Source: an uncultured Gemmatimonadales bacterium
Lineage (GTDB): Bacteria > Gemmatimonadota > Gemmatimonadetes > Gemmatimonadales > GWC2-71-9
Assembly (NCBI GenBank): GCA_963771275.1
Contig: CAVYSW010000003.1
Location: 1,376,001-1,440,000, forward strand
Reading direction: 5' to 3'
Length of the DNA: 64,000 nucleotides
The notes under the pieces are model-generated. The model was not told where the DNA came from. It saw nothing but the letters and a program-made list of their open reading frames with translations, and ran no database searches. Positions 1 through 64,000 of the stretch are shown here, in pieces. Each line of letters starts with the position of its first letter. Within the stretch, counting starts at the first letter, position 1. A program made the position numbers and the translations under genes.

Positions 1-1013
1 CGCCACATGTGCCCGCACTCACCGCCCAGGATCCACTTCACACCCAGGCGCTTGGCCTCGGTGAAGATCTTGGCGTTGAGCCGCTTCATCGTCTCGTGCG
101 AGGTGAACAGCCCGAAATTGCCTCCGTCGGACGCGTAGGTGCTCCACGTGTAGTCGATCCCCAGCTCGTGGAACAGCAGCATGTACGCCATGCAGGTGTA
201 GATCCCGGGGTCGGCGACGAAGTCGCCGGAAGGCGTGAAGAACAGGATCTCCGCGCCCTTCTTGTTCACCGGGAGATCCACCCGGATGCCCGTCGCCTCC
301 GCGATGTCGTCGGCCATGAACTCCAGCGTGTCCATCAGGCCGTGCGGCTGGATCCCCAGATGGTTGCCGTACCTGAAGCAGTTGGCGACAGGCTCGATGA
401 CCCAGTTGACGTACAACCCGAGCAAGCCGAGCAGCTCGCGACCCATCATCGTGATCTCGGCCGTGTCGATGCCGAACGGGCAGAACACGGAGCAGCGGCG
501 GCACTCGGTGCACTGGTAGAAGTAGTAGAACCACTCCTTGATGACGTCGGGCGTGAGCTCCCGACCCCCGGCCAGCTTGCCGAACACCTTCCCCAGCGCC
601 GTGAAGTCCTTCCGGTAGATCGACCGCAACAGCTCGGCCCGCAGCACCGGCATGTTCTTCGGGTCGCCGCTCCCGAGGAAGAAGTGGCATTTGTCGGCGC
701 AGGCGCCGCAGCGCACGCACACGTCCATGAACAGCTTGAAGGAGCGGAACCGTTTCAGGCGATCGGCCATGCCGTCGAGCACGATGTTCCGCCAGCCCTC
801 GGGGAGCTGCCAGTTCTCATCGGTGACCGCCCAGTCCCGCGGATTCGGCAGGTCGAGCACCTTGAGGTTCTTGGCTTTCCCGGGGTAGATGAACGTGCCC
901 GGGCGAAAGTCCACCGGCGTGTCCATCCACCCCGTCTTCGGCGGGTGCCAGTCGACCTTCAGCAGCTCGTCCTGCTCGTAGGAGCCGGGGTCATCCGGAT
1001 GCGTCATCGTCAT
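1..1013 (-). CDS. dsrK: DsrK, HdrD-like Fe-S subunit of the DsrMK(JOP) complex (3' end truncated by window)
   Basis: Not in ORF track (no stop in window). Manual translation from ATG at 1013, which overlaps the dsrM stop: MTMTHPDD...FKLFMDVCVRCGACADKCHFF...FYQCTECRRCSVFCPFGIDTAEI...ILGGECGHMW, classic DsrK motifs. Confidence 0.95.
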   Translation of the reverse strand, partial: MTMTHPDDPGSYEQDELLKVDWHPPKTGWMDTPVDFRPGTFIYPGKAKNLKVLDLPNPRDWAVTDENWQLPEGWRNIVLDGMADRLKRFRSFKLFMDVCVRCGACADKCHFFLGSGDPKNMPVLRAELLRSIYRKDFTALGKVFGKLAGGRELTPDVIKEWFYYFYQCTECRRCSVFCPFGIDTAEITMMGRELLGLLGLYVNWVIEPVANCFRYGNHLGIQPHGLMDTLEFMADDIAEATGIRVDLPVNKKGAEILFFTPSGDFVADPGIYTCMAYMLLFHELGIDYTWSTYASDGGNFGLFTSHETMKRLNAKIFTEAKRLGVKWILGGECGHMW

Positions 1014-1999
1014 GGCCTCTCGACCGGGATGCCGGCCGTTTTCATCTTCTCCCGGAGCTCGTCCTCGTATTCCTCATAGGTGTGGACCTTCACCGGGTAG
1101 TCCCAGGGATTCACGTGCCGCACCGCGCGGTTGTTGTTTGCGAGATTGCGCGTCGGGCTCAGGAAGATCCCCGGCATGTGCACCAGCTTGCTGAGCGGGA
1201 AGTACGCGGCCAGCACGCACACCAGGAATAGGTGCCCGTAGAACACCGGGCTCAACCCGGCAGGCACGGTGGGGGCGAAGCCGGCGAGCCCCAGCGCCAG
1301 CTGCTTGACGCTCGCCACGTCGACCCCGACGAGATGCCGGAGGCAGAATCCGCTGGTGCCGATGCCGAGCAGCAGGAACAGCGCGAAGTAGTCTCCCGCG
1401 AGGGAGATGTAGCGCACGGACGGGTTCGCCAGCCTGCGGTACAGCAGGTAGGCCAGCGCCGCGAGGAACACGACCGACGTCACGAACACCAGTGGCAGCC
1501 CGATCTGGAGGAACCCGTCCACCCGCTCCACGAACGTCACGAACCCGGGCACCGGGTTGGTCATCAGCCGCAGGTGGCGGATCAGGACGATCAGCAGCGA
1601 CCAGTGCATGGCCAGCGCGCCAAGCCAGAGCGTCAGATCGGTGCCGTGCACGAGCCGCCGCCCGTCGACCATCTCCGACCGGGTGTTCCGCAGCAGGGAG
1701 CGGAAGCACAGGACCTCAAGGGCCATGCGGCCGAGGACGCCGGGCAGCGTCGACGGATTCTCCAGCTTCTGCTGCTTGACCCAGGCGAGGGACTTCTCCT
1801 GGCCGCAGGTCGTGGGGATGCGGAACGGGACGGGACTGCCGGCCCACCACAGCACGCGGTAGATCAACCCGCCGATGAACAGCGCGGCGGCGAGATACGG
1901 CAGCGCCACGGCGAAGACCCAGCCGAGGGCCGGCACGGCCCCCAGCATGCCGAGCAGAAACAGGCCCGCCGCGACGGCGAACGCAAGCAGGATTCTCAT
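1010..1999 (-). CDS. dsrM: DsrM, NarI-like membrane cytochrome b subunit
   Basis: 329 aa, multiple TM helices, PVPFRIPTTCGQ and YFPLSKLVHMPGIFLSPTRNLANNNR motifs; directly upstream of dsrK. Confidence 0.95.
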   Translation of the reverse strand: MRILLAFAVAAGLFLLGMLGAVPALGWVFAVALPYLAAALFIGGLIYRVLWWAGSPVPFRIPTTCGQEKSLAWVKQQKLENPSTLPGVLGRMALEVLCFRSLLRNTRSEMVDGRRLVHGTDLTLWLGALAMHWSLLIVLIRHLRLMTNPVPGFVTFVERVDGFLQIGLPLVFVTSVVFLAALAYLLYRRLANPSVRYISLAGDYFALFLLLGIGTSGFCLRHLVGVDVASVKQLALGLAGFAPTVPAGLSPVFYGHLFLVCVLAAYFPLSKLVHMPGIFLSPTRNLANNNRAVRHVNPWDYPVKVHTYEEYEDELREKMKTAGIPVERP

Positions 2000-2508
2000 G
2001 CCTCCGGGTCCTCACCCCGCTGGTTCATCTTGCCGACGACCCACGCGACCTGTCGCTTCACTTCCTCGATGCGGAGCTGGTACACCTGCTCCCGGCACTG
2101 CGCGAAGATGTCGAATGCGGCCAGGGCGATCCGATCGATCTCCCCGTCCAGCGCCGCCAGCTCGGAGGCCGCCTCCGGCTCCCGGACCACCTCGGCCAAC
2201 TCCGTTCGAATCACGTCCTTGAGATGGAAAACGAAGCTGAGGGCTTGGGAGGGAGTGAACTGCTGAACGGCCCGGACCTTGATGATCTCGCGCAGCGACG
2301 CGCGGACCTGCTCGGCGTCAAGCCCGTTGCAGAGCGCCTCGACAATCCCGCGCGTGCCGGCGCGAACGCTGTGGCCGACGGGATTGGCGAACCGGTCCTG
2401 CTCCCGCCCGAACATCGCGGAGGCGTCCCCGGGGTAGCTCGCCAGGATGCCGTCGATCCAGTGCTGGATGACGGCCTCCCTGCGCTCCAGCAGCCGCTCC
2501 CTGAGCAT
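1996..2508 (-). CDS. dsrT: DsrT (RsbRD N-terminal domain protein)
   Basis: 170 aa, DRFANPVG and IIKVRAVQQFTPSQALSFVFHLK motifs; canonical position just upstream of dsrMK. Confidence 0.88.
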   Translation of the reverse strand: MLRERLLERREAVIQHWIDGILASYPGDASAMFGREQDRFANPVGHSVRAGTRGIVEALCNGLDAEQVRASLREIIKVRAVQQFTPSQALSFVFHLKDVIRTELAEVVREPEAASELAALDGEIDRIALAAFDIFAQCREQVYQLRIEEVKRQVAWVVGKMNQRGEDPEA

Positions 2509-2542
2509 CAGCGCCGACCTCCGCGACCGAGCCGTCCGTGGT

Positions 2543-2860
2543 TCACACGCAGCCCGTCGGTTTGGGCAATCCGGCGACCTTGCACGCGCCCTTGGCCGGG
2601 CCGGACGGGAACAGATCGTAGATCTGCTTGAGCGGGAAGCCGGTGCTCTTGCACAGCTTCCGGATCATCGGGGCCATGTTGTACTGCAGGTAGTACTCCC
2701 GCAGGTAGTTCACGAGCTTCCAGTGGTCGGGCGTCATTTCGGCCACGGATTCCGTCAGGGCGAGATCCTTCGCGACGGCTTCGTTCCACGCGGCCGGATC
2801 CTGGATGAACCCGTCCTCGTCGACCTCGATCTGCTTGCCACCGAGTAGCTTCATCTCCAT
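2543..2860 (-). CDS. dsrC: DsrC sulfur carrier, 105 aa
   Basis: ATG at 2860 preceded by GAGGAGGAG RBS; EVDEDGF motif; C-terminal GACKVAGLPKPTGCV with both Cys (Cx10C), so a true DsrC rather than TusE/RpsA. Confidence 0.95.
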   Translation of the reverse strand: MEMKLLGGKQIEVDEDGFIQDPAAWNEAVAKDLALTESVAEMTPDHWKLVNYLREYYLQYNMAPMIRKLCKSTGFPLKQIYDLFPSGPAKGACKVAGLPKPTGCV

Positions 2861-2924
2861 CGGACTCCTCCTCAGCCTGGCCATCCGCGCGCCTCGGGGC
2901 GCCGGAGAGGCCCACGTGGGCGGT

Positions 2925-3317
2925 TTACAGGATGTCAATGTCCAGTCGTGGCGGGTGCGTCAGCGTGTGGTGAATGACGCACTGCTCGGCCACGCGACGT
3001 ACGGCTGCCCTGCGATCCTCGGGGACTCCCGGCGGCAATTCCACATCGGCCACGATCGCGCCGATACGCTTGGGATCGTCCGCCAGCTCCACGGTCAGAT
3101 TGACGGCGACGTCGCCGCCCGTGTACCCGTGCGTCTCGCAGTAGCCCTGCACCATCATCGCGATACAGGCACCGAGGGAGCCGGCCAGGAGCTCCACCGG
3201 GGCGAACCCGGCGTCCTGGCCGCCATCCCCCGGGGACATGTCACTCGTCACCGAATGCCGGCGCACGCGGATCGCGAACGCCTGGCGCTCCTTCCGGGTG
3301 ACGGTGATCAGGTCCAT
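2925..3317 (-). CDS. OsmC/Ohr family protein
   Basis: 130 aa, GGQDAGFAPVELLAGSLGAC and second Cys in QCVIHHTL, typical OsmC family signature. Confidence 0.85.
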   Translation of the reverse strand: MDLITVTRKERQAFAIRVRRHSVTSDMSPGDGGQDAGFAPVELLAGSLGACIAMMVQGYCETHGYTGGDVAVNLTVELADDPKRIGAIVADVELPPGVPEDRRAAVRRVAEQCVIHHTLTHPPRLDIDIL

Positions 3318-3321
3318 GGCA

Positions 3322-4551
3322 TCAGGCCTTCGTGACCACGCCCGTCGCGGCCTGGTGCAGCTTCACCTCCACCTTCTCCTCGAGCGTCGCGTAGTACTGC
3401 TTCAGAATCTCCAGCACCTCGGGTCGGCTGAAATCCTCGGGAGGATTGCCGCCCTCGGAGAGCGTCTTCCGCAGCACGGTGCCGCTCAGCATGAGCCGGT
3501 CGTCCTTGCCGTGCGGGCAGGTCTTCATCGAGGCCATCCCGCGGCACTTGAAGCAGTAGAACGTCCAGTCGATCATCAACGGCTTCGTCTCGAGCGCGTC
3601 GGGCGGGATCTCGAAGAAGATCTTCTGAGCGTCGAACGGTCCGTAGTAGCTGCCCACGCCAGCGTGATCCCGGCCCACGATCAGGTGACTGCAGCCATAG
3701 TTCTGGCGGAACAGCGCGTGGAGCAGCGCCTCGCGCGGCCCGGCGTACCGCATGTCGAGCGGGTAGCCGCCCTGGATCGCCGAGCCCTTCACGAAGTACT
3801 TCTCGACCAGCGTGTCGACGCACCGGACGCGGACGTCGGCGGGGATGTCGCCGGGCTTGAGCTTGCCGACGAGCTGGTGAATGAAGAGGCCGTCCAGGAT
3901 CTCGAGCGCGATCTTGGCCAGATACTCGTGCGAGCGGTGCATCGGGTTGCGCAGCTGCAGCGCGGCCACGGTCCGCCAGCCGCGCTCGGTGAATTTCTGG
4001 CGCGACTCGGCAGGGCGCATGTACACGCCCTTGAACTCCACCGGGAAGTAGCTCTCGCTGAGCACCTTGATGGGCCCGCCGAAGTTGACCTCCTTCTGGG
4101 CCATCACCATCGCGACGCCGGGATGCTCCGTGTCGTTGGTCCGGAACACTTCCTTGCACTCGAGCGCTTTGTCGATGGGGTACTTGTCCGTCACCTTCAT
4201 GATGGCCATGGCGGTGCCGGTCTCCGCGTCGACAAGCGTCACCTCCTGCCCGAGCTTGATCGCCTTCGCATCGTCCTGCGACGCGGACACGGTCACGGGA
4301 ATGGGCCAGAAGGTGCCGTCGGACATCTGCATGTCGGTGCAGACGCGCTTCCAGTCCGCACTGCCCATGAACCCGTCCAGCGGCGTGAAGCCGCCGATGC
4401 CCAGCATGATGGCATCACCGGTTTCGCGGGACGTCAGCGGGATCTTCTTGAGTCCCACCGCCTGCTTCTGCGCGTCGGCCAGCTCCTTGCCCTGCAGCAG
4501 CAGGGGCTTGAGCTTCTTGTCTTTGCCGTGTGGATTCACCAGTTGAGCCAT
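3322..4551 (-). CDS. sat: Sulfate adenylyltransferase (ATP sulfurylase)
   Basis: Likely start MAQLVNPHG at 4551; [30 protein letters not shown] motifs. Confidence 0.97.
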
Positions 4552-4639
4552 CGTCGTTCCCTCGTTGAGGCGTGCGGTTGTGGTGTCCGACGTATGCTTC
4601 ACGACTCGCCCCGGTGGGCGGGTCAACGGTCCGAGTTCT

Positions 4640-5917
4640 TCAGCGTCCTCCGACCTCAACCAGCTCCCGAGTCTCGACCGGCTCGCCGGTCGGCGGTTCC
4701 CGGAGGAGCGCCCCGCCGTCACCCGGCGCGAGCCGGCCGACCGGCCGGGTCCGCCCCGTGTGCTCGGCGTACACCATCGCCGTGGTGCGGTAGAGCAGGT
4801 GCGCGAACTTCGAGTACGGCAAGTACACCAGCAGCTGGAACACCAGAACGAGGTGCACCAGGTAGACGGCATACGCGACCTGGGCGAGCCCGCTTGCAGG
4901 CGCGGGACCGACGGCGAACCGGAACGTCTCCGTCGCGAACCCGGTGACCGCGACGCCCAGGAGCAGCCACACGAAGAGCCAGTCGAACGACGTGCTGACC
5001 GCCGAGCCGGCCTTGCTCCCCATCCGGTCGACCATGGCCTTCACGCAGCCGAAGATCAGCACCACCCCACCCACGTTCGCGAGGATCTTCATCGGATGGA
5101 GCAGGCCGAACGGATACATGGAGGCAATCCCGAACACGCGCGGATTGACGTAGAGATCCACCACCGCCCACACGGTCACGACGTACAGGGCCAGGAAGCC
5201 GTAAAACGCCGAGAGGTGGGCCAGCCGACGCGGCGCCTGGGCCGTGCACTTGGCGAACCGGTCGTGGGTCACGATCGACTGGAGCGTGTGCAGGATGGCC
5301 GGCAGAATGCCGATTGCGGACACGTAGGCGCCGCGCGCCACGTCGGCCGCCTTCATCGCCCGCCAGAACCGCGTGACTCCCGCGACGGCCACCACCAGGG
5401 CCAGCCCCGTGAAGAACCCATAGAAGCCGATCAGCAGCCAGTGGGGGAAGAACTCGGCGTAGAACCCGTGCTCCGCGCCGAACGGGAGCATCCGCTCGAG
5501 CGGCGCGCGCGCGGCCAGCGCCGCGGCCAGCAGCACGACCGGGATCAGCAGCATCACGGGCAGGTACTTGAACCCGTTGGCCCACGTGGCGAGGAAGCGG
5601 GGAACGGCGTACTGGTGCACGACGCGCCGCCGCACCGCTGCCAGCACGTCCCCCGGCCGCGCCCCGCGGGGGCAACGCGTCGAGCAGTCATTGCACTGGT
5701 GGCACAGCCAGACGTCGGGGTCCGCCATGAGGCGGTCCTTCAGGCCCCACTGCGCCCACAGCATCTCTTTCCGGGGGAAGCGGCTCCGGCCGGTGGACAG
5801 CTGGCACACCACCGAGCAGGTGGCGCACTGAAAGCACTGCTTGAGATCCCCGCCGCCCGACGCGACGATCTCCGCCACGAATCTCCTGTCCGGCCTCAGC
5901 ACTTGGACGTCGGCCAT
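4640..5917 (-). CDS. qmoC: QmoC membrane subunit (2x[4Fe-4S] plus cytochrome b domain)
   Basis: [11 protein letters not shown] and [12 protein letters not shown] followed by TM helices with His ligands, YLPYSKFAH; follows qmoB. Confidence 0.93.
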
Positions 5918-5930
5918 CCTCGGCACACTC

Positions 5931-8177
5931 CTACCCCTTGAAGGGGTTCATGCCCATCTCCACGATCTGCTCGGCGAACTCGTTGACGAGGTCCGGCAGC
6001 TTCTCGTAGTCGGCGATCGAGAGCTGCTCGATGCGCACGCGCCCTTCCTCCAACGCCAGCTGCTTGAGCTTGTCGCGGATGTTGTCGCTCCGCGTGCCCA
6101 TCAGCTCGCTGCCGCGGATGAAGTGGCACTGGTAGTCGGCGCCGGACTTGCACCCGACGAGCAGAATGCCGTCGAAGCCACGCGCCAACGCGTCGGCGAT
6201 CCACACCACGTTGACGGCCCCGAGGCACCGCACGGGGATGAAACGGATGTAGGCGCTGTGCTGGCGTCGCAGCAGTCCCGCGACGTCCAGCGCCGGGTAG
6301 GCGTCGTTCTCGCAGATCAGGCCGAGCAGCCGGGGCTTCTCTTCGAACTCGTCCGGCACGTGAACGGCCTTGATCATCGACGAGATGATGTCGACGGAAT
6401 AGTCCTTGAACGAGATGATCCGCTCGGGGCAGGCGCCCAGGCAGATGCCGCAGCGACGGCAGCGCAGCGGGTTGAGCTGGGGCGTGCCCTTGGCGTCCTC
6501 GTTGAGCGTGCCGAAGGGGCACTCTTCGGTGCAGCGCTTGCATTGCGTGCAGCGCTGCAGCAGGAAGTCGGGGTAGGACTGGTCTCCCAGGCGCGGCTGT
6601 ACCGCGGCGCCGCGCGTCGCCAGCTCGAGGCTCTGGATCGCCTTGAGCGCCGCGCCGGCGCCGTCCTCTCGGCTCAGCTGCGCGTCGAGCGGCGCCCGCA
6701 CGCACCCCGCCGTGTAGATCCCCGTGCGCCGAGTCTCGTAGGGGAAACAGATGAAATGGGAGTCCGGGAAGCCGTACTTGAAGGCCGGCAGGTCGGGCCC
6801 CTGCCGGTAGTCGAGGTGCAGGATCGCGGTGCCCGCGACGTGCTGCAGCTCCTCCACGGTCTTCCTGGCCGCGTCGAGTTGCGCGCCGGCCTCGCCCTTC
6901 GCAACGACCGCCTGCGCGTCGGCGTAACGCCGCAGGGCCTCGCCGTCCGCGGCCACCGGCACCATGCCGGTGGCCAGGACCACCAGGTCGGCCTCAAGGC
7001 TGATGCTCTCGCCCAGCAGCGTGTTGCTGGCCGCGACCGCGAGGTTGTGGTCGCCGGTCTCGGTCACACCCGTCACGTCACCCTTGGTGAAGAAGATGGC
7101 GCTGTCTTCCTGGGCCCGGCGGTAGAACTCCTCGTACTGTCCCGGCGTGCGGATGTCTTTGTAGAGGACGTAGGCCTCGCACTCGGCGTCGAGCTGCCGG
7201 GCGAGCAGGGCCTGCTTGATGGTCACGCGGCAGCACACTCCCGAGCAGTACGGCAGGTGGTCCTTGTCGCGTGACCCGGCACACTGAATGAAGGCGATGC
7301 GACGGGCCGGCTTGCCATCGCTCGGCCGCGTGATGCGGCCCGAGCCGATCAGCTCCTCCATCTGCACGTTCGTGATCACGTTGGGGCACCGGCCGTAGCC
7401 GAGGTGCCCGAGCCGCGTCGCGTCGTACGGCTTCCAGCCGGTCGCCTGCACGATCGCGCCCACGCGGAACTGCGCGGAGGAGCCGTTGGTCCTGAGCGTG
7501 ACGTCGAACTGGCCGGGCTGACCCGTGATCCGCTCGATCGTGGTACCGGTGTGGACGGTGATGCGCTCGTGTCGCTCGACCGCGGCCACCTGCTCCGCGA
7601 TCGCCTGGGGCTGCGGATCCCGATAGGGAGGGCGATGCGGGATGCCCTTGGTGAACTTGCCGAGCCACCCGCCGAGCCGGGCCGCCTGCTCCACCAGGAC
7701 GACCTTGGAGCCGGCGTTGGCGGCGTTCAGGGCCGCGGACAGACCGGTCACCCCGCCCCCAACCACCAGAATCGTCCTGTCGATCGATTCGGCGAGCGGC
7801 TCGGGGAGCTCCGCCTTCTGCGCCCGCACGATGCCCATCCGCAGGTAGTCCTCGGCGAGCATCTGCGTGTCTTCGTCGCCGGGCTTGTGACTCCAGACCA
7901 CCTGTTCGCGCAGGTTCACGCGCTCGGTCTGACAGCCATCGAACGTGAAGGCGTCGGTCATGCAGCGCGGCGAGCATGCCGCGATCACGAGCGCCCGGGC
8001 ACCGTCGTTGATGTCGTGGGTGATGAGCTCGCGCCCCGCGGCGCCGCACAGGCACTCGTGCTGGCGGCAGGGCTCGGCGTGGTGCTCGTCGGTGGCGACC
8101 TTGCGCAACGCCTCGACGTCGAGGGAGGCCCCGATGTCACAGCCCCGACAGATGTATACGGCCACTTGCTTGTCCAA
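5931..8177 (-). CDS. qmoB: QmoB (HdrA-like flavoprotein with ferredoxin and MvhD domains)
   Basis: 748 aa, TTG start; GGGVTG FAD motif, QCAGSRD, two CxxCxxCxxxCP motifs, C-terminal MvhD-like CENDAYPA...RCLG...QCHF. Confidence 0.95.
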   Translation of the reverse strand: MDKQVAVYICRGCDIGASLDVEALRKVATDEHHAEPCRQHECLCGAAGRELITHDINDGARALVIAACSPRCMTDAFTFDGCQTERVNLREQVVWSHKPGDEDTQMLAEDYLRMGIVRAQKAELPEPLAESIDRTILVVGGGVTGLSAALNAANAGSKVVLVEQAARLGGWLGKFTKGIPHRPPYRDPQPQAIAEQVAAVERHERITVHTGTTIERITGQPGQFDVTLRTNGSSAQFRVGAIVQATGWKPYDATRLGHLGYGRCPNVITNVQMEELIGSGRITRPSDGKPARRIAFIQCAGSRDKDHLPYCSGVCCRVTIKQALLARQLDAECEAYVLYKDIRTPGQYEEFYRRAQEDSAIFFTKGDVTGVTETGDHNLAVAASNTLLGESISLEADLVVLATGMVPVAADGEALRRYADAQAVVAKGEAGAQLDAARKTVEELQHVAGTAILHLDYRQGPDLPAFKYGFPDSHFICFPYETRRTGIYTAGCVRAPLDAQLSREDGAGAALKAIQSLELATRGAAVQPRLGDQSYPDFLLQRCTQCKRCTEECPFGTLNEDAKGTPQLNPLRCRRCGICLGACPERIISFKDYSVDIISSMIKAVHVPDEFEEKPRLLGLICENDAYPALDVAGLLRRQHSAYIRFIPVRCLGAVNVVWIADALARGFDGILLVGCKSGADYQCHFIRGSELMGTRSDNIRDKLKQLALEEGRVRIEQLSIADYEKLPDLVNEFAEQIVEMGMNPFKG

Positions 8178-8181
8178 GGTG

Positions 8182-9447
8182 CTACTCCGCGCAGAATTGC
8201 AGGGCTCTCATGGCGGCGCCGGTCGCGTCGCGGACGCTGGTCGCCACGTCCGTCGGGCGTTTGGCGCATCCGGCGGCCAGCATGCCCGCCACCGGCTGTT
8301 CGTCCGTCAGGAACCCGGATTCGTCGGTCAGCAGGCCGCCGGCGACGTCGACCGTCTTGCCGAGCGCCGGCACCATGCCGGTCGCCAGCACGACGAGGTC
8401 CACCGTCTGGCGTAGCGGCACGCCCGCGAGCGTATCCTCGGCTTCGACCTCCAGGTCGTGGCTCGCGGGATCCTCGGAGATCCTGGCCACCTTGCCCTTG
8501 ATCAGCCGCACCTTCGCGTCCTCCTGAGTTGCGGCATAGAAGTCCTCGAGCCGGCCCGGGGCGCGGATGTCGATGTAGAACACGTAGATCATCGCGTCGG
8601 GATACTGCGCCCGGACATAACGCGCCTGCTTCAGCGATCCGAGGCAACAGACGCCGGAGCAGTGCCTGAGGTGGTTCTCGTCCCGCGAGCCGGCGCACTG
8701 TACGAACGCGACGGACGCCACGGCCTTGCGGTCGGACAGGCGGACGATCTTCCCGCCGGTCGGGCCGCCGGGCGAGGCAAGGCGCTCCATCATCACGTTG
8801 GTGATGACGTTGGGGTACGTGCCAAACCCGAGGTCGGCGATCTTCGCGGCGTCGTACGGGTCCCAGCCCGTCGCCCAGATCACGGCCTGGACGTCCAGCT
8901 CCACGGTGTCCGGCTGCATCGCCAGGTCGATGGCGTCGTACGGGCACGCCGGCACGCACTTGCCGCACGCGGGTCCGGGACACACGCCGCCGTCGATCAT
9001 GAAGCGCATGGGAAAGGCCATCTCGTACGGGAGGTAGATGGCTTTGGTGGTCACCATGCCGAGGTTGAAGCTGTCGGGACGCTCGACGGGACAGGCGTCC
9101 ACGCACGCACCGCACGCGGTGCACTTCTCGTTGACGCGGCGCGGGTTGCGCCGGATCGTCGCGTGGAAGTGGCCTGCGACGCCGGAGATCTGCTGCACGT
9201 CGGACAGGGTGAGCACCCGGATCCGGGGGTTCGTCTTGATGCGCCGCAGGTTGATTTCCAGGCCGCAGTGCGGCGGGCAGAGCTTGGGGAAGTACTGGTA
9301 CGAGCGGGCGACCCGTCCGCCCAGGAAGGGCTCCTTCTCGACCAGCACGACCTCACAGCCCGCCTCGGACGCCTCGATGGCCGCGGTGATCCCGCTGATC
9401 CCGCCACCGACGACGAGGACCGTTCCCCGCTTGCCGTTGGTGCTCAT
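8182..9447 (-). CDS. qmoA: QmoA (HdrA-like flavoprotein)
   Basis: 421 aa; VVGGGISG, YFPKLCPPHCGLEIN, QCAGSRDENHL; retains an inserted ferredoxin-type Cys set. Confidence 0.93.
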   Translation of the reverse strand: MSTNGKRGTVLVVGGGISGITAAIEASEAGCEVVLVEKEPFLGGRVARSYQYFPKLCPPHCGLEINLRRIKTNPRIRVLTLSDVQQISGVAGHFHATIRRNPRRVNEKCTACGACVDACPVERPDSFNLGMVTTKAIYLPYEMAFPMRFMIDGGVCPGPACGKCVPACPYDAIDLAMQPDTVELDVQAVIWATGWDPYDAAKIADLGFGTYPNVITNVMMERLASPGGPTGGKIVRLSDRKAVASVAFVQCAGSRDENHLRHCSGVCCLGSLKQARYVRAQYPDAMIYVFYIDIRAPGRLEDFYAATQEDAKVRLIKGKVARISEDPASHDLEVEAEDTLAGVPLRQTVDLVVLATGMVPALGKTVDVAGGLLTDESGFLTDEQPVAGMLAAGCAKRPTDVATSVRDATGAAMRALQFCAE

Positions 9448-10310
9448 CGGGCGTCCCTACCGGGAGGTTGGGCCCCCGGCCGGTGGAGCACCCGGCTCTT
9501 GTCGAGCTTCCCTTGGAAGGCCTCCACGATCTCGGGGCGCGGCTTCACCGTCTTTTCGCCGAACAGGCTGAAGCGCAGCCAGAGGAACGCGAACCGCAGC
9601 AGCGCCTCGTCGTCGTACCGCATCTCCTCGACGAAGTCCTCGTCCACGTCGAACCGCTGCAGCAACGTGCTCCCGAACACGAATTCCCGGAAGCGATCGA
9701 GGTCGTAGCACGCGGTGAACAGCATGTGGAGCTTCTCGGGAGAGAGCACGCCGCCGCTCTCGAAGAACGGGTGCAGCGTCAGCTCCTTGAACGCTTCGCC
9801 CCACTGGTCGTAGTCGTCGATGCGCTGATCATCGAGCCACTGCCGCACCGTCCAGGTACGCGGCTCGTCACCGCCCTTGCAGCCCTCCTCCCGGAGGAGG
9901 AAGTAGAACCGGTCGCCCTGCCAGCCGTCGGGGGTGTCCTTCTGGGACGCGAGGCCGAGGGGGTACATGCGGCAGGGCCACGGCCGATCGCCGTAAATCC
10001 CGCACCCCTGGTCGGTCAGGAACGGGCACCGCTTGGCGTCGTCGCTCATCTTGAGCATGACGACCGGTGTCTTCATGTCCTTGTGGACTGGGAGGATGGT
10101 GTAGGTCTCGAGAAACTGGCTCGAGGTGATTCCGAGGCGCCGCTTCATGCGCAGCACGTCGTACGGCGAGAGAAAGATGTTGACGTCGGCGCAGCAGCGA
10201 TTGAAGCACGAGATGCCGGGATGACAGTCGAAGGGGAACGTGTCATCCGGGCCCAGTCGGGGCGCCTGGTCGAGAATATGCTGCTGCAGGCGGGCACGTG
10301 GGTCAGTCAT
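9444..10310 (-). CDS. YkgJ-family cysteine cluster (Zn/Fe-chelating) protein
   Basis: 288 aa; CHPGISCFNRCC and CPFL...GCGIYGDRPWPCRMYP motifs; overlaps qmoA start. Confidence 0.85.
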   Translation of the reverse strand: MTDPRARLQQHILDQAPRLGPDDTFPFDCHPGISCFNRCCADVNIFLSPYDVLRMKRRLGITSSQFLETYTILPVHKDMKTPVVMLKMSDDAKRCPFLTDQGCGIYGDRPWPCRMYPLGLASQKDTPDGWQGDRFYFLLREEGCKGGDEPRTWTVRQWLDDQRIDDYDQWGEAFKELTLHPFFESGGVLSPEKLHMLFTACYDLDRFREFVFGSTLLQRFDVDEDFVEEMRYDDEALLRFAFLWLRFSLFGEKTVKPRPEIVEAFQGKLDKSRVLHRPGAQPPGRDAR

Positions 10311-10590
10311 CAGCGGTTCCTTCGGGGTCGTCCACGATCATGTTGCGGGTCGCGACATCCGACCATACCGGAATCATGAGCGAGGCGCCGGTAGTGGGAT
10401 TGAGGGCATAGCGATACGACGCCTTTTGGCGGTACTGCTCCCACATCCAGTCCCACCCTTCCTTGTAGTAGGAGCAGTCGTCGTTGAAGCAGACGTAGAA
10501 GAACTCGTCGTTCCAGCTCGCCCCATCCGGCACGAGCCACTTCTTGAGGCGGGATCCACAGTGGGTGCAGCGGGGAAGGGAAACCGCCAT
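10303..10590 (-). CDS. Small zinc-ribbon-like hypothetical protein
   Basis: ~95 aa from ATG 10590; CTHC...CFNDDC Cys pairs, Trp/Tyr rich; overlaps ykgJ start. Confidence 0.75.
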   Translation of the reverse strand: MAVSLPRCTHCGSRLKKWLVPDGASWNDEFFYVCFNDDCSYYKEGWDWMWEQYRQKASYRYALNPTTGASLMIPVWSDVATRNMIVDDPEGTADD

Positions 10591-10687
10591 CGGGATCCTC
10601 AATCGGTCAACCGTCGGCCGCGGCACTGCGGCATGCGCAGACATGCACTCCTCGGATCGGGTCGGTTGGCCGGTGATACCGTCCTGC

Positions 10688-10719
10688 GATCCTGGGGGCC
10701 GCAGACGGCCCCCAGGATC
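10688..10719 (-). terminator. Perfect 14-bp GC stem-loop just downstream of aprA
   Basis: GATCCTGGGGGCCG-caga-CGGCCCCCAGGATC, 13 nt past the aprA stop; no U-tract. Confidence 0.6.
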
Positions 10720-10732
10720 CCTGCCGTGACCC

Positions 10733-12625
10733 TTAGGCGGTGATTCGCTTCACGGGCCGCTTCTTCATCTCCCACTTGCCAGTGTCCTTGTGATAGATGC
10801 AGTTGCAGAAGGCGAGCCAGTTCTTGTTGTCGATGTTCGGCTTGTCGGCGCGGAAGTAGTAGCCCGGCCAACGGGTCTCCTCACGGAACAGGATGGAGCG
10901 CATGTGGGCGTCCGCCTGATACATCCGGTGGACGTTCTCCCAGCACCGCATCAGCTCGTGCAGGTTCTCCGCCGCGAGGTTGGCGGCGTCTTCCTTCAGG
11001 AAGGCCAGCAGCTCCAGGCCCCGCTCGATGAGCTTGTCGCTCGTCTTGAACTGGCTCGACACCCCACCCGCGTACTCGTCCATCAGCTTCTGCAGCCGAT
11101 ACATGAACTGCTGGGGGCGGATGTAGTTGGGGTTGATGTCGGGGTCGGTCGTCGCCCCTTTGTGCTTCGCGAAGGTCTCGATCGGCTGCAGGATTTCCTT
11201 CGTGAGCGCGTCGACCTGCGCCTGGTCGACCTTGGGCGGCCCCTTGTGGTCGACGATGTAGGAGATGGCCGCCTTCGCCGCGATCCGGCCTTCGGCGTGC
11301 GACCCGGACGAGAACTTGTGACTCGAGGCGCCCGACGCGTCGCCCGCCGCGAACATGCCCTGGACGGTCGTCATGTGCGGGTAGCCCCAGAAGTACTCGT
11401 CGCGCGTGGCGGGCGTCTGCAGATCCGCGGGCCCGGACACCCACGCGCCAGAGGCGCCGGAGTGCGAGCCGATGAAGTACGGATCGCACGCCATGATCTC
11501 AGACGGCTTCTTCTCGGGCTCGGTGTTGGTCGCGGCCCAGAGAATCGCCTGCGAGATCGTCATGTCGAGGAAGTCCTCCCAAGCCTCGGCCTCCAGCTCC
11601 TTCAGCTTCTTCTTGGCTTCCTTCTCGTCCGGTATCTGCTCCGCGATCTTCTTGATCGCGTCGGCCGTCTGCATGTAGATCGGCGACTTGCCGTCCATCA
11701 CGTCCAGCATCATCAGCCAGTTGCGGATGTTGGCCGGCGCCGGCTTCACCTTGGCGTACGGCTCCCACTTGTCGAGCTCGGCGGCGTTGTCCTTCATGTA
11801 GTTGCCGCCCTGCGCGTTGGTGGCGAGCGCCTTGAACAGCAGGAACCACGCGCCCACCGGGCCGTACGCGTCCTTGAACCGCACCGGGATGAAGCGCACT
11901 TCCTGACAGGTCATCTCGGCGCCGCCGTAGATCGTGAAGAAGGCACTGGCGCCGGAGTTGAACGGGGGATACCAGGAGCGGCCGAAGCCCTCGCCGGTGG
12001 AGCGGGGCTTGAACACGTGCACGGCGCCGCCCATGGCGACCAGGGTCGCCTTGGCCTTGAACACGTACACCTTGTTCTCGCGGACGCTGAAGCCGATCGC
12101 GCCGACGCACTTGTCGCCGTCGACCAGCGGGTGGGTGATGAACACCCGCTCGAAGTACTGCCCGTTCGCTTCCTTCAGGGCGTTCTTGGCCGCCTCGGCG
12201 ACGATGATCTTGTACGATTCGCCGTTGATCATCAGCTGCCAGCGTCCCTCGTGGACGTAGTTGCCGTCCTTGTCCTTCCAGATCGGCAGACCCCACTTTT
12301 CGAACAGGTGCACGGTCGAATCCACGTGGCGCGCGATGTCCGCCACGAGGTCCTCACGGGTGATGCCCATGAGGTCGTTGCGCACGTAGTCGACGTAGTC
12401 CTTCAGGGTGTTGTTGCCGCTGTTGAGGTCGACGTACTGGTTGATGGCCGAGAGCCCCATGGCCACCGCGCCCGAGCGGTCCATTGCCGCCTTGTCGACC
12501 AGAGTGACCTTGAGACCGTGTTGCTTGGCCCAATACGACGCTTCCACGGCTGCGCCGCAGGCCGCCATCCCGCCGCCGCAGATCAGCAGGTCGGTCTCAA
12601 CCGTTACGGTTTCGAAAGCCGCCAT
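10733..12625 (-). CDS. aprA: Adenylylsulfate (APS) reductase alpha subunit
   Basis: 630 aa; GGGMAACG, RSGAVAMGLSAIN, WQLMINGESYK, HKFSSGSHAEGR, FREETRWPGYY motifs. Confidence 0.98.
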   Translation of the reverse strand: MAAFETVTVETDLLICGGGMAACGAAVEASYWAKQHGLKVTLVDKAAMDRSGAVAMGLSAINQYVDLNSGNNTLKDYVDYVRNDLMGITREDLVADIARHVDSTVHLFEKWGLPIWKDKDGNYVHEGRWQLMINGESYKIIVAEAAKNALKEANGQYFERVFITHPLVDGDKCVGAIGFSVRENKVYVFKAKATLVAMGGAVHVFKPRSTGEGFGRSWYPPFNSGASAFFTIYGGAEMTCQEVRFIPVRFKDAYGPVGAWFLLFKALATNAQGGNYMKDNAAELDKWEPYAKVKPAPANIRNWLMMLDVMDGKSPIYMQTADAIKKIAEQIPDEKEAKKKLKELEAEAWEDFLDMTISQAILWAATNTEPEKKPSEIMACDPYFIGSHSGASGAWVSGPADLQTPATRDEYFWGYPHMTTVQGMFAAGDASGASSHKFSSGSHAEGRIAAKAAISYIVDHKGPPKVDQAQVDALTKEILQPIETFAKHKGATTDPDINPNYIRPQQFMYRLQKLMDEYAGGVSSQFKTSDKLIERGLELLAFLKEDAANLAAENLHELMRCWENVHRMYQADAHMRSILFREETRWPGYYFRADKPNIDNKNWLAFCNCIYHKDTGKWEMKKRPVKRITA

Positions 12626-12694
12626 TTTCGCATCTCCTCGAGGATTCCCTCGGCCGAAGCCAGTAGATCCGGTATGTCGTCGATGTCCGGCCGC

Positions 12695-13162
12695 CTACAG
12701 CGTCACGGCCTTGGCGATCTTGACCTTGCCCCGCTCGGTGTTCAGGCCGGCCGGCTCGCACATCAGCGTCGGGCTCTTCAGGTCGGCATCCCCGGTGGGA
12801 TAGTGGCTGAACGGCTGCGCTTTGCCTTCAGCGACGCCCCGGCGGTGCGGGAACTTGAACCGCTTCGGCTTGATGTCTTTGCTGCGGAACTGGAGGGTCC
12901 ACATGATGTCTTCGGAGCTGCGCATTGCCGTGACGCTCGCGCCCATCGGCACGAAATCGGCGTAGCCGCGTACCTCGATCGCCTGCGTCGGGCAGATCTT
13001 CACGCAGCTGTAGCACTCCCAGCACATCCAGGGATCCTGGTTGTACGCCTTCATGGTGCCCTTGTCGAGCACCATGAGGTCGTTCGGACAAATGTACTGG
13101 CAAGCGGTCTTGTCGAGCGCTTTGCAGCCATCACACTTGTCCGGGTTCACGAAGGTCGGCAT
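12695..13162 (-). CDS. aprB: APS reductase beta subunit
   Basis: 155 aa; CDGCKALDKTACQYICPNDLM and CWECYSCVKICP ferredoxin motifs. Confidence 0.97.
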   Translation of the reverse strand: MPTFVNPDKCDGCKALDKTACQYICPNDLMVLDKGTMKAYNQDPWMCWECYSCVKICPTQAIEVRGYADFVPMGASVTAMRSSEDIMWTLQFRSKDIKPKRFKFPHRRGVAEGKAQPFSHYPTGDADLKSPTLMCEPAGLNTERGKVKIAKAVTL

Positions 13163-13344
13163 GACTTGTTTCCTTTCTGTCCAGATCAGGCGTTCCCGGG
13201 AACTAGGCCTTCTCTCCGATACCTACCAGCCCGCAGCGGCGACCTCTCGCCAGAGGCGCCGCACGGTAGCCGCATCCATCGCCGCATCTCCACTCCCCTG
13301 CTGCGCGACTGTCATCGTACCCGTCCATAGCCGACTGTCACACT

Positions 13345-13362
13345 CCGAGATATTTATCACGA
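13345..13362. promoter_or_regulatory. Candidate Rex operator downstream of the aprB promoter
   Basis: Minus strand TCGTGA-TAAATA-TCTCGG resembles TTGTGAA-N4-TTCACAA; AT-rich core in high-GC DNA. Confidence 0.55.
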
Positions 13363-13376
13363 TTCACCTCACGGGA

Positions 13377-13404
13377 ATCTTGCCGCCCGTGCCCGGCGCG
13401 TCAA
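13377..13404 (-). promoter_or_regulatory. Candidate sigma70 promoter for the aprBA-qmo-sat-dsr cluster
   Basis: Minus strand TTGACG-N16-CAAGAT, about 215 bp upstream of aprB. Confidence 0.55.
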
Positions 13405-13411
13405 GGCCTAA

Positions 13412-13429
13412 GTGCGATTCCTGTCACGA
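13412..13429. promoter_or_regulatory. Candidate Rex operator just upstream of the aprB -35
   Basis: Minus strand TCGTGA-CAGGAA-TCGCAC pseudo-palindrome. Confidence 0.55.
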
Positions 13430-14152
13430 TTCGGAGATTATTGCAATCCGTCTTCTCCCGTTTCGCGCGCGCGGAGCTCCGGGAGGAGGGTGGCGCCGGA
13501 CGGGCACGGGAGCCGCAAGAGATGCCGCACCGTGCCGGCGGAGGTGGTGGGTGATCTCCGACAGACCGAGGGAAATGTGCTCGTTGCGCACCAGCACGCC
13601 GGACGGCACCACCGGGTGCGCGGGGGCGAAATTCCAGATGACCCGGACGCCGGCATCGGCGAGACGGTCGATGACCCGCTGGGCGGCGTCGGCGGGCGTC
13701 GTGACGACGGCGAGCGGGATGTGGTGGCTCTTGATGAACGCGCTGAGCGCGCGCATCGGTCGCACGGGGCACCCGTTGATACGCCGGCCGATCTTGCGCG
13801 GGTCGGTGTCGAACGCCGCGAGAAAGTGCAGGCCGTAGCGGGTGAACCGGCGATACGCCAGGATAGCCGAGCCGAGGTGGCCGGCGCCCACGAGCACCGC
13901 GTCATGTTGGCGGTCGAAGCCAAGCTCTTGCTGCACGGCCAGGCAGACCTCGTCCACCTCGAAGCCCACCCGTCCCTTGCCGAGCAGACCGATCGCCCCG
14001 AAATCCTTGCGGACCTGCGTCGGGTCGATGTCGAGCGCCTCGGCGATGCGGCCGCTGGTGACCGTGCGGCCCTGGTCCCGCACGGGGGACTCGGACAGGA
14101 GCAGGTAGTACCGCATCAGGCGTTCGAGCGCCAATTGGCTGAGATGCGCCAT
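13424..14152 (-). CDS. rex: Redox-sensing transcriptional repressor Rex
   Basis: Likely start MAHLSQLALERL; winged helix with QVRKDF and GKGRVGF; Rossmann GAGHLG; IWNFAP. Confidence 0.93.
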   Translation of the reverse strand: MAHLSQLALERLMRYYLLLSESPVRDQGRTVTSGRIAEALDIDPTQVRKDFGAIGLLGKGRVGFEVDEVCLAVQQELGFDRQHDAVLVGAGHLGSAILAYRRFTRYGLHFLAAFDTDPRKIGRRINGCPVRPMRALSAFIKSHHIPLAVVTTPADAAQRVIDRLADAGVRVIWNFAPAHPVVPSGVLVRNEHISLGLSEITHHLRRHGAASLAAPVPVRRHPPPGAPRARNGRRRIAIISES

Positions 14153-14193
14153 CGGTCCCCCTTGGCCGCCGCGAGCACCCCCCTGCGGAGTAT

Positions 14194-14252
14194 TCGCGAT
14201 TTTTGTCACACTTTCACTACCGGCATTCTAGCAGCGGGCCGCGGCGCGTCAA
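14194..14252 (-). promoter_or_regulatory. rex promoter (extended -10) with downstream Rex-like operator
   Basis: Minus strand TTGACG(14252-14247)-N16-TAGAAT(14230-14225) with TGn; operator-like TCGCGA-TTTTTG-TCACAC at 14194-14211. Confidence 0.65.
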
Positions 14253-14322
14253 GCCCTTGCGGGGTTCGGTGAGGAGCGGAGAGGTTACGGTCACCGTTCC
14301 CCTCCCCTCGGGAGACTGCACG

Positions 14323-15348
14323 ATGCCTGCCTCACCCAACACCCCGCGTCCGCTGCGCCGCCCACGGCGGCTGCGCCGCAACGCCATCATCCGCGGCTTG
14401 ATCCGCGAAACGCGCCTGACGCCGGACCGGCTGGTGCTGCCGCTGTTCATCGTCGATGGCGAGCACGTGGCCGATCCCATCGCCAGCATGCCGGGGCAGG
14501 CCCGGTTGTCGATCGATCGTTCGATCGCCAAGTGCGAGGAAGCACTCGCGCTGGGCGTTGGTGCTTTCGCCCTGTTTCCCGCCGTGCCGCCGTCCCGCAA
14601 GACGCGCGACGCCAGGGAGGCACTCAATCCGGACAATTTGCTCTGCCGCGCCGTACGCGCGCTGAAGGCCGCAGTCCCCAGCGCATTCCTTATTACGGAC
14701 ATCGCGCTCGATCCCTATTCCAGCCTGGGCCACGACGGACTCGTGAGCGACGACGGGGTCGTGCTGAACGACGACACCGTGGACGTGCTGGCGGGAATGG
14801 CGGTGGTGCATGCCCAGGCGGGAGCGGACATGGTCGCCCCGTCCGATATGATGGACGGTCGAGTGGGCGCCATCCGCGCCGCGCTCGATGCCGCCGGGGC
14901 CACCGACGTGGCGATCCTGAGCTACACGGCCAAGTACGCGTCCGGCTTTTACGGGCCGTTCCGCGAGGCGCTCGACTCCGCTCCAGTCGACGCGCCCAAC
15001 GTGCCGAAGGACAAGAAGACCTACCAGATGGATCCGGCCAACGCGCGCGAGGCGCTGACCGAGGCCCGGCTCGACGAGCACGAGGGCGCGGACGTCCTGA
15101 TGGTGAAGCCCGCCCTGCCGTACCTCGACGTCATCAGCCGGCTGCGCGCCGCCACCCATCTGCCGATCGCCGCGTACCACGTGAGCGGCGAGTACGCCAT
15201 GCTCAAGGCCGCCGCGGCCAACGGCTGGCTCGACGAGCGCACGTGCATGACGGAAGTGCTCGTGGCGATCGCCCGGGCCGGGGCCGACGTGATCCTCACC
15301 TACGCGGCGCTGGATTACGCCCGGTGGTGGCGAGAAACGTCGCGGTAG
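14323..15348 (+). CDS. hemB: Porphobilinogen synthase (ALA dehydratase), Asp-rich non-Zn type
   Basis: RPRRLR, APSDMMDGRV, KKTYQMDPAN, MVKP, AYHVSGEYAM; metal site DIALDPYSSLGHDG lacks the Cys triad. Confidence 0.96.
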   Translation: MPASPNTPRPLRRPRRLRRNAIIRGLIRETRLTPDRLVLPLFIVDGEHVADPIASMPGQARLSIDRSIAKCEEALALGVGAFALFPAVPPSRKTRDAREALNPDNLLCRAVRALKAAVPSAFLITDIALDPYSSLGHDGLVSDDGVVLNDDTVDVLAGMAVVHAQAGADMVAPSDMMDGRVGAIRAALDAAGATDVAILSYTAKYASGFYGPFREALDSAPVDAPNVPKDKKTYQMDPANAREALTEARLDEHEGADVLMVKPALPYLDVISRLRAATHLPIAAYHVSGEYAMLKAAAANGWLDERTCMTEVLVAIARAGADVILTYAALDYARWWRETSR

Positions 15349-15522
15349 GAGGTTCGAGGCGTTTCGATTCTGCGACATGAACGGCCCCGTCCGTGACCGC
15401 CGTGTAGCGGGACTGCCCGCCGGCATTCGCACCAAGTCCTACCATTTCAATCGGATAGCGCAGGGAGGGGCATGGAGTCCGGCTCGCGGATGGGTTACCA
15501 TTCAGTTGTGCAACAGTGAGAC

Positions 15523-16923
15523 ATGGCGAGCCAGCACAGCTCGCCGGGTCAAGGGGGCGGGATGGAGCCGGAGAGCGAAGCCAAGTTCTTCCAGACGGTG
15601 CTGCGCTGCGTGGCCGACGGGGTCTTCACGATCGACCGCGAGTGGCGCATCACGTCGTTCAACAAGGCCGCGGAGCGCATCACTGGCGTGCCAGCCAGGC
15701 AGGCGATCGGGAAGAAGTGCGCCGACGTCTTTCATGCGGACATCTGCGAGGACAACTGCGCGATCCGCGAGACGCTGACCACGAAGCGTGAGGTCATCGA
15801 TCGGTCGGCCAGGATCCTCAACTCGGCGGGCCGGGCCGTCCCGATCAGCGTCAGCACCGGCGTGCTGCGGCGGGATGGCGGGGAGATCCTCGGCGCCGTC
15901 GAGACCTTCCGCGACCTGTCGGCCATGGAGCAGCTGCGCCGCGAGATCGACTGCAAGTACACGATCGAGGACATCATCGGCAAGAGCGAGGCGTTCCAGA
16001 AGATCTTCGCCATCCTGCCGGACATCGCCGAGAGCGAGAGCACGGTGCTGCTCGAAGGACCGAGCGGCTCGGGTAAGGAGCTCCTCGCGCGGGCGATTCA
16101 CAACCTGAGCCCGCGGCGCAAGCAACCCTACGTCGTCGTGAACTGCGGCACGCTGCCGGCCAACCTGGTCGAGTCCGAGCTGTTCGGCTACAGGCAGGGC
16201 GCGTTCACCGATGCCAAGACGAACAAGCCGGGCCGCATCGCCCTGGCCGAGGGCGGCACCGTCTTCTTCGACGAGATCGGGGAGCTGCCCCCCGAAACGC
16301 AGGTGAAGCTGCTCCGGCTGCTGCAGGAACGCGAGTTCGAGCCGCTTGGCGGCGTGAAGCCGCAGAAGGCCGACGTCCGCGTCGTCGCGGCGACGAACAG
16401 GAGGCTGGCCGAGCTCGTGAGCCGAGGGCTGTTCCGGGACGATCTCTACTTCCGTGTGGCCGTGGTACGTCTCACCATTCCGCCGCTGGCGGCGCGGCGC
16501 GAGGACATTCCGTATCTGGTCGATCACTTCATCGAGCGGTTCAACGCCAAGCGCGGGAAGAAGATCCAGGGCGTCACCTCCGCGGTGATGGAGATCCTCA
16601 TGCGGCACGAGTTTCCCGGGAACGTGCGGGAGCTCGAGAACCTGATCGAGTACGGGTTCGCCCTGTGCCACAATGGGCTGATCGACACGTGTCATCTGCC
16701 CGAGGAGCTGAGGCCCACGGGGCGCGCCGTCCCCTGCGGACACGCCCCCGCGGCGAGCATCTCCCCCTTGCAGCGCGCGGAGGCGGAGGCCGTCCGAGCC
16801 GCCCTGAGTCACAATGCGGGCCACCTGGGCCGCTCGGCCGTGGAGCTCGGCGTGAGCCGCGCCACCCTGTGGCGCAAGATGACCCGGTACGGGATCGTCG
16901 CGGAGGCGTTCCGCGACGGCTGA
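15523..16923 (+). CDS. Sigma54-dependent activator (PAS-AAA+-HTH), OrpR-like
   Basis: PAS with C-x8-C-x3-C (KCADVFHADICEDNC), Walker A GPSGSGKE, ESELFGYRQGAFTDA, C-terminal LGVSRATLWRK HTH; start may be 15562. Confidence 0.92.
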   Translation: MASQHSSPGQGGGMEPESEAKFFQTVLRCVADGVFTIDREWRITSFNKAAERITGVPARQAIGKKCADVFHADICEDNCAIRETLTTKREVIDRSARILNSAGRAVPISVSTGVLRRDGGEILGAVETFRDLSAMEQLRREIDCKYTIEDIIGKSEAFQKIFAILPDIAESESTVLLEGPSGSGKELLARAIHNLSPRRKQPYVVVNCGTLPANLVESELFGYRQGAFTDAKTNKPGRIALAEGGTVFFDEIGELPPETQVKLLRLLQEREFEPLGGVKPQKADVRVVAATNRRLAELVSRGLFRDDLYFRVAVVRLTIPPLAARREDIPYLVDHFIERFNAKRGKKIQGVTSAVMEILMRHEFPGNVRELENLIEYGFALCHNGLIDTCHLPEELRPTGRAVPCGHAPAASISPLQRAEAEAVRAALSHNAGHLGRSAVELGVSRATLWRKMTRYGIVAEAFRDG

Positions 16924-16928
16924 CCGGA

Positions 16929-16978
16929 TGGCTCGACATTGAAACGTCGGAGCCTCCTGCGGTTTCACATCTGCAACA
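16929..16978. promoter_or_regulatory. Pair of candidate enhancer (UAS) sites for the sigma54 activator
   Basis: TGGCTCG-ACAT-TGAAACG (16929-16946) and GGTTTCA-CATC-TGCAACA (16961-16978), 32 bp apart; a similar site TTGTGCA-ACAG-TGAGACA lies at 15506-15523. Confidence 0.5.
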
Positions 16979-17066
16979 TTCATGGCTCAGCACCGTCCGT
17001 CAGCGCCACCCCACAAGTCCCAACCCCATAACACGTTGCGCCGGCCGCCGACCACGCGTGCGGCGG

Positions 17067-17081
17067 TGGCGCGCTACCTGC
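17067..17081 (+). promoter_or_regulatory. Sigma54 (-24/-12) promoter
   Basis: TGGCGCG-CTAC-CTGC matches TGGCACG-N4-TTGC spacing, 27 nt upstream of the next start; IHF-like TAACACGTTG at ~17029-17038. Confidence 0.65.
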
Positions 17082-17107
17082 CTTGAGGATAGGCGGGGAG
17101 GCCAAAC

Positions 17108-17494
17108 GTGAGAGTCGCCATTCCGCGTCTCGGAGAGTCGGTCGCGCCGTGCTTCGGGCACTGCTCCATCATGGCAGTGTTCACGGTGGAGAGCGGTCGG
17201 GTGATCGACCAGATCGACTTTCGCCTCCAGAGCCGCGAGCCGTTCGACCGCGTGCGGCTGCTCCGCGACCAACAGGTCGACACGATCATCTGCGGCGGGG
17301 TGCAGGATGTGTACGAGGCCTCGCTGCGCGCCAACGGCATCCGGGTCATCTCGTGGGTTTCCGGCAGCGTCAACGATCTGCTGGCGTTGTTCGTCCGGGG
17401 CCAGCTGGTGCCCGGGACCGTGACCGGCCGTCGCTCGGCCTACGAGGGGCCGGACCATCCGAAAGGAAGCCACATCGGTGGGCACAAGGGATAA
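17108..17494 (+). CDS. NifB/NifX (dinitrogenase FeMo-co / Orange-protein-like) family protein
   Basis: MRVAIP...VAPCFGHC...VDTIICGG...LRANGIRV; GGGGAGG RBS before GTG. Confidence 0.85.
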   Translation: MRVAIPRLGESVAPCFGHCSIMAVFTVESGRVIDQIDFRLQSREPFDRVRLLRDQQVDTIICGGVQDVYEASLRANGIRVISWVSGSVNDLLALFVRGQLVPGTVTGRRSAYEGPDHPKGSHIGGHKG

Positions 17495-18884
17495 GTACAG
17501 CTACTACGTCGAGCCGCGGACGCTCGAGGTCACGGAGCGGGCGCGGAAGTTTCTCGAGGCGTTCGCCGCGGTGCTGGACGCGGGCAACTACGGCCTCGCG
17601 CTCGACACCTATGCGCGGTTGAGCGCGAAGTGCGCGCGGTGTGCGGTCTCCTGCCAGCTCTACGAGACGACGCATGCGGCGCGTGACATTCCCTGCCGCC
17701 GCTCCGATCTGCTGCTGCGCGTGTATCGTCGCTACTTCACGCCGGCCGGGATCGCCCGGGCGAGGCTGTTCGGCGGGTTCACCCTCACGGACCGGTATCT
17801 CGATGTGATGGCCGAGGAGTACTACCGCTGCACGGCGTGCCGGCGGTGCGCGGCCACCTGCCCGGTCGGCATCGACCACGGCCTGGTCACCCACCTCGCG
17901 CGCTGGCTGCTGGCCGAGATCGACGTGATCCCCAAAGCGCTGGTGGTCGCCGTGCGGGAGCAGCTGCAGGGCGTGGGGAACACGTCGGCGATTCCGGTCC
18001 CCGCCCTCAAGGACACGTGCGAGTTCCTGGAGGAGGAGTTCCGCGACATCTACCACGTCGACGTCAAGTTCCCGATGGATGTCGAGGGGGCGGAGTACGT
18101 GTTCTTCCCGGCGGTGTCGGACTACCTGCTCGAGGCGGACACGCTGATGGGTAACGCGGCCGTGCTGCACGTGACGGGCAGCTCGTGGACCATCGGCACG
18201 GGCAACTACGACGGCATCAACTACGGCCTGTTCTACAGCGACCGGATGATGGAGCGCATTGTGCGCAACGTGGTCGCGGAGGTCCACCGGCTCAAGGGCC
18301 GCAAAGTCCTGGTGGGCGAGTGCGGCCACGCGACGCGCAGCGCCTGGTACATCCCGGCGTTCGGCGGCGCGGACCCGCCCCCGGTCGTGAACTGTCTCCA
18401 GTACACGTGCCAGATGCTGGAGGCGGGCCGGATTCCGCTGAAGCCGGAGAAGATCGCAGAGCGGGTGACGTATCACGACCCGTGCAACATCGCCCGCAGC
18501 GGGCGGATCACCGAGGAGCCCAGAGAGATCCTCAAGGCCATCTGCAGCGACTTCGTCGACATGACGCCGAACCGGACCCGGAACTACTGCTGTGGTGGTG
18601 GGGGCGGCACGGTGTCGATCGACGAGATCCGCGCGTTCCGCACGGGCCTCATGGGCAAGCGCAAGGCCGACCAGATCCGCGCCACGGGGGCGAAGGTTGT
18701 CGTCTCCCCCTGCGCCAACTGCAAGAAGCAGCTCCGCGAAGTCTGCCAGGACAACGGGCTGGAAGACGTCGAAGTTCTCGGCCTGCACGATCTGCTGCTG
18801 CGCGTGATCGACTTCGGCGTGGCCGGGCCGCCCGCCGAGCCGGCGGGCGAGGGCGCGCGCAGCTGCGCGGGGCCGGCAACCTGA
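17478..18884 (+). CDS. HmcF/DsrK-like HdrD-family Fe-S protein
   Basis: 468 aa; CTACRRCAATCP, VGECGHA, YHDPCNIAR...YCCGGGGG...SPCANC CCG domain. Confidence 0.88.
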   Translation: MGTRDKYSYYVEPRTLEVTERARKFLEAFAAVLDAGNYGLALDTYARLSAKCARCAVSCQLYETTHAARDIPCRRSDLLLRVYRRYFTPAGIARARLFGGFTLTDRYLDVMAEEYYRCTACRRCAATCPVGIDHGLVTHLARWLLAEIDVIPKALVVAVREQLQGVGNTSAIPVPALKDTCEFLEEEFRDIYHVDVKFPMDVEGAEYVFFPAVSDYLLEADTLMGNAAVLHVTGSSWTIGTGNYDGINYGLFYSDRMMERIVRNVVAEVHRLKGRKVLVGECGHATRSAWYIPAFGGADPPPVVNCLQYTCQMLEAGRIPLKPEKIAERVTYHDPCNIARSGRITEEPREILKAICSDFVDMTPNRTRNYCCGGGGGTVSIDEIRAFRTGLMGKRKADQIRATGAKVVVSPCANCKKQLREVCQDNGLEDVEVLGLHDLLLRVIDFGVAGPPAEPAGEGARSCAGPAT

Positions 18885-18902
18885 CAAGAAGGAGCGTGGG
18901 AC

Positions 18903-19604
18903 GTGGAAGGCTGGATCGCATTCGCTCGTGGGCCGATGTTCCGGGCTGCCCTGGTGTTCATGGTGCTGGGGCTGGTGCGCCACGCCGTGATGACCATCTG
19001 GGAGATGCGACGAATCGTGCGCCGGGCGGGTGACAAGACGATTCCGTATCGCAAGGTGCTGATCGCGACGGTGAAGTGGCTGCTTCCGGTGGGGAAGATC
19101 CACCAGCGCCTGCCGTACAGCCTGACGACGCTGGTCTTCCACGTCTCGGTCGTCATCGTGCCGCTCTTCCTCGCCGGGCACATCGCCCTCTGGGCGGCGG
19201 GGACCGGCGTGTCGTGGCCGGCCATCTCGAACGGCCTCGCGGACATTCTGACGATCGCCGCGGTCGTGACCGCCCTGCTGCTCGTGGTGGAGCGGGCGGC
19301 CGCGGCCGACTCCCGGGTGTTGAGCCGGTTTCAGGACTATGTCATCCCGCTCCTGATCGCCGTGCCGTTCGCCTCCGGGTTTCTCGTCCGGCATCCGGCG
19401 TGGAATCCGTTGCCGCTCGATGCGGCGCTTCTCGTGCACGTCGTGAGCGCGAACTTCCTGCTCATCCTGATTCCCCTGACCAAGCTCAGTCACATGATCC
19501 TGATGCCGGCCACCCCGTTGGTGTCCGAGCTGGCATGGCACTTCCCGCCGGACGCCGGACAGCGGGTCGGCGTCGCGCTCGGCAAAGCGGAGCAACCGAT
19601 ATGA
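18903..19604 (+). CDS. HmcE/DsrM-like NarI-family membrane cytochrome b
   Basis: 233 aa, ~5 TM helices, four His (FHV, GHI, VHV, TKLSHM). Confidence 0.82.
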   Translation: MEGWIAFARGPMFRAALVFMVLGLVRHAVMTIWEMRRIVRRAGDKTIPYRKVLIATVKWLLPVGKIHQRLPYSLTTLVFHVSVVIVPLFLAGHIALWAAGTGVSWPAISNGLADILTIAAVVTALLLVVERAAAADSRVLSRFQDYVIPLLIAVPFASGFLVRHPAWNPLPLDAALLVHVVSANFLLILIPLTKLSHMILMPATPLVSELAWHFPPDAGQRVGVALGKAEQPI

Positions 19605-20383
19605 CCGAACGTGTGGCCATCCTGACCGACACGACGCGCTGCACCGGATGCGACAAGTGCGTGGTCGCGTGCAAGGAGAAGAACAAGCTGGGTGAGGACC
19701 ACGCGTGGCGCTGGCAGGGAGCCGTGGATGACCTGTCGTCGTCGCGCCTGTGCACGATCATCCGGCGCCCCGGGGGGCACTTCATCCGCCAGCAGTGCCG
19801 GCACTGCCTCGAGCCGGCGTGCGTCAGCGCCTGTCTGGTGGGCGCGCTGCAGCAGACGCCCGAGGGCGCGGTCGTGTACGACAGCGACCGCTGCATGGGC
19901 TGCCGCTACTGCCTGGTGGCGTGTCCCTACGGGATCCCGCGCTACGAGTGGCAGGATGCGGTGCCGCACGTGCGCAAGTGCACGCTCTGTGCGGACCGGA
20001 TCGCGGAGGGCAAGATCCCGGCGTGTGTCGAGGCGTGTCCGGAGAAGGCGACGATCTTCGGCACCCGGGAGGAGCTGCTCGCCGAGGCGCACCATCGGCT
20101 CGCCGCCCATCCCGCGCGCTACGTGCAGCGGGTGTTCGGCGAGCACGAGGTCGGCGGCACGTCCGTGCTGTACATCTCGGATCTGCCGCTCGACTTCCTG
20201 GGCTGGCAGCCCGACCTGGGTCCGCGGCCGCTGCCGGAGCGCTCGTGGGCATCGCTGCACAAGGTGCCGCCGCTCATGCTCGCCGTCGGAGGCCTGATGA
20301 GCGGCGTGTACTGGGTGATCGGGCGGCGCATGAAGCTGGCGTCGGAACGGGACGCCGCGCCGCGCGAGGCGGACGATGAATAG
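19601..20383 (+). CDS. HmcB/HybA-like 4x[4Fe-4S] protein with C-terminal TM anchor
   Basis: ATGA overlap at 19601; DTTRCTGCDKCVVAC, CRHCLEPACVSAC, CMGCRYCLVACP, CTLC...CVEACP; GEHEVGGTSVLY. Confidence 0.9.
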   Translation: MTERVAILTDTTRCTGCDKCVVACKEKNKLGEDHAWRWQGAVDDLSSSRLCTIIRRPGGHFIRQQCRHCLEPACVSACLVGALQQTPEGAVVYDSDRCMGCRYCLVACPYGIPRYEWQDAVPHVRKCTLCADRIAEGKIPACVEACPEKATIFGTREELLAEAHHRLAAHPARYVQRVFGEHEVGGTSVLYISDLPLDFLGWQPDLGPRPLPERSWASLHKVPPLMLAVGGLMSGVYWVIGRRMKLASERDAAPREADDE

Positions 20384-22401
20384 ACGCCTGGTCGTCCTCA
20401 AGACGGCGCTCTGGGGTCTGGTGGGGGTGCTGGCCGCCGTGACGGTCGTTCGCTTCACGCGCGGTCTGGGAGCGGTCACCGACCTGTCCGACGCCGCGCC
20501 CTGGGGTCTGTGGATCGGCTTCGACGTGATGGCCGGCGTGGCCCTGGCCGCCGGCGGGTTCGTGCTGGCGGGCACGGTGTACATCTTCGGACTGGAGCGG
20601 TACCGGTCCTTCGTCCGGCCGGCGATCCTCACGGCGTTCCTGGGCTATGTGGCCGTGGCGGTCGGGACTGCTGTACGATCTCGGCCTGCCGTGGCACATC
20701 TGGCACCCGCTGATCTACTGGCAGTACCACTCCGTACTGTTCGAAGTCGCGGCCTGCGTGATGTGTTACCTGACGGTGCTCACGCTGGAATTCGCGCCGG
20801 TCGTGCTGGAGCACCCGTGGTTCGCGCGGCCGGCGTTCCGGAAGGTGTTGGGCGGCTTGAAGCGGATCACGATCGGCCTGGTGATCGCGGGGATCGTTCT
20901 CTCGACCCTGCACCAGTCGTCGCTCGGCTCACTGTTCCTCATCACCCCCTATCGACTCCACCCGCTGTGGTACAGCCCGATCATCTACGTGCTGTTCTTC
21001 GTGTCGGCGGTGGGGTTGGGGCTCATGACGGTCGTGCTGGAATCGCTGCTGGCGGCGGTGTTCCTGGGGCACAAGGTGCACGTGAAGCTGCTCGCCGGGC
21101 TCGGCAAGGCGGCGGCCGTGGTGCTCGGTCTCTACACCGTGTTGCGGTTGGGTGACCTGGCGGTGCGTGGGGTGCTGCCGTCGGTGCTGGACGGCTCGTG
21201 GCAGAGCGCGCTGTTCGTCTTCGAGCTCGGGATCAGCGCCATGATCCCCGCCGGCCTGCTGCTGCTGCCGCGGGTCCGCGCGAGCGTGGCGGGGCTGGCC
21301 GTGTGCGCCGGCATGACCGTCGCCGGCATGGTGCTGAACCGGGTCGACGTCTGCATGGTGGCGTTCGCGCGGCCGCAAAACATGGGCTACTTCCCGCGCT
21401 GGATGGAGTTCGCCGTCAGCGTGGGTATCGTCGCGGCCGCCGTGCTGGCGTTCGTCTTCTTCGTCGAGCGCTTCCGGGTCTACCTGGACGAAGACGCTCC
21501 CCAGCCCCACGCGGAGCCGTCGTTCCATCCCGCGGCGCTGCGGAACCTGCTCCCGTCCAGGCTGGCCGCGCCGCGCCGGTTCTCGCTGGCGGCCATCTCG
21601 GGCGCCGCCGCGGCGGTGCTGTTCCTGCCGGGCCAGGCGTTCACGGGCGCGGTGCCCACCCGCACCCCGGCGCTGGCCCCACGCACGGTCGAGGCCACCG
21701 CGGTGACGGGGGCCCGTGGTGAGCGCCGCAAGCTGCTGCTGGCGGGACACCCGGGAGTGCCGGGGGACGGCCGCCAGGTGCGGGTGCTGATGATCGACGG
21801 CAACCGGAACGGCGACGCCGTGCTGTTCGACCACGACAACCACATCGAGCGGCTGCATGGCGATGCGTCGTGCAAGGCGTGCCATCATCTCAATCTGCCG
21901 CTCGACGACGACGCGCCCTGCTACGCCTGTCACCGCGACATGTACGAGCCGACATCGCCGTTCGACCACGCGCTCCACGTGCAGGAGTTGCGCGGCAATG
22001 CGGGCTGCGGCAAGTGCCACAAGGACCCCGCCGCCGCAAAGACTCTCGAGGCGGCCGCCCCGTGCGCCGAGTGTCACAAGGACCTGGTGGTTGCGGGGTC
22101 CAGAATCGCGGCGCCGCACGACGTGTGGCGGCCGGCGGCCGGCTACGTGGCGGCGATGCATGGGCTGTGCGTCAAGTGTCATGAGGAGAACGTCCGCGAG
22201 CGGCCAGCGGACACGCCGCAGCACCTGGAGCGCTGCGACACGTGTCATGACGCGGACCGCGGTGTGGATCTGGAGCGCATGAGGCCGGACAACGCCAGGC
22301 TGCGCGACGGGCGGGGTGCCCGTACCGGCGGGAGCCGGGGCGGTGACGAGGTTCGAGGCGCGGCGACGGCCGCCGGGCCACGGCCCGACGGGAAAGGGTG
22401 A
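20376..22401 (+). CDS. HmcC/HybB (NrfD family) membrane protein fused to a hexaheme cytochrome c domain; one +1 frameshift near 20665
   Basis: N-part PWGLWIGFDV...GYVAVAVG joins GLLYDLGLPW...SVLFEVAAC...LSTLHQSSLGSL in another frame (gtcGGGactg); six CxxCH motifs at the C-terminus. Confidence 0.85.
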
Positions 22402-23543
22402 ACATGCCAACCGCGATTGACACGTGGCTGCGCGCGCACCTGTTCGACGAGGTGCCGGTCAGCATCTGCGTGATCGACCGGGACTTTCGGATCGTCAGGG
22501 CGAACCGCCGGTTTTGCAGCGAGTACGGACCGTGCGACGGCCGGCGGTGCTACGAGGCCTACAAAGGCCGGCACAGCCGCTGCGACCAGTGCGCCGCGGT
22601 GAAGACGTTCGACGACGGGAAGATCCGCAGCCGTGAGGAGGAAGGCAGCGTCCGTGACGGGAGCCCGGCCCACTACATGGTGCACATGGTACCCATCGCG
22701 CGGCCCGATGGGAGCATCCCGTACGTCATCGAGATGTCCACCGACATCACGTCGGTCAAGCGACTCGAGCGGGAGAAGCGGGAGGCCGAGCGGCTGGCGG
22801 CCGTCGGCGAGACCGTCGCGGGCCTCGCGCACGGGATCAAGAACGTGCTGATGGGCTTGGAAGGCGGCATGTACGCGGTCAACACGGGCATCCAGCGAGC
22901 GGATGACGAGCGGATCGCCCAGGGCTGGCTCATGCTGGAGGAGAACATCGCGCGGATCTCGGAGTTCACGCAGGAGTTTCTCGATTTCGCCAAAGGCCGG
23001 CCGGCGGACGTGGCGCTGGTGGATCCCAACAGTCCCGCGCGGAAGGTCGCGGAGCTGTTCCGGGAGAAAGCGGCGAAAATGGGGATCACGCTGCACACCG
23101 AGCTGGGGGACGGGATCGCGCCCGCGCCGCTGGACGCGGACGGGATTCACACGTGCCTGGCGAACCTGGTGTCGAACGCGCTCGACGCGTGCCGGGCGAG
23201 CGACAAGGACCGCGCCTACACGGTGACGCTGACGTCCCGGGATGCGGACAGCGTGCTGGTCTACGAGGTGTCCGACAACGGCCGCGGCATGGACTATGAG
23301 GTGAGCCGCAAGGTATTCGCGCGGTTCTTCACGACGAAGGGATCACACCGGGGTGTCGGGCTGGGACTGCTCACCACCCGGAAGATCGTCGATCAGCACG
23401 GCGGCCGTGTATCCTTCACCTCCAAGGAGGGGGAGGGCTCCCGGTTCCGCATCGAGCTTCCCCGGGACAGGCTGCCGCGGCCCACCGAGCAGGCGGCGTC
23501 GCTTCAGCCGGCAGCGAACGACGACGCTCACGCGAGGCGCTGA
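22398..23543 (+). CDS. PAS-domain sensor histidine kinase
   Basis: Cys-rich PAS (CYEAYKGRHSRCDQC), H-box AHGIKN, N-box NLVSNALDA, DNGRG, FFTTK, GVGLGL. Confidence 0.93.
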   Translation: MNMPTAIDTWLRAHLFDEVPVSICVIDRDFRIVRANRRFCSEYGPCDGRRCYEAYKGRHSRCDQCAAVKTFDDGKIRSREEEGSVRDGSPAHYMVHMVPIARPDGSIPYVIEMSTDITSVKRLEREKREAERLAAVGETVAGLAHGIKNVLMGLEGGMYAVNTGIQRADDERIAQGWLMLEENIARISEFTQEFLDFAKGRPADVALVDPNSPARKVAELFREKAAKMGITLHTELGDGIAPAPLDADGIHTCLANLVSNALDACRASDKDRAYTVTLTSRDADSVLVYEVSDNGRGMDYEVSRKVFARFFTTKGSHRGVGLGLLTTRKIVDQHGGRVSFTSKEGEGSRFRIELPRDRLPRPTEQAASLQPAANDDAHARR

Positions 23544-23547
23544 GATC

Positions 23548-24093
23548 ATGGTGCAAGCCCAGGACAAGACCGTACTCGTGGTCGACGACGAGCCGAACGT
23601 CCGGAGCTACCTGGCGCAGATTCTCAAGGACGCGGGGTTCACCGTCGTGACGGCGGCCGATGGTGACGAGGCGCTGGAGCTGATCCGCAGCCGGCCGCCG
23701 GACTTCATCTCGCTGGACCTGGTGATGCCGCGGAAGAGCGGGCGCCGGCTGCTGTACGAGCTGCGGAAGGACCGGCACCTGGCCCAGATCCCCGTCCTCA
23801 TCGTCACCGCCCACGCGCAGGATGACCTGGGCCGGTCCGACATGGACGATCTCATGCAGGGCAAGGTGCTGTCCGGGACGGGCGTGTACCTGGAGAAGCC
23901 GGTGAAGCCGCTGGACTACGTGCGCATCGTCCAATCGGCGCTGGGCATCGCGGAGGCCGACCACACGGTCGACCGGATCAGTCTCAAGGAAGAGCTGGAG
24001 CGGCAGATCCAGGGGGCGGAGCCGCACGCGCTGCGCCGTGCCCTCGAGATCCTCAAGAAGAAACCGCGGCCCGACGCCACCGATCAGCAGTGA
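23548..24093 (+). CDS. Response regulator receiver protein
   Basis: Start MVQAQDKTVLVVDDE; LDLVMP phospho-Asp; EKP; short helical tail, no DNA-binding domain. Confidence 0.9.
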   Translation: MVQAQDKTVLVVDDEPNVRSYLAQILKDAGFTVVTAADGDEALELIRSRPPDFISLDLVMPRKSGRRLLYELRKDRHLAQIPVLIVTAHAQDDLGRSDMDDLMQGKVLSGTGVYLEKPVKPLDYVRIVQSALGIAEADHTVDRISLKEELERQIQGAEPHALRRALEILKKKPRPDATDQQ

Positions 24094-24119
24094 GCGGGAC
24101 CGCTCAAGGAGGCCTGTCC

Positions 24120-24551
24120 ATGTCGACCGCCGGCGGAAGCAACGGCAAGAAGAAGATCCTCATCGTGGAGGACGAGCCCGACGTCGTGGCGTATCTCGAG
24201 ATGCTGCTGCGTGACGCCGGGTACGCCACGGTGTCGGCCCGGGACGGGCTCGAGGGCTTGAAGCTGGCGCGGCGGGAGAAGCCCGATCTCGTGACGCTGG
24301 ACATCGTGATGCCCGAGACCACCGGCGCGCGCTTCTACAAGGAGATCCGGAGCGATCCGGAGCTCGCCAAGATCCCGGTGGTTATCGTCACCGCGGTCCG
24401 AGGATACGCCGGCGATCCGTACGGCTACGAGAAGTTCATCAGCAAGCGGCACTCGGTGCCGCCGCCGGATGGCTTCTTCCCCAAGCCGATCGACAAGGAC
24501 GCGTTTCTCGAGGCGGTGCGAAAGCTGGTCTCGCGCGCGGCTGTGAGTTAG
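24120..24551 (+). CDS. Single-domain response regulator
   Basis: ILIVEDE, PDLVTLDIVMP, PKP; AAGGAGG RBS before ATG 24120. Confidence 0.9.
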   Translation: MSTAGGSNGKKKILIVEDEPDVVAYLEMLLRDAGYATVSARDGLEGLKLARREKPDLVTLDIVMPETTGARFYKEIRSDPELAKIPVVIVTAVRGYAGDPYGYEKFISKRHSVPPPDGFFPKPIDKDAFLEAVRKLVSRAAVS

Positions 24552-24620
24552 CCACCCCACAGTGCTTCCGCCGAAACCGCGGTTTTGGCTGGGGGTACGT
24601 ACTTGGGGAGGAGTGGTGAC

Positions 24621-25118
24621 ATGGTTCATCGCTTGGTGGGCTGCGCGTGGCTGGTGGCCGTTGGGCTTGGCGTGCTGGCTGCCGCGCCCGTCCAACGGCA
24701 GGCGCAGCTGGTCGGGCAGGAGTCGCCCCAACCGTGCCGGCTTCCGCGCTCCGTCATACCGGCCGTCCCCGAGAAGATGCCCATACCGGATTCCATCTGG
24801 GCCGAGATCAACGCGCCGGAGAACATCGTACACGACGATTCGGTCGTGGCTGGGCCCTACCCGCGCGACTTGATCGTCCTCTGGTTTCGTGACGAGGCCA
24901 CGCAGGCCGAGCGGCAAGGTGCCGTGGATCTCATCGGTGCCCAACTTATTGGGAGTGCTCCCATGCGTCCGGGTGGGCCTTACTTCTTGCGCATCTGCCA
25001 CGACGGCACCACGGGACCGCTTCACGCGGCCATCAGGCGGCTGCGGGCGCTTCCGGGAGTCGCGGCCGTCACCACGCTCCCCCCGCCGCTGAGCCCGGCG
25101 GCCCACCCAGAGCGCTGA
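24621..25118 (+). CDS. Secreted hypothetical protein (paralog 1), subtilisin-prodomain-like
   Basis: GGAGGAG RBS, signal-peptide-like N-terminus, strong similarity to the next ORF. Confidence 0.7.
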   Translation: MVHRLVGCAWLVAVGLGVLAAAPVQRQAQLVGQESPQPCRLPRSVIPAVPEKMPIPDSIWAEINAPENIVHDDSVVAGPYPRDLIVLWFRDEATQAERQGAVDLIGAQLIGSAPMRPGGPYFLRICHDGTTGPLHAAIRRLRALPGVAAVTTLPPPLSPAAHPER

Positions 25119-25141
25119 CCGGGGTTGGGGCAGGCGGTACG

Positions 25142-25642
25142 ATGCCTGTAGGAGAATCCCAGGTAGCACCTGCCTCCACGATGGGTCCGTGGTCTGCAAT
25201 CGTTGCGCTTGCCTTGTTGGTGAACGCGCCTTTCCTGCACGCAGCGCGGTTGGTGGGTCAAGAGTCGCCCAAACCCTGCCGGCTTCCGCACTCTGTCGTT
25301 TCCGCACCGCCTGACAGCTTTTCGGCCGAAGTCGCCAAAGAAGTCTACGCTCCGGAGAACATCGTCTGGGTTGATTCGATCATGACCGGCCCGTATCCGC
25401 GTGACATGATCTGGCTCTGGTTCTATGACGACACGCCATACGCCGACCGGCAGGCGGCCATTGACTCGATCGGCGGGACGGTAGTAGGCGGCTACCCGTT
25501 CCGGCCGGGTGGTGCCTACTACGTGCGCATTTGCCACGACGGAACCGCTGGGCCGCTGCACCGGGCGATTCGACGGCTGCAGGCCCTTCCCGGAGTCCGG
25601 CTGGCCACGCCAGACCTTGAGATGGCCCTGCGTCCGACGTAG
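25142..25642 (+). CDS. Secreted hypothetical protein (paralog 2)
   Basis: Shares LVGQESPxPCRLP, APENIV, GPYPRD, RICHDGTxGPLHxAIRRLxALPGV with paralog 1; start may be 25181. Confidence 0.7.
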   Translation: MPVGESQVAPASTMGPWSAIVALALLVNAPFLHAARLVGQESPKPCRLPHSVVSAPPDSFSAEVAKEVYAPENIVWVDSIMTGPYPRDMIWLWFYDDTPYADRQAAIDSIGGTVVGGYPFRPGGAYYVRICHDGTAGPLHRAIRRLQALPGVRLATPDLEMALRPT

Positions 25643-25685
25643 CTACGGCCATCGGACGGCCCCCCCGACCTGTGCAGGGCAATCC

Positions 25686-26576
25686 CTAGCCCGCTTCCCC
25701 AAGCTCCGCCAGCAGTCGCCGCGCGAGTCGCACTCCGACATCGTCGGGGTCCGGGCCCTCCTCGGTGCCTTGGACGTCGCGGGTCTGGTCGTCACTGAAC
25801 AGGCGCCCCCGCAGGGCCACGAGATCGGCACGCAGCGTCGCCAGCGCCCCGACTGGCGCGTGACAGCCTGCGTTGATCTCGCGGAGCAGGGCCCGCTCGG
25901 CGGTCACGGTCCGGCGGGTGGTCGGGTCGTCGATCGCCGCGACGAGGCCGGCGACCTCACTCCCTGCCCGCGCCTGCACCGCCAGCGCTCCCTGCGCCGG
26001 CGCCGGCAGGAACCGCTCGAGTGGGAGATCGATCCGATGGGGGTGATCGATGCCCAGGCGGTTGAGCCCCGCGGCCGCGAGGATCACGCCGTCCAGGCCC
26101 TCCCGTTCCAGCTTGGCAATCCGCGTGGGCACGTTGCCCCGGATGGGCACGATCTCCACCTTGCACAGCCGCTTGATCTGCGCGGCGCGGCGCGGGCTGT
26201 TGGTGCCGATGCGGGCGCCGGCCGGGAGGTCTTCCAGCCTCCTCGCGCCGCGGGTGAGCAGCACGTCGTGCGGCGCCTCCCGGAGCGGGATCGCGGCGAT
26301 TGCGAGACCGTCGGTAGGCGCGGTCGGCAGGTCCTTGTAGCTGTGCACCGCCACGTCGATCCGCCGCTCGAGCAAGGCCTGCTCCAGCGCGGTCACGAAG
26401 GCGCCCTCGGGCCAGGCGGGACCGAACGGCTGGTCCGGCACTCGATCGCCGTGAGTCTTGATGATCACCTGCTCGACGGCGAGCGACGGGTGCGCCTCAC
26501 GCAGCCGATCGCACACCCAGCCGGTCTGCCGGAGCGCCAGGTCGCTGCCGCGCGTGCCGACCCGGACGGCCGTCAC
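25686..26576 (-). CDS. hemC: Hydroxymethylbilane synthase
   Basis: GTRGSDLALRQ, DVAVHSYKDLP, IRGNVPTR, PAPAQGAL, GCHAPVG. Confidence 0.95.
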   Translation of the reverse strand: MTAVRVGTRGSDLALRQTGWVCDRLREAHPSLAVEQVIIKTHGDRVPDQPFGPAWPEGAFVTALEQALLERRIDVAVHSYKDLPTAPTDGLAIAAIPLREAPHDVLLTRGARRLEDLPAGARIGTNSPRRAAQIKRLCKVEIVPIRGNVPTRIAKLEREGLDGVILAAAGLNRLGIDHPHRIDLPLERFLPAPAQGALAVQARAGSEVAGLVAAIDDPTTRRTVTAERALLREINAGCHAPVGALATLRADLVALRGRLFSDDQTRDVQGTEEGPDPDDVGVRLARRLLAELGEAG

Positions 26577-27879
26577 GCGCTCGCCTGGCGGAACGCCTCA
26601 CCGGCCGCGTCGATCACGTGCGCGATCGCCTGGTCGTCATGGGCGGCGGAGACGAACATGGCCTCGTAGGAGGAGGGTGGGAGCCACACGCCGCGGTCGA
26701 GCATCGCCCGGAAGAACCGCGCGAACAGGGCGTGATCGCACGCCTGGGCGTCGGCGAAGTTCACCACGGGGCGGTCGAGCAGGGCCATGCCCAGCATGCC
26801 GCCCGTCGCACCGGCCTGGAGCGCAACCCCCGCGGCCGCCGCCGCGCGCCGCAGTCCGTCCGTGAGCTGCACGGCGCGGCTCTCCAGCGTCCGGTAGAAA
26901 CCTTCGGCGCGGCACAGGGTCAGGGTGGCGATCCCGGCCGCCATGCCCAGCGGATTGCCGCTCAGGGTCCCTGCCTGATACACCGGTCCCGAGGGGCTCA
27001 CCCGCTCCATCAAGGCTCTGGGGCCCCCAAAGGCCGCGACCGGCATGCCGCCGCCGATCACCTTGCCGAGGCAGGTGAGGTCGGGGCGCACGCCGCAGAC
27101 GTTCTGATAGCCGCCCCAGGCCACCCGGAACCCGGTCATCACCTCGTCGAACACGAGCAGGCTCCCGTGCCGATCGCACAGCGCGCGGAGCCCCTCGAGG
27201 AACCCGTCCAGCGGCTCGACGTAGCCCATGTTGCCTGCAATCGGCTCCACCAGGATGGCGGCGATCTCGGTCCCGTGCCGGTCCATGATGCGCCGCCATC
27301 GCCGGCAGGTCGTTGAACGGCGCCAGCATGCGTCTCGGCGGCGTAGGCCGCCGGCACGCCGGCCGAGTCGGGGACGCCGAACGTAGCGGCGCCCGAGCCC
27401 GCGGCCACCAACAGGCCGTCGACGTGCCCGTGGTAACACCCGATGAACTTCAAGACCTTGGTTCGGCCGGTCGCAGCGCGGACCAGCCGGACGGCGCTCA
27501 TCGTGGCCTCCGTGCCGCTGTTCACGAACCGCACCACCTCGATCGACGGGAGCGCCGCGACGATCAGCTCCGCCAGCTCGGCCTCGGCCGCGCAGCACGC
27601 GCCGAAGCTCAAGCCGCGCGCGGCGGCGTCGGCCACCGCGCGGACCACCGCGGGGTGGGCGTGGCCCACGACCGCCGTGCCCCAGCTCCCGACCAGATCC
27701 ACGTAGCGCGCGCCGTCCACATCACAGACGTAGGCGCCTTCCATGCGATCGACGAAGACCGGGCGGCCCCCCACCGCGCGGAACGCGCGGACCGGGCTGT
27801 TGACACCGCCCACCAGCACGCGGCACGCGCGCTCGAAAAGCGCGGCGGAGCGGGGTCGGGCGCCGGGGCGTTCGGTCAT
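26573..27879 (-). CDS. hemL: Glutamate-1-semialdehyde 2,1-aminomutase, with two +1 frameshifts near 27296-27330
   Basis: [26 protein letters not shown] in one frame; LAPFNDL in a second; [27 protein letters not shown] in a third; joined length 435 codons. Confidence 0.9.
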
Positions 27880-28011
27880 GTCTTCCTGGGATCCTCCGAC
27901 CCATAATGTAGTGCGTCGTTGGGAGGGCGGCCGCGCCGGTGGACCCTTCCTCGAACATCCGCGTAGCACTGTGCGTACACGAATCAGGCCCAAGCCCAGC
28001 AGAGCGACGAC

Positions 28012-29121
28012 GTGCGAATCCCAACCCCCGTGCCGGTTTTCCTGGCGGCGGCCCTGGCCGCCGCCTGCGCATCCCATCCCGCGCCGCGTTCGGCCCGCGT
28101 GGCCGTGACCGTGGCCACGGTCGAGCGGCGCGCGATGCCCGTCGAGATCGCGGCCACCGGCACCGTCGAGCCGATCAACTCGGTGGACGTCACCTCCCAG
28201 GTCACCGGCATGCTGCGGCGCGTCCGCTTTGCCGAGGGGGCCGAGGTCGCGGCGGGGCAGGTCCTGTTCGAGATCGATCCGCGCCCCTTCCAGGCGGCGG
28301 TCCAGGCGGCCGAAGCCAACCTGGCGCGCGACGTGGCGCAGGCGGAGAACGCCGCCATTGACGCCGACCGCTACCGGACGCTGGTCAAGGACGCCTCCGT
28401 CACGCAATCGGACTACCAGCAGAGGCAGGCCGCGGCGGACGGGCTGGCGGCCGCCGTGCGCGCCGACTCGGCGGCGCTCACGGCCGCGCGACTCAACCTC
28501 GAGTACGCCACCATCACGGCGCCGATCTCCGGCCGCACCGGCAGCCTGCTGGTGCACGAGGGGAACCAGGTGCGGAGCAGCGGGTCGACGCCGCTGGTCA
28601 CGATCTACCAGCTGCGGCCGATCCTGGTGCGGTTCGCCATCCCGGCGATCCAGCTGCCCGACCTCCAGCGACGGATCGGCCGCGCGCTCCGGGTGCTGGC
28701 GCGCCCGGCGCACGCCGCGACCCCGATCGCGGGCGAGCTGTCGTTCGTCGACAATCACGTGGACTCGACCACCGGCACGGTGCTGCTCAAGGCGCGCTAC
28801 GCCAACGCGGACCGCACGCTGTGGCCCGGCGAGTTCGTGGACGTGACGCTGGTGCTCGACGTTCAGCCCGACGCCGTCGTGGTGCCGGCCCAGGCGGTGC
28901 TCGCCGGCCAGCAGGGGACGTACGCCTTCATCGTGCACCCGGACAGCACGGTGGAGCAGCGTCCCGTCACCGTCGACCGGACGATCGACACGCTGTCCGT
29001 GATCAAGGACGGTCTGGCGCCGGGCATGGTGGTCGTGACGGACGGCCAGCTGCGGCTGGTGCCGAACGCCCGCGTCGAGATCCGGGCGGGCCCCAGGGCC
29101 GACAGCGCGGTGGCACGGTGA
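28012..29121 (+). CDS. RND efflux periplasmic adaptor (MdtA-like lipoprotein)
   Basis: LAAAC lipobox, [29 protein letters not shown]. Confidence 0.92.
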
Positions 29122-32100
29122 GCATCTCCGACCTGTTCATCCGGCGGCCGGTCGCCACGACGCTCGTGATGACCGGGATCCTGCTGTTCGGCCTGATGGG
29201 GTACCGCCTGCTGCCGGTGAGCGACCTGCCCAACATCGACTACCCGACGATCACGGTATCGGCGGGGTTGCCGGGCGCGAGTCCGGAGACCATGGCGTCC
29301 GCCGTGGCGACACCGCTCGAGAAGCAGTTCTCGACCATCGCGGGGCTCGACGCGATGACCTCGTCCAGCTCGCTGGGCGGAACGTCGATCACGCTGCAGT
29401 TCGACCTCTCGCGCGACATCGACGCCGCCGCGCAGGACGTCCAGGCCGCGATCTCGAAGGTGCTGCGCCAGCTGCCATCCGGGATGCTGCCGCCGTCCTA
29501 TCAGAAGGTGAACCCCGCCGATTCGCCGATTCTCTATCTCGCGCTCACGTCGCCCACGCTGCCGCTCTCGGTGCTCGACGAGTACGCCGAGACGTTCATC
29601 GCGCAGCGCCTCTCCACGGTGTCGGGCGTGGCGCAGGTCAGCGTGTTCGGCGCGCAGAAGTACGCGGTGCGGATCCAGCTCGATCCGCGGGCCCTGGCGG
29701 ATCGCGGCATCGGCCTGGACCAGGTGACGAACGCCGTCGCGGCGGGCAACCCCAACCTGCCGACGGGGACGCTGTGGGGGCCACAGCGCGCCTACACGGT
29801 GCGCGCGGACGGCCAGATCGAGAGCGCCCCGGAGTTCCGGTCGATCGTGATCGCCTATCGCAACGGCAACCCGGTGCGGCTCGAGGACGTGGCGCGGGTG
29901 CTGGACGACGTGCAGGACAACCGGACGGCGAGCTGGTTCGACGGCACGCGATCCATGGTGCTCGCCATCCAGCGCCAGCCGGGCACCAACACCGTGGCGG
30001 TGGCCGACGCCGTGAAGCGGGCGCTCGCCGATCTCGCGCCGCAGCTCCCGGCGTCGGTGCAGGTGACCACGCTGTACGACCGCTCGATCTCGATCCGCGA
30101 CTCGGTGCACGACGTGAAGGTGACCCTCACGATCACCCTGTGCCTCGTGGTGATGGTGATCTTCCTGTTCCTGCGCAACCTGTCGGCGACGGTGATCCCC
30201 AGTCTCGCGCTGCCGCTCTCGATCATCGGGACGTTCGCGGCGATGTACCTGCTCGGCTTCAGCATGGACAACCTGTCACTGATGGCGCTGACGCTGTGCG
30301 TGGGCTTCGTGGTGGACGACGCCATCGTGATGCTGGAGAACATCGTCCGGCACCTGGAGATGGGGAAGCCGGCGCTCAGGGCGGCGCTCGACGGGGCGCG
30401 CGAGATCGGGTTCACCATCGTCTCGATGACGCTGTCGCTGGTGGCGGTGTTCATCCCGGTTCTGCTGATGGGCGGCCTCGTCGGCCGGCTGTTCCGCGAG
30501 TTTGCCGTGACGATCGCAATCGCGATCCTGGTTTCGGGGTTCGTGTCCCTCACGCTCACGCCGATGCTGTGCAGCCGGTTCCTCCGCCCGTCGCGCGACG
30601 CGCGGCACGGCCGCTTCTACGAGGCGACCGAGCGGATCTACCGCGGCGTGCTGGGCGCGTACGAGCGGAGCCTCGCCTGGGTGATGGACCGGCGGCCCGC
30701 GGCGCTGGCCTTTTCGGGCGCCATCCTCGCCGGCACGGTGGGGTTGTTCGTCTTGGTGCCGAAGGGGTTCATCCCCACGGAGGACACGGGCTCGATCTCC
30801 GGGAACACCGAGACCGTCGAAGGCACCTCGTTCGAGGCCATGCGCGATCACCAGCTCGCCGTGGCGGACGTGCTGCGCCACGATCCCAACATCGAGCACT
30901 TCATGGCGTCGGTGGGCGGCGGCACGATGAACCAGGGCCGCGTGATCATCCACCTGAAGCCGCTCGGGCGCCGGCTCCCCGCCGAGCAGGTGATCCGCGA
31001 GCTCACGCCGAAGCTCGCCGCGGTGCCGGGGATCCGGACCTACCTCCAGGTCCCGCCGGTCATCCGGATCGGTGGCCGGCCGACCAAGACGCAGTACCAG
31101 TTCACGCTGCAGAGCGCCGACATCGCGACGCTGTACGCCGGCGCGGCCCAGCTCGAGAGCCGGCTGCGCGTGCTGCCGCAGCTCCAGGACGTGACCAGCG
31201 ACCTCCAGATCAAGAACCCCGAGGCGGCGATCCACATCGACCGCGACCGCGCGGCCGCGCTCGGTGTGACGGTGCAGCAGATCGAGCAGGCGCTGTACAA
31301 CGCGTACGGCTCCCGTCAGATCTCCACCATCTACACGCCGAACAACCAGTACTGGGTCATCATGGAGCTGCTGCCGGAGTACCAGCGCGACCCGTCGGCG
31401 CTGGGCCTGCTGCGCATCAGCTCGGACAAGGGGGCGCTGGTGCCGCTCGCGGCGGTGGCGACGGTGACCCCGAGCCTGGGGCCGCTCACGGTGAACCACA
31501 GCGGCCAGCTGCCGTCGGTTACGCTGTCGTTCAACCTGCCGCCCAACGCGTCGCTCGGCGCGGCGGTGAGCGAGGTCGAGCGCGCGGCGCGCCAGACCCT
31601 GCCGTCCACGATCTCCACCGGCTTCGCCGGCACGGCGCAGGCGTTCCAGGCGAGCCAGCAGGGCCTGCTGTTCCTGCTGGGCCTCGCCGTGCTGGTGATC
31701 TACCTGGTGCTGGGGGTCCTGTACGAGAGCTTCGTCCACCCGCTCACCATTCTCTCGGGGCTGCCGTTCGCGGGCTTCGGGGCGCTGCTCACGCTGCTGA
31801 TCTTCCGCACCGAGCTGAGCGTGTACGCGTTCGTCGGGATCATCATGCTGGTGGGGCTGGTCAAGAAGAACGCCATCATGATGATCGACTTCGCGCTGGC
31901 CGCCGAGCGCGAGGAGGGGAAGTCGCCGCGCGACGCCATCCTCCAGGCGGCCAGCGTGCGGTTCCGGCCGATCATGATGACCACGATGTCGGCGTTGATG
32001 GGGACGCTGCCGATCGCGGTGGGCTGGGGGTCGGGCGCCGAGTCGCGCCGGCCCCTCGGCCTCGCGGTGGTGGGCGGGCTCGCCTTCTCCCAGATGGTGA

Positions 32101-32225
32101 CGCTGTACGTGACGCCGGTGTTCTACACCTATCTGGACGCGTTGCAGAAACGGCTGGCCCGCGTGCGGGTGCCCGGACGGGTGCCCGCCACGGCCGCCGT
32201 CCCCGCCGCGCCGGTCAGAACTTGA
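29118..32225 (+). CDS. RND efflux permease (MdtB/MdtC-like)
   Basis: GTG start at 29118 ([15 protein letters not shown]), [29 protein letters not shown]. Confidence 0.95.
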
Positions 32226-32589
32226 CCGCGAGGCGGATCCCGAGCTCGACCCGGACCTGTTCCGGCGCGCCTTCCAGCACGATGCGATCCTGCACCTGCC
32301 GCACGATCATCCGGGCTGGCGGGCCCTGCCCCCTGCCCCGGCCGCGGTTTCCGGCACGATAGTAGATGATCTGATAGCCTTCCTTGGGCTCGACGCGGAC
32401 GACCTCGTAGCCCTGCTTGACCAGGATTTCCTTGGCCGTCGAGACGGTCAGCTGCACGGTGACCTTGGGCTTCTCCGTGTCCGGCTTCCGGCCCTCATGC
32501 CCTCTTCCCTGCGCCAGCGCCGGTGTGCCGCTCAGGCCAACCATCAGCAGCACGAGGCCAACGCCTGCGTAACGCGAATTCCGGCCCAT
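32215..32589 (-). CDS. Small secreted hypothetical protein
   Basis: 124 aa with signal peptide (ALA-Q), GGAG RBS. Confidence 0.7.
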   Translation of the reverse strand: MGRNSRYAGVGLVLLMVGLSGTPALAQGRGHEGRKPDTEKPKVTVQLTVSTAKEILVKQGYEVVRVEPKEGYQIIYYRAGNRGRGRGQGPPARMIVRQVQDRIVLEGAPEQVRVELGIRLAVKF

Positions 32590-32702
32590 GTCTCCGCCAG
32601 GTGATCAGGTTCTCACACAATGACGCACCGGGCCGCCGCCGGATGTGACGGAGCGCACTCCGGGCCGAAGGCTCACCGGGACGGGACGGCTCGGACCGCG
32701 AC

Positions 32703-33017
32703 CTAGCTCCGCGGCCCTGCGGGCCCAATCCGCTCGAGGGCGGCGCGGACGCGCAGGATGGCACCGTCGATCTGGCGCAAACCGGCATCGTCCATGATCC
32801 GGGCGTCCGCTACCTGCGCGAGCAGCTCGAGCGCCATCTGCAGCTGCTGGCCCGGGCTGGCGCCGCCGGCGCGCCGGTCTCCACCGCTGCGCCGTTGGGA
32901 GCCACGCCGGTGGTCGACGCGGAGCGCGAGCGCCACCACGCGGCGCTCGGCACCGCTGCGGCGCTCGCCCTGACGCTGGTCAGGGATCGCGGGATCGGTC
33001 GGATAGGACGAGGTCAT
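32703..33017 (-). CDS. Hypothetical protein with ERR-type repeats
   Basis: DQRQGERRSGAERR...DHRRGSQRRSGGDRR then helical C-terminus; fills an otherwise empty gap. Confidence 0.5.
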   Translation of the reverse strand: MTSSYPTDPAIPDQRQGERRSGAERRVVALALRVDHRRGSQRRSGGDRRAGGASPGQQLQMALELLAQVADARIMDDAGLRQIDGAILRVRAALERIGPAGPRS

Positions 33018-33187
33018 GCTCGCTAGGATTTGCACCGGCGGGCACGGCGGCGCAAGGGCTCGCGCCGTGAGTCCGTCACCCGATTCAGAGGCTCTCTGCG
33101 GCTGAGCCCTGGTGCGGGCGCGGGCCGGTCGACGATCTTCCATCACGCAGGAAGCTCGTAGCGGACAGCGACAACCGATCGACGAGG

Positions 33188-35443
33188 ATGGACATGCACA
33201 CCCGAACGATGCTGCGCGCCCTGTGCGTTCTCGGGGGCGCCTTGATGGCAGGCACCGCGGCCGCGGCCCAACAGCCCGGCGAAGCGATGCTCAAGCGGAT
33301 CTTCGCGTCCAACGACTTTGCGGGCGAGCGGTTCGGGCCGGCGCGCTGGCTGGACGGCGGGTCGTATCTCGTGACCGAGCGCTCGCAGCAGCCCCGCGGA
33401 TCGGATCTGGTCAAGATCGACGCGGCGACGGGGGCGCGCACGGTTCTGGTGAGCGCGCGGCAGCTGGTGCCGTCCGGCGACAGCGCGGCGCTCGCGGTCG
33501 AGAGCTTCGCGTTCTCCGGCGATCTCTCGAAGCTCCTGATCTTCACCAACTCGCGGCGCGTGTGGCGCCAGAACACCCGCGGCGACTACTGGGTGCTGGA
33601 CCGCACCGCGGGCACGCTCAAGAAACTGGGTGGCCCCGACGCGCCGGCGTCGTCGCTCATGTTCGCCAAGCTGTCGCCCACCGCGGACCGGGCGGCCTAC
33701 GTCCGCCAGGGGAACCTCTACGTCGAGCGGCTCGCCGACGGGGCGATCACGCGGCTCACGAGCGACGGCAACGACTCGCTGGTGAACGGCACGAGCGACT
33801 GGGTCTACGAGGAGGAGCTGGACCTGCGGGACGCGTTCCGCTGGTCGCCGGACGGAACCCGGATCGCCTTCTGGCGGTTCGACATGTCGGGCGTCCCGAC
33901 GTTCACCCTGCTCAACGACACCGACTCGCTCTACCCGTTCACGATCACGTTCAAGTACCCCAAGGTGGGGACGACCAACTCGGCGGTGCGCGCCGGGGTG
34001 GTGAGCGCGGCGGGCGGCGCGATCGCGTGGCTCGATCTCCCCGGCGACTCCCGGAACGACTATTTGCCGCGCATGGAGTGGACCGGCTCGTCCGAGCTGG
34101 CGCTCCAGCGCATGAACCGGCGGCAGAACGTGGATCACGTGCTGCTGGCCGACGCGGCGACCGGCGCCACGCATGAGATCTTCACTGAGACGGACAGCGC
34201 GTGGCTCGACGTGGTGGACGACTGGGAATGGCTCGACCAGGGCCGCCGAGTGCTGTGGGTGAGCGAGCGGGACGGCTGGCGGCACCTCTACACGGTCTCG
34301 CGCGACGGCAAGGACGTGAAGCTGCTCACCCCGGGCGACTACGACGTCGTGAGCGTGCTCAAGGTGGACGCCAAGGGCGGCTGGATCTACTTGAGCGCCT
34401 CGCCCGGCGACGCGGGGCAGCGCTACCTCTACCGCGTGCCGCTCGCGGGCGGCCGCGCCGCGCGGCTCACCCCGGCGGATCAGCCCGGCACCCACTCGTA
34501 CTCGATCTCACCGGACGCGCGGTTCGCGATCCACAGCTACTCGGCGTTCGACCTGCCGTCACAGACGGAGCTGGTCCGCCTGCCGTCGCACCAGGTGGTG
34601 CGCGTGCTGGCGTCGCGCGAGAAGCTGCAGCAGGCCGCGGCGCCGCTGGTGCACCGGCCGACCGAGTTCTTCAGGGTGCGGGTGCCGGACGGGACGGCGC
34701 TCGACGGCTGGATGATCCTGCCGGCCGACTTCGATCCCGCGAAGCGGTACCCGATGCTGATGTACGTCTACACCGAGCCCGCGAGCCAGACGGTGCGCGA
34801 CGCGTGGTTCGGGTCGCAGGGACTGTGGTACCGCGCGCTCGCGGACATGGGCTACGTCGTGGCGAGCGTGGACAACCGCGGCACGCCGGCGCCGCGCGGC
34901 CGCGCGTGGCGCAAGGCCGTGTACGGGCAGATCGGCGTGCTGAGCAGCCAGGATCAGGCCGACGCCGTGCGGCAGCTCACCCGCACCCGACCGTATCTGG
35001 ACTCGACCCGTGTCGCCGTGTGGGGTTGGAGCGGCGGGGGGACCGCGACCTTGCAGGCGATGTTCCGCTACCCCGACGTGTACCAGGTGGGGATGGCGGT
35101 TGCCTCGGTGCCGGACGAGACGCTGTACGACACGATTTACCAGGAGCGCTACATGGGGCTCCTGCCCGCGGACTCGCTCAACTACCAGCGCGCATCAGCG
35201 ATCAGCCAGGCGGAAGGGCTCGCGGGGAAACTGTTGATCGTGCACGGTACGGGCGACGACAACGTGCACTGGCAGGGGGCCGAGCGGCTGGTGAACCGGC
35301 TGGTGCAGCTGGGGAAGCGGTTCGACTACATGACATATCCCAATCGTAGCCACTGCATCTGCGAGGGGCCCGGGACGACGCTCCACGTGTATTCGCTGCT
35401 CACACGGTACCTGGTCGAAAACCTGCCGGCGGGAGGGCGATGA
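33188..35443 (+). CDS. S9B dipeptidyl peptidase IV family protein
   Basis: Signal peptide, DWVYEEE, GWSGGG nucleophile, HGTGDDNVH, YPNRSH. Confidence 0.95.
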   Translation: MDMHTRTMLRALCVLGGALMAGTAAAAQQPGEAMLKRIFASNDFAGERFGPARWLDGGSYLVTERSQQPRGSDLVKIDAATGARTVLVSARQLVPSGDSAALAVESFAFSGDLSKLLIFTNSRRVWRQNTRGDYWVLDRTAGTLKKLGGPDAPASSLMFAKLSPTADRAAYVRQGNLYVERLADGAITRLTSDGNDSLVNGTSDWVYEEELDLRDAFRWSPDGTRIAFWRFDMSGVPTFTLLNDTDSLYPFTITFKYPKVGTTNSAVRAGVVSAAGGAIAWLDLPGDSRNDYLPRMEWTGSSELALQRMNRRQNVDHVLLADAATGATHEIFTETDSAWLDVVDDWEWLDQGRRVLWVSERDGWRHLYTVSRDGKDVKLLTPGDYDVVSVLKVDAKGGWIYLSASPGDAGQRYLYRVPLAGGRAARLTPADQPGTHSYSISPDARFAIHSYSAFDLPSQTELVRLPSHQVVRVLASREKLQQAAAPLVHRPTEFFRVRVPDGTALDGWMILPADFDPAKRYPMLMYVYTEPASQTVRDAWFGSQGLWYRALADMGYVVASVDNRGTPAPRGRAWRKAVYGQIGVLSSQDQADAVRQLTRTRPYLDSTRVAVWGWSGGGTATLQAMFRYPDVYQVGMAVASVPDETLYDTIYQERYMGLLPADSLNYQRASAISQAEGLAGKLLIVHGTGDDNVHWQGAERLVNRLVQLGKRFDYMTYPNRSHCICEGPGTTLHVYSLLTRYLVENLPAGGR

Positions 35444-35489
35444 GAGCAGAGGAGAGGGGCAGTAGAGAAGGGAGGAGCGGGAAAAGCTC

Positions 35490-35512
35490 GGGGGGCGCGC
35501 GGTGCGCCCCCC
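35490..35512. terminator. Stem-loop between convergent genes
   Basis: GGGGGGCGC-gcggt-GCGCCCCCC; short T-run follows on the minus strand. Confidence 0.6.
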
Positions 35513-35530
35513 TCGGTGTTTCGTGTTCCG

Positions 35531-36862
35531 TCACGCGGTGATCCGCCGAGCGGAGCCGAGCGCCGCGTCGTGCACCCGCTCCTCCTGCCGGCGCCCCAGG
35601 CGCACGCTCACCGCCGCCCAGAGCGCGGCGAGCGGCGCGGCGGTGAGCGCGATCGCGCCGATCGACAGGCCGACCGCCGCGAGCCCCGCGTAGATCCACC
35701 CGCTCACGAGGTCCCCGCCGCGGTAGATCGCGGCATCGAGGAACGGCTTCGACTTGTACTTCTCCTCGCGGCTCACGACCGTGAACAGCACTTCCCGCGC
35801 GGGCTTCGCCAGGCCGTACCGCACCCCGCGATAGGCGACCTGCAGCACGATCAGCACGGCGAGCACGGGCGCAGAGCCCAGCCATACAAAGCCAAGGCCC
35901 GCGACCACCGGCAGCACGGCCAGGCTCATGCCCACGCCGAGCCAACGCATCAGCCGCGCCGCGAGGATCGTCTGAATCACGATGGTGAGCACGTTCGACC
36001 AGAGATCGATCCGGGCGAACAGCGCCGTCCGGGCCGCGCGATCCGCCACGGCCGCGCCGATCACATCCGCCTGGAGGTAGTAGAGCACGGCGGATGCGTA
36101 GGTCATCAGCACGATGAACGACGCGATGGCCAGCAGGTACGGCGAGCGGAACACGACGCCAATCCCGCTCCACGCGCTGCCGCCGAGCGGGCGGTTTTCG
36201 GCCCGGGAGGTGTCCTGCCCACCGCCGAACCGCCGGTGGAGCACGGCCACGCACCATGACGCGGCCTCGAGCGGCACGCAGGCGGCCAGCAGCAAGGTGA
36301 ACGGCGGCAGGGCCTGCACGAGGTGCGACGTGACCCACGAGCCCGCGATCCCGCCAAGCGAGCTGCCGACGGCGATGAAGCCGAACAGCCGTTTCCCCTG
36401 CTCGTTCTTGAACAGGTCGGCCATGAACCCCCAGAACACCGTGACGACGAACAAAGCGAACACGCTGGCCCAGACGTAGAACACGCGGTCGATCCACGCG
36501 CGGGCGCCGGCGGGGAGCAGCGCGAGGGCCAGGTAGAACGCCACGAGGTTCGCGATGAAGAACCGGTTCGCCAGCGGGACGAGCACGCCCCGTCGCAGGC
36601 GGGACGCCGCCCACGAGTAGGCAGGCACGGCGACGAGCATCGCGAGGAACACAGCCGTCCAGAGAATCTGGAGGTTACCGCGGTCGGCCGCGCTGATCTC
36701 GTCGCGCACGGCGCGCAGGATGTAGTAGGAGAACAGGATGCAGAAGCCGTACGCCGAGGCCCACAGCAGCGGCGCCACCTCGTCGTCCCGGGCGGTGGAG
36801 AGCCGCGTGACGAGGAACCGGAAGATGGCGACGGCGCGCCGCTCGATTCTGGACCAGGGCAT
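35531..36862 (-). CDS. MFS transporter, NTP/NDP exchange (TLC/AAA-like) family
   Basis: ~12 TM; YYILRAVRD, FWGFMADLF, KPAREVLFTVV...KYKSKPFLDAAIYRGGD. Confidence 0.85.
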   Translation of the reverse strand: MPWSRIERRAVAIFRFLVTRLSTARDDEVAPLLWASAYGFCILFSYYILRAVRDEISAADRGNLQILWTAVFLAMLVAVPAYSWAASRLRRGVLVPLANRFFIANLVAFYLALALLPAGARAWIDRVFYVWASVFALFVVTVFWGFMADLFKNEQGKRLFGFIAVGSSLGGIAGSWVTSHLVQALPPFTLLLAACVPLEAASWCVAVLHRRFGGGQDTSRAENRPLGGSAWSGIGVVFRSPYLLAIASFIVLMTYASAVLYYLQADVIGAAVADRAARTALFARIDLWSNVLTIVIQTILAARLMRWLGVGMSLAVLPVVAGLGFVWLGSAPVLAVLIVLQVAYRGVRYGLAKPAREVLFTVVSREEKYKSKPFLDAAIYRGGDLVSGWIYAGLAAVGLSIGAIALTAAPLAALWAAVSVRLGRRQEERVHDAALGSARRITA

Positions 36863-37011
36863 GCTGGAGCCTCCCGATGGATCTCCAAACCTACGAGCGA
36901 AACGCCCGGCGCGTTGGATTCCGGGCGGCCCCGGTTCAAGGCACGCGCTGCGCCGCGCGTACCTCAGGCGCTATCTTCCACTCCATCCCCTGAGCCTGAG
37001 GATCTCCCACG

Positions 37012-38736
37012 ATGCTACGCCCGCGTCTCCTGCCCTGCATCATGCTGCTCGCCATGGCCGTGCTGCCCACCCGGGTCGCCGCGCAGCGGGCCGCGCCGCT
37101 CCCGCTCAAGCACCGGCCCCAGCCCACCACGGCCGGCATCACGGCCGCCGACCTCATGACCCGCCTCTACATCTTTGCCGACGACTCGATGATGGGGCGC
37201 GAGACCGGCACGGCGGGGCACGTGAAGTCCACGGACTACGTCGCGAGCGAGCTCAAGCGGCTCGGCCTCGAGCCCGCGGGGGACGACGGCGGCTACATCC
37301 AGAACGTGCCGATGATCCGGCGCGCGTTCGACCCGGCGTCGCTCATCACGGTGGAGGGCGGCACGCTGCACGGCGGCACCGACTTCCTCGCGACGTCGCG
37401 CGGCACGATCGGCTCGATCGACCGTGCCCAGGTGGTGTTCGGCGGGGCGGTGTTTGACACCACCAACCTGCTGACGCCCGGGCAGGTGACCGGCAAGATC
37501 GTCGTGGTGCGCGCGCCGGCTGGCGGTCAACGGGGCGGGTTTGGCGGTCGCCGGGGAGCCGGCGGCGCGCTGCGCGCGTACTTCGAGTCGCTGAACGGCG
37601 CAGTCGCCATCGCGACGATCGCCGACGAGCTGAGCGCGCAGCAAGTGCAGTCCGCCATGCGTCCGCGGGACGGCGACGTATTCATGAAGCCGAACGACAC
37701 GGCCGGACCGGCGCCGCTCAATCTCACGATCACGCCGCAGGCGGCGGCGCTGCTGCTGGGCGTGGCCCCCGATGCGGCCACCAAGGGGCAGGCCGGCAAG
37801 ACGGTGCGGGCCACGCTCATCTTCCACGATCAGGCCGCGCCGGCCCGGAACGTGGTCGCGATCGTCCGCGGGAGCGACACTACGCTGCGCAACGAGTACG
37901 TCGCGATCGGCGCGCACAACGACCACACGGGAATGCTGCAGGGGCGGCCGATCGATCACGACTCGCTGCACCTGTACAACGCCGCGCGGTTCGCGATCGT
38001 CGGGCTGGTCTCGCGCGGCGAGCAGCCGACTGCGGAGCAGCAGGCCGAAGTCGCCGCGATCCACATCGACCTGGACGGCGTCCACAAGGCGCAGCCGGCG
38101 CGGGCCGACTCGATCCGGAACGGCGCCGACGACGACGGCTCGGGCTCGGTGGCGATGCTCGAGCTGGCCGAGGCGTTCGCCAAAGCCCAGGTGAAGCCCA
38201 AGCGCTCGATCCTCTTCGTCTGGCACACCGGCGAGGAGAAGGGGCTGCTCGGCTCCCGCTGGTTCGCCGATCACCCGACCGTGCCGCGCGACGCGATCGT
38301 GGCGCAGCTCAACATGGACATGGTGGGCCGCGGCGCGGCCCGGGACCTCCCGGGGGGAAGCCCGGACTACCTCCAGCTCGTCGGCTCACGCCGGCTGTCC
38401 ACCGAGCTGGGTGACCTCGTGGAAACGGTGAACCGCGCCGAGGCGCGGCCACTCACGTTCGACTACCAGTTCGACGCGCCGGGCCACCCGGAGAACATCT
38501 ACTGCCGGAGCGACCACTACAGCTACGCGCGCTACGGCATCCCGATCGTGTTCTTCACCACGGGACTGCACGGCGATTATCACCAGGTGACCGACGAGCC
38601 GGAGTACATCGACTACCCGCACATGGCGCGGATCAGCAAGCTGGTGTACGACGTGGCGCGCAAGGTCGCGGACCTGGACCACCGCCCGGTCGTGGACAAG
38701 GAGAAGCCGGACCCCAATGCGCCGTGCCGGCAGTAG
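37012..38736 (+). CDS. M28 family metallopeptidase
   Basis: Signal peptide; GAHNDH, NGADDDGSG, GEEKGLLGS, NMDMVGR, RSDHY, DYHQVTD. Confidence 0.93.
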   Translation: MLRPRLLPCIMLLAMAVLPTRVAAQRAAPLPLKHRPQPTTAGITAADLMTRLYIFADDSMMGRETGTAGHVKSTDYVASELKRLGLEPAGDDGGYIQNVPMIRRAFDPASLITVEGGTLHGGTDFLATSRGTIGSIDRAQVVFGGAVFDTTNLLTPGQVTGKIVVVRAPAGGQRGGFGGRRGAGGALRAYFESLNGAVAIATIADELSAQQVQSAMRPRDGDVFMKPNDTAGPAPLNLTITPQAAALLLGVAPDAATKGQAGKTVRATLIFHDQAAPARNVVAIVRGSDTTLRNEYVAIGAHNDHTGMLQGRPIDHDSLHLYNAARFAIVGLVSRGEQPTAEQQAEVAAIHIDLDGVHKAQPARADSIRNGADDDGSGSVAMLELAEAFAKAQVKPKRSILFVWHTGEEKGLLGSRWFADHPTVPRDAIVAQLNMDMVGRGAARDLPGGSPDYLQLVGSRRLSTELGDLVETVNRAEARPLTFDYQFDAPGHPENIYCRSDHYSYARYGIPIVFFTTGLHGDYHQVTDEPEYIDYPHMARISKLVYDVARKVADLDHRPVVDKEKPDPNAPCRQ

Positions 38737-38779
38737 CCACGGGCAGAGGGGGAGGCAGAGGGGGCGAGGGGCGGCGGAG

Positions 38780-38841
38780 TAGGAGGCGGCTGGAAGCCGC
38801 TACTCGGCGCGGCCTGTCGCGCGAGGGCGACCGGGACCGCG
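38780..38841. repeat. Structured intergenic element, copy A
   Basis: TAGGAG-GCGGC-tggaa-GCCGC-TACTCGGCGCG...GTCGC-loop-GCGAC-CGGG; homologous to 46476-46533. Confidence 0.65.
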
Positions 38842-39105
38842 GCCGAAGCGCTCGGCGGCCCGCGCGCGGCGCTTGGCGGCTTCCAGGGCGCGGTCGCGCG
38901 GCGGAGCGGTCGTCTCCAGGGCGGCGAGCAGCCGGTGCACGACGAGCGACATGTCCTCCACCGCGCGGTCGAACGGCTTCCGATTGGCGATGGACGGCTT
39001 GGCGAAGCCGGTCACCTTGCGCACGAATTGCAGCGACGCCGCCTGGATCTCGTCTTCAGTGACAGGCGGGTCGAAATTGAACAGCGTGCGAATGTTGCGG
39101 CACAT
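38800..39105 (-). CDS. DUF2277 family protein
   Basis: MCRNIRTLFNFDPPVTEDEIQAASLQFVRKVTG signature. Confidence 0.88.
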   Translation of the reverse strand: MCRNIRTLFNFDPPVTEDEIQAASLQFVRKVTGFAKPSIANRKPFDRAVEDMSLVVHRLLAALETTAPPRDRALEAAKRRARAAERFGRGPGRPRATGRAE

Positions 39106-39201
39106 GGGCGGCTCGGTGGCTGGGGGGATGGGCTCGGTCTCGGGAAGATGCGCTGCCCCGCGTAAGCAGGCAAACCAGGTCACCGCATCAAGGAGCGTCC
39201 C

Positions 39202-39966
39202 GTGAGACGATCCGTCCCACTCGCCATGGCGCTGCTGCTCCCGGCGGTGCCGGCCCGCGCACAGGACACGTTTGAGATCCAGGTCTACGAGTACGCGACG
39301 GTCCCCGCGGGACGGTGGGATCTCGAGACGCATCTCAACTATGTGGTGAGAGGGACCACCGCGGCTGCGGGCGCTGTGGCGCCCACCGAGCACCAGACGC
39401 ATCTCACGTTCGAGCTGACGCGCGGCATCACGCCGATCTTCGAGCTGGCCGGCTATCTCGTGCTGGCACACCGGCCGGGCGAAGGCGCGGAGTTCGCCGG
39501 CTGGCGGGTGCGCCCGCGGATCCGGGCGCCCGAGCGCTGGCACCTTCCCGTGCTGCTCAGCCTGAGTCTCGAAGTGGGGTTTCCGCGCCCGGCCTACGAG
39601 GAGAGCTCCGCGACCCTCGAGGTCCGCCCGGTCATCGAGCGGGCGTTCGGGCCGGTACAGATCGACCTCAACCCCGTGCTGGGTCGCGCGCTGAAGGGGC
39701 CTGCGTCCGGCGACGGATGGGATTTCGAGCCCGGCGTACGGCTGGCCCTGGGCGTGCGGCACTGGCTCGACCTGAGCGTCGAGTACTACGGCGGTCTCGG
39801 GCCGATCACGGACTTCCTGCCGGCGGACCAGCAGGTGCACCAGTTCTTCTTCGGTGGCGACCTCGGCCTGAGCGATGCCATCGTGTGGAACGTGGGCGTG
39901 GGGGTCGGCGCGACCGACGCGGGCGACCGGACCGTGCTCAAGACCAGGCTGGGCTGGATCTTCTGA
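39202..39966 (+). CDS. Putative outer-membrane beta-barrel protein
   Basis: AAGGAG RBS, signal peptide, FEIQVY N-terminus, alternating beta strands, C-terminal Phe. Confidence 0.7.
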   Translation: MRRSVPLAMALLLPAVPARAQDTFEIQVYEYATVPAGRWDLETHLNYVVRGTTAAAGAVAPTEHQTHLTFELTRGITPIFELAGYLVLAHRPGEGAEFAGWRVRPRIRAPERWHLPVLLSLSLEVGFPRPAYEESSATLEVRPVIERAFGPVQIDLNPVLGRALKGPASGDGWDFEPGVRLALGVRHWLDLSVEYYGGLGPITDFLPADQQVHQFFFGGDLGLSDAIVWNVGVGVGATDAGDRTVLKTRLGWIF

Positions 39967-39975
39967 AAGACCGCC

Positions 39976-40641
39976 ATGGCTAGAGACCCACACCGGGACC
40001 AACCGATTCTCCGCTCGGGCCCCCCGCTCGACGAAGCGGCGGGGCTCATGATCATGGCGCACGGACGGGGCGGGTCCCCACGCGACATGCTGGCACTGTC
40101 GCTCGAGCTCGATCGCCCGCGGCTCGCCTGCCTGGCGCCCACCGCCGCGGGAGGAAGCTGGTATCCCTACAGCTTCCTCGAGCCGATCGAGCGGAACGCG
40201 GGGCCGCTCAACTCCGCCCTGCGGCTACTCCAGACCGCGCTGGACAAGGCCGGGGCCGCGGGATTCCCGGCCGAGCGCGTCGTGCTGCTCGGGTTCTCGC
40301 AAGGCGCCTGCCTGGTCCTCGAGTTCGCCGCGCGCAACGTGCGCCGCTTCGGCGGCATCGTCGGACTCTCGGGCGGACTGATCGGGCCCGAGGGAACCCC
40401 ACGCGATTACCTCGGCTCGTTCGGCGGGACCCCGGTGTTCCTCGGCTGCGGCGATGTGGACCCGCACGTTCCCAAACGCCGGGTGGACGAGACGGCGGGC
40501 GTGTTCGAGCGGCTAGGCGCCGTGGTGACGAAGCGGATCTACCAGGGGATGGGCCACACCGTGAGCCCGGACGAGATCGAGGCCGTGCGAGGTTTGCTGG
40601 ATCGCTTCCTCGCGTCGGCCGGCCCGACCGCACTGGCCTAG
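39976..40641 (+). CDS. Alpha/beta hydrolase (phospholipase/carboxylesterase)
   Basis: HGRGG, GFSQG, DPHVP, GMGH triad motifs. Confidence 0.92.
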   Translation: MARDPHRDQPILRSGPPLDEAAGLMIMAHGRGGSPRDMLALSLELDRPRLACLAPTAAGGSWYPYSFLEPIERNAGPLNSALRLLQTALDKAGAAGFPAERVVLLGFSQGACLVLEFAARNVRRFGGIVGLSGGLIGPEGTPRDYLGSFGGTPVFLGCGDVDPHVPKRRVDETAGVFERLGAVVTKRIYQGMGHTVSPDEIEAVRGLLDRFLASAGPTALA

Positions 40642-40683
40642 CGACGCGGCCGGACGCCACTCGGCATCCGGCCGCTGAGGACG

Positions 40684-40711
40684 CTCTGCACAAGTCGCGA
40701 CTTGTGCAGAG
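40684..40711. repeat. Perfect 28-bp palindrome between convergent genes
   Basis: CTCTGCACAAGTCG|CGACTTGTGCAGAG with no loop. Confidence 0.85.
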
Positions 40712-40744
40712 GCTCCTTACCCCCCGGTCGCGGCCGGGATCGCG

Positions 40745-43336
40745 CTACTTGATCTCCGCGTTCTCCCGGTAGTAGTCGCCGATCAGGTGCTCGGCAAAGT
40801 ACTCCATCAGCATGTGCGTGAAGTACGGCTGGTAGTCGCCGTACGAGTGCGGCTTCCCCGGCATCAGCATGAAGTCGAAGCGCTTGTTCGCCTTGATCAG
40901 CGCGTTCACCAGGCGGATCGTGTTGCCGGGGTGCACGTTGTTGTCCATGTCGCCCGTCACCAGCAGCAGCGAGCCCTTCAGGTTCGCCGCCAGCTCGATA
41001 TTGGTCGGCACGTGAATCTCGAACTTGACGCTGTCCTGCTCCTCGAGCTGCTCCTCCGTCTCGGCGGGACCGCGGTCCGCCGCCACCCGCCGGGTGCGCG
41101 CGGTGCTGTCCACCTTGGGCGACGCGACCTTGAGGCCGTGGTACTGCTCGCTCCAGTTCTGGTTGTAGATGTTGTTGTCGTGGTTGCCCGACGACGACAC
41201 ACCCACCTTGAAGAAGTCGTTGTACGGCGGCAGCAGCATCGCCGCGCCCGTGAGGAAGCCGCCACCGGAGTGGCCGTAGATGCCCACGCGCTCGATGTCG
41301 ATCCACGGATGCTGCGCGGCCAGCTGCTCGATGCCGGCCTTCTTGTCGGCCAGGGCATAGTCGCGGAGGTTGAAGTAGCTGAAGTTCTGGTACGCGTTGG
41401 ACCGCAGCGGGCTGCCTCCCCGGTTCCCGATCTGAATGACGATGATGCCCAGCTGCGCCAGCTGCTGCGGCACTCCGCCCGCGTTGAACGCCGTGATCAC
41501 CGACTCGGTCTGCGGGCCGGGATAGACGTTGGCGACGATCGGATACTTCCGGGTGGAGTCGAAGTCGAATGGCTTCCACATGTTGCCGTAGATGTCGGTG
41601 ACGCCGTCCGCCGCCTTCACGACGAAGGTCTCCGCCGGCTTCCAGCCGAGGGCCTTGAGGTCGGTGAGGTCCATGTCCTCGAGGTCCATCACCACGCGGC
41701 CCGCCACGTCGCGCACGACCGCCTTGGGCGCGGCGTCCACGCGCGAGTAGTTGTCGACGAAGTACTTCTTGGTAGGTGACAGCGTGGGCGAGTGATTGAA
41801 GTCCCCCGGGTCCACCAGGGCAAACCCGCTCCCGTCCGCATTCATGCGGTATGTGTGCCGGTAGTACACGTTCTCACCCGGCTCACGGCCCACGCCGCTG
41901 ACCCAGAGCGTGCCGCCCAGCGTGTCGACCTCGACCAGGTTGTCGGCCCGCCAGGCGCCGGACGTGAGTGCGCGCTTGAAGTGCCCGGTGTAGTCGTACA
42001 GGTAGTAGGCGCCCCAGCCGGACCGTTCCGACCACCAGACGATGTCGCCGCCGGTCTTGGTGTAGCGCGGCGCCTGGCTCTCGAGGTTGGCGTTCTCCAC
42101 CGACTCCGTGATCAACGGCGTGATCGCGCCGTTTGCCAGATCGATCTCGATGAACTCGAGGTTCCGCTGCAACCGGTCCCGGCGGACCAGCCGGAGCCTG
42201 TCCGAGCCCGTCGTCCAGTGGATGTACATCAGCCGCTGGTCCTTCCACTTCTTGACGTTCACCGGCGTCAGCGCCTTGTCGCCGCGCTTGTAGGTGAACA
42301 GCTCGGCCTGCGGCACGTTCGCCTCGCCCGGCATCGAGTAGCCGTACTCGACCATGACGGGGCGCGGGTCGGCCAGCACGTTCACCAGATACAGCTCCTT
42401 CACCTTGCGGGAGTCGTTGCGGGTGACGTAAAACGCCTTGGAGTCGGGTGACCAGGTGACGTTGGCGCGGACCCGTGCGTCGCGGCCGCCAGCCTCGTCG
42501 CCCTCTTCCTCCTGCTGCTGCTCCTCGTCCTGCTGCCGGCGCTGCTGGAGCTGCTGCAGCTGGCGGCGGTTCTCGGTCGTGTCGCGGAAGCCGAAGCTGT
42601 AGTTCAGCTCGCCGTCCGTGGAGAGCTGGAGGGTGTCGGGCTTGCCGACCTCGACGAGGTACAGGTTGTGGTCGCGCGCGAACGCGAACGCCGTGCTGTC
42701 GGGCGAGAAGTTGCGGAAGTCGCGGCCCGGAACGGCGCCGAACCCGAACCCGCCCCCGCCCCCGCGGCCGCCGAACAGCTGGCGCCCCTCCTCACGCTCC
42801 TCGTCATCCGGTAGACGGCCGCCGCGGGGTGGCCGGCCGAGGCTCTTGATCGCCTCGCCGGCGAGGTTCCACTCGTAGCGGACCGTGTCGACCGTGAAGC
42901 GGATCGCCTTGTGGTCCTTGGTGAAGTTGAAGGTGTTGAACGGCAAGGCGTTGGGATCGTAGGGCTTGTGGTGGGCCACGGCCAAGGCGGCGGCCAGCTT
43001 CACGTGATCGAACAGCGGCTTCCTGACCCTGGCGGGCGGGAACACGACGTAGAACGTGGTGCCGTCGCGATCGCGCCACTGATACCACAGCGAATCGGTC
43101 TTTCCGATGTAGTGCGGCAGCACGGCGGTGCTGTGCGTCGCGCGTCGGATGGCCTCCGTGCCGAACTTGTTGGCCAGCTCCCAGTTGGCCCGGTTGATGT
43201 GCACCGGGACGGCGGTCTGGGCGCGGGCGGGGCCGGTGAGACCCAGCAGCAGCACGGCGCCGAGCAGCGCGCGCGGCATGGGGTGGCGGCCGGCGAGCGG
43301 CGACCGGCCGAGACTCCGGAACGCGAAACGGGACAT
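40745..43336 (-). CDS. S9 family peptidase (DPP IV-like)
   Basis: Signal peptide (start may be 43279), YPGPQ, GHSGGG, GDMDNNVHP, KPHSY. Confidence 0.93.
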   Translation of the reverse strand: MSRFAFRSLGRSPLAGRHPMPRALLGAVLLLGLTGPARAQTAVPVHINRANWELANKFGTEAIRRATHSTAVLPHYIGKTDSLWYQWRDRDGTTFYVVFPPARVRKPLFDHVKLAAALAVAHHKPYDPNALPFNTFNFTKDHKAIRFTVDTVRYEWNLAGEAIKSLGRPPRGGRLPDDEEREEGRQLFGGRGGGGGFGFGAVPGRDFRNFSPDSTAFAFARDHNLYLVEVGKPDTLQLSTDGELNYSFGFRDTTENRRQLQQLQQRRQQDEEQQQEEEGDEAGGRDARVRANVTWSPDSKAFYVTRNDSRKVKELYLVNVLADPRPVMVEYGYSMPGEANVPQAELFTYKRGDKALTPVNVKKWKDQRLMYIHWTTGSDRLRLVRRDRLQRNLEFIEIDLANGAITPLITESVENANLESQAPRYTKTGGDIVWWSERSGWGAYYLYDYTGHFKRALTSGAWRADNLVEVDTLGGTLWVSGVGREPGENVYYRHTYRMNADGSGFALVDPGDFNHSPTLSPTKKYFVDNYSRVDAAPKAVVRDVAGRVVMDLEDMDLTDLKALGWKPAETFVVKAADGVTDIYGNMWKPFDFDSTRKYPIVANVYPGPQTESVITAFNAGGVPQQLAQLGIIVIQIGNRGGSPLRSNAYQNFSYFNLRDYALADKKAGIEQLAAQHPWIDIERVGIYGHSGGGFLTGAAMLLPPYNDFFKVGVSSSGNHDNNIYNQNWSEQYHGLKVASPKVDSTARTRRVAADRGPAETEEQLEEQDSVKFEIHVPTNIELAANLKGSLLLVTGDMDNNVHPGNTIRLVNALIKANKRFDFMLMPGKPHSYGDYQPYFTHMLMEYFAEHLIGDYYRENAEIK

Positions 43337-43549
43337 AGATGGACTCTCCGTGGATGGGCAACGTCGCGGTCACCGCCCGCGACTCGATCGAACCGGGGGC
43401 GGCTCGGTGTTACCTACGCATCCGGTCGCCCGGTCGTTGACCGGCGGGCCGCCGGACGCGGCCCGTAGCCATGCCGCGGCACAGGCTCTATACTCGAATC
43501 GTCCGCCACAGGCCGAAACCCTCAACGTCGTCCCCCCGACCAGCCGAGG

Positions 43550-46396
43550 ATGCCAATCATGCTGCGGAAGACCTCGCGCGTGCTCGCCCTGCTCGTCGTC
43601 GTCGTGCTCGCCGTGCCCCACCTGGCGGCGCAAACCCGGCTCACCACGCCGAAGGAGTTCCTCGGGTTCGCCTTCGGGGACGACTACCAGCTCGCGAGCT
43701 ACCGGCAGCTCTCGGCCTACTGGCAGCAGCTCGCCCGGGAATCCGACCGGATGGTCCTCGAGGAGATCGGCAAGACGGCCGAGGGCCGCACCATGCTGAT
43801 GGCGGTGGTGTCGTCGCCCGAAAACCTCCGGCGGCTGGACCACTGGCGGGAGATCTCACGCCGCCTGGCGCTGGCGGGGAGTCTGACGGACGACGAGGCG
43901 CGTGCGCTCGCCAAGGAGGGCCGGGCCGTCGTGTGGATTGACGGCGGGCTGCACGCCACCGAGGTGCTGGGCTCGCAGCAGCTCGGCGAGATGATCTGGC
44001 AGATGGTGAGCCAGAACGACGACGAGACGCGGCGCATTCTCGACAACGTCGTCATCCTCTTCGTGCACGCCAACCCGGACGGCAACGACCTCGTGGCCGA
44101 CTGGTACAACCGGAACCCGGTGCCCGAGCAGCGCAGCTACGCGCCCGGCCTGCCGCGGCTTTACCAGAAGTACATCGGCCACGACGACAATCGTGATTTC
44201 TATGCCTCGACGCAGGCCGAGACCGAGGCGATGAGCCGGGTGATGTACCACGAGTGGTTCCCCCAGATCGTCTACAACCACCACCAGACCGGCCCCGCGG
44301 GAACCGTGATGTTCGCGCCGCCGTTCCGCGACCCGTTCAACTACAACTTCGACCCCCTCCTGGTCGTGGAGCTGGACCTGGTGGCGGCGGCGATGCACAC
44401 GCGGTTCGAGGCGGAGGGAAAGCCGGGCGTCACCATGCGGACCGGCTCCAGCTACTCGACCTGGTGGAATGGCGGGCTCCGTACCACGGCGTATTTCCAC
44501 AACATGATCGGGATCCTGACTGAGACGATCGGCAACCCGACGCCGGTCCAGATCCCCTACACCCCCCGTCAGGTGCTGCCGCGCGCCGATCTGCCGTACC
44601 CGATCCAGCCGCAGGAATGGCATTTCCGCCAGTCGATCGACTACGCGGTCACGGCCGACCGCGCGATCCTCGATCTCGCGGCGCGCAACCGCGAGACCTT
44701 CTTGTTCAGCATCTACCGGATGGGGAAGAACTCGATCGAGCGCGGCAGCCGCGACTCGTGGACGATCACCGGGAAGCGCGTGGCCCTGGCGAACGCGGAG
44801 TACCAGCAGCACCAGCCGGCGGGCCGTGGTGCTGGTGGTCCCGGCGGTTTCGGCGGCGGCAGGCCCGCCGAGCGCGCCCCGGGAGACACGACCGCCCCGT
44901 TCGACCCGTACGCCGCCGTGCTGCACGCGCCCGACGCGCGCGACGCGCGGGCGTACATCATCCCGTCCGACCAGCCGGACTTCCTCACGGCAATCAAGTT
45001 CATCGACGCGCTGCGGGAAGTGAACGTCGCCGTTCATCGGGCGAGGGCGCCGTTCACGGCGGGCGGCAAGACGTATCCGGCGGGCTCGTTCGTGGTGTTC
45101 ACCGCGCAGGCGTTCCGCCCGCACGTGCTCGACATGTTCGAGCCGCAGGACCACCCCGACGACTTTCCCTACCCGGGCGCCCCGCCCACCCCGCCGTACG
45201 ACAACGCGGGCTGGACGCTGGCGTTCCAGATGGGCGTCCAGTTCGACCGGCTTTTCGAGGGGTTCACCGGGCCGTTCGAGCAGGTGACCGACTGGAACGT
45301 GAAGCCGCCGGCGGGGACCGTGACGACGGTGACGCGCCCGGCCGGGTACTTCACGAGCCACCGGGTGAACGACGCGTTTCAGGCGGTGAACACGCTGCTG
45401 GGCAGCGGCGAGGCGGTGTACTGGCTCACCGCGCCGGTCACGGTGGGTGGAAGGCAGTATCCGGCGGGGACGTTCTACGTGCCCGCCAAAGCCTCGACTA
45501 GGGCGAAGCTCGAGGCGATTGCCGGCAAGGTCGGCGTGAGCTTTGATGCCGCTGCGGCCAGGCCCGCCGCCTCCGCGCTCAAACTCAAGCCCCCGCGCAT
45601 CGGGCTGGTGGACGTGTACGGCGGCTCAATGACCTCGGGCTGGACTCGCTGGATCTTCGAGCAGTTCGGGTTCCCGTACGAGGTCACGTTCCCGCCGCGG
45701 ATCGACCGGGGCAACCTCAACGCGAAGTACGATGTCCTCGTGTTCCCGAACGGCGTGCTGCCGGACCCGAGCCAGCCGTCGCGGGGCCGGCGCGGCGAGC
45801 CGACCTACAGCGCCGCGGCGAACGACTCGATCGAGGCGTCGCTGCCGCCGGAGTACCGCGACGAGCGCGGGCGCGTGACGGCCGAGCAGACGCTGGCCGC
45901 GATCAAGCAGTTCGTGGAGAACGGCGGCACCGTGATCGCGATCGGCGGGTCGGCCCCAGCGCTGGCGTCGTACCTCGGCCTCCCGGTGGGCAACCATCTC
46001 CTGGAGAACGGGGAGGCGCTGCCGCGCACCAAGTTCTTCATCCCGGGCTCGCTGCTCCGTGCGGCGGTCGATACCGCCGAGCCGCTGGCGGCGGGGATGC
46101 CCGCGCAGGTGGACGTCTTCTTCGACAACAGCCCGGTGTTCTCCTTGGCGCCCGACGCCGCGGCCCGTGGCGTGAAGCGCGTTGCCTGGTACGGCGGGAC
46201 GACGCCCCTGCGGAGCGGCTGGGCCTGGGGCCAACAGTATCTCGACGGTGGGGCCGCCGCGGTGCAGGCGACGGTGGGGAAGGGGAAGGTGTTCCTGTTC
46301 GGGCCGGAGATCCTCGAGCGGGCCCAGCCGCACGGCACGTTCAAGTTCTTCTTCAACGCGATCTACTACGGGACGGCGGTGCCGGGGAAGCCGTAG
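43550..46396 (+). CDS. M14 zinc carboxypeptidase family protein
   Basis: Signal peptide, GGLHATE (HxxE), NPDG, DDNRD, NHHQ; C-terminal GATase-like domain. Confidence 0.9.
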   Translation: MPIMLRKTSRVLALLVVVVLAVPHLAAQTRLTTPKEFLGFAFGDDYQLASYRQLSAYWQQLARESDRMVLEEIGKTAEGRTMLMAVVSSPENLRRLDHWREISRRLALAGSLTDDEARALAKEGRAVVWIDGGLHATEVLGSQQLGEMIWQMVSQNDDETRRILDNVVILFVHANPDGNDLVADWYNRNPVPEQRSYAPGLPRLYQKYIGHDDNRDFYASTQAETEAMSRVMYHEWFPQIVYNHHQTGPAGTVMFAPPFRDPFNYNFDPLLVVELDLVAAAMHTRFEAEGKPGVTMRTGSSYSTWWNGGLRTTAYFHNMIGILTETIGNPTPVQIPYTPRQVLPRADLPYPIQPQEWHFRQSIDYAVTADRAILDLAARNRETFLFSIYRMGKNSIERGSRDSWTITGKRVALANAEYQQHQPAGRGAGGPGGFGGGRPAERAPGDTTAPFDPYAAVLHAPDARDARAYIIPSDQPDFLTAIKFIDALREVNVAVHRARAPFTAGGKTYPAGSFVVFTAQAFRPHVLDMFEPQDHPDDFPYPGAPPTPPYDNAGWTLAFQMGVQFDRLFEGFTGPFEQVTDWNVKPPAGTVTTVTRPAGYFTSHRVNDAFQAVNTLLGSGEAVYWLTAPVTVGGRQYPAGTFYVPAKASTRAKLEAIAGKVGVSFDAAAARPAASALKLKPPRIGLVDVYGGSMTSGWTRWIFEQFGFPYEVTFPPRIDRGNLNAKYDVLVFPNGVLPDPSQPSRGRRGEPTYSAAANDSIEASLPPEYRDERGRVTAEQTLAAIKQFVENGGTVIAIGGSAPALASYLGLPVGNHLLENGEALPRTKFFIPGSLLRAAVDTAEPLAAGMPAQVDVFFDNSPVFSLAPDAAARGVKRVAWYGGTTPLRSGWAWGQQYLDGGAAAVQATVGKGKVFLFGPEILERAQPHGTFKFFFNAIYYGTAVPGKP

Positions 46397-46475
46397 CGCC
46401 GTTCCTTGACGGGAATCCGCGGGCCGGCATCGGAGCCGACCGGCCCCCTCGTTCTGGGCGCTAGGTGCGGGCTAA

Positions 46476-46533
46476 TAGGAGGCCGCTGAAGCGGCTACTC
46501 GGCGCGTGCTGTCGCCAAGGCGACCGGGCGCGT
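46476..46533. repeat. Structured intergenic element, copy B
   Basis: TAGGAG-GCCGC-tgaa-GCGGC-TACTCGGCGCG...GTCGC-caag-GCGAC-CGGG; homologous to 38780-38841. Confidence 0.65.
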
Positions 46534-46589
46534 CGCGGGGACGTCCGCTTCCTGGCGTCGCGGGCAGGGGCTTTCTACCTTCAGAGGCC

Positions 46590-49500
46590 ATGAGCGACCT
46601 CCAGGACCGCATCCAGCAGGCGGTCGGCAACACCTATCACATCGAGCGGGAGCTGGGCGGTGGCGGGATGAGCCGCGTGTTCCTGGCCGACGAAGTGGCG
46701 CTCGAGCGCCAAGTCGTGATCAAGGTGCTGCCGCCCGAGATGGCGGCGGGGGTGAGCGCCGACCGCTTCCGCCGCGAGATCCTGCTCGCCGCGCGGCTCC
46801 AGCACCCGCACATCGTGCCGCTGCTCACCGCCGGCTCGGCCGGCGATCTGCTGTACTACGTCATGCCGTTCATCAAGGGCGAGTCACTGCGGGCCCGGCT
46901 CGGGCGCGAGGGCGAGCTGCCGCTCGGCGACACCGTCCGGATTCTGCGGGACGTGGCCGACGCGCTGGCGTTCGCGCACGGCGAGGGCGTGGTGCACCGC
47001 GACATCAAGCCGGACAACGTGCTGTTGGCGGGCGGCCACGCGCTGGTCACCGACTTCGGCGTGGCCAAGGCGGTGGCGTCGTCCGCCCCGCTCACGTCGC
47101 TCGGCGTGGCGCTGGGGACGCCCGCCTACATGGCGCCCGAGCAGGCCGTGGCCAGCCCGCAGGTGGACCACCGGGCGGACATCTACGCGCTGGGGGTCAT
47201 GGCGTACGAGATGCTCACCGGGGAGCCGCCGTTCACCGGGCCCAACCTCCAAGCGGTGCTGTCGGCGCACGTGATGGACGAGCCGGAGCCGGTGACGAAG
47301 CACCGCGCGACAGTCCCGCCGGCGATGGCCCAGGTGGTGATGCGCTGTCTCGCCAAGAAAGCTGCGGACCGGTTCCAGCGGGCGGACGAGCTGATCCCGC
47401 TGTTCGACGGCGTCCTCACGCCGAGCGGCGGCGTCACGCCGACTGGCTCCCAGCCGGTGCCCGTGGCGGACGACGTCGCCCAGGCCCGACGTGCCCACCC
47501 GCTGCGGCTCGGCGCGATGTTCGCGGTCGGCGCGCTCGCAGTGGCCGCCGCGGCGTACGGTATCGTGCGGCTCGCCGGCCTCCCCGACTGGGTGTTGCTC
47601 GGCACGCTGGGCCTCCTCGCGCTGGGAGTCCCCATCCTGCTCCTCACCGGCTACTTCGAGCGGCGGCGGGCACGGGCACAGGCGACGGGCGAACATCCCG
47701 TGACGCCCCCGGGCGTGAAACGGCTGTTCACGTGGCGTCGGGCCATCATGGGTGGGGGATTGGCATTCGCTGGGCTCACGGTCGTGGCCGGGGCGTTCAT
47801 GGCGATGCGTGCGTTCGGCATCGGCCCCGCCGCGACGCTGCTGTCGTCCGGCCGGCTCGCCGAGCGCGCGCGGTTGATCGTTGCCGATTTCGCGAACCAC
47901 ACGGCGGACTCGACGCTCGGGCGCTCGCTCGCGGAAGCGCTTCGCATCGACCTGTCGCAGTCACCGGTGATCCGCGTGATGGCGCCGGACGAGATCGGCC
48001 GGGTGCTCGCCCGCATGGAGCGGCCGGAGAGCACGCGGGTGACGTCCTCGGTCGCGCGTGAGGTCGCGGAGCGGGAGGGTGTGCCGGCGATCATCGAGGG
48101 GGAGATCGGCACGGTGGGTGGAGGCTACGTGCTCTCGGCCCGCGTCGTGGGCAGCACGGACGGGGCGGAGCTGCTGGCGGCGCGGGAGACGGCGGCCGAC
48201 GAGACGGAGATCCTCCCGGCGCTCGCGCGGCTCTCGACCCACGTGCGTGAGCGGATCGGGGAATCGTACCGGTCGCTTCGGGCAACGAAGCCGCTCGAGG
48301 ATGTCACGACGCCATCGCTGGAGGCGCTCCGGCTCTACACCCGTGGGGGCGAGGCCGCGCGCAGCGGCGACTTCCCGCAGGCGATCGACCTCCTCCAGCA
48401 GGCGGTGACGGTGGACACCGGGTTCGCCACGGCGTATCGCGCACTGGCGGTGACGCTGAGCAACCGGTTCCGCAGCTCCGTGAGCCGTCAGGTGGCGGCG
48501 GCGACCGCGGCCTTCCGCCACCGCGACCGGCTCCCACCCGTCGAGCGCTATCTGGCCGAAGCGTACTACTACCAAAGCGTGGAGTACGACCCCCAACGTC
48601 TCGTGACGGCCTACCGCGCAGTCCTCGCCATCGATCCGGATCAGTCCACGGCGCTCAACAACCTGGCGAACGAGTACGTGGCCGAGCGGCAGTGGGCACA
48701 AGCGGAATCGCTGTTCCAGCGCGCCATCGTCGTGTCGGATAGCGGAGTGTGGCAGCCGCTCACCAACCTGGCCGAGACGAAGTATGCCCAGGGACACGCG
48801 GATGAGGCGCGCCACGTGCTTCGCTTGACGCAGCGCAAGTTCCCGACGCTTCTCCCGGGGTTCGGGTTCGAGATTGCACTCGAGTATGCCGAAGGGAAGT
48901 ACGACACGGCGATCATGCTCCGCCGCGCGATCGCGCAGCGTTTCCCGGGCGCCCCGGGGCGGGCGGGGGACTTCCAAGTGGCCGCGGCCCTGACGGTCCA
49001 GGGGCGTCTCATGGAAGCCGACGCGGTGCGGGCCCGGCGCGAGCGGCTCGAAGCCGAGGCGGGGGACTCGGCCAGGGCCCTGCACCTGGCTCTCGAGCCG
49101 GCAGAGGTGGAGATCCGCGTCAGGGGACGCCCGGACTCGGGCCTCCGCCTGGTCGCGGCCGCGCTCGAGCGCTACTCCCTCGAGCGCATCGCGCCCGCGG
49201 ACCGGCCGTGGGCTTTTCTCATCGATCTCTACATGCTCGGCGACCGGCCCCGGCAGGCGCGGGCGCTCCTTACCCGCTGGGAGCGCGAAGTGCCTGCAGC
49301 CCAGCGAAGGGGACCGCCGTACGACGGCGCGCTCGGCAGCGTCGCGCTCGCCGAGGGCCGCCCCGCCGAAGCGAGGTCTGACTTCGAGCGAGCGCTCGCG
49401 TACGCAGGCTGCAATGCCTGCTATCAGGACCTGATTGGGCGAGCCTGGGACGTGGAGGGCAAACCGGATTCGGCGCTCGCGGCCTATGACCGGTTCTTGG

Positions 49501-49715
49501 ACGAGCCTGAAATGTTCCGGGCCGAATGGGAGCCTGCGATCCGGGCCGGCATTCTGCTCCGGGCCGGGGAGCTGAACGAGCAGTTGGGTCGGCGGGAGCA
49601 GGCCGCCGCGCGGTACTCCGCGCTGGCGGACCTCTGGAAGAACGCCGATCCCGACCTCCAACCCGTCGTCCGCGACGCGAAGGCGCGATTGGCACGACTG
49701 GTGGGCGAACGGTAG
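46590..49715 (+). CDS. Hanks-type Ser/Thr protein kinase with TM segments, TolB-N/FlgO-like and TPR domains
   Basis: Start MSDLQDRIQ; LGGGGMSRV, HRDIKPDN, DFG, GTPAYMAPEQ; three TM helices; TPR-like C-half. Confidence 0.93.
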   Translation: MSDLQDRIQQAVGNTYHIERELGGGGMSRVFLADEVALERQVVIKVLPPEMAAGVSADRFRREILLAARLQHPHIVPLLTAGSAGDLLYYVMPFIKGESLRARLGREGELPLGDTVRILRDVADALAFAHGEGVVHRDIKPDNVLLAGGHALVTDFGVAKAVASSAPLTSLGVALGTPAYMAPEQAVASPQVDHRADIYALGVMAYEMLTGEPPFTGPNLQAVLSAHVMDEPEPVTKHRATVPPAMAQVVMRCLAKKAADRFQRADELIPLFDGVLTPSGGVTPTGSQPVPVADDVAQARRAHPLRLGAMFAVGALAVAAAAYGIVRLAGLPDWVLLGTLGLLALGVPILLLTGYFERRRARAQATGEHPVTPPGVKRLFTWRRAIMGGGLAFAGLTVVAGAFMAMRAFGIGPAATLLSSGRLAERARLIVADFANHTADSTLGRSLAEALRIDLSQSPVIRVMAPDEIGRVLARMERPESTRVTSSVAREVAEREGVPAIIEGEIGTVGGGYVLSARVVGSTDGAELLAARETAADETEILPALARLSTHVRERIGESYRSLRATKPLEDVTTPSLEALRLYTRGGEAARSGDFPQAIDLLQQAVTVDTGFATAYRALAVTLSNRFRSSVSRQVAAATAAFRHRDRLPPVERYLAEAYYYQSVEYDPQRLVTAYRAVLAIDPDQSTALNNLANEYVAERQWAQAESLFQRAIVVSDSGVWQPLTNLAETKYAQGHADEARHVLRLTQRKFPTLLPGFGFEIALEYAEGKYDTAIMLRRAIAQRFPGAPGRAGDFQVAAALTVQGRLMEADAVRARRERLEAEAGDSARALHLALEPAEVEIRVRGRPDSGLRLVAAALERYSLERIAPADRPWAFLIDLYMLGDRPRQARALLTRWEREVPAAQRRGPPYDGALGSVALAEGRPAEARSDFERALAYAGCNACYQDLIGRAWDVEGKPDSALAAYDRFLDEPEMFRAEWEPAIRAGILLRAGELNEQLGRREQAAARYSALADLWKNADPDLQPVVRDAKARLARLVGER

Positions 49716-50065
49716 GAGCCGGCCACCTCGTACTTCCGGGTGCCGGGAACAAGGTGAATGCAGCGGGCTCAGCCGTGTTCGTGCAGCGTGCTGCGGGTAG
49801 CCCCAGTCCCGGGCTGCCCGCGCTCGGCCAAGGACCGCGTCCTGAAGGACGCAGCCCACGCGGAGTCACTGGCGTCTCACTCCCTGGCCGGGTTCAGTCC
49901 TTTCAGGCCGGGACTGCCCCGGTCCAGGATGCCGATCGCGTAGTCGCTTGAGATGAGACGATGCTAATCCGGAGTTAACGAGGGCTTCATCCCCCCCCCC
50001 CTGAGATTGGTCGCGATCGCCAACCGCCGGAGAGCACTTCGCAACGGCGTCGGCAAGGAGGTGTC

Positions 50066-51043
50066 ATGAGAAGGATCGCGACCGTCGGACTGATCGCAGC
50101 GGGACTGCTTCTGGCCTGTGAGCCACGTCTGTCGGCACCACCCACCGAGCTCGTCGTCCAACCCTTGTGCCAGATCGGGTGCGTGGAGGACGGCCCCTAC
50201 CCGGAGGCACCCGGCGTGTTCCTGGGCAGCGGCGTTACGCCGGAGCAGTGTTTCTATTTCGGTACGGACGCGGACAGCGACGAACTCTCCGACTTCTGCG
50301 AGAAGCAGCTCATGTTCGCGTTTAACCCTGAGCTCCGATACTACCACTTGGACTACGTCGATCGCGAACCATACTGGGCTGCTGGGCCCACGGGCAGCGC
50401 GGATGATCCGATTCGCATCGTCTATCTCCTCTCCTACTACCGTGACAACGGCAGCGACGCCTGGGTGTGTTCATTGCCTTTCGCACCCAGCAGCTGTCAC
50501 GGACACAACGGTGACTCAGAGGTTGTGGCATTTGACGTGTACTACGATGCGGTCCATGAGCACTGGGTAATGCATGCAGCCTACTACTCTCAACACAACG
50601 ACCTTCGCGTCGCTAGCCGGGAGGGGGCCGACGCCTTTCCCCGGAGGGTCAGGTACGGAACCCCCACTCACTATACGTGGTACTCCCTTCAGTACCCCGA
50701 ACACCCTGGCAGTTACCTGCGCGTGTACGTCTCAGAGGGAAAGCACGCGAACTACTTCTCGACCAGTGACTGCGAAACGGGTGGCGCGTTTCAGACCGAC
50801 ACGTGTGCACATGTCGATACTTCGGTGCGGGGTGTCATGGCGAACGTCTGGAACATAGGTAGCCGGCAGGACCAGCTCATCAACTGCGTTGAGGCACGCA
50901 GCACGGCTCATCCCTACTATGGAAGCCACAGAGCGGAGTGCTACTGGACTCCGGGGTCGAATTTCCGCGGGTGGTTTCCACCCGACGTGGGTGGTGATGA
51001 GGCCGACCCTTACGACGTTGTTCTAACCGCGCTCGATTTCTAG
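50066..51043 (+). CDS. Cys-rich lipoprotein with NPP1/Vps62-like motifs
   Basis: AAGGAGG RBS, LLAC lipobox, GHNGDSE, YYSQH, VYVSEGKHANY. Confidence 0.75.
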   Translation: MRRIATVGLIAAGLLLACEPRLSAPPTELVVQPLCQIGCVEDGPYPEAPGVFLGSGVTPEQCFYFGTDADSDELSDFCEKQLMFAFNPELRYYHLDYVDREPYWAAGPTGSADDPIRIVYLLSYYRDNGSDAWVCSLPFAPSSCHGHNGDSEVVAFDVYYDAVHEHWVMHAAYYSQHNDLRVASREGADAFPRRVRYGTPTHYTWYSLQYPEHPGSYLRVYVSEGKHANYFSTSDCETGGAFQTDTCAHVDTSVRGVMANVWNIGSRQDQLINCVEARSTAHPYYGSHRAECYWTPGSNFRGWFPPDVGGDEADPYDVVLTALDF

Positions 51044-51073
51044 ACCGTATGGTCCGTGGATGAACGGGCGGGT

Positions 51074-51586
51074 ATGAGACTTCCGGCGTGCCTACTGATT
51101 GCCGCGCTGCTCGGCGCCTGGAAGACCGCTGCACCCCAAGGGCCGCGAGGGCCCGCGTACCCGCCGTGGGTTCGCGCCGCGGTGCCGAACGTGGGACCAC
51201 AGCTTAACAGCCTGACGCTACTCTATCTGGGACCGCCGGCTCAATCGAGCCGAGCCGGCGGCTGCGCGTTGGCTCAACTCAGTCTCGGCCTGGCGGGGAT
51301 GGTCCTGGGCGGTGGCGGCACCGCCGCTGTGAGTGACGGCGCGGGGCCTCCCCTCGTCGCCGCCGGTGTGGGGGTGGTGGGAGGGCTCATGCTCGGTTCC
51401 TACGCCAGCCGCTGCCATGTCTCGGTGTGGGGTGCGGCAGGCGGGGCCGCGCTCGGAGTGTTGATCGGTGCCACGTTGGGCAAGGCGTTCGCGGAAACTC
51501 GGAGCGAGCGGGACGACTCGAATCTGGCAGCCGCGTACGTGGTAATGCTGCCGCTCGCTTGGTTCGGCGCACAGCTCGGACGCTGA
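51074..51586 (+). CDS. Hypothetical Gly-rich membrane protein
   Basis: Signal-like N-terminus and several glycine-zipper-like hydrophobic helices. Confidence 0.6.
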   Translation: MRLPACLLIAALLGAWKTAAPQGPRGPAYPPWVRAAVPNVGPQLNSLTLLYLGPPAQSSRAGGCALAQLSLGLAGMVLGGGGTAAVSDGAGPPLVAAGVGVVGGLMLGSYASRCHVSVWGAAGGAALGVLIGATLGKAFAETRSERDDSNLAAAYVVMLPLAWFGAQLGR

Positions 51587-51593
51587 GCCCCGG

Positions 51594-51628
51594 TGCACGC
51601 TGGACGCTGCACGCTGCACGCTGCCCGT
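51594..51628. repeat. Short 7-nt tandem repeat (TGCACGC) x5, degenerate
   Basis: tgcacgc tggacgc tgcacgc tgcacgc tgcccgt. Confidence 0.7.
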
Positions 51629-51637
51629 AGCTCCACC

Positions 51638-51690
51638 TTCACCACACGCGCGCCCCCGCCGCGCGCTCCAGCTCGTAGCGGCTCCGCACG
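51638..51690. repeat. 53-bp direct repeat, copy of the tolC 3' end
   Basis: Identical to 53325-53377. Confidence 0.95.
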
Positions 51691-51691
51691 G

Positions 51692-53332
51692 CTACGGGCG
51701 GTCGCGAGACGGGGCCGCGGGCAGCGCCGCGCGCAGCACGTCGCCGTCGAGCGCGCCGCTCGGCGTCACCCCGATCGCGGCGGCGATGGTCGGCGCCATG
51801 TCCACGACCCGGACCGGATCGGGGTAGCGACCCGGCCGGAACGGCGGACCGTAGAACACCACCGGAACGTGCGTGTCGTAGTCATGGGGCCCGCCGTGCT
51901 GGGCGTCGGCGGCGCGGCCCCACACCCAGTGCGGCTGGAGCGTCACGACGGCCTCGATCGGGAGATCGGGCGGCAGCGCGTGGTACCAGCGGCGCGCGAT
52001 CGCATCGTGGACGGTGTCGGCTCGCGAGAGGTCGGCCAGGCGATCCACGCGGGCGACGCCTGGCACGCGCCGCGCGAGGTCGGCGAACGCCGCGACCAGC
52101 GAGTCCACGTCCACCCCTGCGGCACGCAGCGAAGCCCGGTCCACCCACAGCGTGTTGCTCTCGATCCGAAACGCTCCGGCGGGAACCCCCCGCGCGGCGA
52201 GCCCGTCGCGGATGGTGGTGATCGGTTGCCGCAGGCTCGCGTGGCCGGTGGAGCCGCCCGTGCGGGCGGCGTACAGCTCGGGAAATGGTCCGACGCCATG
52301 GTCCCCGGTGAGCGCGATCACGATGCGCGCCGAATCCCGCAGCCGGTAGAGCGAGTCGATGAAGGCGCCGAGTGCGCGGTCCAGCCGCAGAATCTGATCG
52401 TGGATCTCGCGGGAGTCGGGCCCGTATCGGTGCCCGACCGCGTCGGTGCTCGAGAGCGAGATCGCGAGCAGGTCGGTGGCGGGCCCGTGGCCGAGTCCCA
52501 TCGCCTCGACGCCTGCGAGCGCGAAGTCGAGCGTGATCTGATCCATCCAGGGGTACTGGATCACGTCCCGGGCCGCCCGCGCGGAATCCGCCGCGAGCAC
52601 GTGCGGAAACACGAAGTTCCGCCCGCCGCCTTCGATGGGTACGGAGTCGGGCTCGGGATAGGCGCTGTCGGGTCGCAACAGTGTCCAGGCGCGGCCCGCG
52701 GAGCGCTGCGGCAGGCGGCGGGCGTTGAACGCCCGAACCCAGGCCGGCAGCGTGTCCATGTAATACGTGCTGGTCGTGAACGGCCCATCCGGCTCCGCGT
52801 ACCAGAACACGGCGGCGCGCGCCCGGCCGAGCGGCAGGATCGCCGCGCGGTCCTTGCGCGACACCGAGAGCGCGCGGGCCGCGGGGTGATGGGCCCGGAT
52901 CCAGTCGATCAGAGTCGTGCCGCGAAACCGCCACGGGGACGCGCCCGGGCCCTGCGCTCCGAGCAGTGGGGCGGCGGAGTCGGGCACGCCACGCTCGTTC
53001 GACACGATGCCGGTGTGACGCGGGAAGCGACCGGAGAGCACCGTGGCGTGGCCCACCGCGGTCTCCGTGTTCGCGTAGTCGAGATCGCCGTCCGTGAACC
53101 ACGCGCCGCCCCGGATCAGACGCCCCAGCCCGCCCGTGAGCTGCGGCGCGAAGCGCGGCAGGTAGTCGGCCCGCATCTGGTCCACCGTGACGAACACGAC
53201 GAGCGTGGTCGGGGTCGGCGGAGACGGGAGCGGCACGGGCGCAGCCCCCGCGACGAGAGCCCCCGCGAGGAGCGGGGCGAATCTCAGCTGACGGCGGATC
53301 GCGCCGGTCGCCACCGTCGCCGCGTTCACCAC
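51692..53332 (-). CDS. Alkaline phosphatase superfamily protein (PafA-like, Thr nucleophile)
   Basis: VDQMRADY, TETAVGHAT, SSTDAVGHRYGP, TGDHG, QHGGPHDYD. Confidence 0.9.
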   Translation of the reverse strand: MVNAATVATGAIRRQLRFAPLLAGALVAGAAPVPLPSPPTPTTLVVFVTVDQMRADYLPRFAPQLTGGLGRLIRGGAWFTDGDLDYANTETAVGHATVLSGRFPRHTGIVSNERGVPDSAAPLLGAQGPGASPWRFRGTTLIDWIRAHHPAARALSVSRKDRAAILPLGRARAAVFWYAEPDGPFTTSTYYMDTLPAWVRAFNARRLPQRSAGRAWTLLRPDSAYPEPDSVPIEGGGRNFVFPHVLAADSARAARDVIQYPWMDQITLDFALAGVEAMGLGHGPATDLLAISLSSTDAVGHRYGPDSREIHDQILRLDRALGAFIDSLYRLRDSARIVIALTGDHGVGPFPELYAARTGGSTGHASLRQPITTIRDGLAARGVPAGAFRIESNTLWVDRASLRAAGVDVDSLVAAFADLARRVPGVARVDRLADLSRADTVHDAIARRWYHALPPDLPIEAVVTLQPHWVWGRAADAQHGGPHDYDTHVPVVFYGPPFRPGRYPDPVRVVDMAPTIAAAIGVTPSGALDGDVLRAALPAAPSRDRP

Positions 53333-53377
53333 ACGCGCGCCCCCGCCGCGCGCTCCAGCTCGTAGCGGCTCCGCACG
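53325..53377. repeat. 53-bp direct repeat, within the tolC 3' end
   Basis: Identical to 51638-51690. Confidence 0.95.
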
Positions 53378-54636
53378 ACATCGTACTGCGCGCGCAGCCG
53401 CATCAGCCGCGCCTCCTGGAGCGACGTCTGCGCGTCGAGCACATCGAGGTTGGTGATGACGCCGGCCTCGTAGCGCACGTCCGCCATGGAAACTGCCGCC
53501 TCCGCCTGCCGCACCTGGAGGTCGGACGTCGCCAGCTTCTGCACACCAGCCTGCACGTCCGCGATGGCCTGCCGCACCTCCGTGGCGATGCGCCGCTCGA
53601 CGTCGCGCGTGTGGTCCTGCGCGGCCGCGGCCGCCGCCTGCGTCTCCGCCACCTGATTCCGGGTGCGGAACCCGTTGAACACCGGGACCCGAACTTGCAC
53701 GCCGGCGTCCCAGTTGCCCTTGATGGTGTTCAGGTTGGGGACGTAGCCGTTCTTGAAGCCGGCCATCACGCCGAGAGCGAGCGACGGCCGGTCACCCAGC
53801 GAGGCGAGCCGGGTCTGGATCGCGGCCGACGCTTCGCCGTCGCGCGAGACCTTGAGCTCGGGCCGCTGCGTCAGGCCGAGTGCCACGAGCGAGTCCACAT
53901 CGAGGGCCGCGGGAGCGTCGACGAACGTGCCCTTGAGGTTGAGTTGCTGGTCGGGCGGGAGGCCCATCAGCCCGCGCAGGCGCACGGTCTGGCGCTCCAG
54001 CGCGTTGGCGAGGTCGATCCGCCGGCTCTGCGCCGTCGCCACTCGCACCTCCGTGGTCAGCACCTCGAAGTCGGTGGCGCTCCCGGTGAGGAGCTTCTCG
54101 CGGGTCACCGCGAGGTGGCGTTCGAGCGCGGCGATCTGGTCGTCCTGCACGTCCAGGCTCCGTTCCAGGAAGATGATCGCGTAGAACGTGTCGATGGCCT
54201 CGAAGGCGAGCCCCGCCTGGACGATCTCCACGGTGTGATCGGCCGCCTGCTCGAGCGACTGCGCGTAGTCCACCGCGGTCGAGCGGCGCCCGAAATCGAA
54301 CACCGTGTGGCGCAGCGACAGGTGGGCGTCGTAGTTGTTGGCCGGGTACAGGTCGAACGGTCCCAGGCCCTGCAGGTCGATGCTCGCGACCGGCTCGAGT
54401 CGCGCGTACGAGCCGTCCGCCTCGATCTCCGGGTAGTAGGCGCTCCGGCTGCCGAGCACGCGCGCCTGCGACGCGCGCACGCCCTGCGCCGCCTGCTGGA
54501 CCGCGGGGTGGGTTTCGATCACCCGCCGGATCACGGCGTCCAGCGAGAGCGAGTCGGCCCCCTGCGGCTGTGACGCCGGGGAGGAGGCGGACAGGGCCGA
54601 CAGGAAGATCAGAGAGGCGAAGGACATGACATTCAT
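53326..54636 (-). CDS. TolC family outer membrane efflux protein
   Basis: Signal peptide, two OEP repeats (YYPEI...VFDFGRR; PVFNGFR...RYEAGVITNLDVLDAQ). Confidence 0.92.
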   Translation of the reverse strand: MNVMSFASLIFLSALSASSPASQPQGADSLSLDAVIRRVIETHPAVQQAAQGVRASQARVLGSRSAYYPEIEADGSYARLEPVASIDLQGLGPFDLYPANNYDAHLSLRHTVFDFGRRSTAVDYAQSLEQAADHTVEIVQAGLAFEAIDTFYAIIFLERSLDVQDDQIAALERHLAVTREKLLTGSATDFEVLTTEVRVATAQSRRIDLANALERQTVRLRGLMGLPPDQQLNLKGTFVDAPAALDVDSLVALGLTQRPELKVSRDGEASAAIQTRLASLGDRPSLALGVMAGFKNGYVPNLNTIKGNWDAGVQVRVPVFNGFRTRNQVAETQAAAAAAQDHTRDVERRIATEVRQAIADVQAGVQKLATSDLQVRQAEAAVSMADVRYEAGVITNLDVLDAQTSLQEARLMRLRAQYDVVRSRYELERAAGARVW

Positions 54637-54665
54637 GAGGGCTCACCGAATGCGATCAACGTGGG

Positions 54666-56282
54666 TTACTCGATGGCGGCCGGGGCAGCGGCCCCGCGCC
54701 GGTGGTGGGGACGCAAGAGCAAGGCGGGGACGAGGGCGACGATGAGAATGCCGGCCGCGAGCAGGAATACGTCGGCGATCGCCTGCACGAATGCCTGGCT
54801 CTCGGTAAGCCCCGCCACGAGGGCCTGCGCCTTGGCGGCCGCGGCGGACGCCGTGCCCCCGGTGACCCGCTGGGCGAAGTAGCCCAACCGGGTGACCGTC
54901 TCGCGGAAGGCGTCCGAGTGCGGGTCCAGCTGCTGGCCGTACAGGGCCGCGTGGAAGATGGTGCGCCGCGTGAGGATCATCCCGAAGATCGCCACCCCGA
55001 AGCTGCCGCCGATCTGCCGGATCACGTTCACCAGCCCCGACGCCTGGGCCATCTGGCGATTGGAAATCTCCGAGATCGCGACGGTGGTGAGCGGTGAGAA
55101 CAGCAGGCCCATCGCCACGCCGCGGATGTACAGCGGCATCATGATGGCGGCCTTCTCGGTGAACAGCGAGATGTCGCTGAACCGGTAGAGGCTCAGGGCC
55201 ATCAGAGCCAGCCCCAGGGCGATCGGCACGCGCGCGTCGTACCGGTCGGCGAACATGCCGGCGAACGGGGCGGTGATGCCCAGCAACAACCCCATGGGCA
55301 GGAAGACGAGGCCGGCCTGAAACGGCGTGTAGCCGAGCGAGTCCTGCAGATAAATGGGTAGCAGGAACGTGCTGCCGAACATCCCCAGTCCGAAGATGAA
55401 CAGCACCACGTTGCTGAGTGCGAAATCGAAGTTGCGAAAGAGCGTCATCTGGATCAGCGGGTGACGCACGTTGGCTTCGGCCACGAGGAAGATCACCAGG
55501 CCGGCGAACGCCACGATGAAGCATGTGACGATGAAGCGCGACGTCCAGCCGCCGGTGTTCCACGCGGAGTTGCCGCTGGCCAGGGCGAGGAGCAGCGCCG
55601 TGAGGAACGCGGTGAGTGAAACGAACCCGAGCAAATCGAAGCGGCCGATGTCGGGCACCTTGCGATCCCGCAGAATGACCGCGCCCGCGAAAACGCCCAT
55701 CGCCCCAACCGGGACGTTCACGTCGAAGATCGTGTGCCAGGCGTAGTGGTCGATCAGGTAGCCGCCGACGGTGGGGCCGAGCGAGACCGACGCGGATGCC
55801 GCCACCGACCAGAAGCCGAGCGCGATGCCACGCTTCTCCGGCGGGAACTCGCGCGTGATGATCGCCATGCCGACGGGCATGAGCAGCCCCGCGCCCGCGC
55901 CCTGGAGAATCCGGAACGCGATCAGGGCGTCGATGCTCCACGAGAGGCTGCACAGGAACGAGCCAACGGTGAAGAGGGACAGCCCCATGAGGAACATCGT
56001 CTTGGAGCCCCACCGGTCCGCCAGCCAGCCGGAGGTCGGCAGGATCACGCCGAACACCAGCAGGTAGGCCGTGAGAATCCACTCCACGCGATCGACCGAG
56101 ACCCCGAAGGCCGCCATCATCTTCGGCAGCGCCACGTTGACGATCGTGGAGTCGAGCACGGCCATGAACGTGCCGATCATCACGGCGGCGAGGACCAGCC
56201 AGCGGTAAGTCGGGTGCTGGGGGTTCAGGGCGGGGAACTGCTCGACGAGCCGCTGCCGGGCAGCGGTCCACGGGCGCGGCAT
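54666..56282 (-). CDS. DHA2 family MFS efflux permease (EmrB-like)
   Basis: FMAVLDSTIVNVALP, GWLADRWG, FRILQGAG, ASGLVNVIRQIGGSFG. Confidence 0.93.
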   Translation of the reverse strand: MPRPWTAARQRLVEQFPALNPQHPTYRWLVLAAVMIGTFMAVLDSTIVNVALPKMMAAFGVSVDRVEWILTAYLLVFGVILPTSGWLADRWGSKTMFLMGLSLFTVGSFLCSLSWSIDALIAFRILQGAGAGLLMPVGMAIITREFPPEKRGIALGFWSVAASASVSLGPTVGGYLIDHYAWHTIFDVNVPVGAMGVFAGAVILRDRKVPDIGRFDLLGFVSLTAFLTALLLALASGNSAWNTGGWTSRFIVTCFIVAFAGLVIFLVAEANVRHPLIQMTLFRNFDFALSNVVLFIFGLGMFGSTFLLPIYLQDSLGYTPFQAGLVFLPMGLLLGITAPFAGMFADRYDARVPIALGLALMALSLYRFSDISLFTEKAAIMMPLYIRGVAMGLLFSPLTTVAISEISNRQMAQASGLVNVIRQIGGSFGVAIFGMILTRRTIFHAALYGQQLDPHSDAFRETVTRLGYFAQRVTGGTASAAAAKAQALVAGLTESQAFVQAIADVFLLAAGILIVALVPALLLRPHHRRGAAAPAAIE

Positions 56283-57293
56283 TTACCGCTCCTGCCCCCT
56301 GATGCTCACCTCCACCGACAGCCCCGGAACGAGCATCACCGGATCTCCCGTCCCCGGACCCGGACGTTCGATCGCGATCCGGACGGGCACCCGCTGGGTG
56401 ACCTTGGTGAAATTGCCCGATGCGTTGTCCGGCGGGATCAGGGAGAACTGCGAAGCGGCGGCCGAGCCGATCCACAACACGGTGCCCACGAGCGCGCGGC
56501 CGGGGTAGGCGTCCACCGCGATTGCCACCCGGTCGCCGGCGTGAATCCGGCCGATCTTGGTCTCCTCGAAGTTCGCGGTGACCCAGAGGTCGGCGAGGTC
56601 GTAGAGCGCGAAGATCGGCTGCCCCGGCTGCACCACGTCACCCGGCAGCACCCAGCGCCGCGCCACGACCCCGGTGAGCGGCGCGGTGATCCGCGTGTTG
56701 GTGAGCTGCGTCTCGATGACCTGGAGCTGCGCCCGCGCCGTCTGCACCTGCGCCAACGCGATGCGCTGGCGCGCCTCGGCCATGTCGAGCGCCGTCTTCG
56801 CGTGATCGTACTGCTCCTGGGGGATCACCTTGCCACGGAGCTGCGTGGCCGCGCGCTCGAAGTCGTCGCGCGCGCGCTGCCCCTCGACCGCGGACAGCTG
56901 CACGTTCTCCCGCGCGAGCGCGAGGCCCGACTGGGCCTGGACCTCCTGGGCGCGCAGATCCGCGTCGTCGAGCCGAACCAGCAGCTGGCCCTCCTGCACC
57001 GTGTCCCCTTCGTCCGTCCCCAGCTCCACGATGCGGCCCAGTATCTTGGTGGCGACGGAAACGCGGTCGCCGTCGATGTAGGCGTCGTCCGTCGCGATCA
57101 CGCCCCGGACCCTGACGTACCAGTAGGCCGCGCCCGCAATGCCGAGGACCACGAGGAGGAGGAGTGGGAACACCACGCTGCGACGGTGGTGCAGGGGACC
57201 GCGGTCCCGCGGTGCGTCAGGTGGAGCCTGCTGTGAGACCAGAGGCGGGGACCCCGGTTGCCGGGCCCCAGCCGACGTTGGCCGATCTTCCAT
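56283..57293 (-). CDS. HlyD/EmrA family adaptor protein
   Basis: TDDAYIDG, ANFEET, FSLIPPDNASGNFTKVTQRVPVRI; likely start at 57293. Confidence 0.93.
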   Translation of the reverse strand: MEDRPTSAGARQPGSPPLVSQQAPPDAPRDRGPLHHRRSVVFPLLLLVVLGIAGAAYWYVRVRGVIATDDAYIDGDRVSVATKILGRIVELGTDEGDTVQEGQLLVRLDDADLRAQEVQAQSGLALARENVQLSAVEGQRARDDFERAATQLRGKVIPQEQYDHAKTALDMAEARQRIALAQVQTARAQLQVIETQLTNTRITAPLTGVVARRWVLPGDVVQPGQPIFALYDLADLWVTANFEETKIGRIHAGDRVAIAVDAYPGRALVGTVLWIGSAAASQFSLIPPDNASGNFTKVTQRVPVRIAIERPGPGTGDPVMLVPGLSVEVSIRGQER

Positions 57294-57509
57294 GTATGAC
57301 TGCGGCTTCCTGGGCGGGAACCAGTGTGGGGTCCCGCCCCTGCGATGTCCGGAACACATGGCGCCAGCTTGGCTGACGCCTTGAACTGTACCCCTCCGGT
57401 CGGGAATCGGGTAAGGGGGAGGAGCGCTCGACCTGGTCACGCGTCGACGCCGGTAGCGGCAACCCGCCCCGGCTGCCATGTTAGCCGCGGCTTCCCATGA
57501 GGGGCGAAC

Positions 57510-58160
57510 ATGCGGGCGCTACGTGTCGCGACGATCGGTCTCGCGGTCGCAGCTCTGAGCGGGACACCTACGCTGGCCGCCCAGGTGCGGCTGGGGTTCT
57601 ACGGTGGCCTCGCCCGGTCCACGTTTGGCGGGCCGGACCTCGCGCAGGGCTGGCACGGCCGGAATGGTGGTGTTGGGGGGGGCTTCATCACGCTCCCGCT
57701 GCTCGGTCGGGTGCTGAGCGTGCGGCCCGGTGTCGCGTGGGTCAGCAAAGGCGGGGAGACGGTGGTCCAGGACGTGACCGCGCAGCTGGTGATCGAGTAC
57801 TTCCAGATTGCGGCGCTCGCCCAGGTCACCCTCCCATCGAGCCTGTGGATCGAGGCCCACGGACTGGTGGGTCCGGTCGTGGGGTTCGTGATGAAGTGCG
57901 AGTTCGTGGCCTGGAATCAGTTCCAGAGAGGGTCGGCGGCATGCAGCAGCCCGCTGTTCCAGGGAGCCTTCCCGACCAAGTCGAGTGATGTGGGGCTGCT
58001 GCTGGGCGCCGGCGCCACGCTGGCACCACGCAGCCGGCTGAGCTTCCTGGCGGAGGTGGCGTATGAGCTGGGGCTCGCCAGCATCGTCGCGGCGAGCGAT
58101 CCGGCGGACATCAAGAACCGCTCGCTCGGCATCCGGGCTGGTCTGATGTTCTCGCTGTGA
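57510..58160 (+). CDS. Outer-membrane beta-barrel (OmpA-like/porin family) protein
   Basis: Signal peptide (LAA-Q), amphipathic strands, C-terminal GLMFSL. Confidence 0.75.
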   Translation: MRALRVATIGLAVAALSGTPTLAAQVRLGFYGGLARSTFGGPDLAQGWHGRNGGVGGGFITLPLLGRVLSVRPGVAWVSKGGETVVQDVTAQLVIEYFQIAALAQVTLPSSLWIEAHGLVGPVVGFVMKCEFVAWNQFQRGSAACSSPLFQGAFPTKSSDVGLLLGAGATLAPRSRLSFLAEVAYELGLASIVAASDPADIKNRSLGIRAGLMFSL

Positions 58161-58218
58161 GGGGGCGGCCCGCGCGACGCTGCCGGACCGCGCGCGTGCG
58201 ATGCGGCTACCGGGAGGA

Positions 58219-58590
58219 CTATCGCTCGATCGACACCTGGTAGGAGCCCGTGGGGCGCTGCTCGTACGTCGTCACGTGCGCCGCCTGCTCCACGGTGCCG
58301 GTGTACGACGCGACGGCGCCGACGTCGGGTACCCAGATCTCGGCCATCACGCCGGCGACCGGCGCGCCGGCGACGAGCACCCGCCACGTCGCTCCCCGCT
58401 CTGCGGAGTAGCAGTCGGGGAACGCCGACCGCACCGAGTCGATCGGCCCGCCGGTCACGGTGAAGATCACGCCGCCGTCATCCGCGTTGGGGGAGACGAG
58501 CCGGACCAGCAGCCATCCCGGCCGCGGCCCGTCGCACGTGCCGAGCACGACGACCAGCGCGGCGAGCCCGAGCGCGCGGAGCGCCTTCAT
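58219..58590 (-). CDS. Small putative lipoprotein, all-beta (possibly cohesin/Ig-like)
   Basis: ATG at 58590 overlaps the upstream stop (ATGA); MKALRALGLAALVVVLGTC; 123 aa of alternating beta-strand pattern. Confidence 0.75.
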   Translation of the reverse strand: MKALRALGLAALVVVLGTCDGPRPGWLLVRLVSPNADDGGVIFTVTGGPIDSVRSAFPDCYSAERGATWRVLVAGAPVAGVMAEIWVPDVGAVASYTGTVEQAAHVTTYEQRPTGSYQVSIER

Positions 58591-61500
58591 CGCCGACCCC
58601 GCGCGGCCGGGGCGTCCGCGGTGCGTGCGAGCAGCGCCACGAAGTCGCCGAGATTGAAAGTGCCGTCCCGGTTCCCGACGAGATCGAGGTAGCGACGGCC
58701 GGTGTCGTCGAGGCATGGGGTCCCCAGCAGCTCCTGCGCGGCACACGCCGCCGTGATGGCGGGTGCGGTGACCAGGAACGCGATGCCGACCCGGGGCGTG
58801 TCGCCGCGCGAGGTCCGCACCACGATCGTGTCCGCGTAGCTGCCGGGCTGGAGGTCGCTCGGATCGAGGGACCAGCGCACCGTGCCGCTCCCGGTCCCGC
58901 TTGCCGTGGCGAGGGTGATCCACGGTGCGCCGCGGGCGACGGTGACGGTCCAGCTCGTGGTGTCGGCCCCCGTCCCCACGATGGAGAGCGCCGCTGAATC
59001 GGCGATCTGGGCCACGCTCCCCGCGGTCGCGCTGTCGCTCCGGTTGCCCGGCGCGAGCGTGACCGTGACAGTCGTGGGGGGCGACTGCACGATCAGCGTG
59101 TCGCGTACGCTCCACGGGCTGTCGATCGCGCCCGGAACCGCCACCCGGATCGTGTCGACGTAGGTGCCGGGGGCGAGGCCCGTGGGGTTGCGGGTCCAGC
59201 GCAGCCGGGTGGTGCCGGTCCCGCTGCTCGTCGTCAACGCGATCCAGCTCGCCGCGCCGTGCGTGGCGCTCCACCCTGTGGTGCTGGCGTTGGTGCCGCT
59301 CAGGATCACCATGGCGGAGTCGGCGTGGAGGCCCGTGTCTCCGGTCGACGCCGAGTCCCGTCGCGCACCTGGCGACACGGCCAGGGTGAGCGGCCGCACG
59401 AGGTCGAGCGCGAACATGCCGCGGCCGTGCGTCCCGGCGAGCAGCACCCCCGTGTTGGCGTTGTACGCCAAGTCGTAGACCGCCACGTTGGGAAGCCCGT
59501 CCGTGAGCGGCGTCCAGGTGCCGCCGCTGTCGCCCGACGCGAACACGCCGAGGTCGGTTCCCACCAGCACCACCGCCCGCGAGGTCGGATCCGGCACGAC
59601 GGCGTTCACTGGGGCGTCGGGAAGGTTACCCGAGCGGTTCTGGAAGGTCACCCCGCCGTCGGTGGTGCGGAACACGTGCGCGGTGAGGAACCCCGACACG
59701 GTGACCCAGGCGGTCTGGGGGTCACGCGGGTCCACCGCGATGTCCTGGACGTAACGGGAGCTGGCCATCGGCAGGGTACGCTGACTCCAGTCCTGGCCGC
59801 CGTTCGCCGTGCTCCAGACCCGGCCGTCGCTCGTCCCCACGTAGAGGACCGCCGGATTAGCTGCCGCGGGGGCGATGGCGGAAATCGATCCCCCGCCCGT
59901 GAGATCGCCGCTGATCGGCGTCCACGTGTCCGCGCGATCGGTGGTGCGGTACACCCGGTACGTGCCGAAGTACAGCGTTCGGGAGTCCGCCGGGTCCATG
60001 ACGAGGGGCGGAATGAACTGCGCGCGGTCCGCGCTGTTGATCCCGTTCAGCTTGAGGAAGTAGCCGACGCCGTCGGACCGACGCGGTCCCGAATAGCCGC
60101 TGTTCGCCTGCCACTGCGTCTCGGCGTATCGCGTCGCCGGGTTTTGTGCGTCGATCGCCGTGTAGCCGCCGTCTCCGCCCAGCACTGCCGACCACACGGG
60201 GTCGAAGGCCCACGCCACCGTGCCGTTGTCCTGGGTGCCGCCCATGGCCTGGCTGGGATCGAACGGATGGAGCGAGATGCCCTCGTAGAACTGCGTGAGC
60301 ACCAGGTTGGTGTTGAGGCTGGTCCACGAGGAGCCGCCGTTGGTGGAGCGGAACACCCCGCCGTCGTTCCCGACGTACACCGTGAGCGGGTCCACCGGGT
60401 CGAACGCGATGTGGTGCTGGTCCACGTGGATCCCGCTGAGGATGTTCGCGAACGACGCGCCGCCGTCGGTCGACTTGTAGAGACTCACCCCTCCGAAGTA
60501 GACGGTGTTCGCGTCGTCGGCGGGGACGGCGATGATCTGGTCGTACCAGCACTGGGTGCCGCACGAGGCGCCCGTCGCCGCGAGTTTCGACCACGACGCG
60601 GCGGCGTCCACGGTGCGCCAGATCCCCGCGAGATCGCCGCCGCTGGCATTCTCGACACTGGCGTAGACCGTCGTGGGAACGGACGGCGCGATCGCGAGAT
60701 TGATCCGCCTGATCGAGGTCGAGAACCCGTTGTTGGCGGCCAACCAGGACGCGCCGCCGTCCACGCTCTTGTAGATCCCCACGCCCCGGACGGCGGCGTA
60801 CAGCGTGTCCGGACCCGTCGGGTGCATCACGAGGTCCGTTGCGGTCCCGCTCAGCACCTGCGTGAACGACGCCCCGCCGTTCTGGGAGCGATACAGCCCG
60901 AAATCGCTCGCCACGAGGAGCTGGGTGGTGGCAACCGTCCCCGCCGTGCGGGGGTCGATCACGAGGCGCGAGATCTTGGCCCCGCCGGATGCCGTCTGGA
61001 AGATCGCGCCGCCGAGCTGCGTCCAGCTGGTCCCGCCGTCGGTCGACCGCAGCACGCCGCATCCGTAGTAGCTGTCGCCCGAGAAGTGCTGCTCGCCGGT
61101 TCCCGCATAGACGATCTGCGGGTTCACCGGGTCGATCGCCAGCGCGCCCATCGCGAGGGAGCACTCGCGGTCGGTGAGCGGCGTCCAGCTCGCGCCGCCG
61201 TTCGTGGTCTTCCAGACGCCGCCCTGGGCGCCGCCGATGTAGATCGTGTTGCGATCGGTCGGGTGAACGGCGATGGCGGTGAGTCGGCCGATCGACCCCT
61301 GGCTGATCGGGATCCCCTCGGGCCCGATCGACCGCCACTGTGTGCCGGAGATGGGAGGCGGCGCGGCCTGGAGGAAGGCCCGCATCGACGCCGCCTGGAG
61401 CTGGGCCCGCGCGAGCGCGCCGGCCGGAATCCGCGCGAAGGGAAACGCCCGTTTCTGGTAGAAGAATTCCCACCGGAGCCGGGGGGAATCCCCGACCTCG

Positions 61501-61592
61501 CGCTCCTGCGCCCGCCCGGTGCTGGGGAGGGACGCCAGGAGCAGGGCTCCGAAGCCGACCGCCGAGGCGGCGCGGATCGATCGGGCGATCAC
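58587..61592 (-). CDS. Secreted BNR/Asp-box beta-propeller protein with two BACON-like domains and a dockerin-like tail
   Basis: Likely GTG start 61592 with signal peptide; more than 10 SxDGGxSW repeats; two W-I-x-L...SGTG...L-x-PG-x-Y-x-DTI domains; C-terminal LDLVGNRDGTFNLGDFVALL. Confidence 0.88.
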   Translation of the reverse strand: MIARSIRAASAVGFGALLLASLPSTGRAQEREVGDSPRLRWEFFYQKRAFPFARIPAGALARAQLQAASMRAFLQAAPPPISGTQWRSIGPEGIPISQGSIGRLTAIAVHPTDRNTIYIGGAQGGVWKTTNGGASWTPLTDRECSLAMGALAIDPVNPQIVYAGTGEQHFSGDSYYGCGVLRSTDGGTSWTQLGGAIFQTASGGAKISRLVIDPRTAGTVATTQLLVASDFGLYRSQNGGASFTQVLSGTATDLVMHPTGPDTLYAAVRGVGIYKSVDGGASWLAANNGFSTSIRRINLAIAPSVPTTVYASVENASGGDLAGIWRTVDAAASWSKLAATGASCGTQCWYDQIIAVPADDANTVYFGGVSLYKSTDGGASFANILSGIHVDQHHIAFDPVDPLTVYVGNDGGVFRSTNGGSSWTSLNTNLVLTQFYEGISLHPFDPSQAMGGTQDNGTVAWAFDPVWSAVLGGDGGYTAIDAQNPATRYAETQWQANSGYSGPRRSDGVGYFLKLNGINSADRAQFIPPLVMDPADSRTLYFGTYRVYRTTDRADTWTPISGDLTGGGSISAIAPAAANPAVLYVGTSDGRVWSTANGGQDWSQRTLPMASSRYVQDIAVDPRDPQTAWVTVSGFLTAHVFRTTDGGVTFQNRSGNLPDAPVNAVVPDPTSRAVVLVGTDLGVFASGDSGGTWTPLTDGLPNVAVYDLAYNANTGVLLAGTHGRGMFALDLVRPLTLAVSPGARRDSASTGDTGLHADSAMVILSGTNASTTGWSATHGAASWIALTTSSGTGTTRLRWTRNPTGLAPGTYVDTIRVAVPGAIDSPWSVRDTLIVQSPPTTVTVTLAPGNRSDSATAGSVAQIADSAALSIVGTGADTTSWTVTVARGAPWITLATASGTGSGTVRWSLDPSDLQPGSYADTIVVRTSRGDTPRVGIAFLVTAPAITAACAAQELLGTPCLDDTGRRYLDLVGNRDGTFNLGDFVALLARTADAPAARGRR

Positions 61593-61738
61593 CGCCTGAT
61601 ATGTGCAGCGCGCCGGGGGCTGCGCGCAAGAGGGCGCCGCGGGTCGACGATGGTCGCGACCCGCCAACGACGTGCCGCCCCACTGCGTATGATCGGCAGC
61701 CGCTATCCGCCTCACTCCGTCACTCCGGAGATTTCCCC

Positions 61739-64000
61739 ATGCGTCATTCGTTGGCTCGTCTTCTCACCCTGGCCCTCGTGCTGGCCGCCGCGGCTGCCGG
61801 CGGGATCCAGGCGCAGGCCCGGCCCGACCGCCCGCCGCGCGATACCGCGCAGCAGGCTGGACCACAGGCGCCGAAAGTCCTGACCCTTGCCGACTACGGT
61901 CCGTGGAATCGCATCACCAGCGCCGCGATCTCGTCGGACGGGGCGTGGATGGTCTACGGGCTCCAGCCGAACGACGGGGACCTGACGCTGCATGTGAAGC
62001 AGCTCACCGGCGACAAGAGCTACACGATCCCTGCCGGCTCGGCCCCCACGGCTGCCGGCGGTGGGGCCGGGCGGTTCGGTGGCGCGGGCGGGGGCGGCGG
62101 TCCCGCGTTCTCCGGCGACGCCCGGTGGGTGGTGTACTACGTCAACCCGCCGTCGCGCGACTCGGCGCGGCGTGGAGGCCGCGGGGGTGCTGGCGTGCCG
62201 GGCGGCCCGGGTGCTCAGCGTCCCGGCTTTCCGGGAGCCGCCGCCGCCGCCGCCCGGCCGCAGCGTAAGCTTGAGCTCCTGAACCTCGCCTCGGGCGACA
62301 AGTTCGACGTCACCAACGCGGCGAGCTTCGCGTTCTCCGGTGATTCCAAGTGGCTCGCCATCAAGCTCAACCGCGCGCAGGGAGACACCTCGCACAGCGG
62401 TAGCGACCTGGTGCTGCGCGAGCTCGCGACCGGGGCCACGCGCAACGTCGGTAACGTGAACCTCTACGCGTTCGACGACGCGGGGCGGCTGCTTGCCTAC
62501 ACGGTGGACGCGGCCGAGCGGCTCGGCAACGGGATCTACGTGCTCGATCTCGCGACCGGCACCACTCGGGCGCTCAACACCGCCACGCGCGATTTCGACC
62601 AGATGACCTGGAGCGACTCGGGCACCAATCTGGTCGTGCTGTCGGGCGACAAGCAGAAGGAGAACGTGCAGAAGGACAACCTGCTCTACGCCTGGACCGA
62701 CCTCGGCACCGCGCGCGAGAAGGCGGTCGCGTACGATCCGACCAAAGACGCGGCGTTCCCCAAGGGGATGGTGCTGAGCGAGTTCGCGGCCCCGCGCTGG
62801 AGCAAGGACGGGACACGGCTGTTCATCGGGATCAAGGAGCAGGAAGCCGCGCCGGCCGAAAGCAGCGAGCCCAAGGCCAACGTCGACGTGTGGCACTGGA
62901 AGGACACGGAGGCGCAGTCGGTGCAGATGGTGCGGATCCAGCAGCTCCGCCGCGCCACGCTCCCGGCGGTGCTCCACCTCGCGACGCAGAAGTTCGTGCA
63001 GCTGGGCGACGACGACATGCGCACCGTGCAGCCCACCGCCAACGGCAAGTGGGCCATCGGGCGGTTCGACGCGCCGTATCGCGGCGAGGTCGCCTGGGGC
63101 GGGAGCCGCGCAGACTACTACAGGGTGAACGTGGCGACCGGTGAGCGCACGCTGATCGTGAAGAGCCTGAGCCGCACCATGGGCACCTCGCCCGACAGCC
63201 GCTGGTTCCTCTACCTCGAGAACGGGCACGTGTTCGCGTACGACCTCGAGACGGCCAAGATCGTCCCGGTGGACGCGAGCGCCGGCGTGAGCTTCGTGGA
63301 CGCCGACGACGACCACCCCTACGAGCGGCCCGTCTACGGTGTCGCGGGCTGGAGCAAGGACGGCAAGTCGGTGCTGCTGTATCACAAGTACGACGTGTGG
63401 CAGCTCCCCCTGGACGGCGGCAAGCCGGTGAACCTCACGCGCGGCGTGGGCGACAAGGAGGAGATCCAGTTCCGCGTCGTCCGGCTCGATCAGACCGGGC
63501 CGCGCCGGGGTGGTGGCGGTCGCGGCGCGTTCGGCCCGGGTGGCGGCGGCGACGACGAGGGCCTCGATCTCACCAAGCCGGTGCTGCTGTCGGCCTATGG
63601 CCAGTGGACCAAGAAATCCGGCTACTGGCGGCTCCCGCCCGGGAAGCCCCCGGTGGCGCTGATCTGGGCCGACAAGGCCATCGGCGACGCCGACAAGGCC
63701 GACAAGGCCGACCAGGTGATGTTCACCCAGCAGACGTTCACCGAGTTCCCGGACTACTGGGTGAGCAACGCCTCGTTCGAGGCGCCGCGCCAGGTGACCG
63801 ACGCCAACCCGCAGATCAAGGACTTCGCGTGGTCGAGCGGCAAGGTCCTGATCGACTACACCAACAGCAAGGGCCAGCGGCTCCAGGGGACGCTCACGCT
63901 GCCGGCCAACTACGAGCAGGGGAAGAAGTACCCCATGCTCGTGTACTTCTACGAGATCATGTCGAACACGCATCACCGGTTCTCGATGCCGGTGTACGAC
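61739..64000 (+). CDS. S9 family peptidase (3' truncated by window)
   Basis: Not in ORF track; open from ATG 61739 (MRHSLARLL, signal peptide) to window end; propeller repeats, VDVWHWKD, LQGTLTLPANYEQGKKYPMLVYFYE. Confidence 0.88.
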   Translation, partial: MRHSLARLLTLALVLAAAAAGGIQAQARPDRPPRDTAQQAGPQAPKVLTLADYGPWNRITSAAISSDGAWMVYGLQPNDGDLTLHVKQLTGDKSYTIPAGSAPTAAGGGAGRFGGAGGGGGPAFSGDARWVVYYVNPPSRDSARRGGRGGAGVPGGPGAQRPGFPGAAAAAARPQRKLELLNLASGDKFDVTNAASFAFSGDSKWLAIKLNRAQGDTSHSGSDLVLRELATGATRNVGNVNLYAFDDAGRLLAYTVDAAERLGNGIYVLDLATGTTRALNTATRDFDQMTWSDSGTNLVVLSGDKQKENVQKDNLLYAWTDLGTAREKAVAYDPTKDAAFPKGMVLSEFAAPRWSKDGTRLFIGIKEQEAAPAESSEPKANVDVWHWKDTEAQSVQMVRIQQLRRATLPAVLHLATQKFVQLGDDDMRTVQPTANGKWAIGRFDAPYRGEVAWGGSRADYYRVNVATGERTLIVKSLSRTMGTSPDSRWFLYLENGHVFAYDLETAKIVPVDASAGVSFVDADDDHPYERPVYGVAGWSKDGKSVLLYHKYDVWQLPLDGGKPVNLTRGVGDKEEIQFRVVRLDQTGPRRGGGGRGAFGPGGGGDDEGLDLTKPVLLSAYGQWTKKSGYWRLPPGKPPVALIWADKAIGDADKADKADQVMFTQQTFTEFPDYWVSNASFEAPRQVTDANPQIKDFAWSSGKVLIDYTNSKGQRLQGTLTLPANYEQGKKYPMLVYFYEIMSNTHHRFSMPVYD

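Follow-up and report, generated by a model that had tools for sequence, protein, structure and literature searches.

A four-gene relative of the membrane electron-transfer complexes of sulfate reducers with a six-haem cytochrome fused to its quinone subunit

The closest described relatives of the locus analyzed here are the Hmc, Nhc, Tmc, and DsrMKJOP membrane electron-transfer complexes of sulfate reducers. Tmc has a separate tetrahaem TmcA as well as TmcD and is not known to have an NrfD module. DsrMKJOP reduces DsrC-trisulfide with menaquinol. HmcD is a small hydrophobic protein of about 47 aa. The potentials of c3-type haems usually lie well below that of menaquinol. DsrK, HmcF, and TmcB each carry GECGH and a single CCG motif (PMC10861901). 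The accessible part of bioRxiv 10.64898/2026.08.25.746951 proposes that electrons pass through DsrMKJOP along the path DsrP-DsrO-DsrJ-DsrM-DsrK. The accessible part of PMC5165239 gives five hmc genes for Thermodesulfovibrio; by locus tag, F comes first, followed by HmcA, then E (inferred), B, and C.

Here we describe F-E-B-C, a real system that is widespread among uncultured bacteria. It is a compact relative of these complexes, and its quinone subunit carries its own six-haem cytochrome. The window, that is, the whole stretch of 64,000 nt that was analyzed, comes from an uncultured Gemmatimonadales bacterium (contig CAVYSW010000003.1). The four genes of the cassette are all on the + strand, with tight gaps or overlaps, and span 17478..22401. 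The features of the locus are as follows (scores are given with the NCBIfam cut-off after the slash).

1010..14209, − strand: dsrM, dsrC, sat, qmo-like genes, aprBA, and rex; dsrKJOP-dsrAB continue just beyond the window
15523..16923, + strand: PAS-sigma54 activator, likely the operon regulator (Pfam Sigma54_activat, PAS, HTH_8; precedes the cassette in many related loci)
17067..17081, + strand: sigma54-type −24/−12 promoter-like site (strict pattern match)
17108..17494, + strand: NifX/NifB-like small protein, Nitro_FeMo-Co fold (Pfam PF02579; MrpORP C-terminal match; conserved upstream of F)
17478..18884, + strand: F, cytoplasmic HmcF/TmcB/DsrK-type Fe-S protein (NCBIfam matches; Cys/His conservation in 44 sequences)
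18903..19604, + strand: E, HmcE/TmcC-type (NarI-like) membrane cytochrome b (TmcC 120/240, HmcE 118/275)
19601..20383, + strand: B, HmcB/HybA-type four-cluster Fe-S protein with a C-terminal anchor helix (HmcB 254/420)
20376..20666, + strand: C, codons 1-97, helices 1-3 of an NrfD-family (HmcC/NhcC/HybB-type) subunit (HmcC model 13-92; start resembles the intact homologue P0002)
20667..20667, + strand: one extra base shifting the frame of C
20668..21500, + strand: C, remainder of the 10-helix quinone subunit, carrying the residues of the quinone site and the proton path (HmcC model 94-370)
21571..21636, + strand: C, 11th (extra) membrane helix with a basic PRRFSL stretch (model helix 394-415; hydropathy; conservation)
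21655..22296, + strand: C, hexahaem domain of class III (c3-type) with a beta-strand linker (Pfam Cytochrom_CIII; six CxxCH and six distal His)
22398..23543, + strand: PAS histidine kinase, its start overlapping the stop of C (Pfam PAS_4, HATPase_c; directly downstream in most F-type loci)
23548..24093, + strand: single-domain response regulator 1 (Pfam Response_reg; conserved in related loci)
24090..24551, + strand: single-domain response regulator 2 (Pfam Response_reg; conserved in related loci)

The gene order F-E-B-C, proposed in a first-pass annotation, is borne out by the coordinates (F 17478-18884, E 18903-19604, B 19601-20383, C 20376-22401) and is kept in 52 of 52 testable related loci, most of them in dsrA-bearing hosts. 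The annotation had also reported no separate HmcA, and none is found in the window or in the 52 F-type loci; as an exception, one of these has an ORF with three CxxCH motifs within a dsrMK-led cluster. The F-E gap of 18 nt and the gene overlaps leave no space for HmcD in the operon interior, and the extra helix of C could substitute for it. A rearranged order and an apparent lack of HmcD are less distinctive than the annotation made them: an F-first order without HmcD has a precedent in Thermodesulfovibrio (accessible part of PMC5165239).

A single extra base near 20667 moves the reading frame of C, after codon 97, from the one beginning at 20376 to that of 20668-22401. This frameshift was overlooked in the first-pass annotation. 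Judging by related sequences, the extra base is probably an assembly error. Near-identical contigs of runs X1 and X2, from two studies, lack it (over 3001 nt, the X1 contig differs from the window by 20 substitutions and a single gap), and the more distant contig X4 has one base missing at 20663. The base sits at a G run, every ligand of C is intact, and hemL in the same window is frameshifted too. It is very unlikely that C is truly broken in the window's organism, a pseudogene whatever the family does. Counting toward a pseudogene, 76 control genes contain no true frameshift (one was flagged, which paralogues explain), so indels are uncommon in this assembly, and the comparison rests on contigs rather than raw reads.

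The body of C matches Pfam NrfD, and its top fold matches are ActC/ActF (E 1.5e-7), with PsrC also found. The intact homologue P0002 scores 316 against the HmcC cut-off of 550, and no DsrP or DsrJ family match was found for C. The structure model has 10 + 1 helices with the N-in NrfD fold, and both fold and quinone/proton residues are those of the 10-helix HybB/HmcC/NhcC/QrcD branch of the NrfD/PsrC family. PMC8076601 lists 14 residues of the quinone site and proton path of NhcC, and all of them match C at a constant offset of 18 (a mapping by offset, not by alignment to NhcC or QrcD sequences) and are conserved in 59-61 of 61 sequences. They include the equivalents of D70, Y110, S138, and Y150 of QrcD, which are essential by mutagenesis (PMC13059093).

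The extra hydrophobic helix noted in the first-pass annotation is present after helix 10, by hydropathy as well as in the structure model. The six CxxCH motifs are also exactly those named there (they lie at 21871, 21919, 22006, 22063, 22168, and 22234). They share one frame with the NrfD body, and a stop between the two domains was looked for and not found. Only four other CxxCH motifs, each single, occur in all six frames of the window. FDHDNH, FDHALH, and AMHG are present as described, and their His residues are conserved. The six haems are matched by six distal His, of which five are invariant across all 61 sequences compared and one is conserved in 60 of 61; in a larger set of 80 sequences all 12 Cys and 12 His of the domain are invariant. 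The haems would be bis-His and of low potential. The domain scores 46 bits with PF02085 (cut-off 22.9) and is modeled with a pLDDT of 88.5. Its best fold matches are c3, HmcA, and NhcA; the top 12 VIA matches are all c3/c7/Hmc/Nhc, the best having a Z of 7.0, which is middling by itself (rmsd 3.1, 94 aligned). With a c3 fold and one distal His per CxxCH haem, this is a class III cytochrome c. The K+R loop means of C alternate (inside 1.8-4.8, outside 0.0-1.3), thus predicting C to be N-in and the cytochrome out; the segment right after helix 11 is also basic (K+R 3.5). The positive-inside pattern and the 11-helix model agree in predicting periplasmic haems.

F was called DsrK-like, and it does bear the catalytic signature of DsrK/HmcF/TmcB. 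GECGH and one complete CCG motif are invariant in 44 of 44 sequences, which by motif would make F a single non-cubane disulfide reductase of this type. All its scores are below cut-off (DsrK 260/400, HmcF 202/750, TmcB 199/735 bits). F forms its own clade (support 100/98), separate from the genome's own DsrK, and retains a Cys where that DsrK has Asp. Of the two [4Fe-4S] ferredoxin motifs canonical for this type, the first is without Cys1 in F (Ser49 in the window; Ser in 36 of 44). An extra Cys73, invariant in the 44 sequences, may substitute for it in this [4Fe-4S] motif. In E, His80, 93, 179, and 197 are invariant in 53 of 53. In B, 16 Cys are conserved, and the equivalent of QrcC Y113 (our own mapping) is Tyr in 71 of 71. 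The HmcB match of B begins at model position 35, the first 34 positions being missing, and the DsrO score is below cut-off (107/200). The tail helix of B is followed by RR in 64 of 71, and the polarity of the tail indicates N-out. Fe-S partners in the 10-helix branch of the NrfD/PsrC family are exported by Tat, with a signal of their own or by hitchhiking. No Tat motif was found in 69 of 69 B sequences examined, a point overlooked earlier, nor did the operon show a partner bearing one. Judged by these profiles, no subunit of F-E-B-C passes any Hmc, Tmc, or Dsr family cut-off.

The fusion is intact in 71 of 80 related GTDB loci (5 run off the contig and 4 are flagged broken), and six CxxCH motifs are present in 80 of 80, which supports a conserved family and not an accident. 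The architecture had been suspected to be undescribed, and our literature search found no paper describing an NrfD-hexahaem fusion. In a survey of 401 genomes of the phylum, the fusion occurs in 5, all within the 8 having dsr hits, and in 0 of the 393 others. Hits for dsr were obtained in 42 of 52 F-type hosts (the other 10, of completeness not given, have no dsrA hit), in 9 of 9 truncated kinase-linked hosts, and in 0 of 19 F-less hosts; kin among the hosts are not independent. These counts support the view that the cassette tracks dsr genes. In a natural deletion variant (P0079, cluster of 26), the Fe-S domain of B and helices 2-9 of C are gone, and E, the B tail helix, three C helices, and the cytochrome are retained; F is absent from the two 1.7 kb contigs carrying it. 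Keeping the cytochrome and E without a quinone core, this variant is consistent with electrons passing from the cytochrome to E independently of quinone. An F-less variant in Planctomycetota (19 loci, dsr-free hosts) combines an E-like protein, B, and C-hexahaem with a 23-haem cytochrome. No large cytochrome was found at the F-type loci (0 of 52).

A strict form of the −24/−12 consensus occurs in 14 of the 38 upstream regions (that of the window among them), whereas shuffled sequences lead one to expect 0.63; most of the sites lie 40-51 nt ahead of the start. The NifX/NifB-like protein is a possible Fe-S accessory. The window's dsrC has both C-terminal Cys. The first-pass annotation mentioned only DsrMK; the genome has the whole dsrMKJOP, at the left window edge and just outside, and also another DsrMK-like pair. 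It also contains ccmE/ccmF and tatC.

We tentatively propose, at slightly less than an even chance, that F-E-B-C is a four-subunit inner-membrane redox complex of the Hmc/Nhc/Tmc/DsrMKJOP superfamily, a three-port conduit feeding DsrC. In bacteria that respire sulfite, it would work as an auxiliary to DsrMKJOP, under sigma54 control. One port would be the periplasmic six-haem wire, tethered to C by the 11th helix in place of a free HmcA/NhcA/TmcA. Another would be a menaquinone site in C, accessed via the four Fe-S clusters of B, and the last a cytoplasmic thiol/disulfide site in F, accessed via the two b-type haems of E. From periplasmic carriers, electrons would most likely enter the hexahaem domain and then take one of two branches. 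One leads through E to F, where sulfur bound to DsrC would be reduced; the other leads through B and C to menaquinone, the protons being drawn from the cytoplasm. Both branches would generate proton-motive force. The predicted pair of C(1-432) and E, which mixed two organisms and for which a likeness to DsrM-DsrP is possible, gave an ipSAE of 0.49 versus 0.00 for the best of 3 controls, which is weak support. Among solved pairs, 116 of 157 reach the ipSAE mark, and among mismatched pairs 2 of 215; only 18 of these solved pairs and both mismatches lie at 0.60 or less. Contact agreement in this model is at least 84% and partner pLDDT at least 77. The periplasm-quinone-cytoplasm conduit of the first-pass annotation keeps its predicted periplasmic haems and quinone-site residues, but a simple serial chain probably does not account for everything, since the natural variant loses the quinone module and retains the cytochrome and E. 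F may be the second route to DsrC suggested there; given two other DsrK-like proteins in the genome, it is not needed for DsrC. Counting against the conduit, these queries of the 96.7% complete genome turned up none of the classical Hmc donors: the single NiFe large subunit lies in a cluster that looks cytoplasmic, none of the 3 molybdopterin hits is a formate dehydrogenase with a Tat signal, and none of the 4 class III hits is a small stand-alone c3. The missing Tat signal of B and the 10 F-type hosts that gave no dsrA hit also speak against it.

The cassette could also be a self-contained quinol:DsrC oxidoreductase, isofunctional with DsrMKJOP, in which C oxidises quinol and electrons pass through B, the hexahaem domain, E, and F. 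The cytochrome would be only an internal bridge like DsrJ, a role suited by fusion, and the parts correspond one-to-one (F=K, E=M, B=O, C=P+J). That no periplasmic hydrogenase or formate dehydrogenase was found in the genome adds to its appeal. We nevertheless consider it unlikely, since the cytochrome persists in the deletion variant although the quinone core is gone, and c3-type haems usually lie far below menaquinol. Moreover, C carries the NhcC/QrcD/HybB-type path for cytoplasmic protons, whereas DsrP releases protons to the periplasm (accessible part of bioRxiv 10.64898/2026.08.25.746951); by our own charge count, this path would make a quinol-to-DsrC mode electroneutral. In another reading, electrons from cytoplasmic thiols or from quinol would leave by way of the hexahaem domain for acceptors in the periplasm or outside the cell (minerals, humics, partner cells). 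Such export is suggested by the F-less subfamily with its 23-haem cytochrome, by large multihaem clusters in the genome, and by the ability of Qrc and Hyd-2 to run in reverse (accessible part of PMC6303296). It appears quite improbable, as F-type loci have no large cytochrome and are located in reductive-looking sulfur islands.

There is little likelihood that F acts on a non-DsrC disulfide or persulfide, in redox balancing or sulfur trafficking, with the dsr link reflecting shared lifestyle only. The separate clade of F below all family cut-offs, its Cys for the Asp of DsrK, its altered first cluster motif, and the 10 of 52 hosts without a dsrA hit are in keeping with such a role, but none of the 393 dsr-less genomes of the phylum has the cassette, and the subfamily occurring without dsr is the one without F. 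The conduit feeding DsrC is still our preferred reading. More broadly, F-E-B-C may be a widespread fifth member of the Hmc/Nhc/Tmc/DsrMKJOP family, modular around one fused scaffold of helices 1, 10, and 11 and the hexahaem domain, a picture that is doubtful as a whole. Sulfite reducers would add E/F, reaching DsrC; some lineages would remove the quinone module by a clean in-frame deletion; and non-sulfur Planctomycetota would drop F, lose one E haem ligand, and add the 23-haem wire for outside exchange. The four-cluster Fe-S subunit would enter the periplasm without a Tat signal or catalytic carrier, which, if true, would mean an undescribed export or co-export route.

A signal-less Fe-S subunit with a C-tail beside a HybB-like protein is also found in bioRxiv 10.1101/2023.11.02.564894; there, an upstream Tat-bearing Fe-Fe hydrogenase is the proposed carrier, and none is seen here. 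DsrMKJOP has the same five functional parts (K, M, J, O, and P equivalents) and a single non-cubane site with GECGH (PMC10861901; accessible part of bioRxiv 10.64898/2026.08.25.746951, in which the DsrP proton path opens to the periplasm). However, each subunit is from a different lineage, the genome encodes, apart from the cassette, a DsrK, a DsrJ, and a DsrP that pass their respective cut-offs, DsrJ is trihaem with a Cys/His haem, and the genome's DsrO bears a Tat signal whereas B does not. Membership in DsrMKJOP was rejected (F 260/400, B 107/200, no DsrP/DsrJ hit, true dsrMKJOP elsewhere in the genome). Tmc (TmcABCD) is approached by E (TmcC model), by F (TmcB model), and by the deletion variant, which with E, anchor helices, and cytochrome looks Tmc-like; the scores are below cut-off (TmcB 199/735, TmcC 120/240), and the operon has no separate tetrahaem gene. 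NhcABCD shares the 10-helix NrfD subunit with all 14 listed residues, the four-cluster Fe-S subunit, and a class III cytochrome, but has a separate nine-haem NhcA and no E/F module listed (PMC8076601), whereas here the cytochrome is fused and hexahaem and E/F are present. Hmc (HmcABCDEF of Desulfovibrio (Nitratidesulfovibrio) vulgaris) is fed by periplasmic hydrogenase and type I cytochrome c3; the queries used here found neither a periplasmic hydrogenase nor a small c3 in the window's 96.7% complete genome. Differences from Hmc are the absence from B of the first 34 HmcB model positions and scores of B, C, E, and F under the HmcB/C/E/F equivalog cut-offs. The two nevertheless have B, C, E, and F homologues in common, here together in one operon, with HmcB and HmcC the best NCBIfam matches for B and C. 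A class III cytochrome is the periplasmic part in both: a separate 16-haem HmcA there, and here six haems fused to C via the 11th helix.

The four genes follow one another in the order F-E-B-C, as the first-pass annotation had described, and the same order is found in 52 of the 52 related loci in which all four are visible. For each product, the best family matches fall under the cut-off:

17478-18884, + strand: F, best family matches DsrK/HmcF/TmcB
18903-19604, + strand: E, best family matches TmcC/HmcE
19601-20383, + strand: B, best family matches HmcB/HybA
20376-22401, + strand: C, best family matches HmcC/HybB

The six CxxCH motifs lie at the positions annotated and share the frame of the NrfD body of C. 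Nothing comparable to this cluster occurs elsewhere in the 64-kb window. The annotation had also taken C as one gene. This holds for the haem domain and the NrfD body, which are in frame, but an earlier frameshift that splits the gene had been overlooked (the HmcC model match changes frame between model positions 13-92 and 94-370). The break is due to one extra base near 20667, at a G run. A contig from sequencing run X1 covers the whole 3001-nt stretch in one piece, with 20 substitutions and 1 gap, and lacks the extra base, as does a contig from run X2 near 20667; both are assembled contigs rather than raw reads, and either run is possibly related to the source. C alone was flagged as frameshifted among 61 gene bins matched by neighbours of the related loci. 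None of 76 control genes was truly frameshifted (one was flagged and is explained by paralogues), which speaks against an error-prone assembly. The extra base is most likely an assembly error, and C restored without it has 674 codons. An origin of the fusion in an assembly artefact is ruled out by the fused relatives, the intact related loci and the X1 and X2 contigs. A hemL-like aminotransferase gene (26573-27900, - strand) is also broken: one ORF matches Aminotran_3 positions 10-157, and another, in a different frame, positions 178-385.

With the C-terminal part of C as query we found 67 proteins, 61 of which are at least 600 aa long. Domains listed for nearly all of these 61 are NrfD and class III cytochrome, and the six CxxCH motifs are invariant (61/61). 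The homologues bear names such as 'HybB-like'; since the database labels for the family are hydrogenase cytochrome b or HybB-like subunit, hydrogenase counts can be inflated. A scan of GTDB species genomes gave 201 loci, of which the best 80 were analyzed. All 80 have six CxxCH motifs; 71 are intact fusions, 4 are flagged broken and 5 run off a contig end. Their titles are mostly Gemmatimonadota and Planctomycetota, with Latescibacterota, Acidobacteriota, Myxococcota and one 'Thermodesulfobacteriota' besides. Longer fusions of 960 aa at loci L055 and L056 proved to be open shadow frames upstream. Some genomes hold a second, diverged F-E-B-C paralogue (L009, L097:7361-9337, L052:13199-15986), sometimes close to the first and about 35% identical in the haem domain.

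Among 50%-identity representatives, a profile search returned 205 at E ≤1e-30. In 81 of the best 150 the N-terminal membrane part matches as well, whereas 12 begin close to helix 11 (the extra helix before the hexahaem domain) and 57 match in the domain only. Many of these 57 resemble N-truncated fragments, some have the short three-helix form, 2 are unrelated giant multihaem proteins, and a few (e.g. P0156) carry a single N-terminal helix. No convincing stand-alone hexahaem cytochrome was established among the best 150. Forms of 370-440 aa that have five helices and 5-6 CxxCH but lack the NrfD core were also seen (P0132, P0135, P0137, P0140, P0144, P0163, P0165).

In the model of C, ten helices and the eleventh are followed by beta strands and then by the haem domain; the top fold matches are ActC/ActF. 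The basic residues of the loops alternate as for an N-in topology, so the haem domain after helix 11 would lie outside. The stretch immediately past helix 11 is also fairly basic. The genome contains ccmE, ccmF and tatC. Besides the CxxCH histidines there are six conserved histidines, one per haem, and for this reason all six haems are probably bis-His. As the full-length model was of low confidence in the haem domain, this was folded alone (pLDDT 88.5). Each of the twelve best structural matches is a c3, c7, HmcA, NhcA or c7-repeat protein, the highest Z being a middling 7.0, and a whole c3 fold is spread over residues 42-200 of the domain. The modelled domain reads as a putative tetrahaem c3 frame with a two-haem insertion. 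Foldseek with this model gave zero matches at E ≤0.001.

For NhcC, 14 quinone-site and proton-path residues are tabulated in the available text of PMC8076601. Mapped by a single constant offset, all 14 are matched in C and conserved. The equivalent QrcD residues are proposed in the accessible part of PMC6303296 and reported as essential in that of PMC13059093.

E has four invariant histidines (53/53), a sequence pattern that a di-haem b protein should show. Folding residues 1-432 of P0002, an intact C homologue, with E gave a score of 0.49 (best control 0.00), with agreement of at least 84% and pLDDT of at least 77. The score mark was reached by 116/157 solved and 2/215 mismatched pairs; of these, 18 solved pairs and both mismatches scored 0.60 or lower. 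The model weakly suggests that this part of C pairs with E, and it may reflect likeness to DsrM-DsrP.

F carries GECGH and one CCG motif (44/44), the signature common to DsrK, HmcF and TmcB according to the available text of PMC10861901. Across the family, the first Cys of its first ferredoxin motif (17622-17698) is missing, mostly with Ser in its place, and a new Cys73 is invariant; this pattern is possibly that of a [3Fe-4S] cluster or a ligand swap. F branches as a separate clade (100/98), away from the DsrK and the second DsrK-like protein of the genome, in a 43-row tree that takes one quarter of the close F rows at random and all distant ones but contains no true HmcF/TmcB reference. A sequence search of solved structures returned no DsrK/HmcF/TmcB or HmcE chain.

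In B there are 16 cluster cysteines, and RR follows the tail helix. No Tat motif was found in B at any of the 69 examined loci (11 more were not examinable), and only 11-24 codons separate the E stop from the first Cys of B in 68 measurable loci. On the window's genome, the motif test flags three other NrfC-type proteins. Signal-less tail-anchored Fe-S proteins hitchhike on a Tat hydrogenase, as the available text of bioRxiv 10.1101/2023.11.02.564894 describes; no Tat-bearing carrier for B was seen at the operon. The signal-less B is a concrete puzzle in protein export. A role of PRRFSL, the basic stretch before helix 11, as an internal Tat signal carrying B was not supported. Of the alignment rows, 46/61 close and 23/86 distant ones have both Arg; Ser/Thr rather than a hydrophobic residue occupies the +2 position, and helix 11 is no weaker than usual.

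Upstream of the operon come a sigma54 activator, a sigma54-like site (found in 14/38 upstream regions vs 0.63 expected) and a NifX-like gene, and downstream of it a PAS kinase and then two receivers. The window holds aprBA, qmo-like genes, sat, dsrC and dsrM, with dsrKJOP and dsrAB just beyond its edge. The DsrD candidate after dsrB has zero Pfam matches, so the reductive dsr type is read only from a TIGR02064 match and gene context. The fusion is present in 5 of 401 genomes from the phylum. These 5 are all among the 8 with dsr matches (one by a dsrB-like match near a contig start only), and none of the 393 others has it. Across the 80 loci, dsr matches are found in the hosts of 42/52 F-E-B-C loci, 9/9 truncated kinase-linked loci and 0/19 F-less loci, counts in which kin are not independent and which incomplete host genomes may affect.

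The window's genome (G000) contains large multihaem clusters, an octahaem-Fe-S-NrfD module and a cluster resembling alternative complex III, their identities coming partly from motifs. With the queries used, neither a periplasmic hydrogenase nor a Tat formate dehydrogenase nor a small c3 was found in it. One multihaem cluster (G000:C3:270000-300500; L095, L096) has ORFs with 4-21 CxxCH, ccmEF, a Tat-bearing HybA-like protein and a HybB-like gene, and is a possible electron partner of the complex. The module of octahaem cytochrome, Tat Fe-S protein and NrfD-like protein lies at G000:C3:682560-685381; on contig 11 (C11:93089-97173), overlapping ORFs have 20 and 17 CxxCH. A further DsrMK-like pair (G000:C3:1347077-1349640) lies about 26 kb before the window, and relatives have two or three DsrK-like paralogues beside the F-E-B-C operon, in separate clades. 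Within the window, two tandem related ORFs of 177 and 166 aa (24585-25642, - strand) have signal-like starts and a common 'CRLP...GPYPRD...ICHDGT' pattern.

Two natural variants bear on function. At 19 Planctomycetota-titled loci (including L053, L058, L071 and L084), a divergent E is followed by B and C-hexahaem, and F is absent within the flanking DNA examined. The cytochrome encoded downstream is about 850 aa long and has 23 CxxCH (at one locus a contig end truncates it), His80 of E is Arg in 13/13 aligned, and dsrA was found in 0/19 hosts. This subfamily is a candidate extracellular electron-transfer module. In the second variant, typified by P0079 (26 cluster members, several sources), the family-profile match is confined to 1-42 and 340-645. 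At least 8 other representatives share the three-helix form; proteins with this short C and the hexahaem domain include P0079, P0151, P0153, P0164, P0185, P0190, P0191, P0214 and P0217. The P0079 type was seen in context on two 1.7 kb contigs (L122:236-1465, L123:260-1489), on which F is not visible; the gene order there is E, a 49-aa B remnant (B start and tail helix), the short C and the kinase. Since the quinone module has cleanly lost both its halves, the cytochrome would be useful without that module.

From its sequence, we tentatively favour the operon as a periplasm-fed conduit with two exits, at a confidence just short of probable. Its parts map onto both Hmc and DsrMKJOP; for the latter, quinol oxidation at DsrP and flow via O, J, M and K are proposed in the available text of bioRxiv 10.64898/2026.08.25.746951. 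This mapping also speaks for a quinol-fed twin of DsrMKJOP, which we nevertheless consider rather unlikely, as C, by the offset mapping, carries the cytoplasm-facing proton path that quinone reducers have, and the deletion variant manages without quinone. The same proton path and deletion variant place the periplasm-fed conduit above an outward electron conduit, which seems improbable, and above action of F on a substrate other than DsrC, the least probable of the four.

The family packs a whole circuit into four genes, and natural deletions separate its three ports, which makes it possible to test directly whether electrons pass from the cytochrome to the cytoplasmic reductase via quinone or around it. 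It would be an energy module of uncultured sulfite reducers in Gemmatimonadota, Planctomycetota, Acidobacteriota, Myxococcota and others. The full-text literature yielded no description of an NrfD-hexahaem fusion (key subscription reviews and supplements lay outside the search), and the available portions of PMC10504309, PMC11492766 and PMC13490349 do not mention it. The role and direction of Hmc-type complexes are still uncertain, according to the accessible part of PMC6303296. The first-pass description of the operon as rearranged and lacking HmcD is true of the window but not unprecedented, since the available text of PMC5165239 gives an F-first order without HmcD for Thermodesulfovibrio hmc (HmcE inferred there from the locus range). 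By the features tested, the operon falls outside Hmc, Nhc, Tmc and DsrMKJOP. Its component parts are all already known, and by analogy it is predicted to work like these complexes.

Follow-up and report, generated by a model that had tools for sequence, protein, structure and literature searches.

We analysed a 64,000-nucleotide stretch of DNA (the window) that encodes dsrMK, dsrC, sat, qmoABC and aprAB, together with a four-gene operon whose products are related to subunits of the Hmc complex. The genes lie in the order F-E-B-C on the + strand, with C spanning 20376-22401. The operon and its neighbours comprise the following features.

15523..16923, +, sigma-54 activator with PAS, AAA and HTH domains (Pfam) and an OrpR-like C-x8-C-x3-C motif
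17067..17081, +, candidate sigma-54 (-24/-12) promoter (pattern match)
17108..17494, +, small NifB/NifX-type (Nitro_FeMo-Co, Orp-like) protein; accessory, absent from some loci
17478..18884, +, F, cytoplasmic DsrK/HmcF/TmcB-type Fe-S protein (NCBIfam DsrK 260, HmcF 202, TmcB 199 bits)
18903..19604, +, E, NarI-type di-heme cytochrome b with H80, H93, H179 and H197 (TmcC 120, HmcE 118 bits)
19601..20383, +, B, ferredoxin with 16 Cys and four clusters; RR comes directly after its C-terminal membrane tail, and an N-terminal Tat signal is absent (HmcB 254 bits)
20376..20666, +, C, N-terminal piece, residues 1-97 (HmcC model positions 13-90; tblastn frames)
20665..21480, +, C, remainder of the NrfD/HmcC-like domain that binds quinone and has 10 helices including the N-terminal piece (profiles, Foldseek, tblastn)
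21574..21630, +, C, 11th helix, basic on its inner flank and predicted to lead the C-terminus to the periplasm (helix 394-415 in the homolog P0002)
21772..22260, +, C, class III (c3-like) hexaheme domain that has six distal His alongside its six CxxCH motifs (profile and alignments)
22398..23543, +, PAS histidine kinase whose gene overlaps the stop codon of C; often linked
23545..24093, +, response regulator 1, single domain, matching the DVU0259 family best but under its cut-off
24090..24551, +, response regulator 2, single domain, matching the DVU0259 family best but under its cut-off

Adjacent genes from F to C overlap or lie 18 bases apart, too close for HmcA or HmcD to be encoded between them; coordinates and junctions thus agree with an earlier note that had read the order as F-E-B-C without separate HmcA or HmcD. 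Inspection of the gene junctions revealed no small hydrophobic HmcD encoded in the operon, which also has no gene for a separate 16-heme HmcA, six hemes being carried on C instead. The subunit names are approximate, since none of the four proteins reaches the NCBIfam cut-off of its model (HmcF, HmcE, HmcB or HmcC). F falls short of every cut-off (DsrK, 260 versus 400 bits; HmcF, 202 versus 750; TmcB, 199, likewise under) and is 29-32% identical to DsrK, DsrK-2-like and HmcF-like proteins. It has a single complete five-cysteine CCG motif (C336, C371, C372, C412 and C415) and the GECGH cysteine C282, a combination reported for DsrK, HmcF and TmcB (excerpt of bioRxiv 2023.08.03.551783). The named Cys and His residues of F are kept in all 39 aligned sequences. 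Its first ferredoxin motif lacks the first Cys, for which the invariant C73 may stand in. E reaches 118 bits against the HmcE model (cut-off 275) with all four heme ligands present; H93 and H179 occur in 47 of 47 sequences, and H80 and H197 in 44 of 47.

The window's C gene is read in two frames, residues 1-97 in frame 3 (20376-20666) and residue 97 onward in frame 1 (from 20665), as assigned by tblastn against the intact homologs P0002, P0003 and P0005. Because these homologs align across both frames, we place one extra base at the G run near 20664-20666. The break lies within helix 3 of the NrfD domain, away from the NrfD-cytochrome junction. The continuity of NrfD and cytochrome claimed in the earlier note therefore stands at the domain junction, whereas C as a whole is not one open frame. 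The frameshift near 20665 is probably an assembly error. Taken at face value it would make C a true pseudogene, with no intact complex made in the source organism, but we regard this as extremely unlikely: both pieces of C share 78-97% identity with intact homologs, another gene of the window, hemL, is likewise split across frames, and three other loci (L001, L032 and L062) have similar frame breaks in different operon genes.

We detected six CxxCH motifs at 21871-22248 and the c3-like distal-His motifs FDHDNH, FDHALH and AMHG at 21826, 21961 and 22153, all previously noted and all in frame with the NrfD domain. In a six-frame translation of the window (127,996 residues) CxxCH occurs 10 times, six of them in the hexaheme stretch of C. 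An assembly artefact was ruled out as the origin of the fusion, as NrfD and six CxxCH occur together in 49 of 55 matches, the window's own among them. The fusion recurs, with a fused C in 58 of the best 80 GTDB loci, from 13 named phyla. We conclude that the NrfD-hexaheme fusion is real and conserved.

The cytochrome domain matches Pfam Cytochrom_CIII with 46 bits (cut-off 22.9) and, as is typical of class III, offers one distal His for each CxxCH-bound heme; its six non-motif His are kept in 48-49 of 49 sequences. It appears to be a c3 core of four hemes into which a two-heme segment is inserted. In structure comparisons of the hexaheme model, all 13 matches listed were c3, c7, Hmc or nine-heme-type cytochromes, the best being a type I c3 (Z 6.5, below 8; rmsd 3.2 over 94 aligned residues). 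Foldseek gave no match to this model at E <= 0.001, and sequence searches of solved structures turned up nothing closely related to F, E or the hexaheme domain.

The intact C homolog P0002 has HmcC as its best NCBIfam model (316 bits, below the 550 cut-off), and its structural model has ActC as top Foldseek match (E 6.6e-8); the full-length C model is of low confidence in the cytochrome part. The extra hydrophobic helix reported after the NrfD domain lies at about 21580-21630 and looks like a captured signal anchor. Per-loop means of K+R are 2.4-5.7 for the six inside loops versus 0.2-1.3 for the five outside loops (n=35 sequences). On this charge bias, C is an 11-helix protein with its N-terminus predicted inside and its hexaheme domain outside, in line with the periplasmic hemes proposed earlier. 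We also mapped the quinone-site and proton-path residues of QrcD and NhcC (excerpts of PMC6303296 and PMC8076601) onto C by spacing, not by alignment to QrcD. In 35 sequences, D50 is present in 32, Y69 in 34, Y91 in 35 and D101 in 33, while E123, Y131, E138, E145 and H179 are present in all 35. By the same spacing, C differs from the QrcD site at F63 (W), M139 (mostly V) and N100 (R, as in NhcC).

HmcB is exported via its own N-terminal Tat signal. The NCBIfam HmcB match of B begins at model position 35, and in 47 of 49 loci at most 22 codons separate the upstream stop from the first Cys, leaving no room for such a signal. Judged by the general Tat consensus, none of 120 B homologs has a Tat leader, and the operon encodes no Tat-bearing partner. 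The earlier note had overlooked this lack. A hidden Tat signal found no support at three candidate sites: the start of C, where RR falls within the first 12 residues in just 16 of 35 sequences; the region before helix 11, where 27 of 35 close homologs have RR but just 9 of 37 pattern-scorable GTDB proteins do; and F, where an RRFL-like stretch at the N-terminus varies among homologs and is not followed by a hydrophobic region. Despite the absent signal, B retains in its sequence the marks of a periplasmic subunit. RR directly follows its tail in 113 of 120 homologs, which suggests that the tail end lies inside and the domain outside, and its RYC tyrosine is invariant and probably equivalent to the quinone-site tyrosine of QrcC. 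When residues 1-205 of B were modelled together with the hexaheme domain, both runs scored 0.00 and controls were not folded, so the prediction carries no weight on whether the two bind. Without a Tat signal on B, the assembly of the periplasmic arm is unexplained.

F, E and B precede C in 41 of the 47 loci with at least 3 kb of upstream sequence. Core sulfur genes (dsrAB, dsrC/M, apr, qmo or sat) adjoin 8 of the 58 fused loci versus 0 of 22 sister loci. The other 50 fused loci have no core sulfur gene in the available flank, including 28 of 35 loci of at least 15 kb. In one locus (L030) the operon directly follows a full dsrMKJOP, and linkage to dsr, apr or qmo is seen repeatedly in lineages widely separated on our tree, which is unrooted and built without canonical HmcC, NhcC or HybB rows. 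Several variants were also found. Two loci (L038 and L040) have a fused C but no F, E or B upstream, and in a nested clade of four Planctomycetota loci a large paired-CxxCH cytochrome replaces F (23 hemes in the two genes available in full). All four F-less loci (L011, L013, L014 and L016) have lost H80 and H197 of E and kept H93 and H179, which indicates that the inner (cytoplasm-side) heme of E goes with F; as these loci form one clade (100/99), this was one event. Another locus (L005) has a three-gene operon of F, E and a free hexaheme cytochrome without B or C, and some nine database proteins carry the same hexaheme domain on a short membrane anchor that looks like an NrfD remnant. Loss of F with the inner heme of E, the free hexaheme and the anchor-only forms show modular rebuilding of complexes. 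The operon's proteins are currently mis-annotated as hydrogenase or formate dehydrogenase subunits.

The complex is widespread in anaerobic bacteria and apparently undescribed. The literature searched, Pereira and colleagues' 2011 comparative review and Duarte and colleagues' 2021 NrfD review aside, contained no description of the fusion. This agrees with the suggestion of a possibly undescribed architecture as far as the fusion goes. The gene order is not unique: in a published Hmc cluster of Thermodesulfovibrio, the locus tags give F, HmcA, one gene without a name, B and C (excerpt of PMC5165239), likewise with F first and B-C last. Hmc (HmcABCDEF, in Desulfovibrio and Thermodesulfovibrio) consists of a cytochrome c, a tail-anchored ferredoxin, a HybB-like NrfD protein, a NarI-like cytochrome b and a cytoplasmic CCG protein (excerpt of bioRxiv 2023.11.02.564894). 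The FEBC complex shares these module types, in its tail-anchored B, 10-helix C core, di-heme E and F with a single CCG plus GECGH, and HmcB and HmcC are the best NCBIfam models for B and C. It differs in having six hemes fused to C in place of a free 16-heme HmcA, in lacking HmcD and a Tat signal on B, in scores below the Hmc cut-offs for all chains and in occurring mostly outside Desulfobacterota. DsrMKJOP likewise combines cytochrome b, HdrD-like, periplasmic cytochrome c, ferredoxin and NrfD modules with a single CCG and GECGH, but its DsrJ is a separate triheme protein, DsrO in L030 has a Tat-like leader, and, as in L030, the fused operon can adjoin a complete dsrMKJOP. The DsrM and DsrP models gave no match for E or C, whereas the DsrM and the partial DsrK encoded in the window pass theirs. 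TmcABCD resembles the operon in that a c3-type cytochrome is accompanied by subunits like F and E; DVU0259-like regulators are adjacent, E scores equally with TmcC and HmcE, and L005 has just F, E and a free hexaheme cytochrome. Tmc as described in an excerpt of PMC4215793 has no NrfD subunit, unlike FEBC. NhcABCD and QrcABCD share the cytochrome-ferredoxin-NrfD arm, with quinone-site and proton-path residues matching by spacing. Nhc, however, has a nine-heme cytochrome and neither E nor F, as also holds for a D. piger operon likened to it, and Qrc includes QrcB, for which the operon encodes no counterpart. A C-tailed ferredoxin without a signal peptide, paired with a HybB-like protein, is found beside a Tat-exported FeFe hydrogenase (excerpt of bioRxiv 2023.11.02.564894). 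There the Tat-bearing hydrogenase gene directly upstream is the proposed carrier, whereas no such gene is linked here.

We somewhat favour the view that FEBC forms one redox complex, an analogue of Hmc and DsrMKJOP, that would join periplasmic cytochromes, menaquinone and a cytoplasmic disulfide. Four chains in one membrane complex would supply the five modules of those systems. Electrons from the periplasm would pass through the bis-His hexaheme domain and the four clusters of B to menaquinone at the periplasm-side site of C, with protons taken from the cytoplasm through a Qrc-type channel of C, so that charge would be separated. Quinol, or the cytochrome directly, would feed the two b hemes of E, and electrons would move inward to F, whose noncubane cluster and GECGH cysteine could reduce a cytoplasmic di- or trisulfide. 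In sulfate reducers the acceptor is probably DsrC, the most likely target of F wherever the host has dsr genes. The simplest route for B would be to ride with a hypothetical Tat-exported partner encoded elsewhere. Topology, conserved cofactor ligands and the conserved operon thus favour the four-subunit periplasm-quinone-cytoplasm conduit put forward in the earlier note. Counting against it are the missing Tat signal of B, the 50 fused loci whose available flank has no core sulfur gene, the two loci with C alone, the differing positions of the QrcD site, the unsettled direction of Hmc and the frameshift in the window's own copy.

The same wiring could run in reverse, drawing electrons from a pool of thiols or ferredoxin in the cytoplasm and passing them to cytochromes in the periplasm, serving syntrophy, external acceptors or redox balancing. 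The direction of electron flow in Hmc is itself unsettled (excerpts of PMC4215793 and PMC6303296), and outward flow has been proposed for D. alaskensis Hmc (excerpt of PMC4215793); it would also suit the swap of F for a large cytochrome in the Planctomycetota clade and the majority of loci that are not beside dsr genes. We consider it unlikely, given that C has Qrc/HybB-type proton-path residues tied to quinone reduction (excerpt of PMC6303296) and that the operon lies inside reductive sulfur clusters in several phyla. A very unlikely arrangement, in our judgement, is one in which B is never exported and stays cytoplasmic, perhaps on F, with C mainly a hexaheme anchor and electrons passing in a Tmc-like way from cytochrome to E to F. 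The absent signal, the L005 operon and the anchor-hexaheme proteins speak for it, but it conflicts with the tail-RR arrangement and the invariant RYC tyrosine of B, and the conserved periplasm-side quinone residues of C would be pointless without B above them. The acceptor might instead be another thiol/disulfide carrier, the link to dsr clusters being secondary: F is about 30% identical to true DsrK, fails with 260 bits the cut-off of 400 that a partial true DsrK passes with 450, and has sulfur genes near just 8 of 58 loci. Its DsrK-type single CCG and GECGH, and the recurrence of dsr, apr or qmo links in distant lineages, make this decidedly unlikely. A bolder version, in which the complex, like its sister B-C module, mounts its four-cluster ferredoxin on the periplasmic face without any Tat signal or Tat-bearing soluble partner and is a distinct, ancient conduit into DsrC, seems to us rather unlikely. 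If true, it would imply an unrecognised route for folded Fe-S proteins across the membrane, for example via a membrane subunit, and a conduit into DsrC for non-classical sulfate reducers of many phyla.

Sulfate and sulfite reducers outside the classical groups are mostly known from genomes, and how electrons are fed from the periplasm to DsrC is an open question for which the FEBC operon offers a conserved and compact candidate. Its four chains, one with the cytochrome fused on, would make it a simpler test model for the quinone loop proposed for Hmc and DsrMKJOP, and the signal-less ferredoxin B poses a direct, testable question on Tat hitchhiking. The C-x8-C-x3-C motif is present in 22 of 24 PAS-AAA-HTH sigma-54 activators adjoining fused operons, and resembles OrpR cysteines C52, C61 and C65 (excerpt of PMC8359166). 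The activator is likely a redox-sensing activator of the operon, which it probably turns on at low redox potential. A sigma-54 pattern upstream of F is weakly enriched (9 of 39 loci versus 7 of 141 background windows).

Four genes lie head to tail in the window, their junctions overlapping or leaving an 18-base gap, in the F-E-B-C order that the earlier note had claimed:

17478-18884, + strand: F, DsrK/HmcF/TmcB-type Fe-S protein, first gene
18903-19604, + strand: E, NarI-type di-heme cytochrome b, second gene
19601-20383, + strand: B, 16-Cys ferredoxin with a C-terminal membrane tail, third gene
20376-22401, + strand: C, NrfD/HmcC-like domain plus hexaheme c3-like domain, fourth gene

The six CxxCH motifs and three His motifs described in that note are present at 21826-22248, in the frame of the NrfD domain, and account for six of the ten CxxCH motifs counted over all six frames of the window. 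The fusion stands in this respect, with one overlooked correction: near 20664-20666 a one-base frameshift interrupts C, and intact homologues, three in number, match frame 3 to residue 97 and frame 1 thereafter. Since hemL (26573-27790, minus strand) is likewise spread across two or more frames, a sign of indel errors in the window assembly, and since three GTDB loci show comparable breaks in other genes of the operon, the frameshift is likely an assembly error; a local pseudogene in the window organism is highly improbable. The operon is flanked by hemB, hemC and hemL.

Loop charges in 35 sequences (helix boundaries set manually) alternate between 2.4–5.7 and 0.2–1.3 Lys plus Arg, which predicts that C has 11 helices with its N terminus inside and the cytochrome outside, in line with the periplasmic hemes expected earlier. 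Six non-motif His of the hexaheme domain, one per heme, are kept in 48–49 of 49 sequences. A model of the domain (pLDDT 87) could be aligned along its whole length to tetraheme c3, with 94 of 163 residues paired (Z 6.5, rmsd 3.2). This would be compatible with a c3 core into which two hemes are inserted, although the score by itself does not establish the fold; a Foldseek search with the same model gave no significant match. Most of the residues given for the quinone site and proton path of QrcD and NhcC (PMC6303296 and PMC8076601, respectively) have counterparts in C by spacing, with different residues at QrcD F63, N100 and M139. Because a free hexaheme in a second operon of locus L005 bears a signal peptide, helix 11 of C may be a captured signal. 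That Tmc-like operon (L005:12608-16034, minus strand) faces the full one, encodes the free hexaheme after F and E, and also encodes a 191-residue protein without a Pfam match; comparable free hexahemes occur among the database homologues (P0071 and P0072).

The fusion is real and a family. With the C-terminal region of C as query, 55 of 8,000 scored candidates matched, 54 of them with six CxxCH motifs; 49, counting the window's own copy, joined six motifs to an NrfD domain. Of the best 80 GTDB loci from at least 599 stretches, 58 were classed manually as six-heme fusions; these include two broken by frameshifts and one cut by a contig end, and they span 13 phyla on the basis of the 46 loci with a phylum, 12 having none. 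Where at least 3 kb lay upstream of fused C (n = 47), F-E-B preceded it in 41 loci, E-B only in 4 and none in 2. Fused C stands without upstream F, E or B at L038:9998-11893 and L040:3335-5227, and L047:12259-13680 holds a further, divergent copy that faces the operon. In an unrooted tree built on 277 columns of the NrfD part (82 rows, without canonical HmcC or HybB rows), one branch (support 100/99) separates 60 fused rows from 22 rows of a sister B-C module without the six-heme fusion. Window C clusters with eight rows, seven from Gemmatimonadota and one from Planctomycetota, which makes a Gemmatimonadota host probable.

Searching 1.84 billion representatives with a profile yielded 222 matches at E ≤ 1e-30, the best 150 comprising 61 with NrfD sequence, 12 very large multiheme proteins and 77 without NrfD, many fragment-like and some short-anchor or free forms. 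A short membrane anchor precedes the multiheme domain known from C in P0114, P0162, P0167, P0171, P0182, P0184, P0193, P0198 and P0206; by eye it resembles the first and last NrfD helices with the core absent. The ESM Atlas holds automatically named clusters with the Pfam architecture of C and, because it also holds NrfD–c7 and NrfD–octaheme fusions, NrfD–cytochrome fusion has arisen more than once. Downstream of the operon, L046:14858-17425 encodes an eight-heme cytochrome joined to a C-terminal membrane domain.

The NrfD–hexaheme fusion, possibly undescribed according to the earlier note, was not found in full-text literature (largely outside subscription papers), including passages of PMC13047784, PMC10504309, PMC4215793, PMC8477390, PMC6338057, PMC6491731 and PMC6018805, and is provisionally and apparently undescribed. 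By analogy, the F-E-B-C complex may work like Hmc or DsrMKJOP. It differs from Hmc in lacking HmcA, HmcD and a Tat signal on B, and falls outside Hmc, Nhc, Tmc and DsrMKJOP alike; its gene order has partial precedent in Thermodesulfovibrio (PMC5165239). The breadth of the family and the presumed export of a signal-less B go beyond a plain fusion.

DsrK was the best-scoring model for F, yet below cut-off, and F shares ~30% identity with DsrK and HmcF-like proteins. A single CCG motif of five cysteines is present in all 39 aligned sequences, along with the cysteine of GECGH, which is the pattern of DsrK, HmcF and TmcB (bioRxiv 2023.08.03.551783). E has four conserved His; in the F-less loci (n = 4) H80 and H197 are gone and H93 and H179 kept. 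NarI topology, together with E's own basic flanks, places the H80/H197 pair at the cytoplasm-side heme. In the NrfD tree this loss counts as one evolutionary event, but it links E's inner heme to F. A Planctomycetota variant (L011, L013, L014 and L016; for example L013:8396-14600) lacks F and E's inner heme ligands; in it E-B-C(6 hemes) precedes a large paired-CxxCH cytochrome, which has 23 hemes in L013, L014 and L016 (L011 ends at the contig edge). A second DsrK-like protein of ~540 residues is encoded near the operon in L003 (2146-4664), L006, L008, L009, L049 and L051, preceded in five of the six by a 280–300 residue gene, NarI-like in L003; the two resemble the dsrMK-2 pair of PMC6338057.

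Composition, C topology, ligand conservation and gene order agree with the four-subunit conduit proposed in the earlier note; we infer its assembly into one complex, its direction and its substrate. In the reading we favour by a modest degree, electrons would enter the hexaheme domain from the periplasm and pass through B to menaquinone, with protons drawn from the cytoplasm, and would also travel via E to F, which would reduce DsrC-trisulfide or a similar substrate. Outward electron flow through the same subunits is unlikely. A cytoplasmic thiol substrate other than DsrC seems improbable. In the window, dsrMK, dsrC, sat, qmoABC and aprAB all lie no more than 18 kb upstream of the operon, and the L030 operon directly follows a complete dsrMKJOP. 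Core sulfur genes lie in the analysed flanks of 8 of 58 fused loci versus 0 of 22 sister loci (7 of the 35 fused loci that span at least 15 kb), counts that cover flanks only and leave the 50 negative fused loci silent on the rest of the genome.

The inward reading would place B outside the cytoplasm; that B stays cytoplasmic is very improbable. B shares with periplasmic HybA and HmcB a cysteine-rich ferredoxin (16 Cys in B) with a C-terminal helix followed by RR. It starts ~13 residues ahead of its first Cys, and among the 49 fused loci in which an upstream gene was called, 47 offer at most 22 codons of space ahead of that Cys, the exceptions being L049 (34 codons, with its start immediately ahead of the domain) and L062 (frameshift in the upstream gene). 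None of the best 120 database homologues of B has a Tat leader, and a simple pattern revealed no conserved Tat-bearing neighbour in the operon surroundings; DsrO in L030 does show a Tat leader. The single published example of a signal-less ferredoxin of this kind adjoins a Tat-exported hydrogenase (bioRxiv 2023.11.02.564894). Candidate motifs for a Tat signal hidden in C or F were not conserved. Signal-less B extends past the fused group, because B of the sister module likewise lacks a signal. The sister loci (L043, L053, L055, L056 and L066–L080; for example L043:7348-14727), mostly Acidobacteriota, encode signal-less B, an NrfD protein, a heme-containing sensor kinase, a sigma-54 regulator and an M54 peptidase, and a GcvH-like gene with a membrane anchor often lies upstream; in L053 and L070 a triheme is joined to the NrfD protein.

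The cysteine spacing of OrpR (PMC8359166) occurs in 22 of 24 sigma-54 activators upstream of fused operons, consistent with regulation by an OrpR-like activator. Between activator and candidate promoter, a short inverted repeat whose arms are 6 bases long, seen by eye at 16940-16968, is a possible activator site. A Rex-like regulator gene (13424-14209, minus strand) lies directly upstream of aprBA, and in L003 and L008, too, the operon is bordered by this rex-aprBA block. At 24585-25642, two short, unannotated tandem paralogous ORFs with similar C-terminal halves encode apparently secreted products.

Follow-up and report, generated by a model that had tools for sequence, protein, structure and literature searches.

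We hold with moderate confidence that the short sequence just behind a phosphatase gene in this Gemmatimonadota genome (R2 in the following) is an orphaned 3′ end of tolC, that the phosphatase gene is not a self-mobile cassette, and that two arrangements of the locus were joined in this genome's lineage. Among known phenomena, the locus is best read as an insertion with long target duplication. The original prediction of a recently arrived, self-contained cassette is not supported, in view of the linkage of the gene to tolC in four lineages, its N-terminal homology to relatives, its operon-like GC3, the uniqueness of the repeat, and the distance of the nearest recombinase match (∼300 kb). If the preferred reading is correct, the locus is a natural example, from an uncultured soil/sediment phylum, of a gene end being duplicated as alternative gene orders recombine, and a caution that not every gene flanked by a duplicated gene tail is a mobile cassette.

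The tolC 3′ end is duplicated around a phosphatase gene

The relevant features of the window (the whole stretch of 64,000 nt that was analyzed) are as follows:

51056..51586, plus strand: d176, a small glycine-rich protein, convergent with the operon; the flank joined to R2
51594..51627, no strand assigned: heptamer array (GCTGCAC-type), a dispersed intergenic repeat family, starting 10 nt from R2
51638..51690, minus strand: R2, putative orphan tolC-tail copy, non-coding at this place, 1 nt past the phosphatase stop
51690..51692, minus strand: novel junction of stop TAG, C, and the first R2 base (…CCCGTAGC/CGTGCGG…)
51692..53332, minus strand: PafA-like alkaline phosphatase (PF01663), 546 codons counted from GTG at 53332
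53325..53377, minus strand: R1, resident tolC tail (last 16 codons, TGA, and 1 nt)
53326..54636, minus strand: TolC-family outer-membrane channel, 436 aa (PF02321, E 4.8e-54)
54666..56282, minus strand: MFS transporter, 538 aa, middle operon gene (PF07690, E 1.8e-59)
56283..57479, minus strand: EmrA/HlyD-type periplasmic adaptor (TIGR00998, E 2.8e-60, under its cut-off)

Positions 51638–51690 and 53325–53377 form a direct repeat identical at 53 of 53 nt (100%), with a start-to-start spacing of 1687 nt, which bears out the predicted perfect duplication of the tolC 3′ end around the phosphatase gene. When the match is stretched by the next 5 bases, 56 of 58 agree. An exact match of 53 nt cannot be due to chance. 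The repeat is present exactly twice in the genome of 3,860,783 bases (∼3.86 Mb), as is each 20-mer taken from it every 3 nt. When the whole genome was scanned for isolated pairs of exact repeats (k = 28, at least 35 nt, at most 10 kb apart, no other run within 5 kb), 11 pairs were listed, of which R1/R2 is the second longest. The pair sits inside a 1.88-Mb contig of a genome that is metagenome-like and consists of 11 contigs.

Read from 53377 to 53325, R1 encodes the final 16 TolC codons (VRSRYELERAAGARVW), the TGA stop at 53328–53326, and 1 further base. The phosphatase ORF has three candidate starts, of which two GTG codons (53332 and 53329) are located inside R1 and the third (53314) just outside; the public record of the protein has the start at 53329 (545 aa), with 53314 being possible too. 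The tolC stop and the phosphatase start overlap as GTGA. At its other end, the phosphatase gene stops at 51694–51692, followed by the single base 51691 and then by R2 (51690 to 51638). In both respects (TolC's last 16 residues, stop, and phosphatase start within R1; R2 1 nt past the phosphatase stop), the layout is the one originally described. The junction …TAGC/CGTGCGG… would be the only one without a counterpart in the native arrangement and, judged from this genome alone, no microhomology is visible at it.

Both copies have Ala (GCG) at a codon where TolC orthologues have Val or Leu; Ala is found there in 0 of 16 orthologues, which include the allele of public run X1 with its 99% identical tolC. 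The V-to-A change common to R1 and R2 points to a presumably recent duplication or homogenization, and the young part of the locus is R2, the downstream copy. RNA folds of R1 and R2 with their flanks were no better than those of shuffles (one fold z = 0.83), and no promoter-like or terminator-like sites were found in 51000–54000. A 9-bp inverted repeat, found post hoc, encloses R2 plus 6 nt (GCCCGTAGC at 51699–51691, at the phosphatase stop, and GCTACGGGC at 51631–51623); the background of such a configuration is 1.1e-3 (225 of 200,000 random placements in this genome).

The phosphatase gene closes an EmrA-like/MFS/TolC efflux operon, the MFS transporter of which is 77% identical to that of the same-genus genome G003 (blastp). 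It is the single Pfam-recognizable gene between the copies (PF01663, E 8.2e-31, 108.3 bits at a cut-off of 23), and none of the 4 alternative ORFs inside the unit matched Pfam at E ≤ 0.01, which agrees with the prediction of a single gene in the unit and neither integrase nor transposase. Similarity to PafA (PDB 5TJ3) is full-length (residues 38–529, E 3.8e-53), but the score against the NCBIfam PafA equivalog NF042991 (E 1.7e-84, 284 bits) is under the 650-bit cut-off, and phosphatase activity is predicted. Its GC3 is 0.90; the operon genes have values of 0.94, 0.93, and 0.87, and the genes beyond R2 have 0.75 (d176) and 0.72 (d325). The codon composition of the phosphatase gene is host-like. 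The C-terminus (…RAALPAAPSRDRP) is homologous to that of relatives (…RAALRAAPALDRR, …KAALRTAPSSDRQ), which shows the gene to be complete as far as the junction.

Linkage of tolC and the phosphatase gene in relatives

TolC and phosphatase homologues of ∼78–86% identity share contigs of the same size in four lineages. Cluster members of both proteins occur on contigs of 6673 and 33199 nt (85% identity for TolC and 86% for the phosphatase), and further pairs on contigs of 6928 nt (81%/81%; the phosphatase product, P0261, 355 aa, is N-terminally cut), 32639 nt (79%/86%), and 164471 nt (78%/81%). Adjacency of the two genes in relatives at 75–87% is deduced from these equal contig sizes and from N-terminal homology, not from DNA sequence. 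In all 4 members of the 86% group, the phosphatase starts with (V/M)KATTVPTDSVRRHVRF, the one studied here with VNAATVATGAIRRQLRF, and V/M-K-A-T-T-V of the former is homologous to V-N-A-A-T-V down to the first codon. GTG followed by AAR would be expected from an overlap TGG-TGA-A, with the start of these relatives, too, in the tolC stop. The GTGA junction between tolC and the phosphatase gene appears native, and the linkage is probably old.

No TolC was found within about 1.5 kb of the phosphatase at any of 11 loci from relatives whose phosphatases are 46–66% identical; linkage is therefore limited to the close clade. Phosphatase synteny was not conserved across 11 relatives, and no old empty site was found in this genome by blastp. 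The phosphatase context of genome G009 maps to contig C6 of the genome studied here. Searching genome contigs for TolC returned relatives at 38–47% only, and the loci matching a degenerate tail-peptide pattern (12 on metagenome contigs and 15 on genome contigs) included none related by blastn or tblastn.

An arrangement without the phosphatase gene plausibly exists. TolC P0010 (75%) and the d176 homologue P0252 (68%) are encoded on contigs of the same size, 42979 nt, which is absent among the 120 phosphatase clusters listed. Homologues of d176 were found up to 68% identity at most, and therefore none from the 85–86% relatives; at least the flank of their phosphatase gene differs.

Variant alleles in public runs

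Each of the four repeat junctions is found again in Logan contigs from other studies (both inner junctions in run X5, both outer junctions in run X2), and the structure is therefore not peculiar to this assembly. Stretches without cover in X2, X3, and X5 are not evidence of absence. Runs X1 and X3, which belong to two studies, contain the phosphatase–R2–d176 side with a 68-bp deletion by which phosphatase and tail copy have become fused. Its two ends are:

51657..51666, minus strand: 10-nt GCGCGCGGCG inside R2
51725..51734, minus strand: 10-nt GCGCGCGGCG at the phosphatase 3′ end (codons R-A-A)

This is a microhomology deletion, through which the phosphatase acquires TolC's last five residues; P0243, the protein called from X1, ends with …LRAAGARVW, the tail peptide.

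In X1, only 48 nt of tail precede the phosphatase gene, and beyond them lies unlike DNA (3.9 kb more on the contig). The 99% identical tolC is on a separate contig, with its complete tail and then other sequence; the order there is tolC, tail, 6 nt, heptamers. Since the tail followed by heptamers recurs in X1, R2 with its spacer and heptamers looks like a genuine tolC 3′ flank. X3 shares the variant letters of X1 and hence probably the same 48-nt-tail arrangement; among the public runs, an allele occurs in which tolC and the phosphatase gene are separated by other DNA. Compared with this genome, X1 is more divergent to either side of the tail (53132–53548). The tail copies do not begin at one and the same base, R2 starting at index 0 and the copy of X1 at about index 5. 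Nothing relevant came up when this genome was searched for the flank motif specific to X1.

One contig of X2 consists of the d176 flank, a single copy of the repeat, and tolC, at 99.8% identity and with exactly 1687 nt missing, alongside phosphatase contigs of equal depth (13.9 versus 12.6). The circle/tandem junction is present on a contig in another public run. Of the predicted excisable or amplifiable unit, contigs equal to the deletion product and to the circle/tandem junction thus exist, but both may be k-mer graph artefacts; a 53-nt repeat collapses in a 31-mer graph.

A proposed joining of two arrangements

From the observed repeat, gene content, linkage in relatives, and variant alleles, we infer the direction and mechanism of the join. 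The native order in the clade would be a PafA-like phosphatase gene after tolC, its GTG start overlapping the tolC stop; in the second arrangement, the tolC tail would be followed by a short spacer, the heptamer array, and d176. A segment of tolC tail plus phosphatase gene would have been placed before a tolC tail still holding its own downstream flank. Two events would be needed: a homologous exchange within tolC or its tail, and an illegitimate join that lies 1 nt past the stop of the phosphatase gene and 53 nt short of the tolC end. The latter may have arisen by one-sided (homology-facilitated illegitimate) recombination of imported DNA or by single-crossover integration of a circularized fragment, which would be indistinguishable.

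Joining two arrangements would explain why the repeat ends where they stop being alike (TGA plus 1 nt), and why there is a single novel junction and no recombinase. Both copies share a derived base, and the event, or the last gene conversion between them, would therefore be recent. Against R2 being an orphaned tail stands that the 9-bp inverted repeat around it becomes a coincidence, that identity of R1 and R2 requires a same-lineage donor or later gene conversion, and that the empty-site contig of X2 may be a graph artefact. Homology-facilitated illegitimate recombination usually deletes or displaces recipient DNA instead of duplicating it. It is also rare, according to the accessible text of Kirchberger et al (2017; PMC5361080).

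Once in place, the repeats would be substrates for further rearrangement. Such a scar drives further change, here the 68-bp microhomology deletion, and loss or amplification of the phosphatase gene is possible. The practical stake is modest, namely whether or not a (predicted) secreted phosphate-scavenging enzyme is co-transcribed, and gained or lost, with an efflux pump.

Alternative explanations

An att-type origin of the repeats is unlikely. The tolC tail would be an attB-like hot spot, R1 and R2 would be attL and attR of an integrase-less, CIME-like unit depending on a recombinase in trans, and other elements would join the array at the same site. In size, the 53-nt repeat resembles the 43-nt repeat of a tRNA-Ala 3′ end whose copies, 8,065 bp apart and next to a PF00589 integrase, mark a true island of this genome. 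X1 and X3 can be read as having three tails, in the order tolC, tail, other DNA, tail copy, phosphatase, tail copy. However, the repeat and its sampled 20-mers occur nowhere else in the genome. No integrase, transposase, or recombinase gene was found in the unit (Pfam on the unit and its alternative ORFs), no mobility gene among the scanned window ORFs (covering about 33–64 kb), and all 5 matches to PF00589 (tyrosine recombinase) in the genome are outside the window. The tolC/phosphatase junction has the look of a translational-coupling overlap that is probably conserved in relatives, the cargo is compositionally native, and the tail copies begin at different bases. Import of the X1 allele by ordinary homologous recombination is consistent with its divergence to either side of the tail.

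Guedon et al (2017; PMC5704250) describe CIMEs and the accretion of elements at the 3′ end of genes; as far as that description was accessible, these are alike in that the repeats duplicate the 3′ end, the gene stays whole, the unit lacks an integrase, and tandem arrays occur. Here, too, R1 completes TolC, and in a simulated deletion product TolC was identical letter for letter, as had been predicted for recombination between the copies. Unlike in CIMEs, there is no remnant of a recombinase or transfer gene and no related repeat-bearing element; neither a further repeat copy in the genome nor an integrase in the window points to kin at the same site. The cargo is not foreign either, given its operon-like GC3 and the tolC linkage in relatives.

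Improbable as well is a local patch of 53 nt. The order tolC, phosphatase, stem-loop, heptamers, d176 would be native, and the tail would have been copied from 1.63 kb upstream into the stem-loop by templated repair or a replication switch landing just behind the phosphatase stop. This would account for an old tolC/phosphatase junction next to a young R2 and would need no second population arrangement. R2 plus 6 nt lie between the arms of the 9-bp inverted repeat, which without the insert would form a stem-loop (9-bp stem, 6-nt loop) that overlaps the stop codon. Yet the RNA of the region folds no better than shuffles, two illegitimate junctions are required, neither with visible microhomology, and the end exactly 1 nt past the tolC stop must be chance. 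Moreover, tail and heptamer array recur as tolC flank in X1, and the lack of d176 homologues above 68%, together with the differing phosphatase flank of the 85–86% relatives, argues against this order being native.

It is highly doubtful that the last ∼50 bases of tolC are a recurrent landing site to which segments are added serially, each closed by a tail copy, as an array with a recombinase in trans and a 1687-bp circle; if true, the efflux operon would end in an integron-like or CIME-like cassette array, with three tails in X1 and X3.

Almost no credence is given to an assembly artefact, raised with the original prediction, in which the phosphatase gene was mis-joined at a single genomic copy: general caution toward a metagenome-like genome and the closeness of 53 nt to common assembler k values speak for it, but the repeat lies within a 1.88-Mb contig, inner and outer junctions recur in X5 and X2, the phosphatase–R2–d176 side in X1 and X3, and the tail peptide ends a protein called from X1.

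Comparison with known systems

Integron attC sites have the core sites RYYYAAC … GTTRRRY and a folded bottom strand; neither strand of the repeat contains GTT, and it folds no better than shuffles, by which an integron gene cassette was rejected. Transposons and insertion sequences have a transposase, terminal inverted repeats, and a short target duplication of 2–14 bp; this candidate was rejected as well, given the missing transposase, the 53-bp duplication, and arms at the two ends of the unit in 0 of the 25 longest inverted pairs listed. For integration at a gene 3′ end, prophages e14 and 21 in icd are the comparison.

R2 as an orphaned tail resembles the effector–immunity arrays of the Vibrio cholerae T6SS and the orphan ends of Rhs/CDI loci. 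As far as accessible in Kirchberger et al (2017; PMC5361080), orphan 3′ pieces are left behind when homology-facilitated illegitimate recombination causes displacement: a conserved upstream gene serves as homologous anchor, differing downstream DNA is joined illegitimately, a piece of the resident gene end is pushed downstream, and recurrence of such events leads to arrays. A product of this kind is recognized by one homologous crossover plus one short-microhomology joint relative to donor and recipient; at the novel junction here, no such microhomology is visible in this genome by itself. Unlike there, the orphan here is 53 nt long and non-coding, and transformation and a donor would have to be assumed.

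Closest is the insertion with long target duplication (Nobusato et al, 2000, as cited in Furuta et al, 2010; PMC2853133). In the accessible text of Furuta, Abe & Kobayashi, inserts that lack a mobility gene and lie between target duplications of 30–400 bp are described, some of them overlapping a gene 3′ end, and the mechanism is given as unsolved. The present locus is alike in its short insert (<20 kb), its direct repeat of >30 bp that is unique in the genome and overlaps a neighbor's 3′ end, and the lack of a mobility gene in or beside the insert. In contrast, the published screens looked for restriction-modification cargo, and their cases were confirmed by a sister genome with the site empty, whereas the cargo here is a phosphatase whose gene has a native link to the target gene in relatives, and a single ambiguous contig (X2) shows the empty site. 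The locus would thereby widen this kind of insertion past restriction-modification cargo. In the Haemophilus influenzae cases (PMC2853133), the repeats are 46 bp long and overlap a gene end by 15 or 2 bp.

Organization of the repeat-bracketed unit

The 53 nt at 51638-51690 are identical to those at 53325-53377 (sequence comparison in the window; 56 of 58 positions match when the comparison is extended by five bases). The repeat, as well as each sampled 20-mer of it, occurs exactly twice in the source genome (3.86 Mb, 11 contigs, 70% G+C), of which the window is C3:1376001-1440000; source names of homologues place the organism in Gemmatimonadota. This bears out the original observation of a perfect duplication of the tolC 3' end around a phosphatase gene. 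The resident copy (R1, 53325-53377) comprises the last 16 codons of tolC, the TGA, and one base, with the GTG start of the phosphatase ORF overlapping the tolC stop. The second copy (R2, 51638-51690) begins one base past the phosphatase stop. A spacer of 16-18 nt separates R2 from a heptamer array (51594-51627), behind which lies d176, a gene convergent with the operon.

Genes of the efflux operon and the repeat-bracketed unit
57479-56283, minus strand, EmrA/HlyD-type adaptor (profile matches)
56282-54666, minus strand, MFS transporter (PF07690, E 1.8e-59)
54636-53326, minus strand, TolC-family channel (PF02321, E 4.8e-54)
53332-51692, minus strand, phosphatase (PF01663)

Among characterised proteins, PafA is closest to the phosphatase, which matched NCBIfam NF042991 with E 1.7e-84, its score being under the cut-off of that model, and PDB 5TJ3 with E 3.8e-53 over residues 38-529. 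No further Pfam-recognisable ORF was found inside the unit; the originally described architecture of one gene without integrase or transposase holds. A recombinase gene was not found among the window ORFs scanned (about 33-64 kb), and all five PF00589 matches in the genome lie outside the window, the closest about 300 kb away.

A perfect 9-bp inverted repeat (GCCCGTAGC / GCTACGGGC; 51623-51631 and 51691-51699) encloses R2 plus 6 nt, and the phosphatase stop codon sits in one of its arms. Further on, at 49780-51627, d325 (50066-51043, GC3 0.72) and d176 (51056-51586, plus strand, GC3 0.75), neither with a family match, are enclosed by inverted heptamer arrays (49780-49801 and 51606-51627, 82% complementary); the two genes look like a small foreign islet within a heptamer hairpin element. 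Homologues of d176 form only two clusters (68% and 58%) in a collection of 5.8 billion proteins. Arrays of the heptamer GCTGCAC (and GCTACAC-type variants) constitute a dispersed intergenic repeat family (51594-51627 in the window and 22 sites genome-wide), often as closely spaced inverted pairs (e.g., C9:237450/237477 and C6:175303/175357), and gave rise to many short cross-matches from other loci in public runs.

The phosphatase is probably no newcomer at the tolC junction

In the wider order, the phosphatase was present in 35 of 41 genomes (including the unpublished genome G020) at E<=0.001, 29 of these at E<=1e-70. TolC was encoded within about 1.5 kb of it at none of 11 relatives' loci, and the tolC operon is itself rare, with matches in two of the 41 genomes (E<=1e-40) and in two out of 301 genomes of the family (E<=1e-90). 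The sole other genome with the same tolC (G003, 66% identity) has no phosphatase behind it; there, a 9-nt tandem array (GGTCCGCCG-type; L014 2860-2935) and a convergent pfk-like gene follow. Searching metagenome contigs with one pattern yielded unrelated loci only. The protein collection, by comparison, contained a graded series of closer relatives, in which members of the TolC and phosphatase clusters lie on contigs equal in nucleotide length; judged from these shared lengths, tolC and the phosphatase gene are probably adjacent in the relatives.

Relatives with TolC and phosphatase on contigs of equal length (identity to this genome's proteins)
Contigs of 6673 and 33199 nt: TolC 85%, phosphatase 86%
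Contig of 6928 nt: TolC 81%, phosphatase 81%
Contig of 32639 nt: TolC 79%, phosphatase 86%
Contig of 164471 nt: TolC 78%, phosphatase 81%

The N-termini of the four 86% phosphatases, (V/M)KATTVPTDSVRRHVRF, align residue for residue with VNAATVATGAIRRQLRF in this genome, and the overlap TGG-TGA-A yields exactly the GTG and then AAR that match them; the other 79-86% relatives have ordinary, different signal peptides. The C-terminus (…RAALPAAPSRDRP) is also homologous to those of the relatives, and GC3 of the phosphatase gene (0.90) resembles that of the operon (0.87-0.94), unlike d176 (0.75) and d325 (0.72). The original interpretation is thus supported in part: the architecture of the unit and its potential for recombination stand, but a recent, single-gene mobile cassette is not supported.

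Alleles of the locus in public sequencing runs

R1 and R2 both carry an Ala codon (53344-53346 and 51657-51659) for the seventh-last residue of TolC (…ERAAGARVW). All 16 orthologues compared (63-99% identical) have Val or Leu at this position, and none has Ala. As even the 99% identical allele lacks the Ala codon, either the duplication is younger than the substitution, or the copies have been homogenised since.

The alleles described next are Logan contigs, which are built on a 31-mer graph; a repeat of 53 nt collapses in such a graph. In runs X1 and X3, from two studies, 51657-51724 are missing. This 68-bp deletion lies between a copy of GCGCGCGGCG within R2 and a second copy that spans the R-A-A codons of the phosphatase gene. 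The native phosphatase stop is lost with it, and the reading frame runs on into the tail copy. On the X1 contig, the called protein ends …LRAAGARVW, in agreement with the simulated deletion product. On its upstream side, this contig matches the window only up to 53372, followed by 3.9 kb of unlike sequence, and the encoded phosphatase has a 13-residue N-terminal extension differing from the frame in this genome. The X1 tolC (99% identical) lies on a separate contig and has the ancestral Val tail; behind it come six different bases and then heptamers in an array. Where X1 departs from this genome, it does so at 53132-53548, to either side of the tail, whereas 52737-53131 and 53549-54200 show no differences; the pattern resembles that of an imported allele. 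X3 has the same variant letters as X1.

A contig of X2 (99.8% identical) leads from the d176 flank through one repeat copy into tolC, skipping exactly 1687 nt; phosphatase contigs of equal depth are also present, 51712-52053 being without cover. A contig of X5 (depth about 4) runs from the phosphatase start through the repeat to the phosphatase end, i.e., a circle or tandem junction, and the outer junctions have no cover. These X2 and X5 contigs are the output expected of a collapsed repeat with the other edges missing; they show that the four repeat junctions exist outside the source assembly and are not counted as proof of excision. The locus is structurally polymorphic in nature.

Origin of the second tail copy

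The best explanation for R2, with chances evenly balanced, is that it is an orphaned tolC end left by the joining of two tolC 3'-flank arrangements. The clade would have one arrangement with the coupled phosphatase gene behind tolC, and another in which only a short spacer lies between tolC and a heptamer array, with d176 beyond. The existence of the latter is suggested by the X2 single-repeat contig, by the X1 tolC followed by heptamers, and by a 75% TolC and the 68% d176 homologue, both on 42979-nt contigs, a length absent among the 120 phosphatase clusters listed. To join the two, a homologous exchange would be needed together with just one illegitimate junction (between …CCCGTAGC and CGTGCGG…). 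The repeat would then necessarily end where their likeness stops, one base past the TGA, and the lack of a recombinase would be explained. The 9-bp inverted repeat around R2 is left unexplained. The locus belongs to a known kind whose mechanism is unsolved: it shares its architecture with insertions with long target duplication, as described in PMC2853133, and resembles displacement by homology-facilitated illegitimate recombination, which leaves orphan gene ends (PMC5361080).

That inverted repeat, one arm of which lies over the phosphatase stop (background frequency of the configuration 1.1e-3), is what speaks for a local patch, in which 53 nt were copied into a pre-existing stem-loop behind the phosphatase gene; this is doubtful, however, as it requires two blunt junctions and leaves the end at the tolC stop to chance. 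An att/CIME-type hot spot at the tolC tail (compare PMC5704250) is favoured by the length of the repeat, which is like that of an island, and by what looks like an array of three tail copies in X1, but it is likewise unlikely: the tolC/phosphatase junction and the phosphatase composition appear native, the repeat is unique in the genome, and the 5' ends differ between the tail copies. Misassembly, originally named as grounds for refutation, is very improbable because the junctions recur independently in public runs outside the source assembly.

Other repeat pairs in the genome

When the whole genome was scanned for exact repeats that form isolated pairs spaced <=10 kb, 11 pairs were listed, among which the tolC-tail pair ranks second in length. 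In another (C6:118766-126873; L060 1767-9874), 43 nt from the 3' part of a tRNA-Ala gene recur exactly at a distance of 8,065 bp, and the distal copy adjoins the gene of a tyrosine integrase of 457 aa (PF00589, E 2.5e-18, plus an Arm-DNA-binding domain). This is a classical integrated island, its remaining genes being unannotated, and its recovery indicates that the scan is able to detect such islands. The originally suggested search for other genes flanked by upstream-gene tails covered, besides these two loci, two further pairs (C2, C10), where ORFs were listed and four of them had no Pfam match; it brought no additional case to light.

The longest isolated pair is a 314-nt exact direct repeat (C9:185189-185502 and 190485-190798; L063), 5,296 bp apart. 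At 2-11 kb past the window end (C3:1442225-1451327), exact pairs (68 and 73 nt long, 8,166-8,168 bp apart) suggest that a stretch of at least about 1 kb was duplicated and has since diverged. A family of near-identical 79-90-nt repeats (…GCTTGAAGCTGGCCGGCCCTGTACGTTCAC…) recurs at 3-14 kb spacing in C3:660-23189 and C7:2418-5704, and a 470-nt exact repeat is found at C3:660 and 13632.
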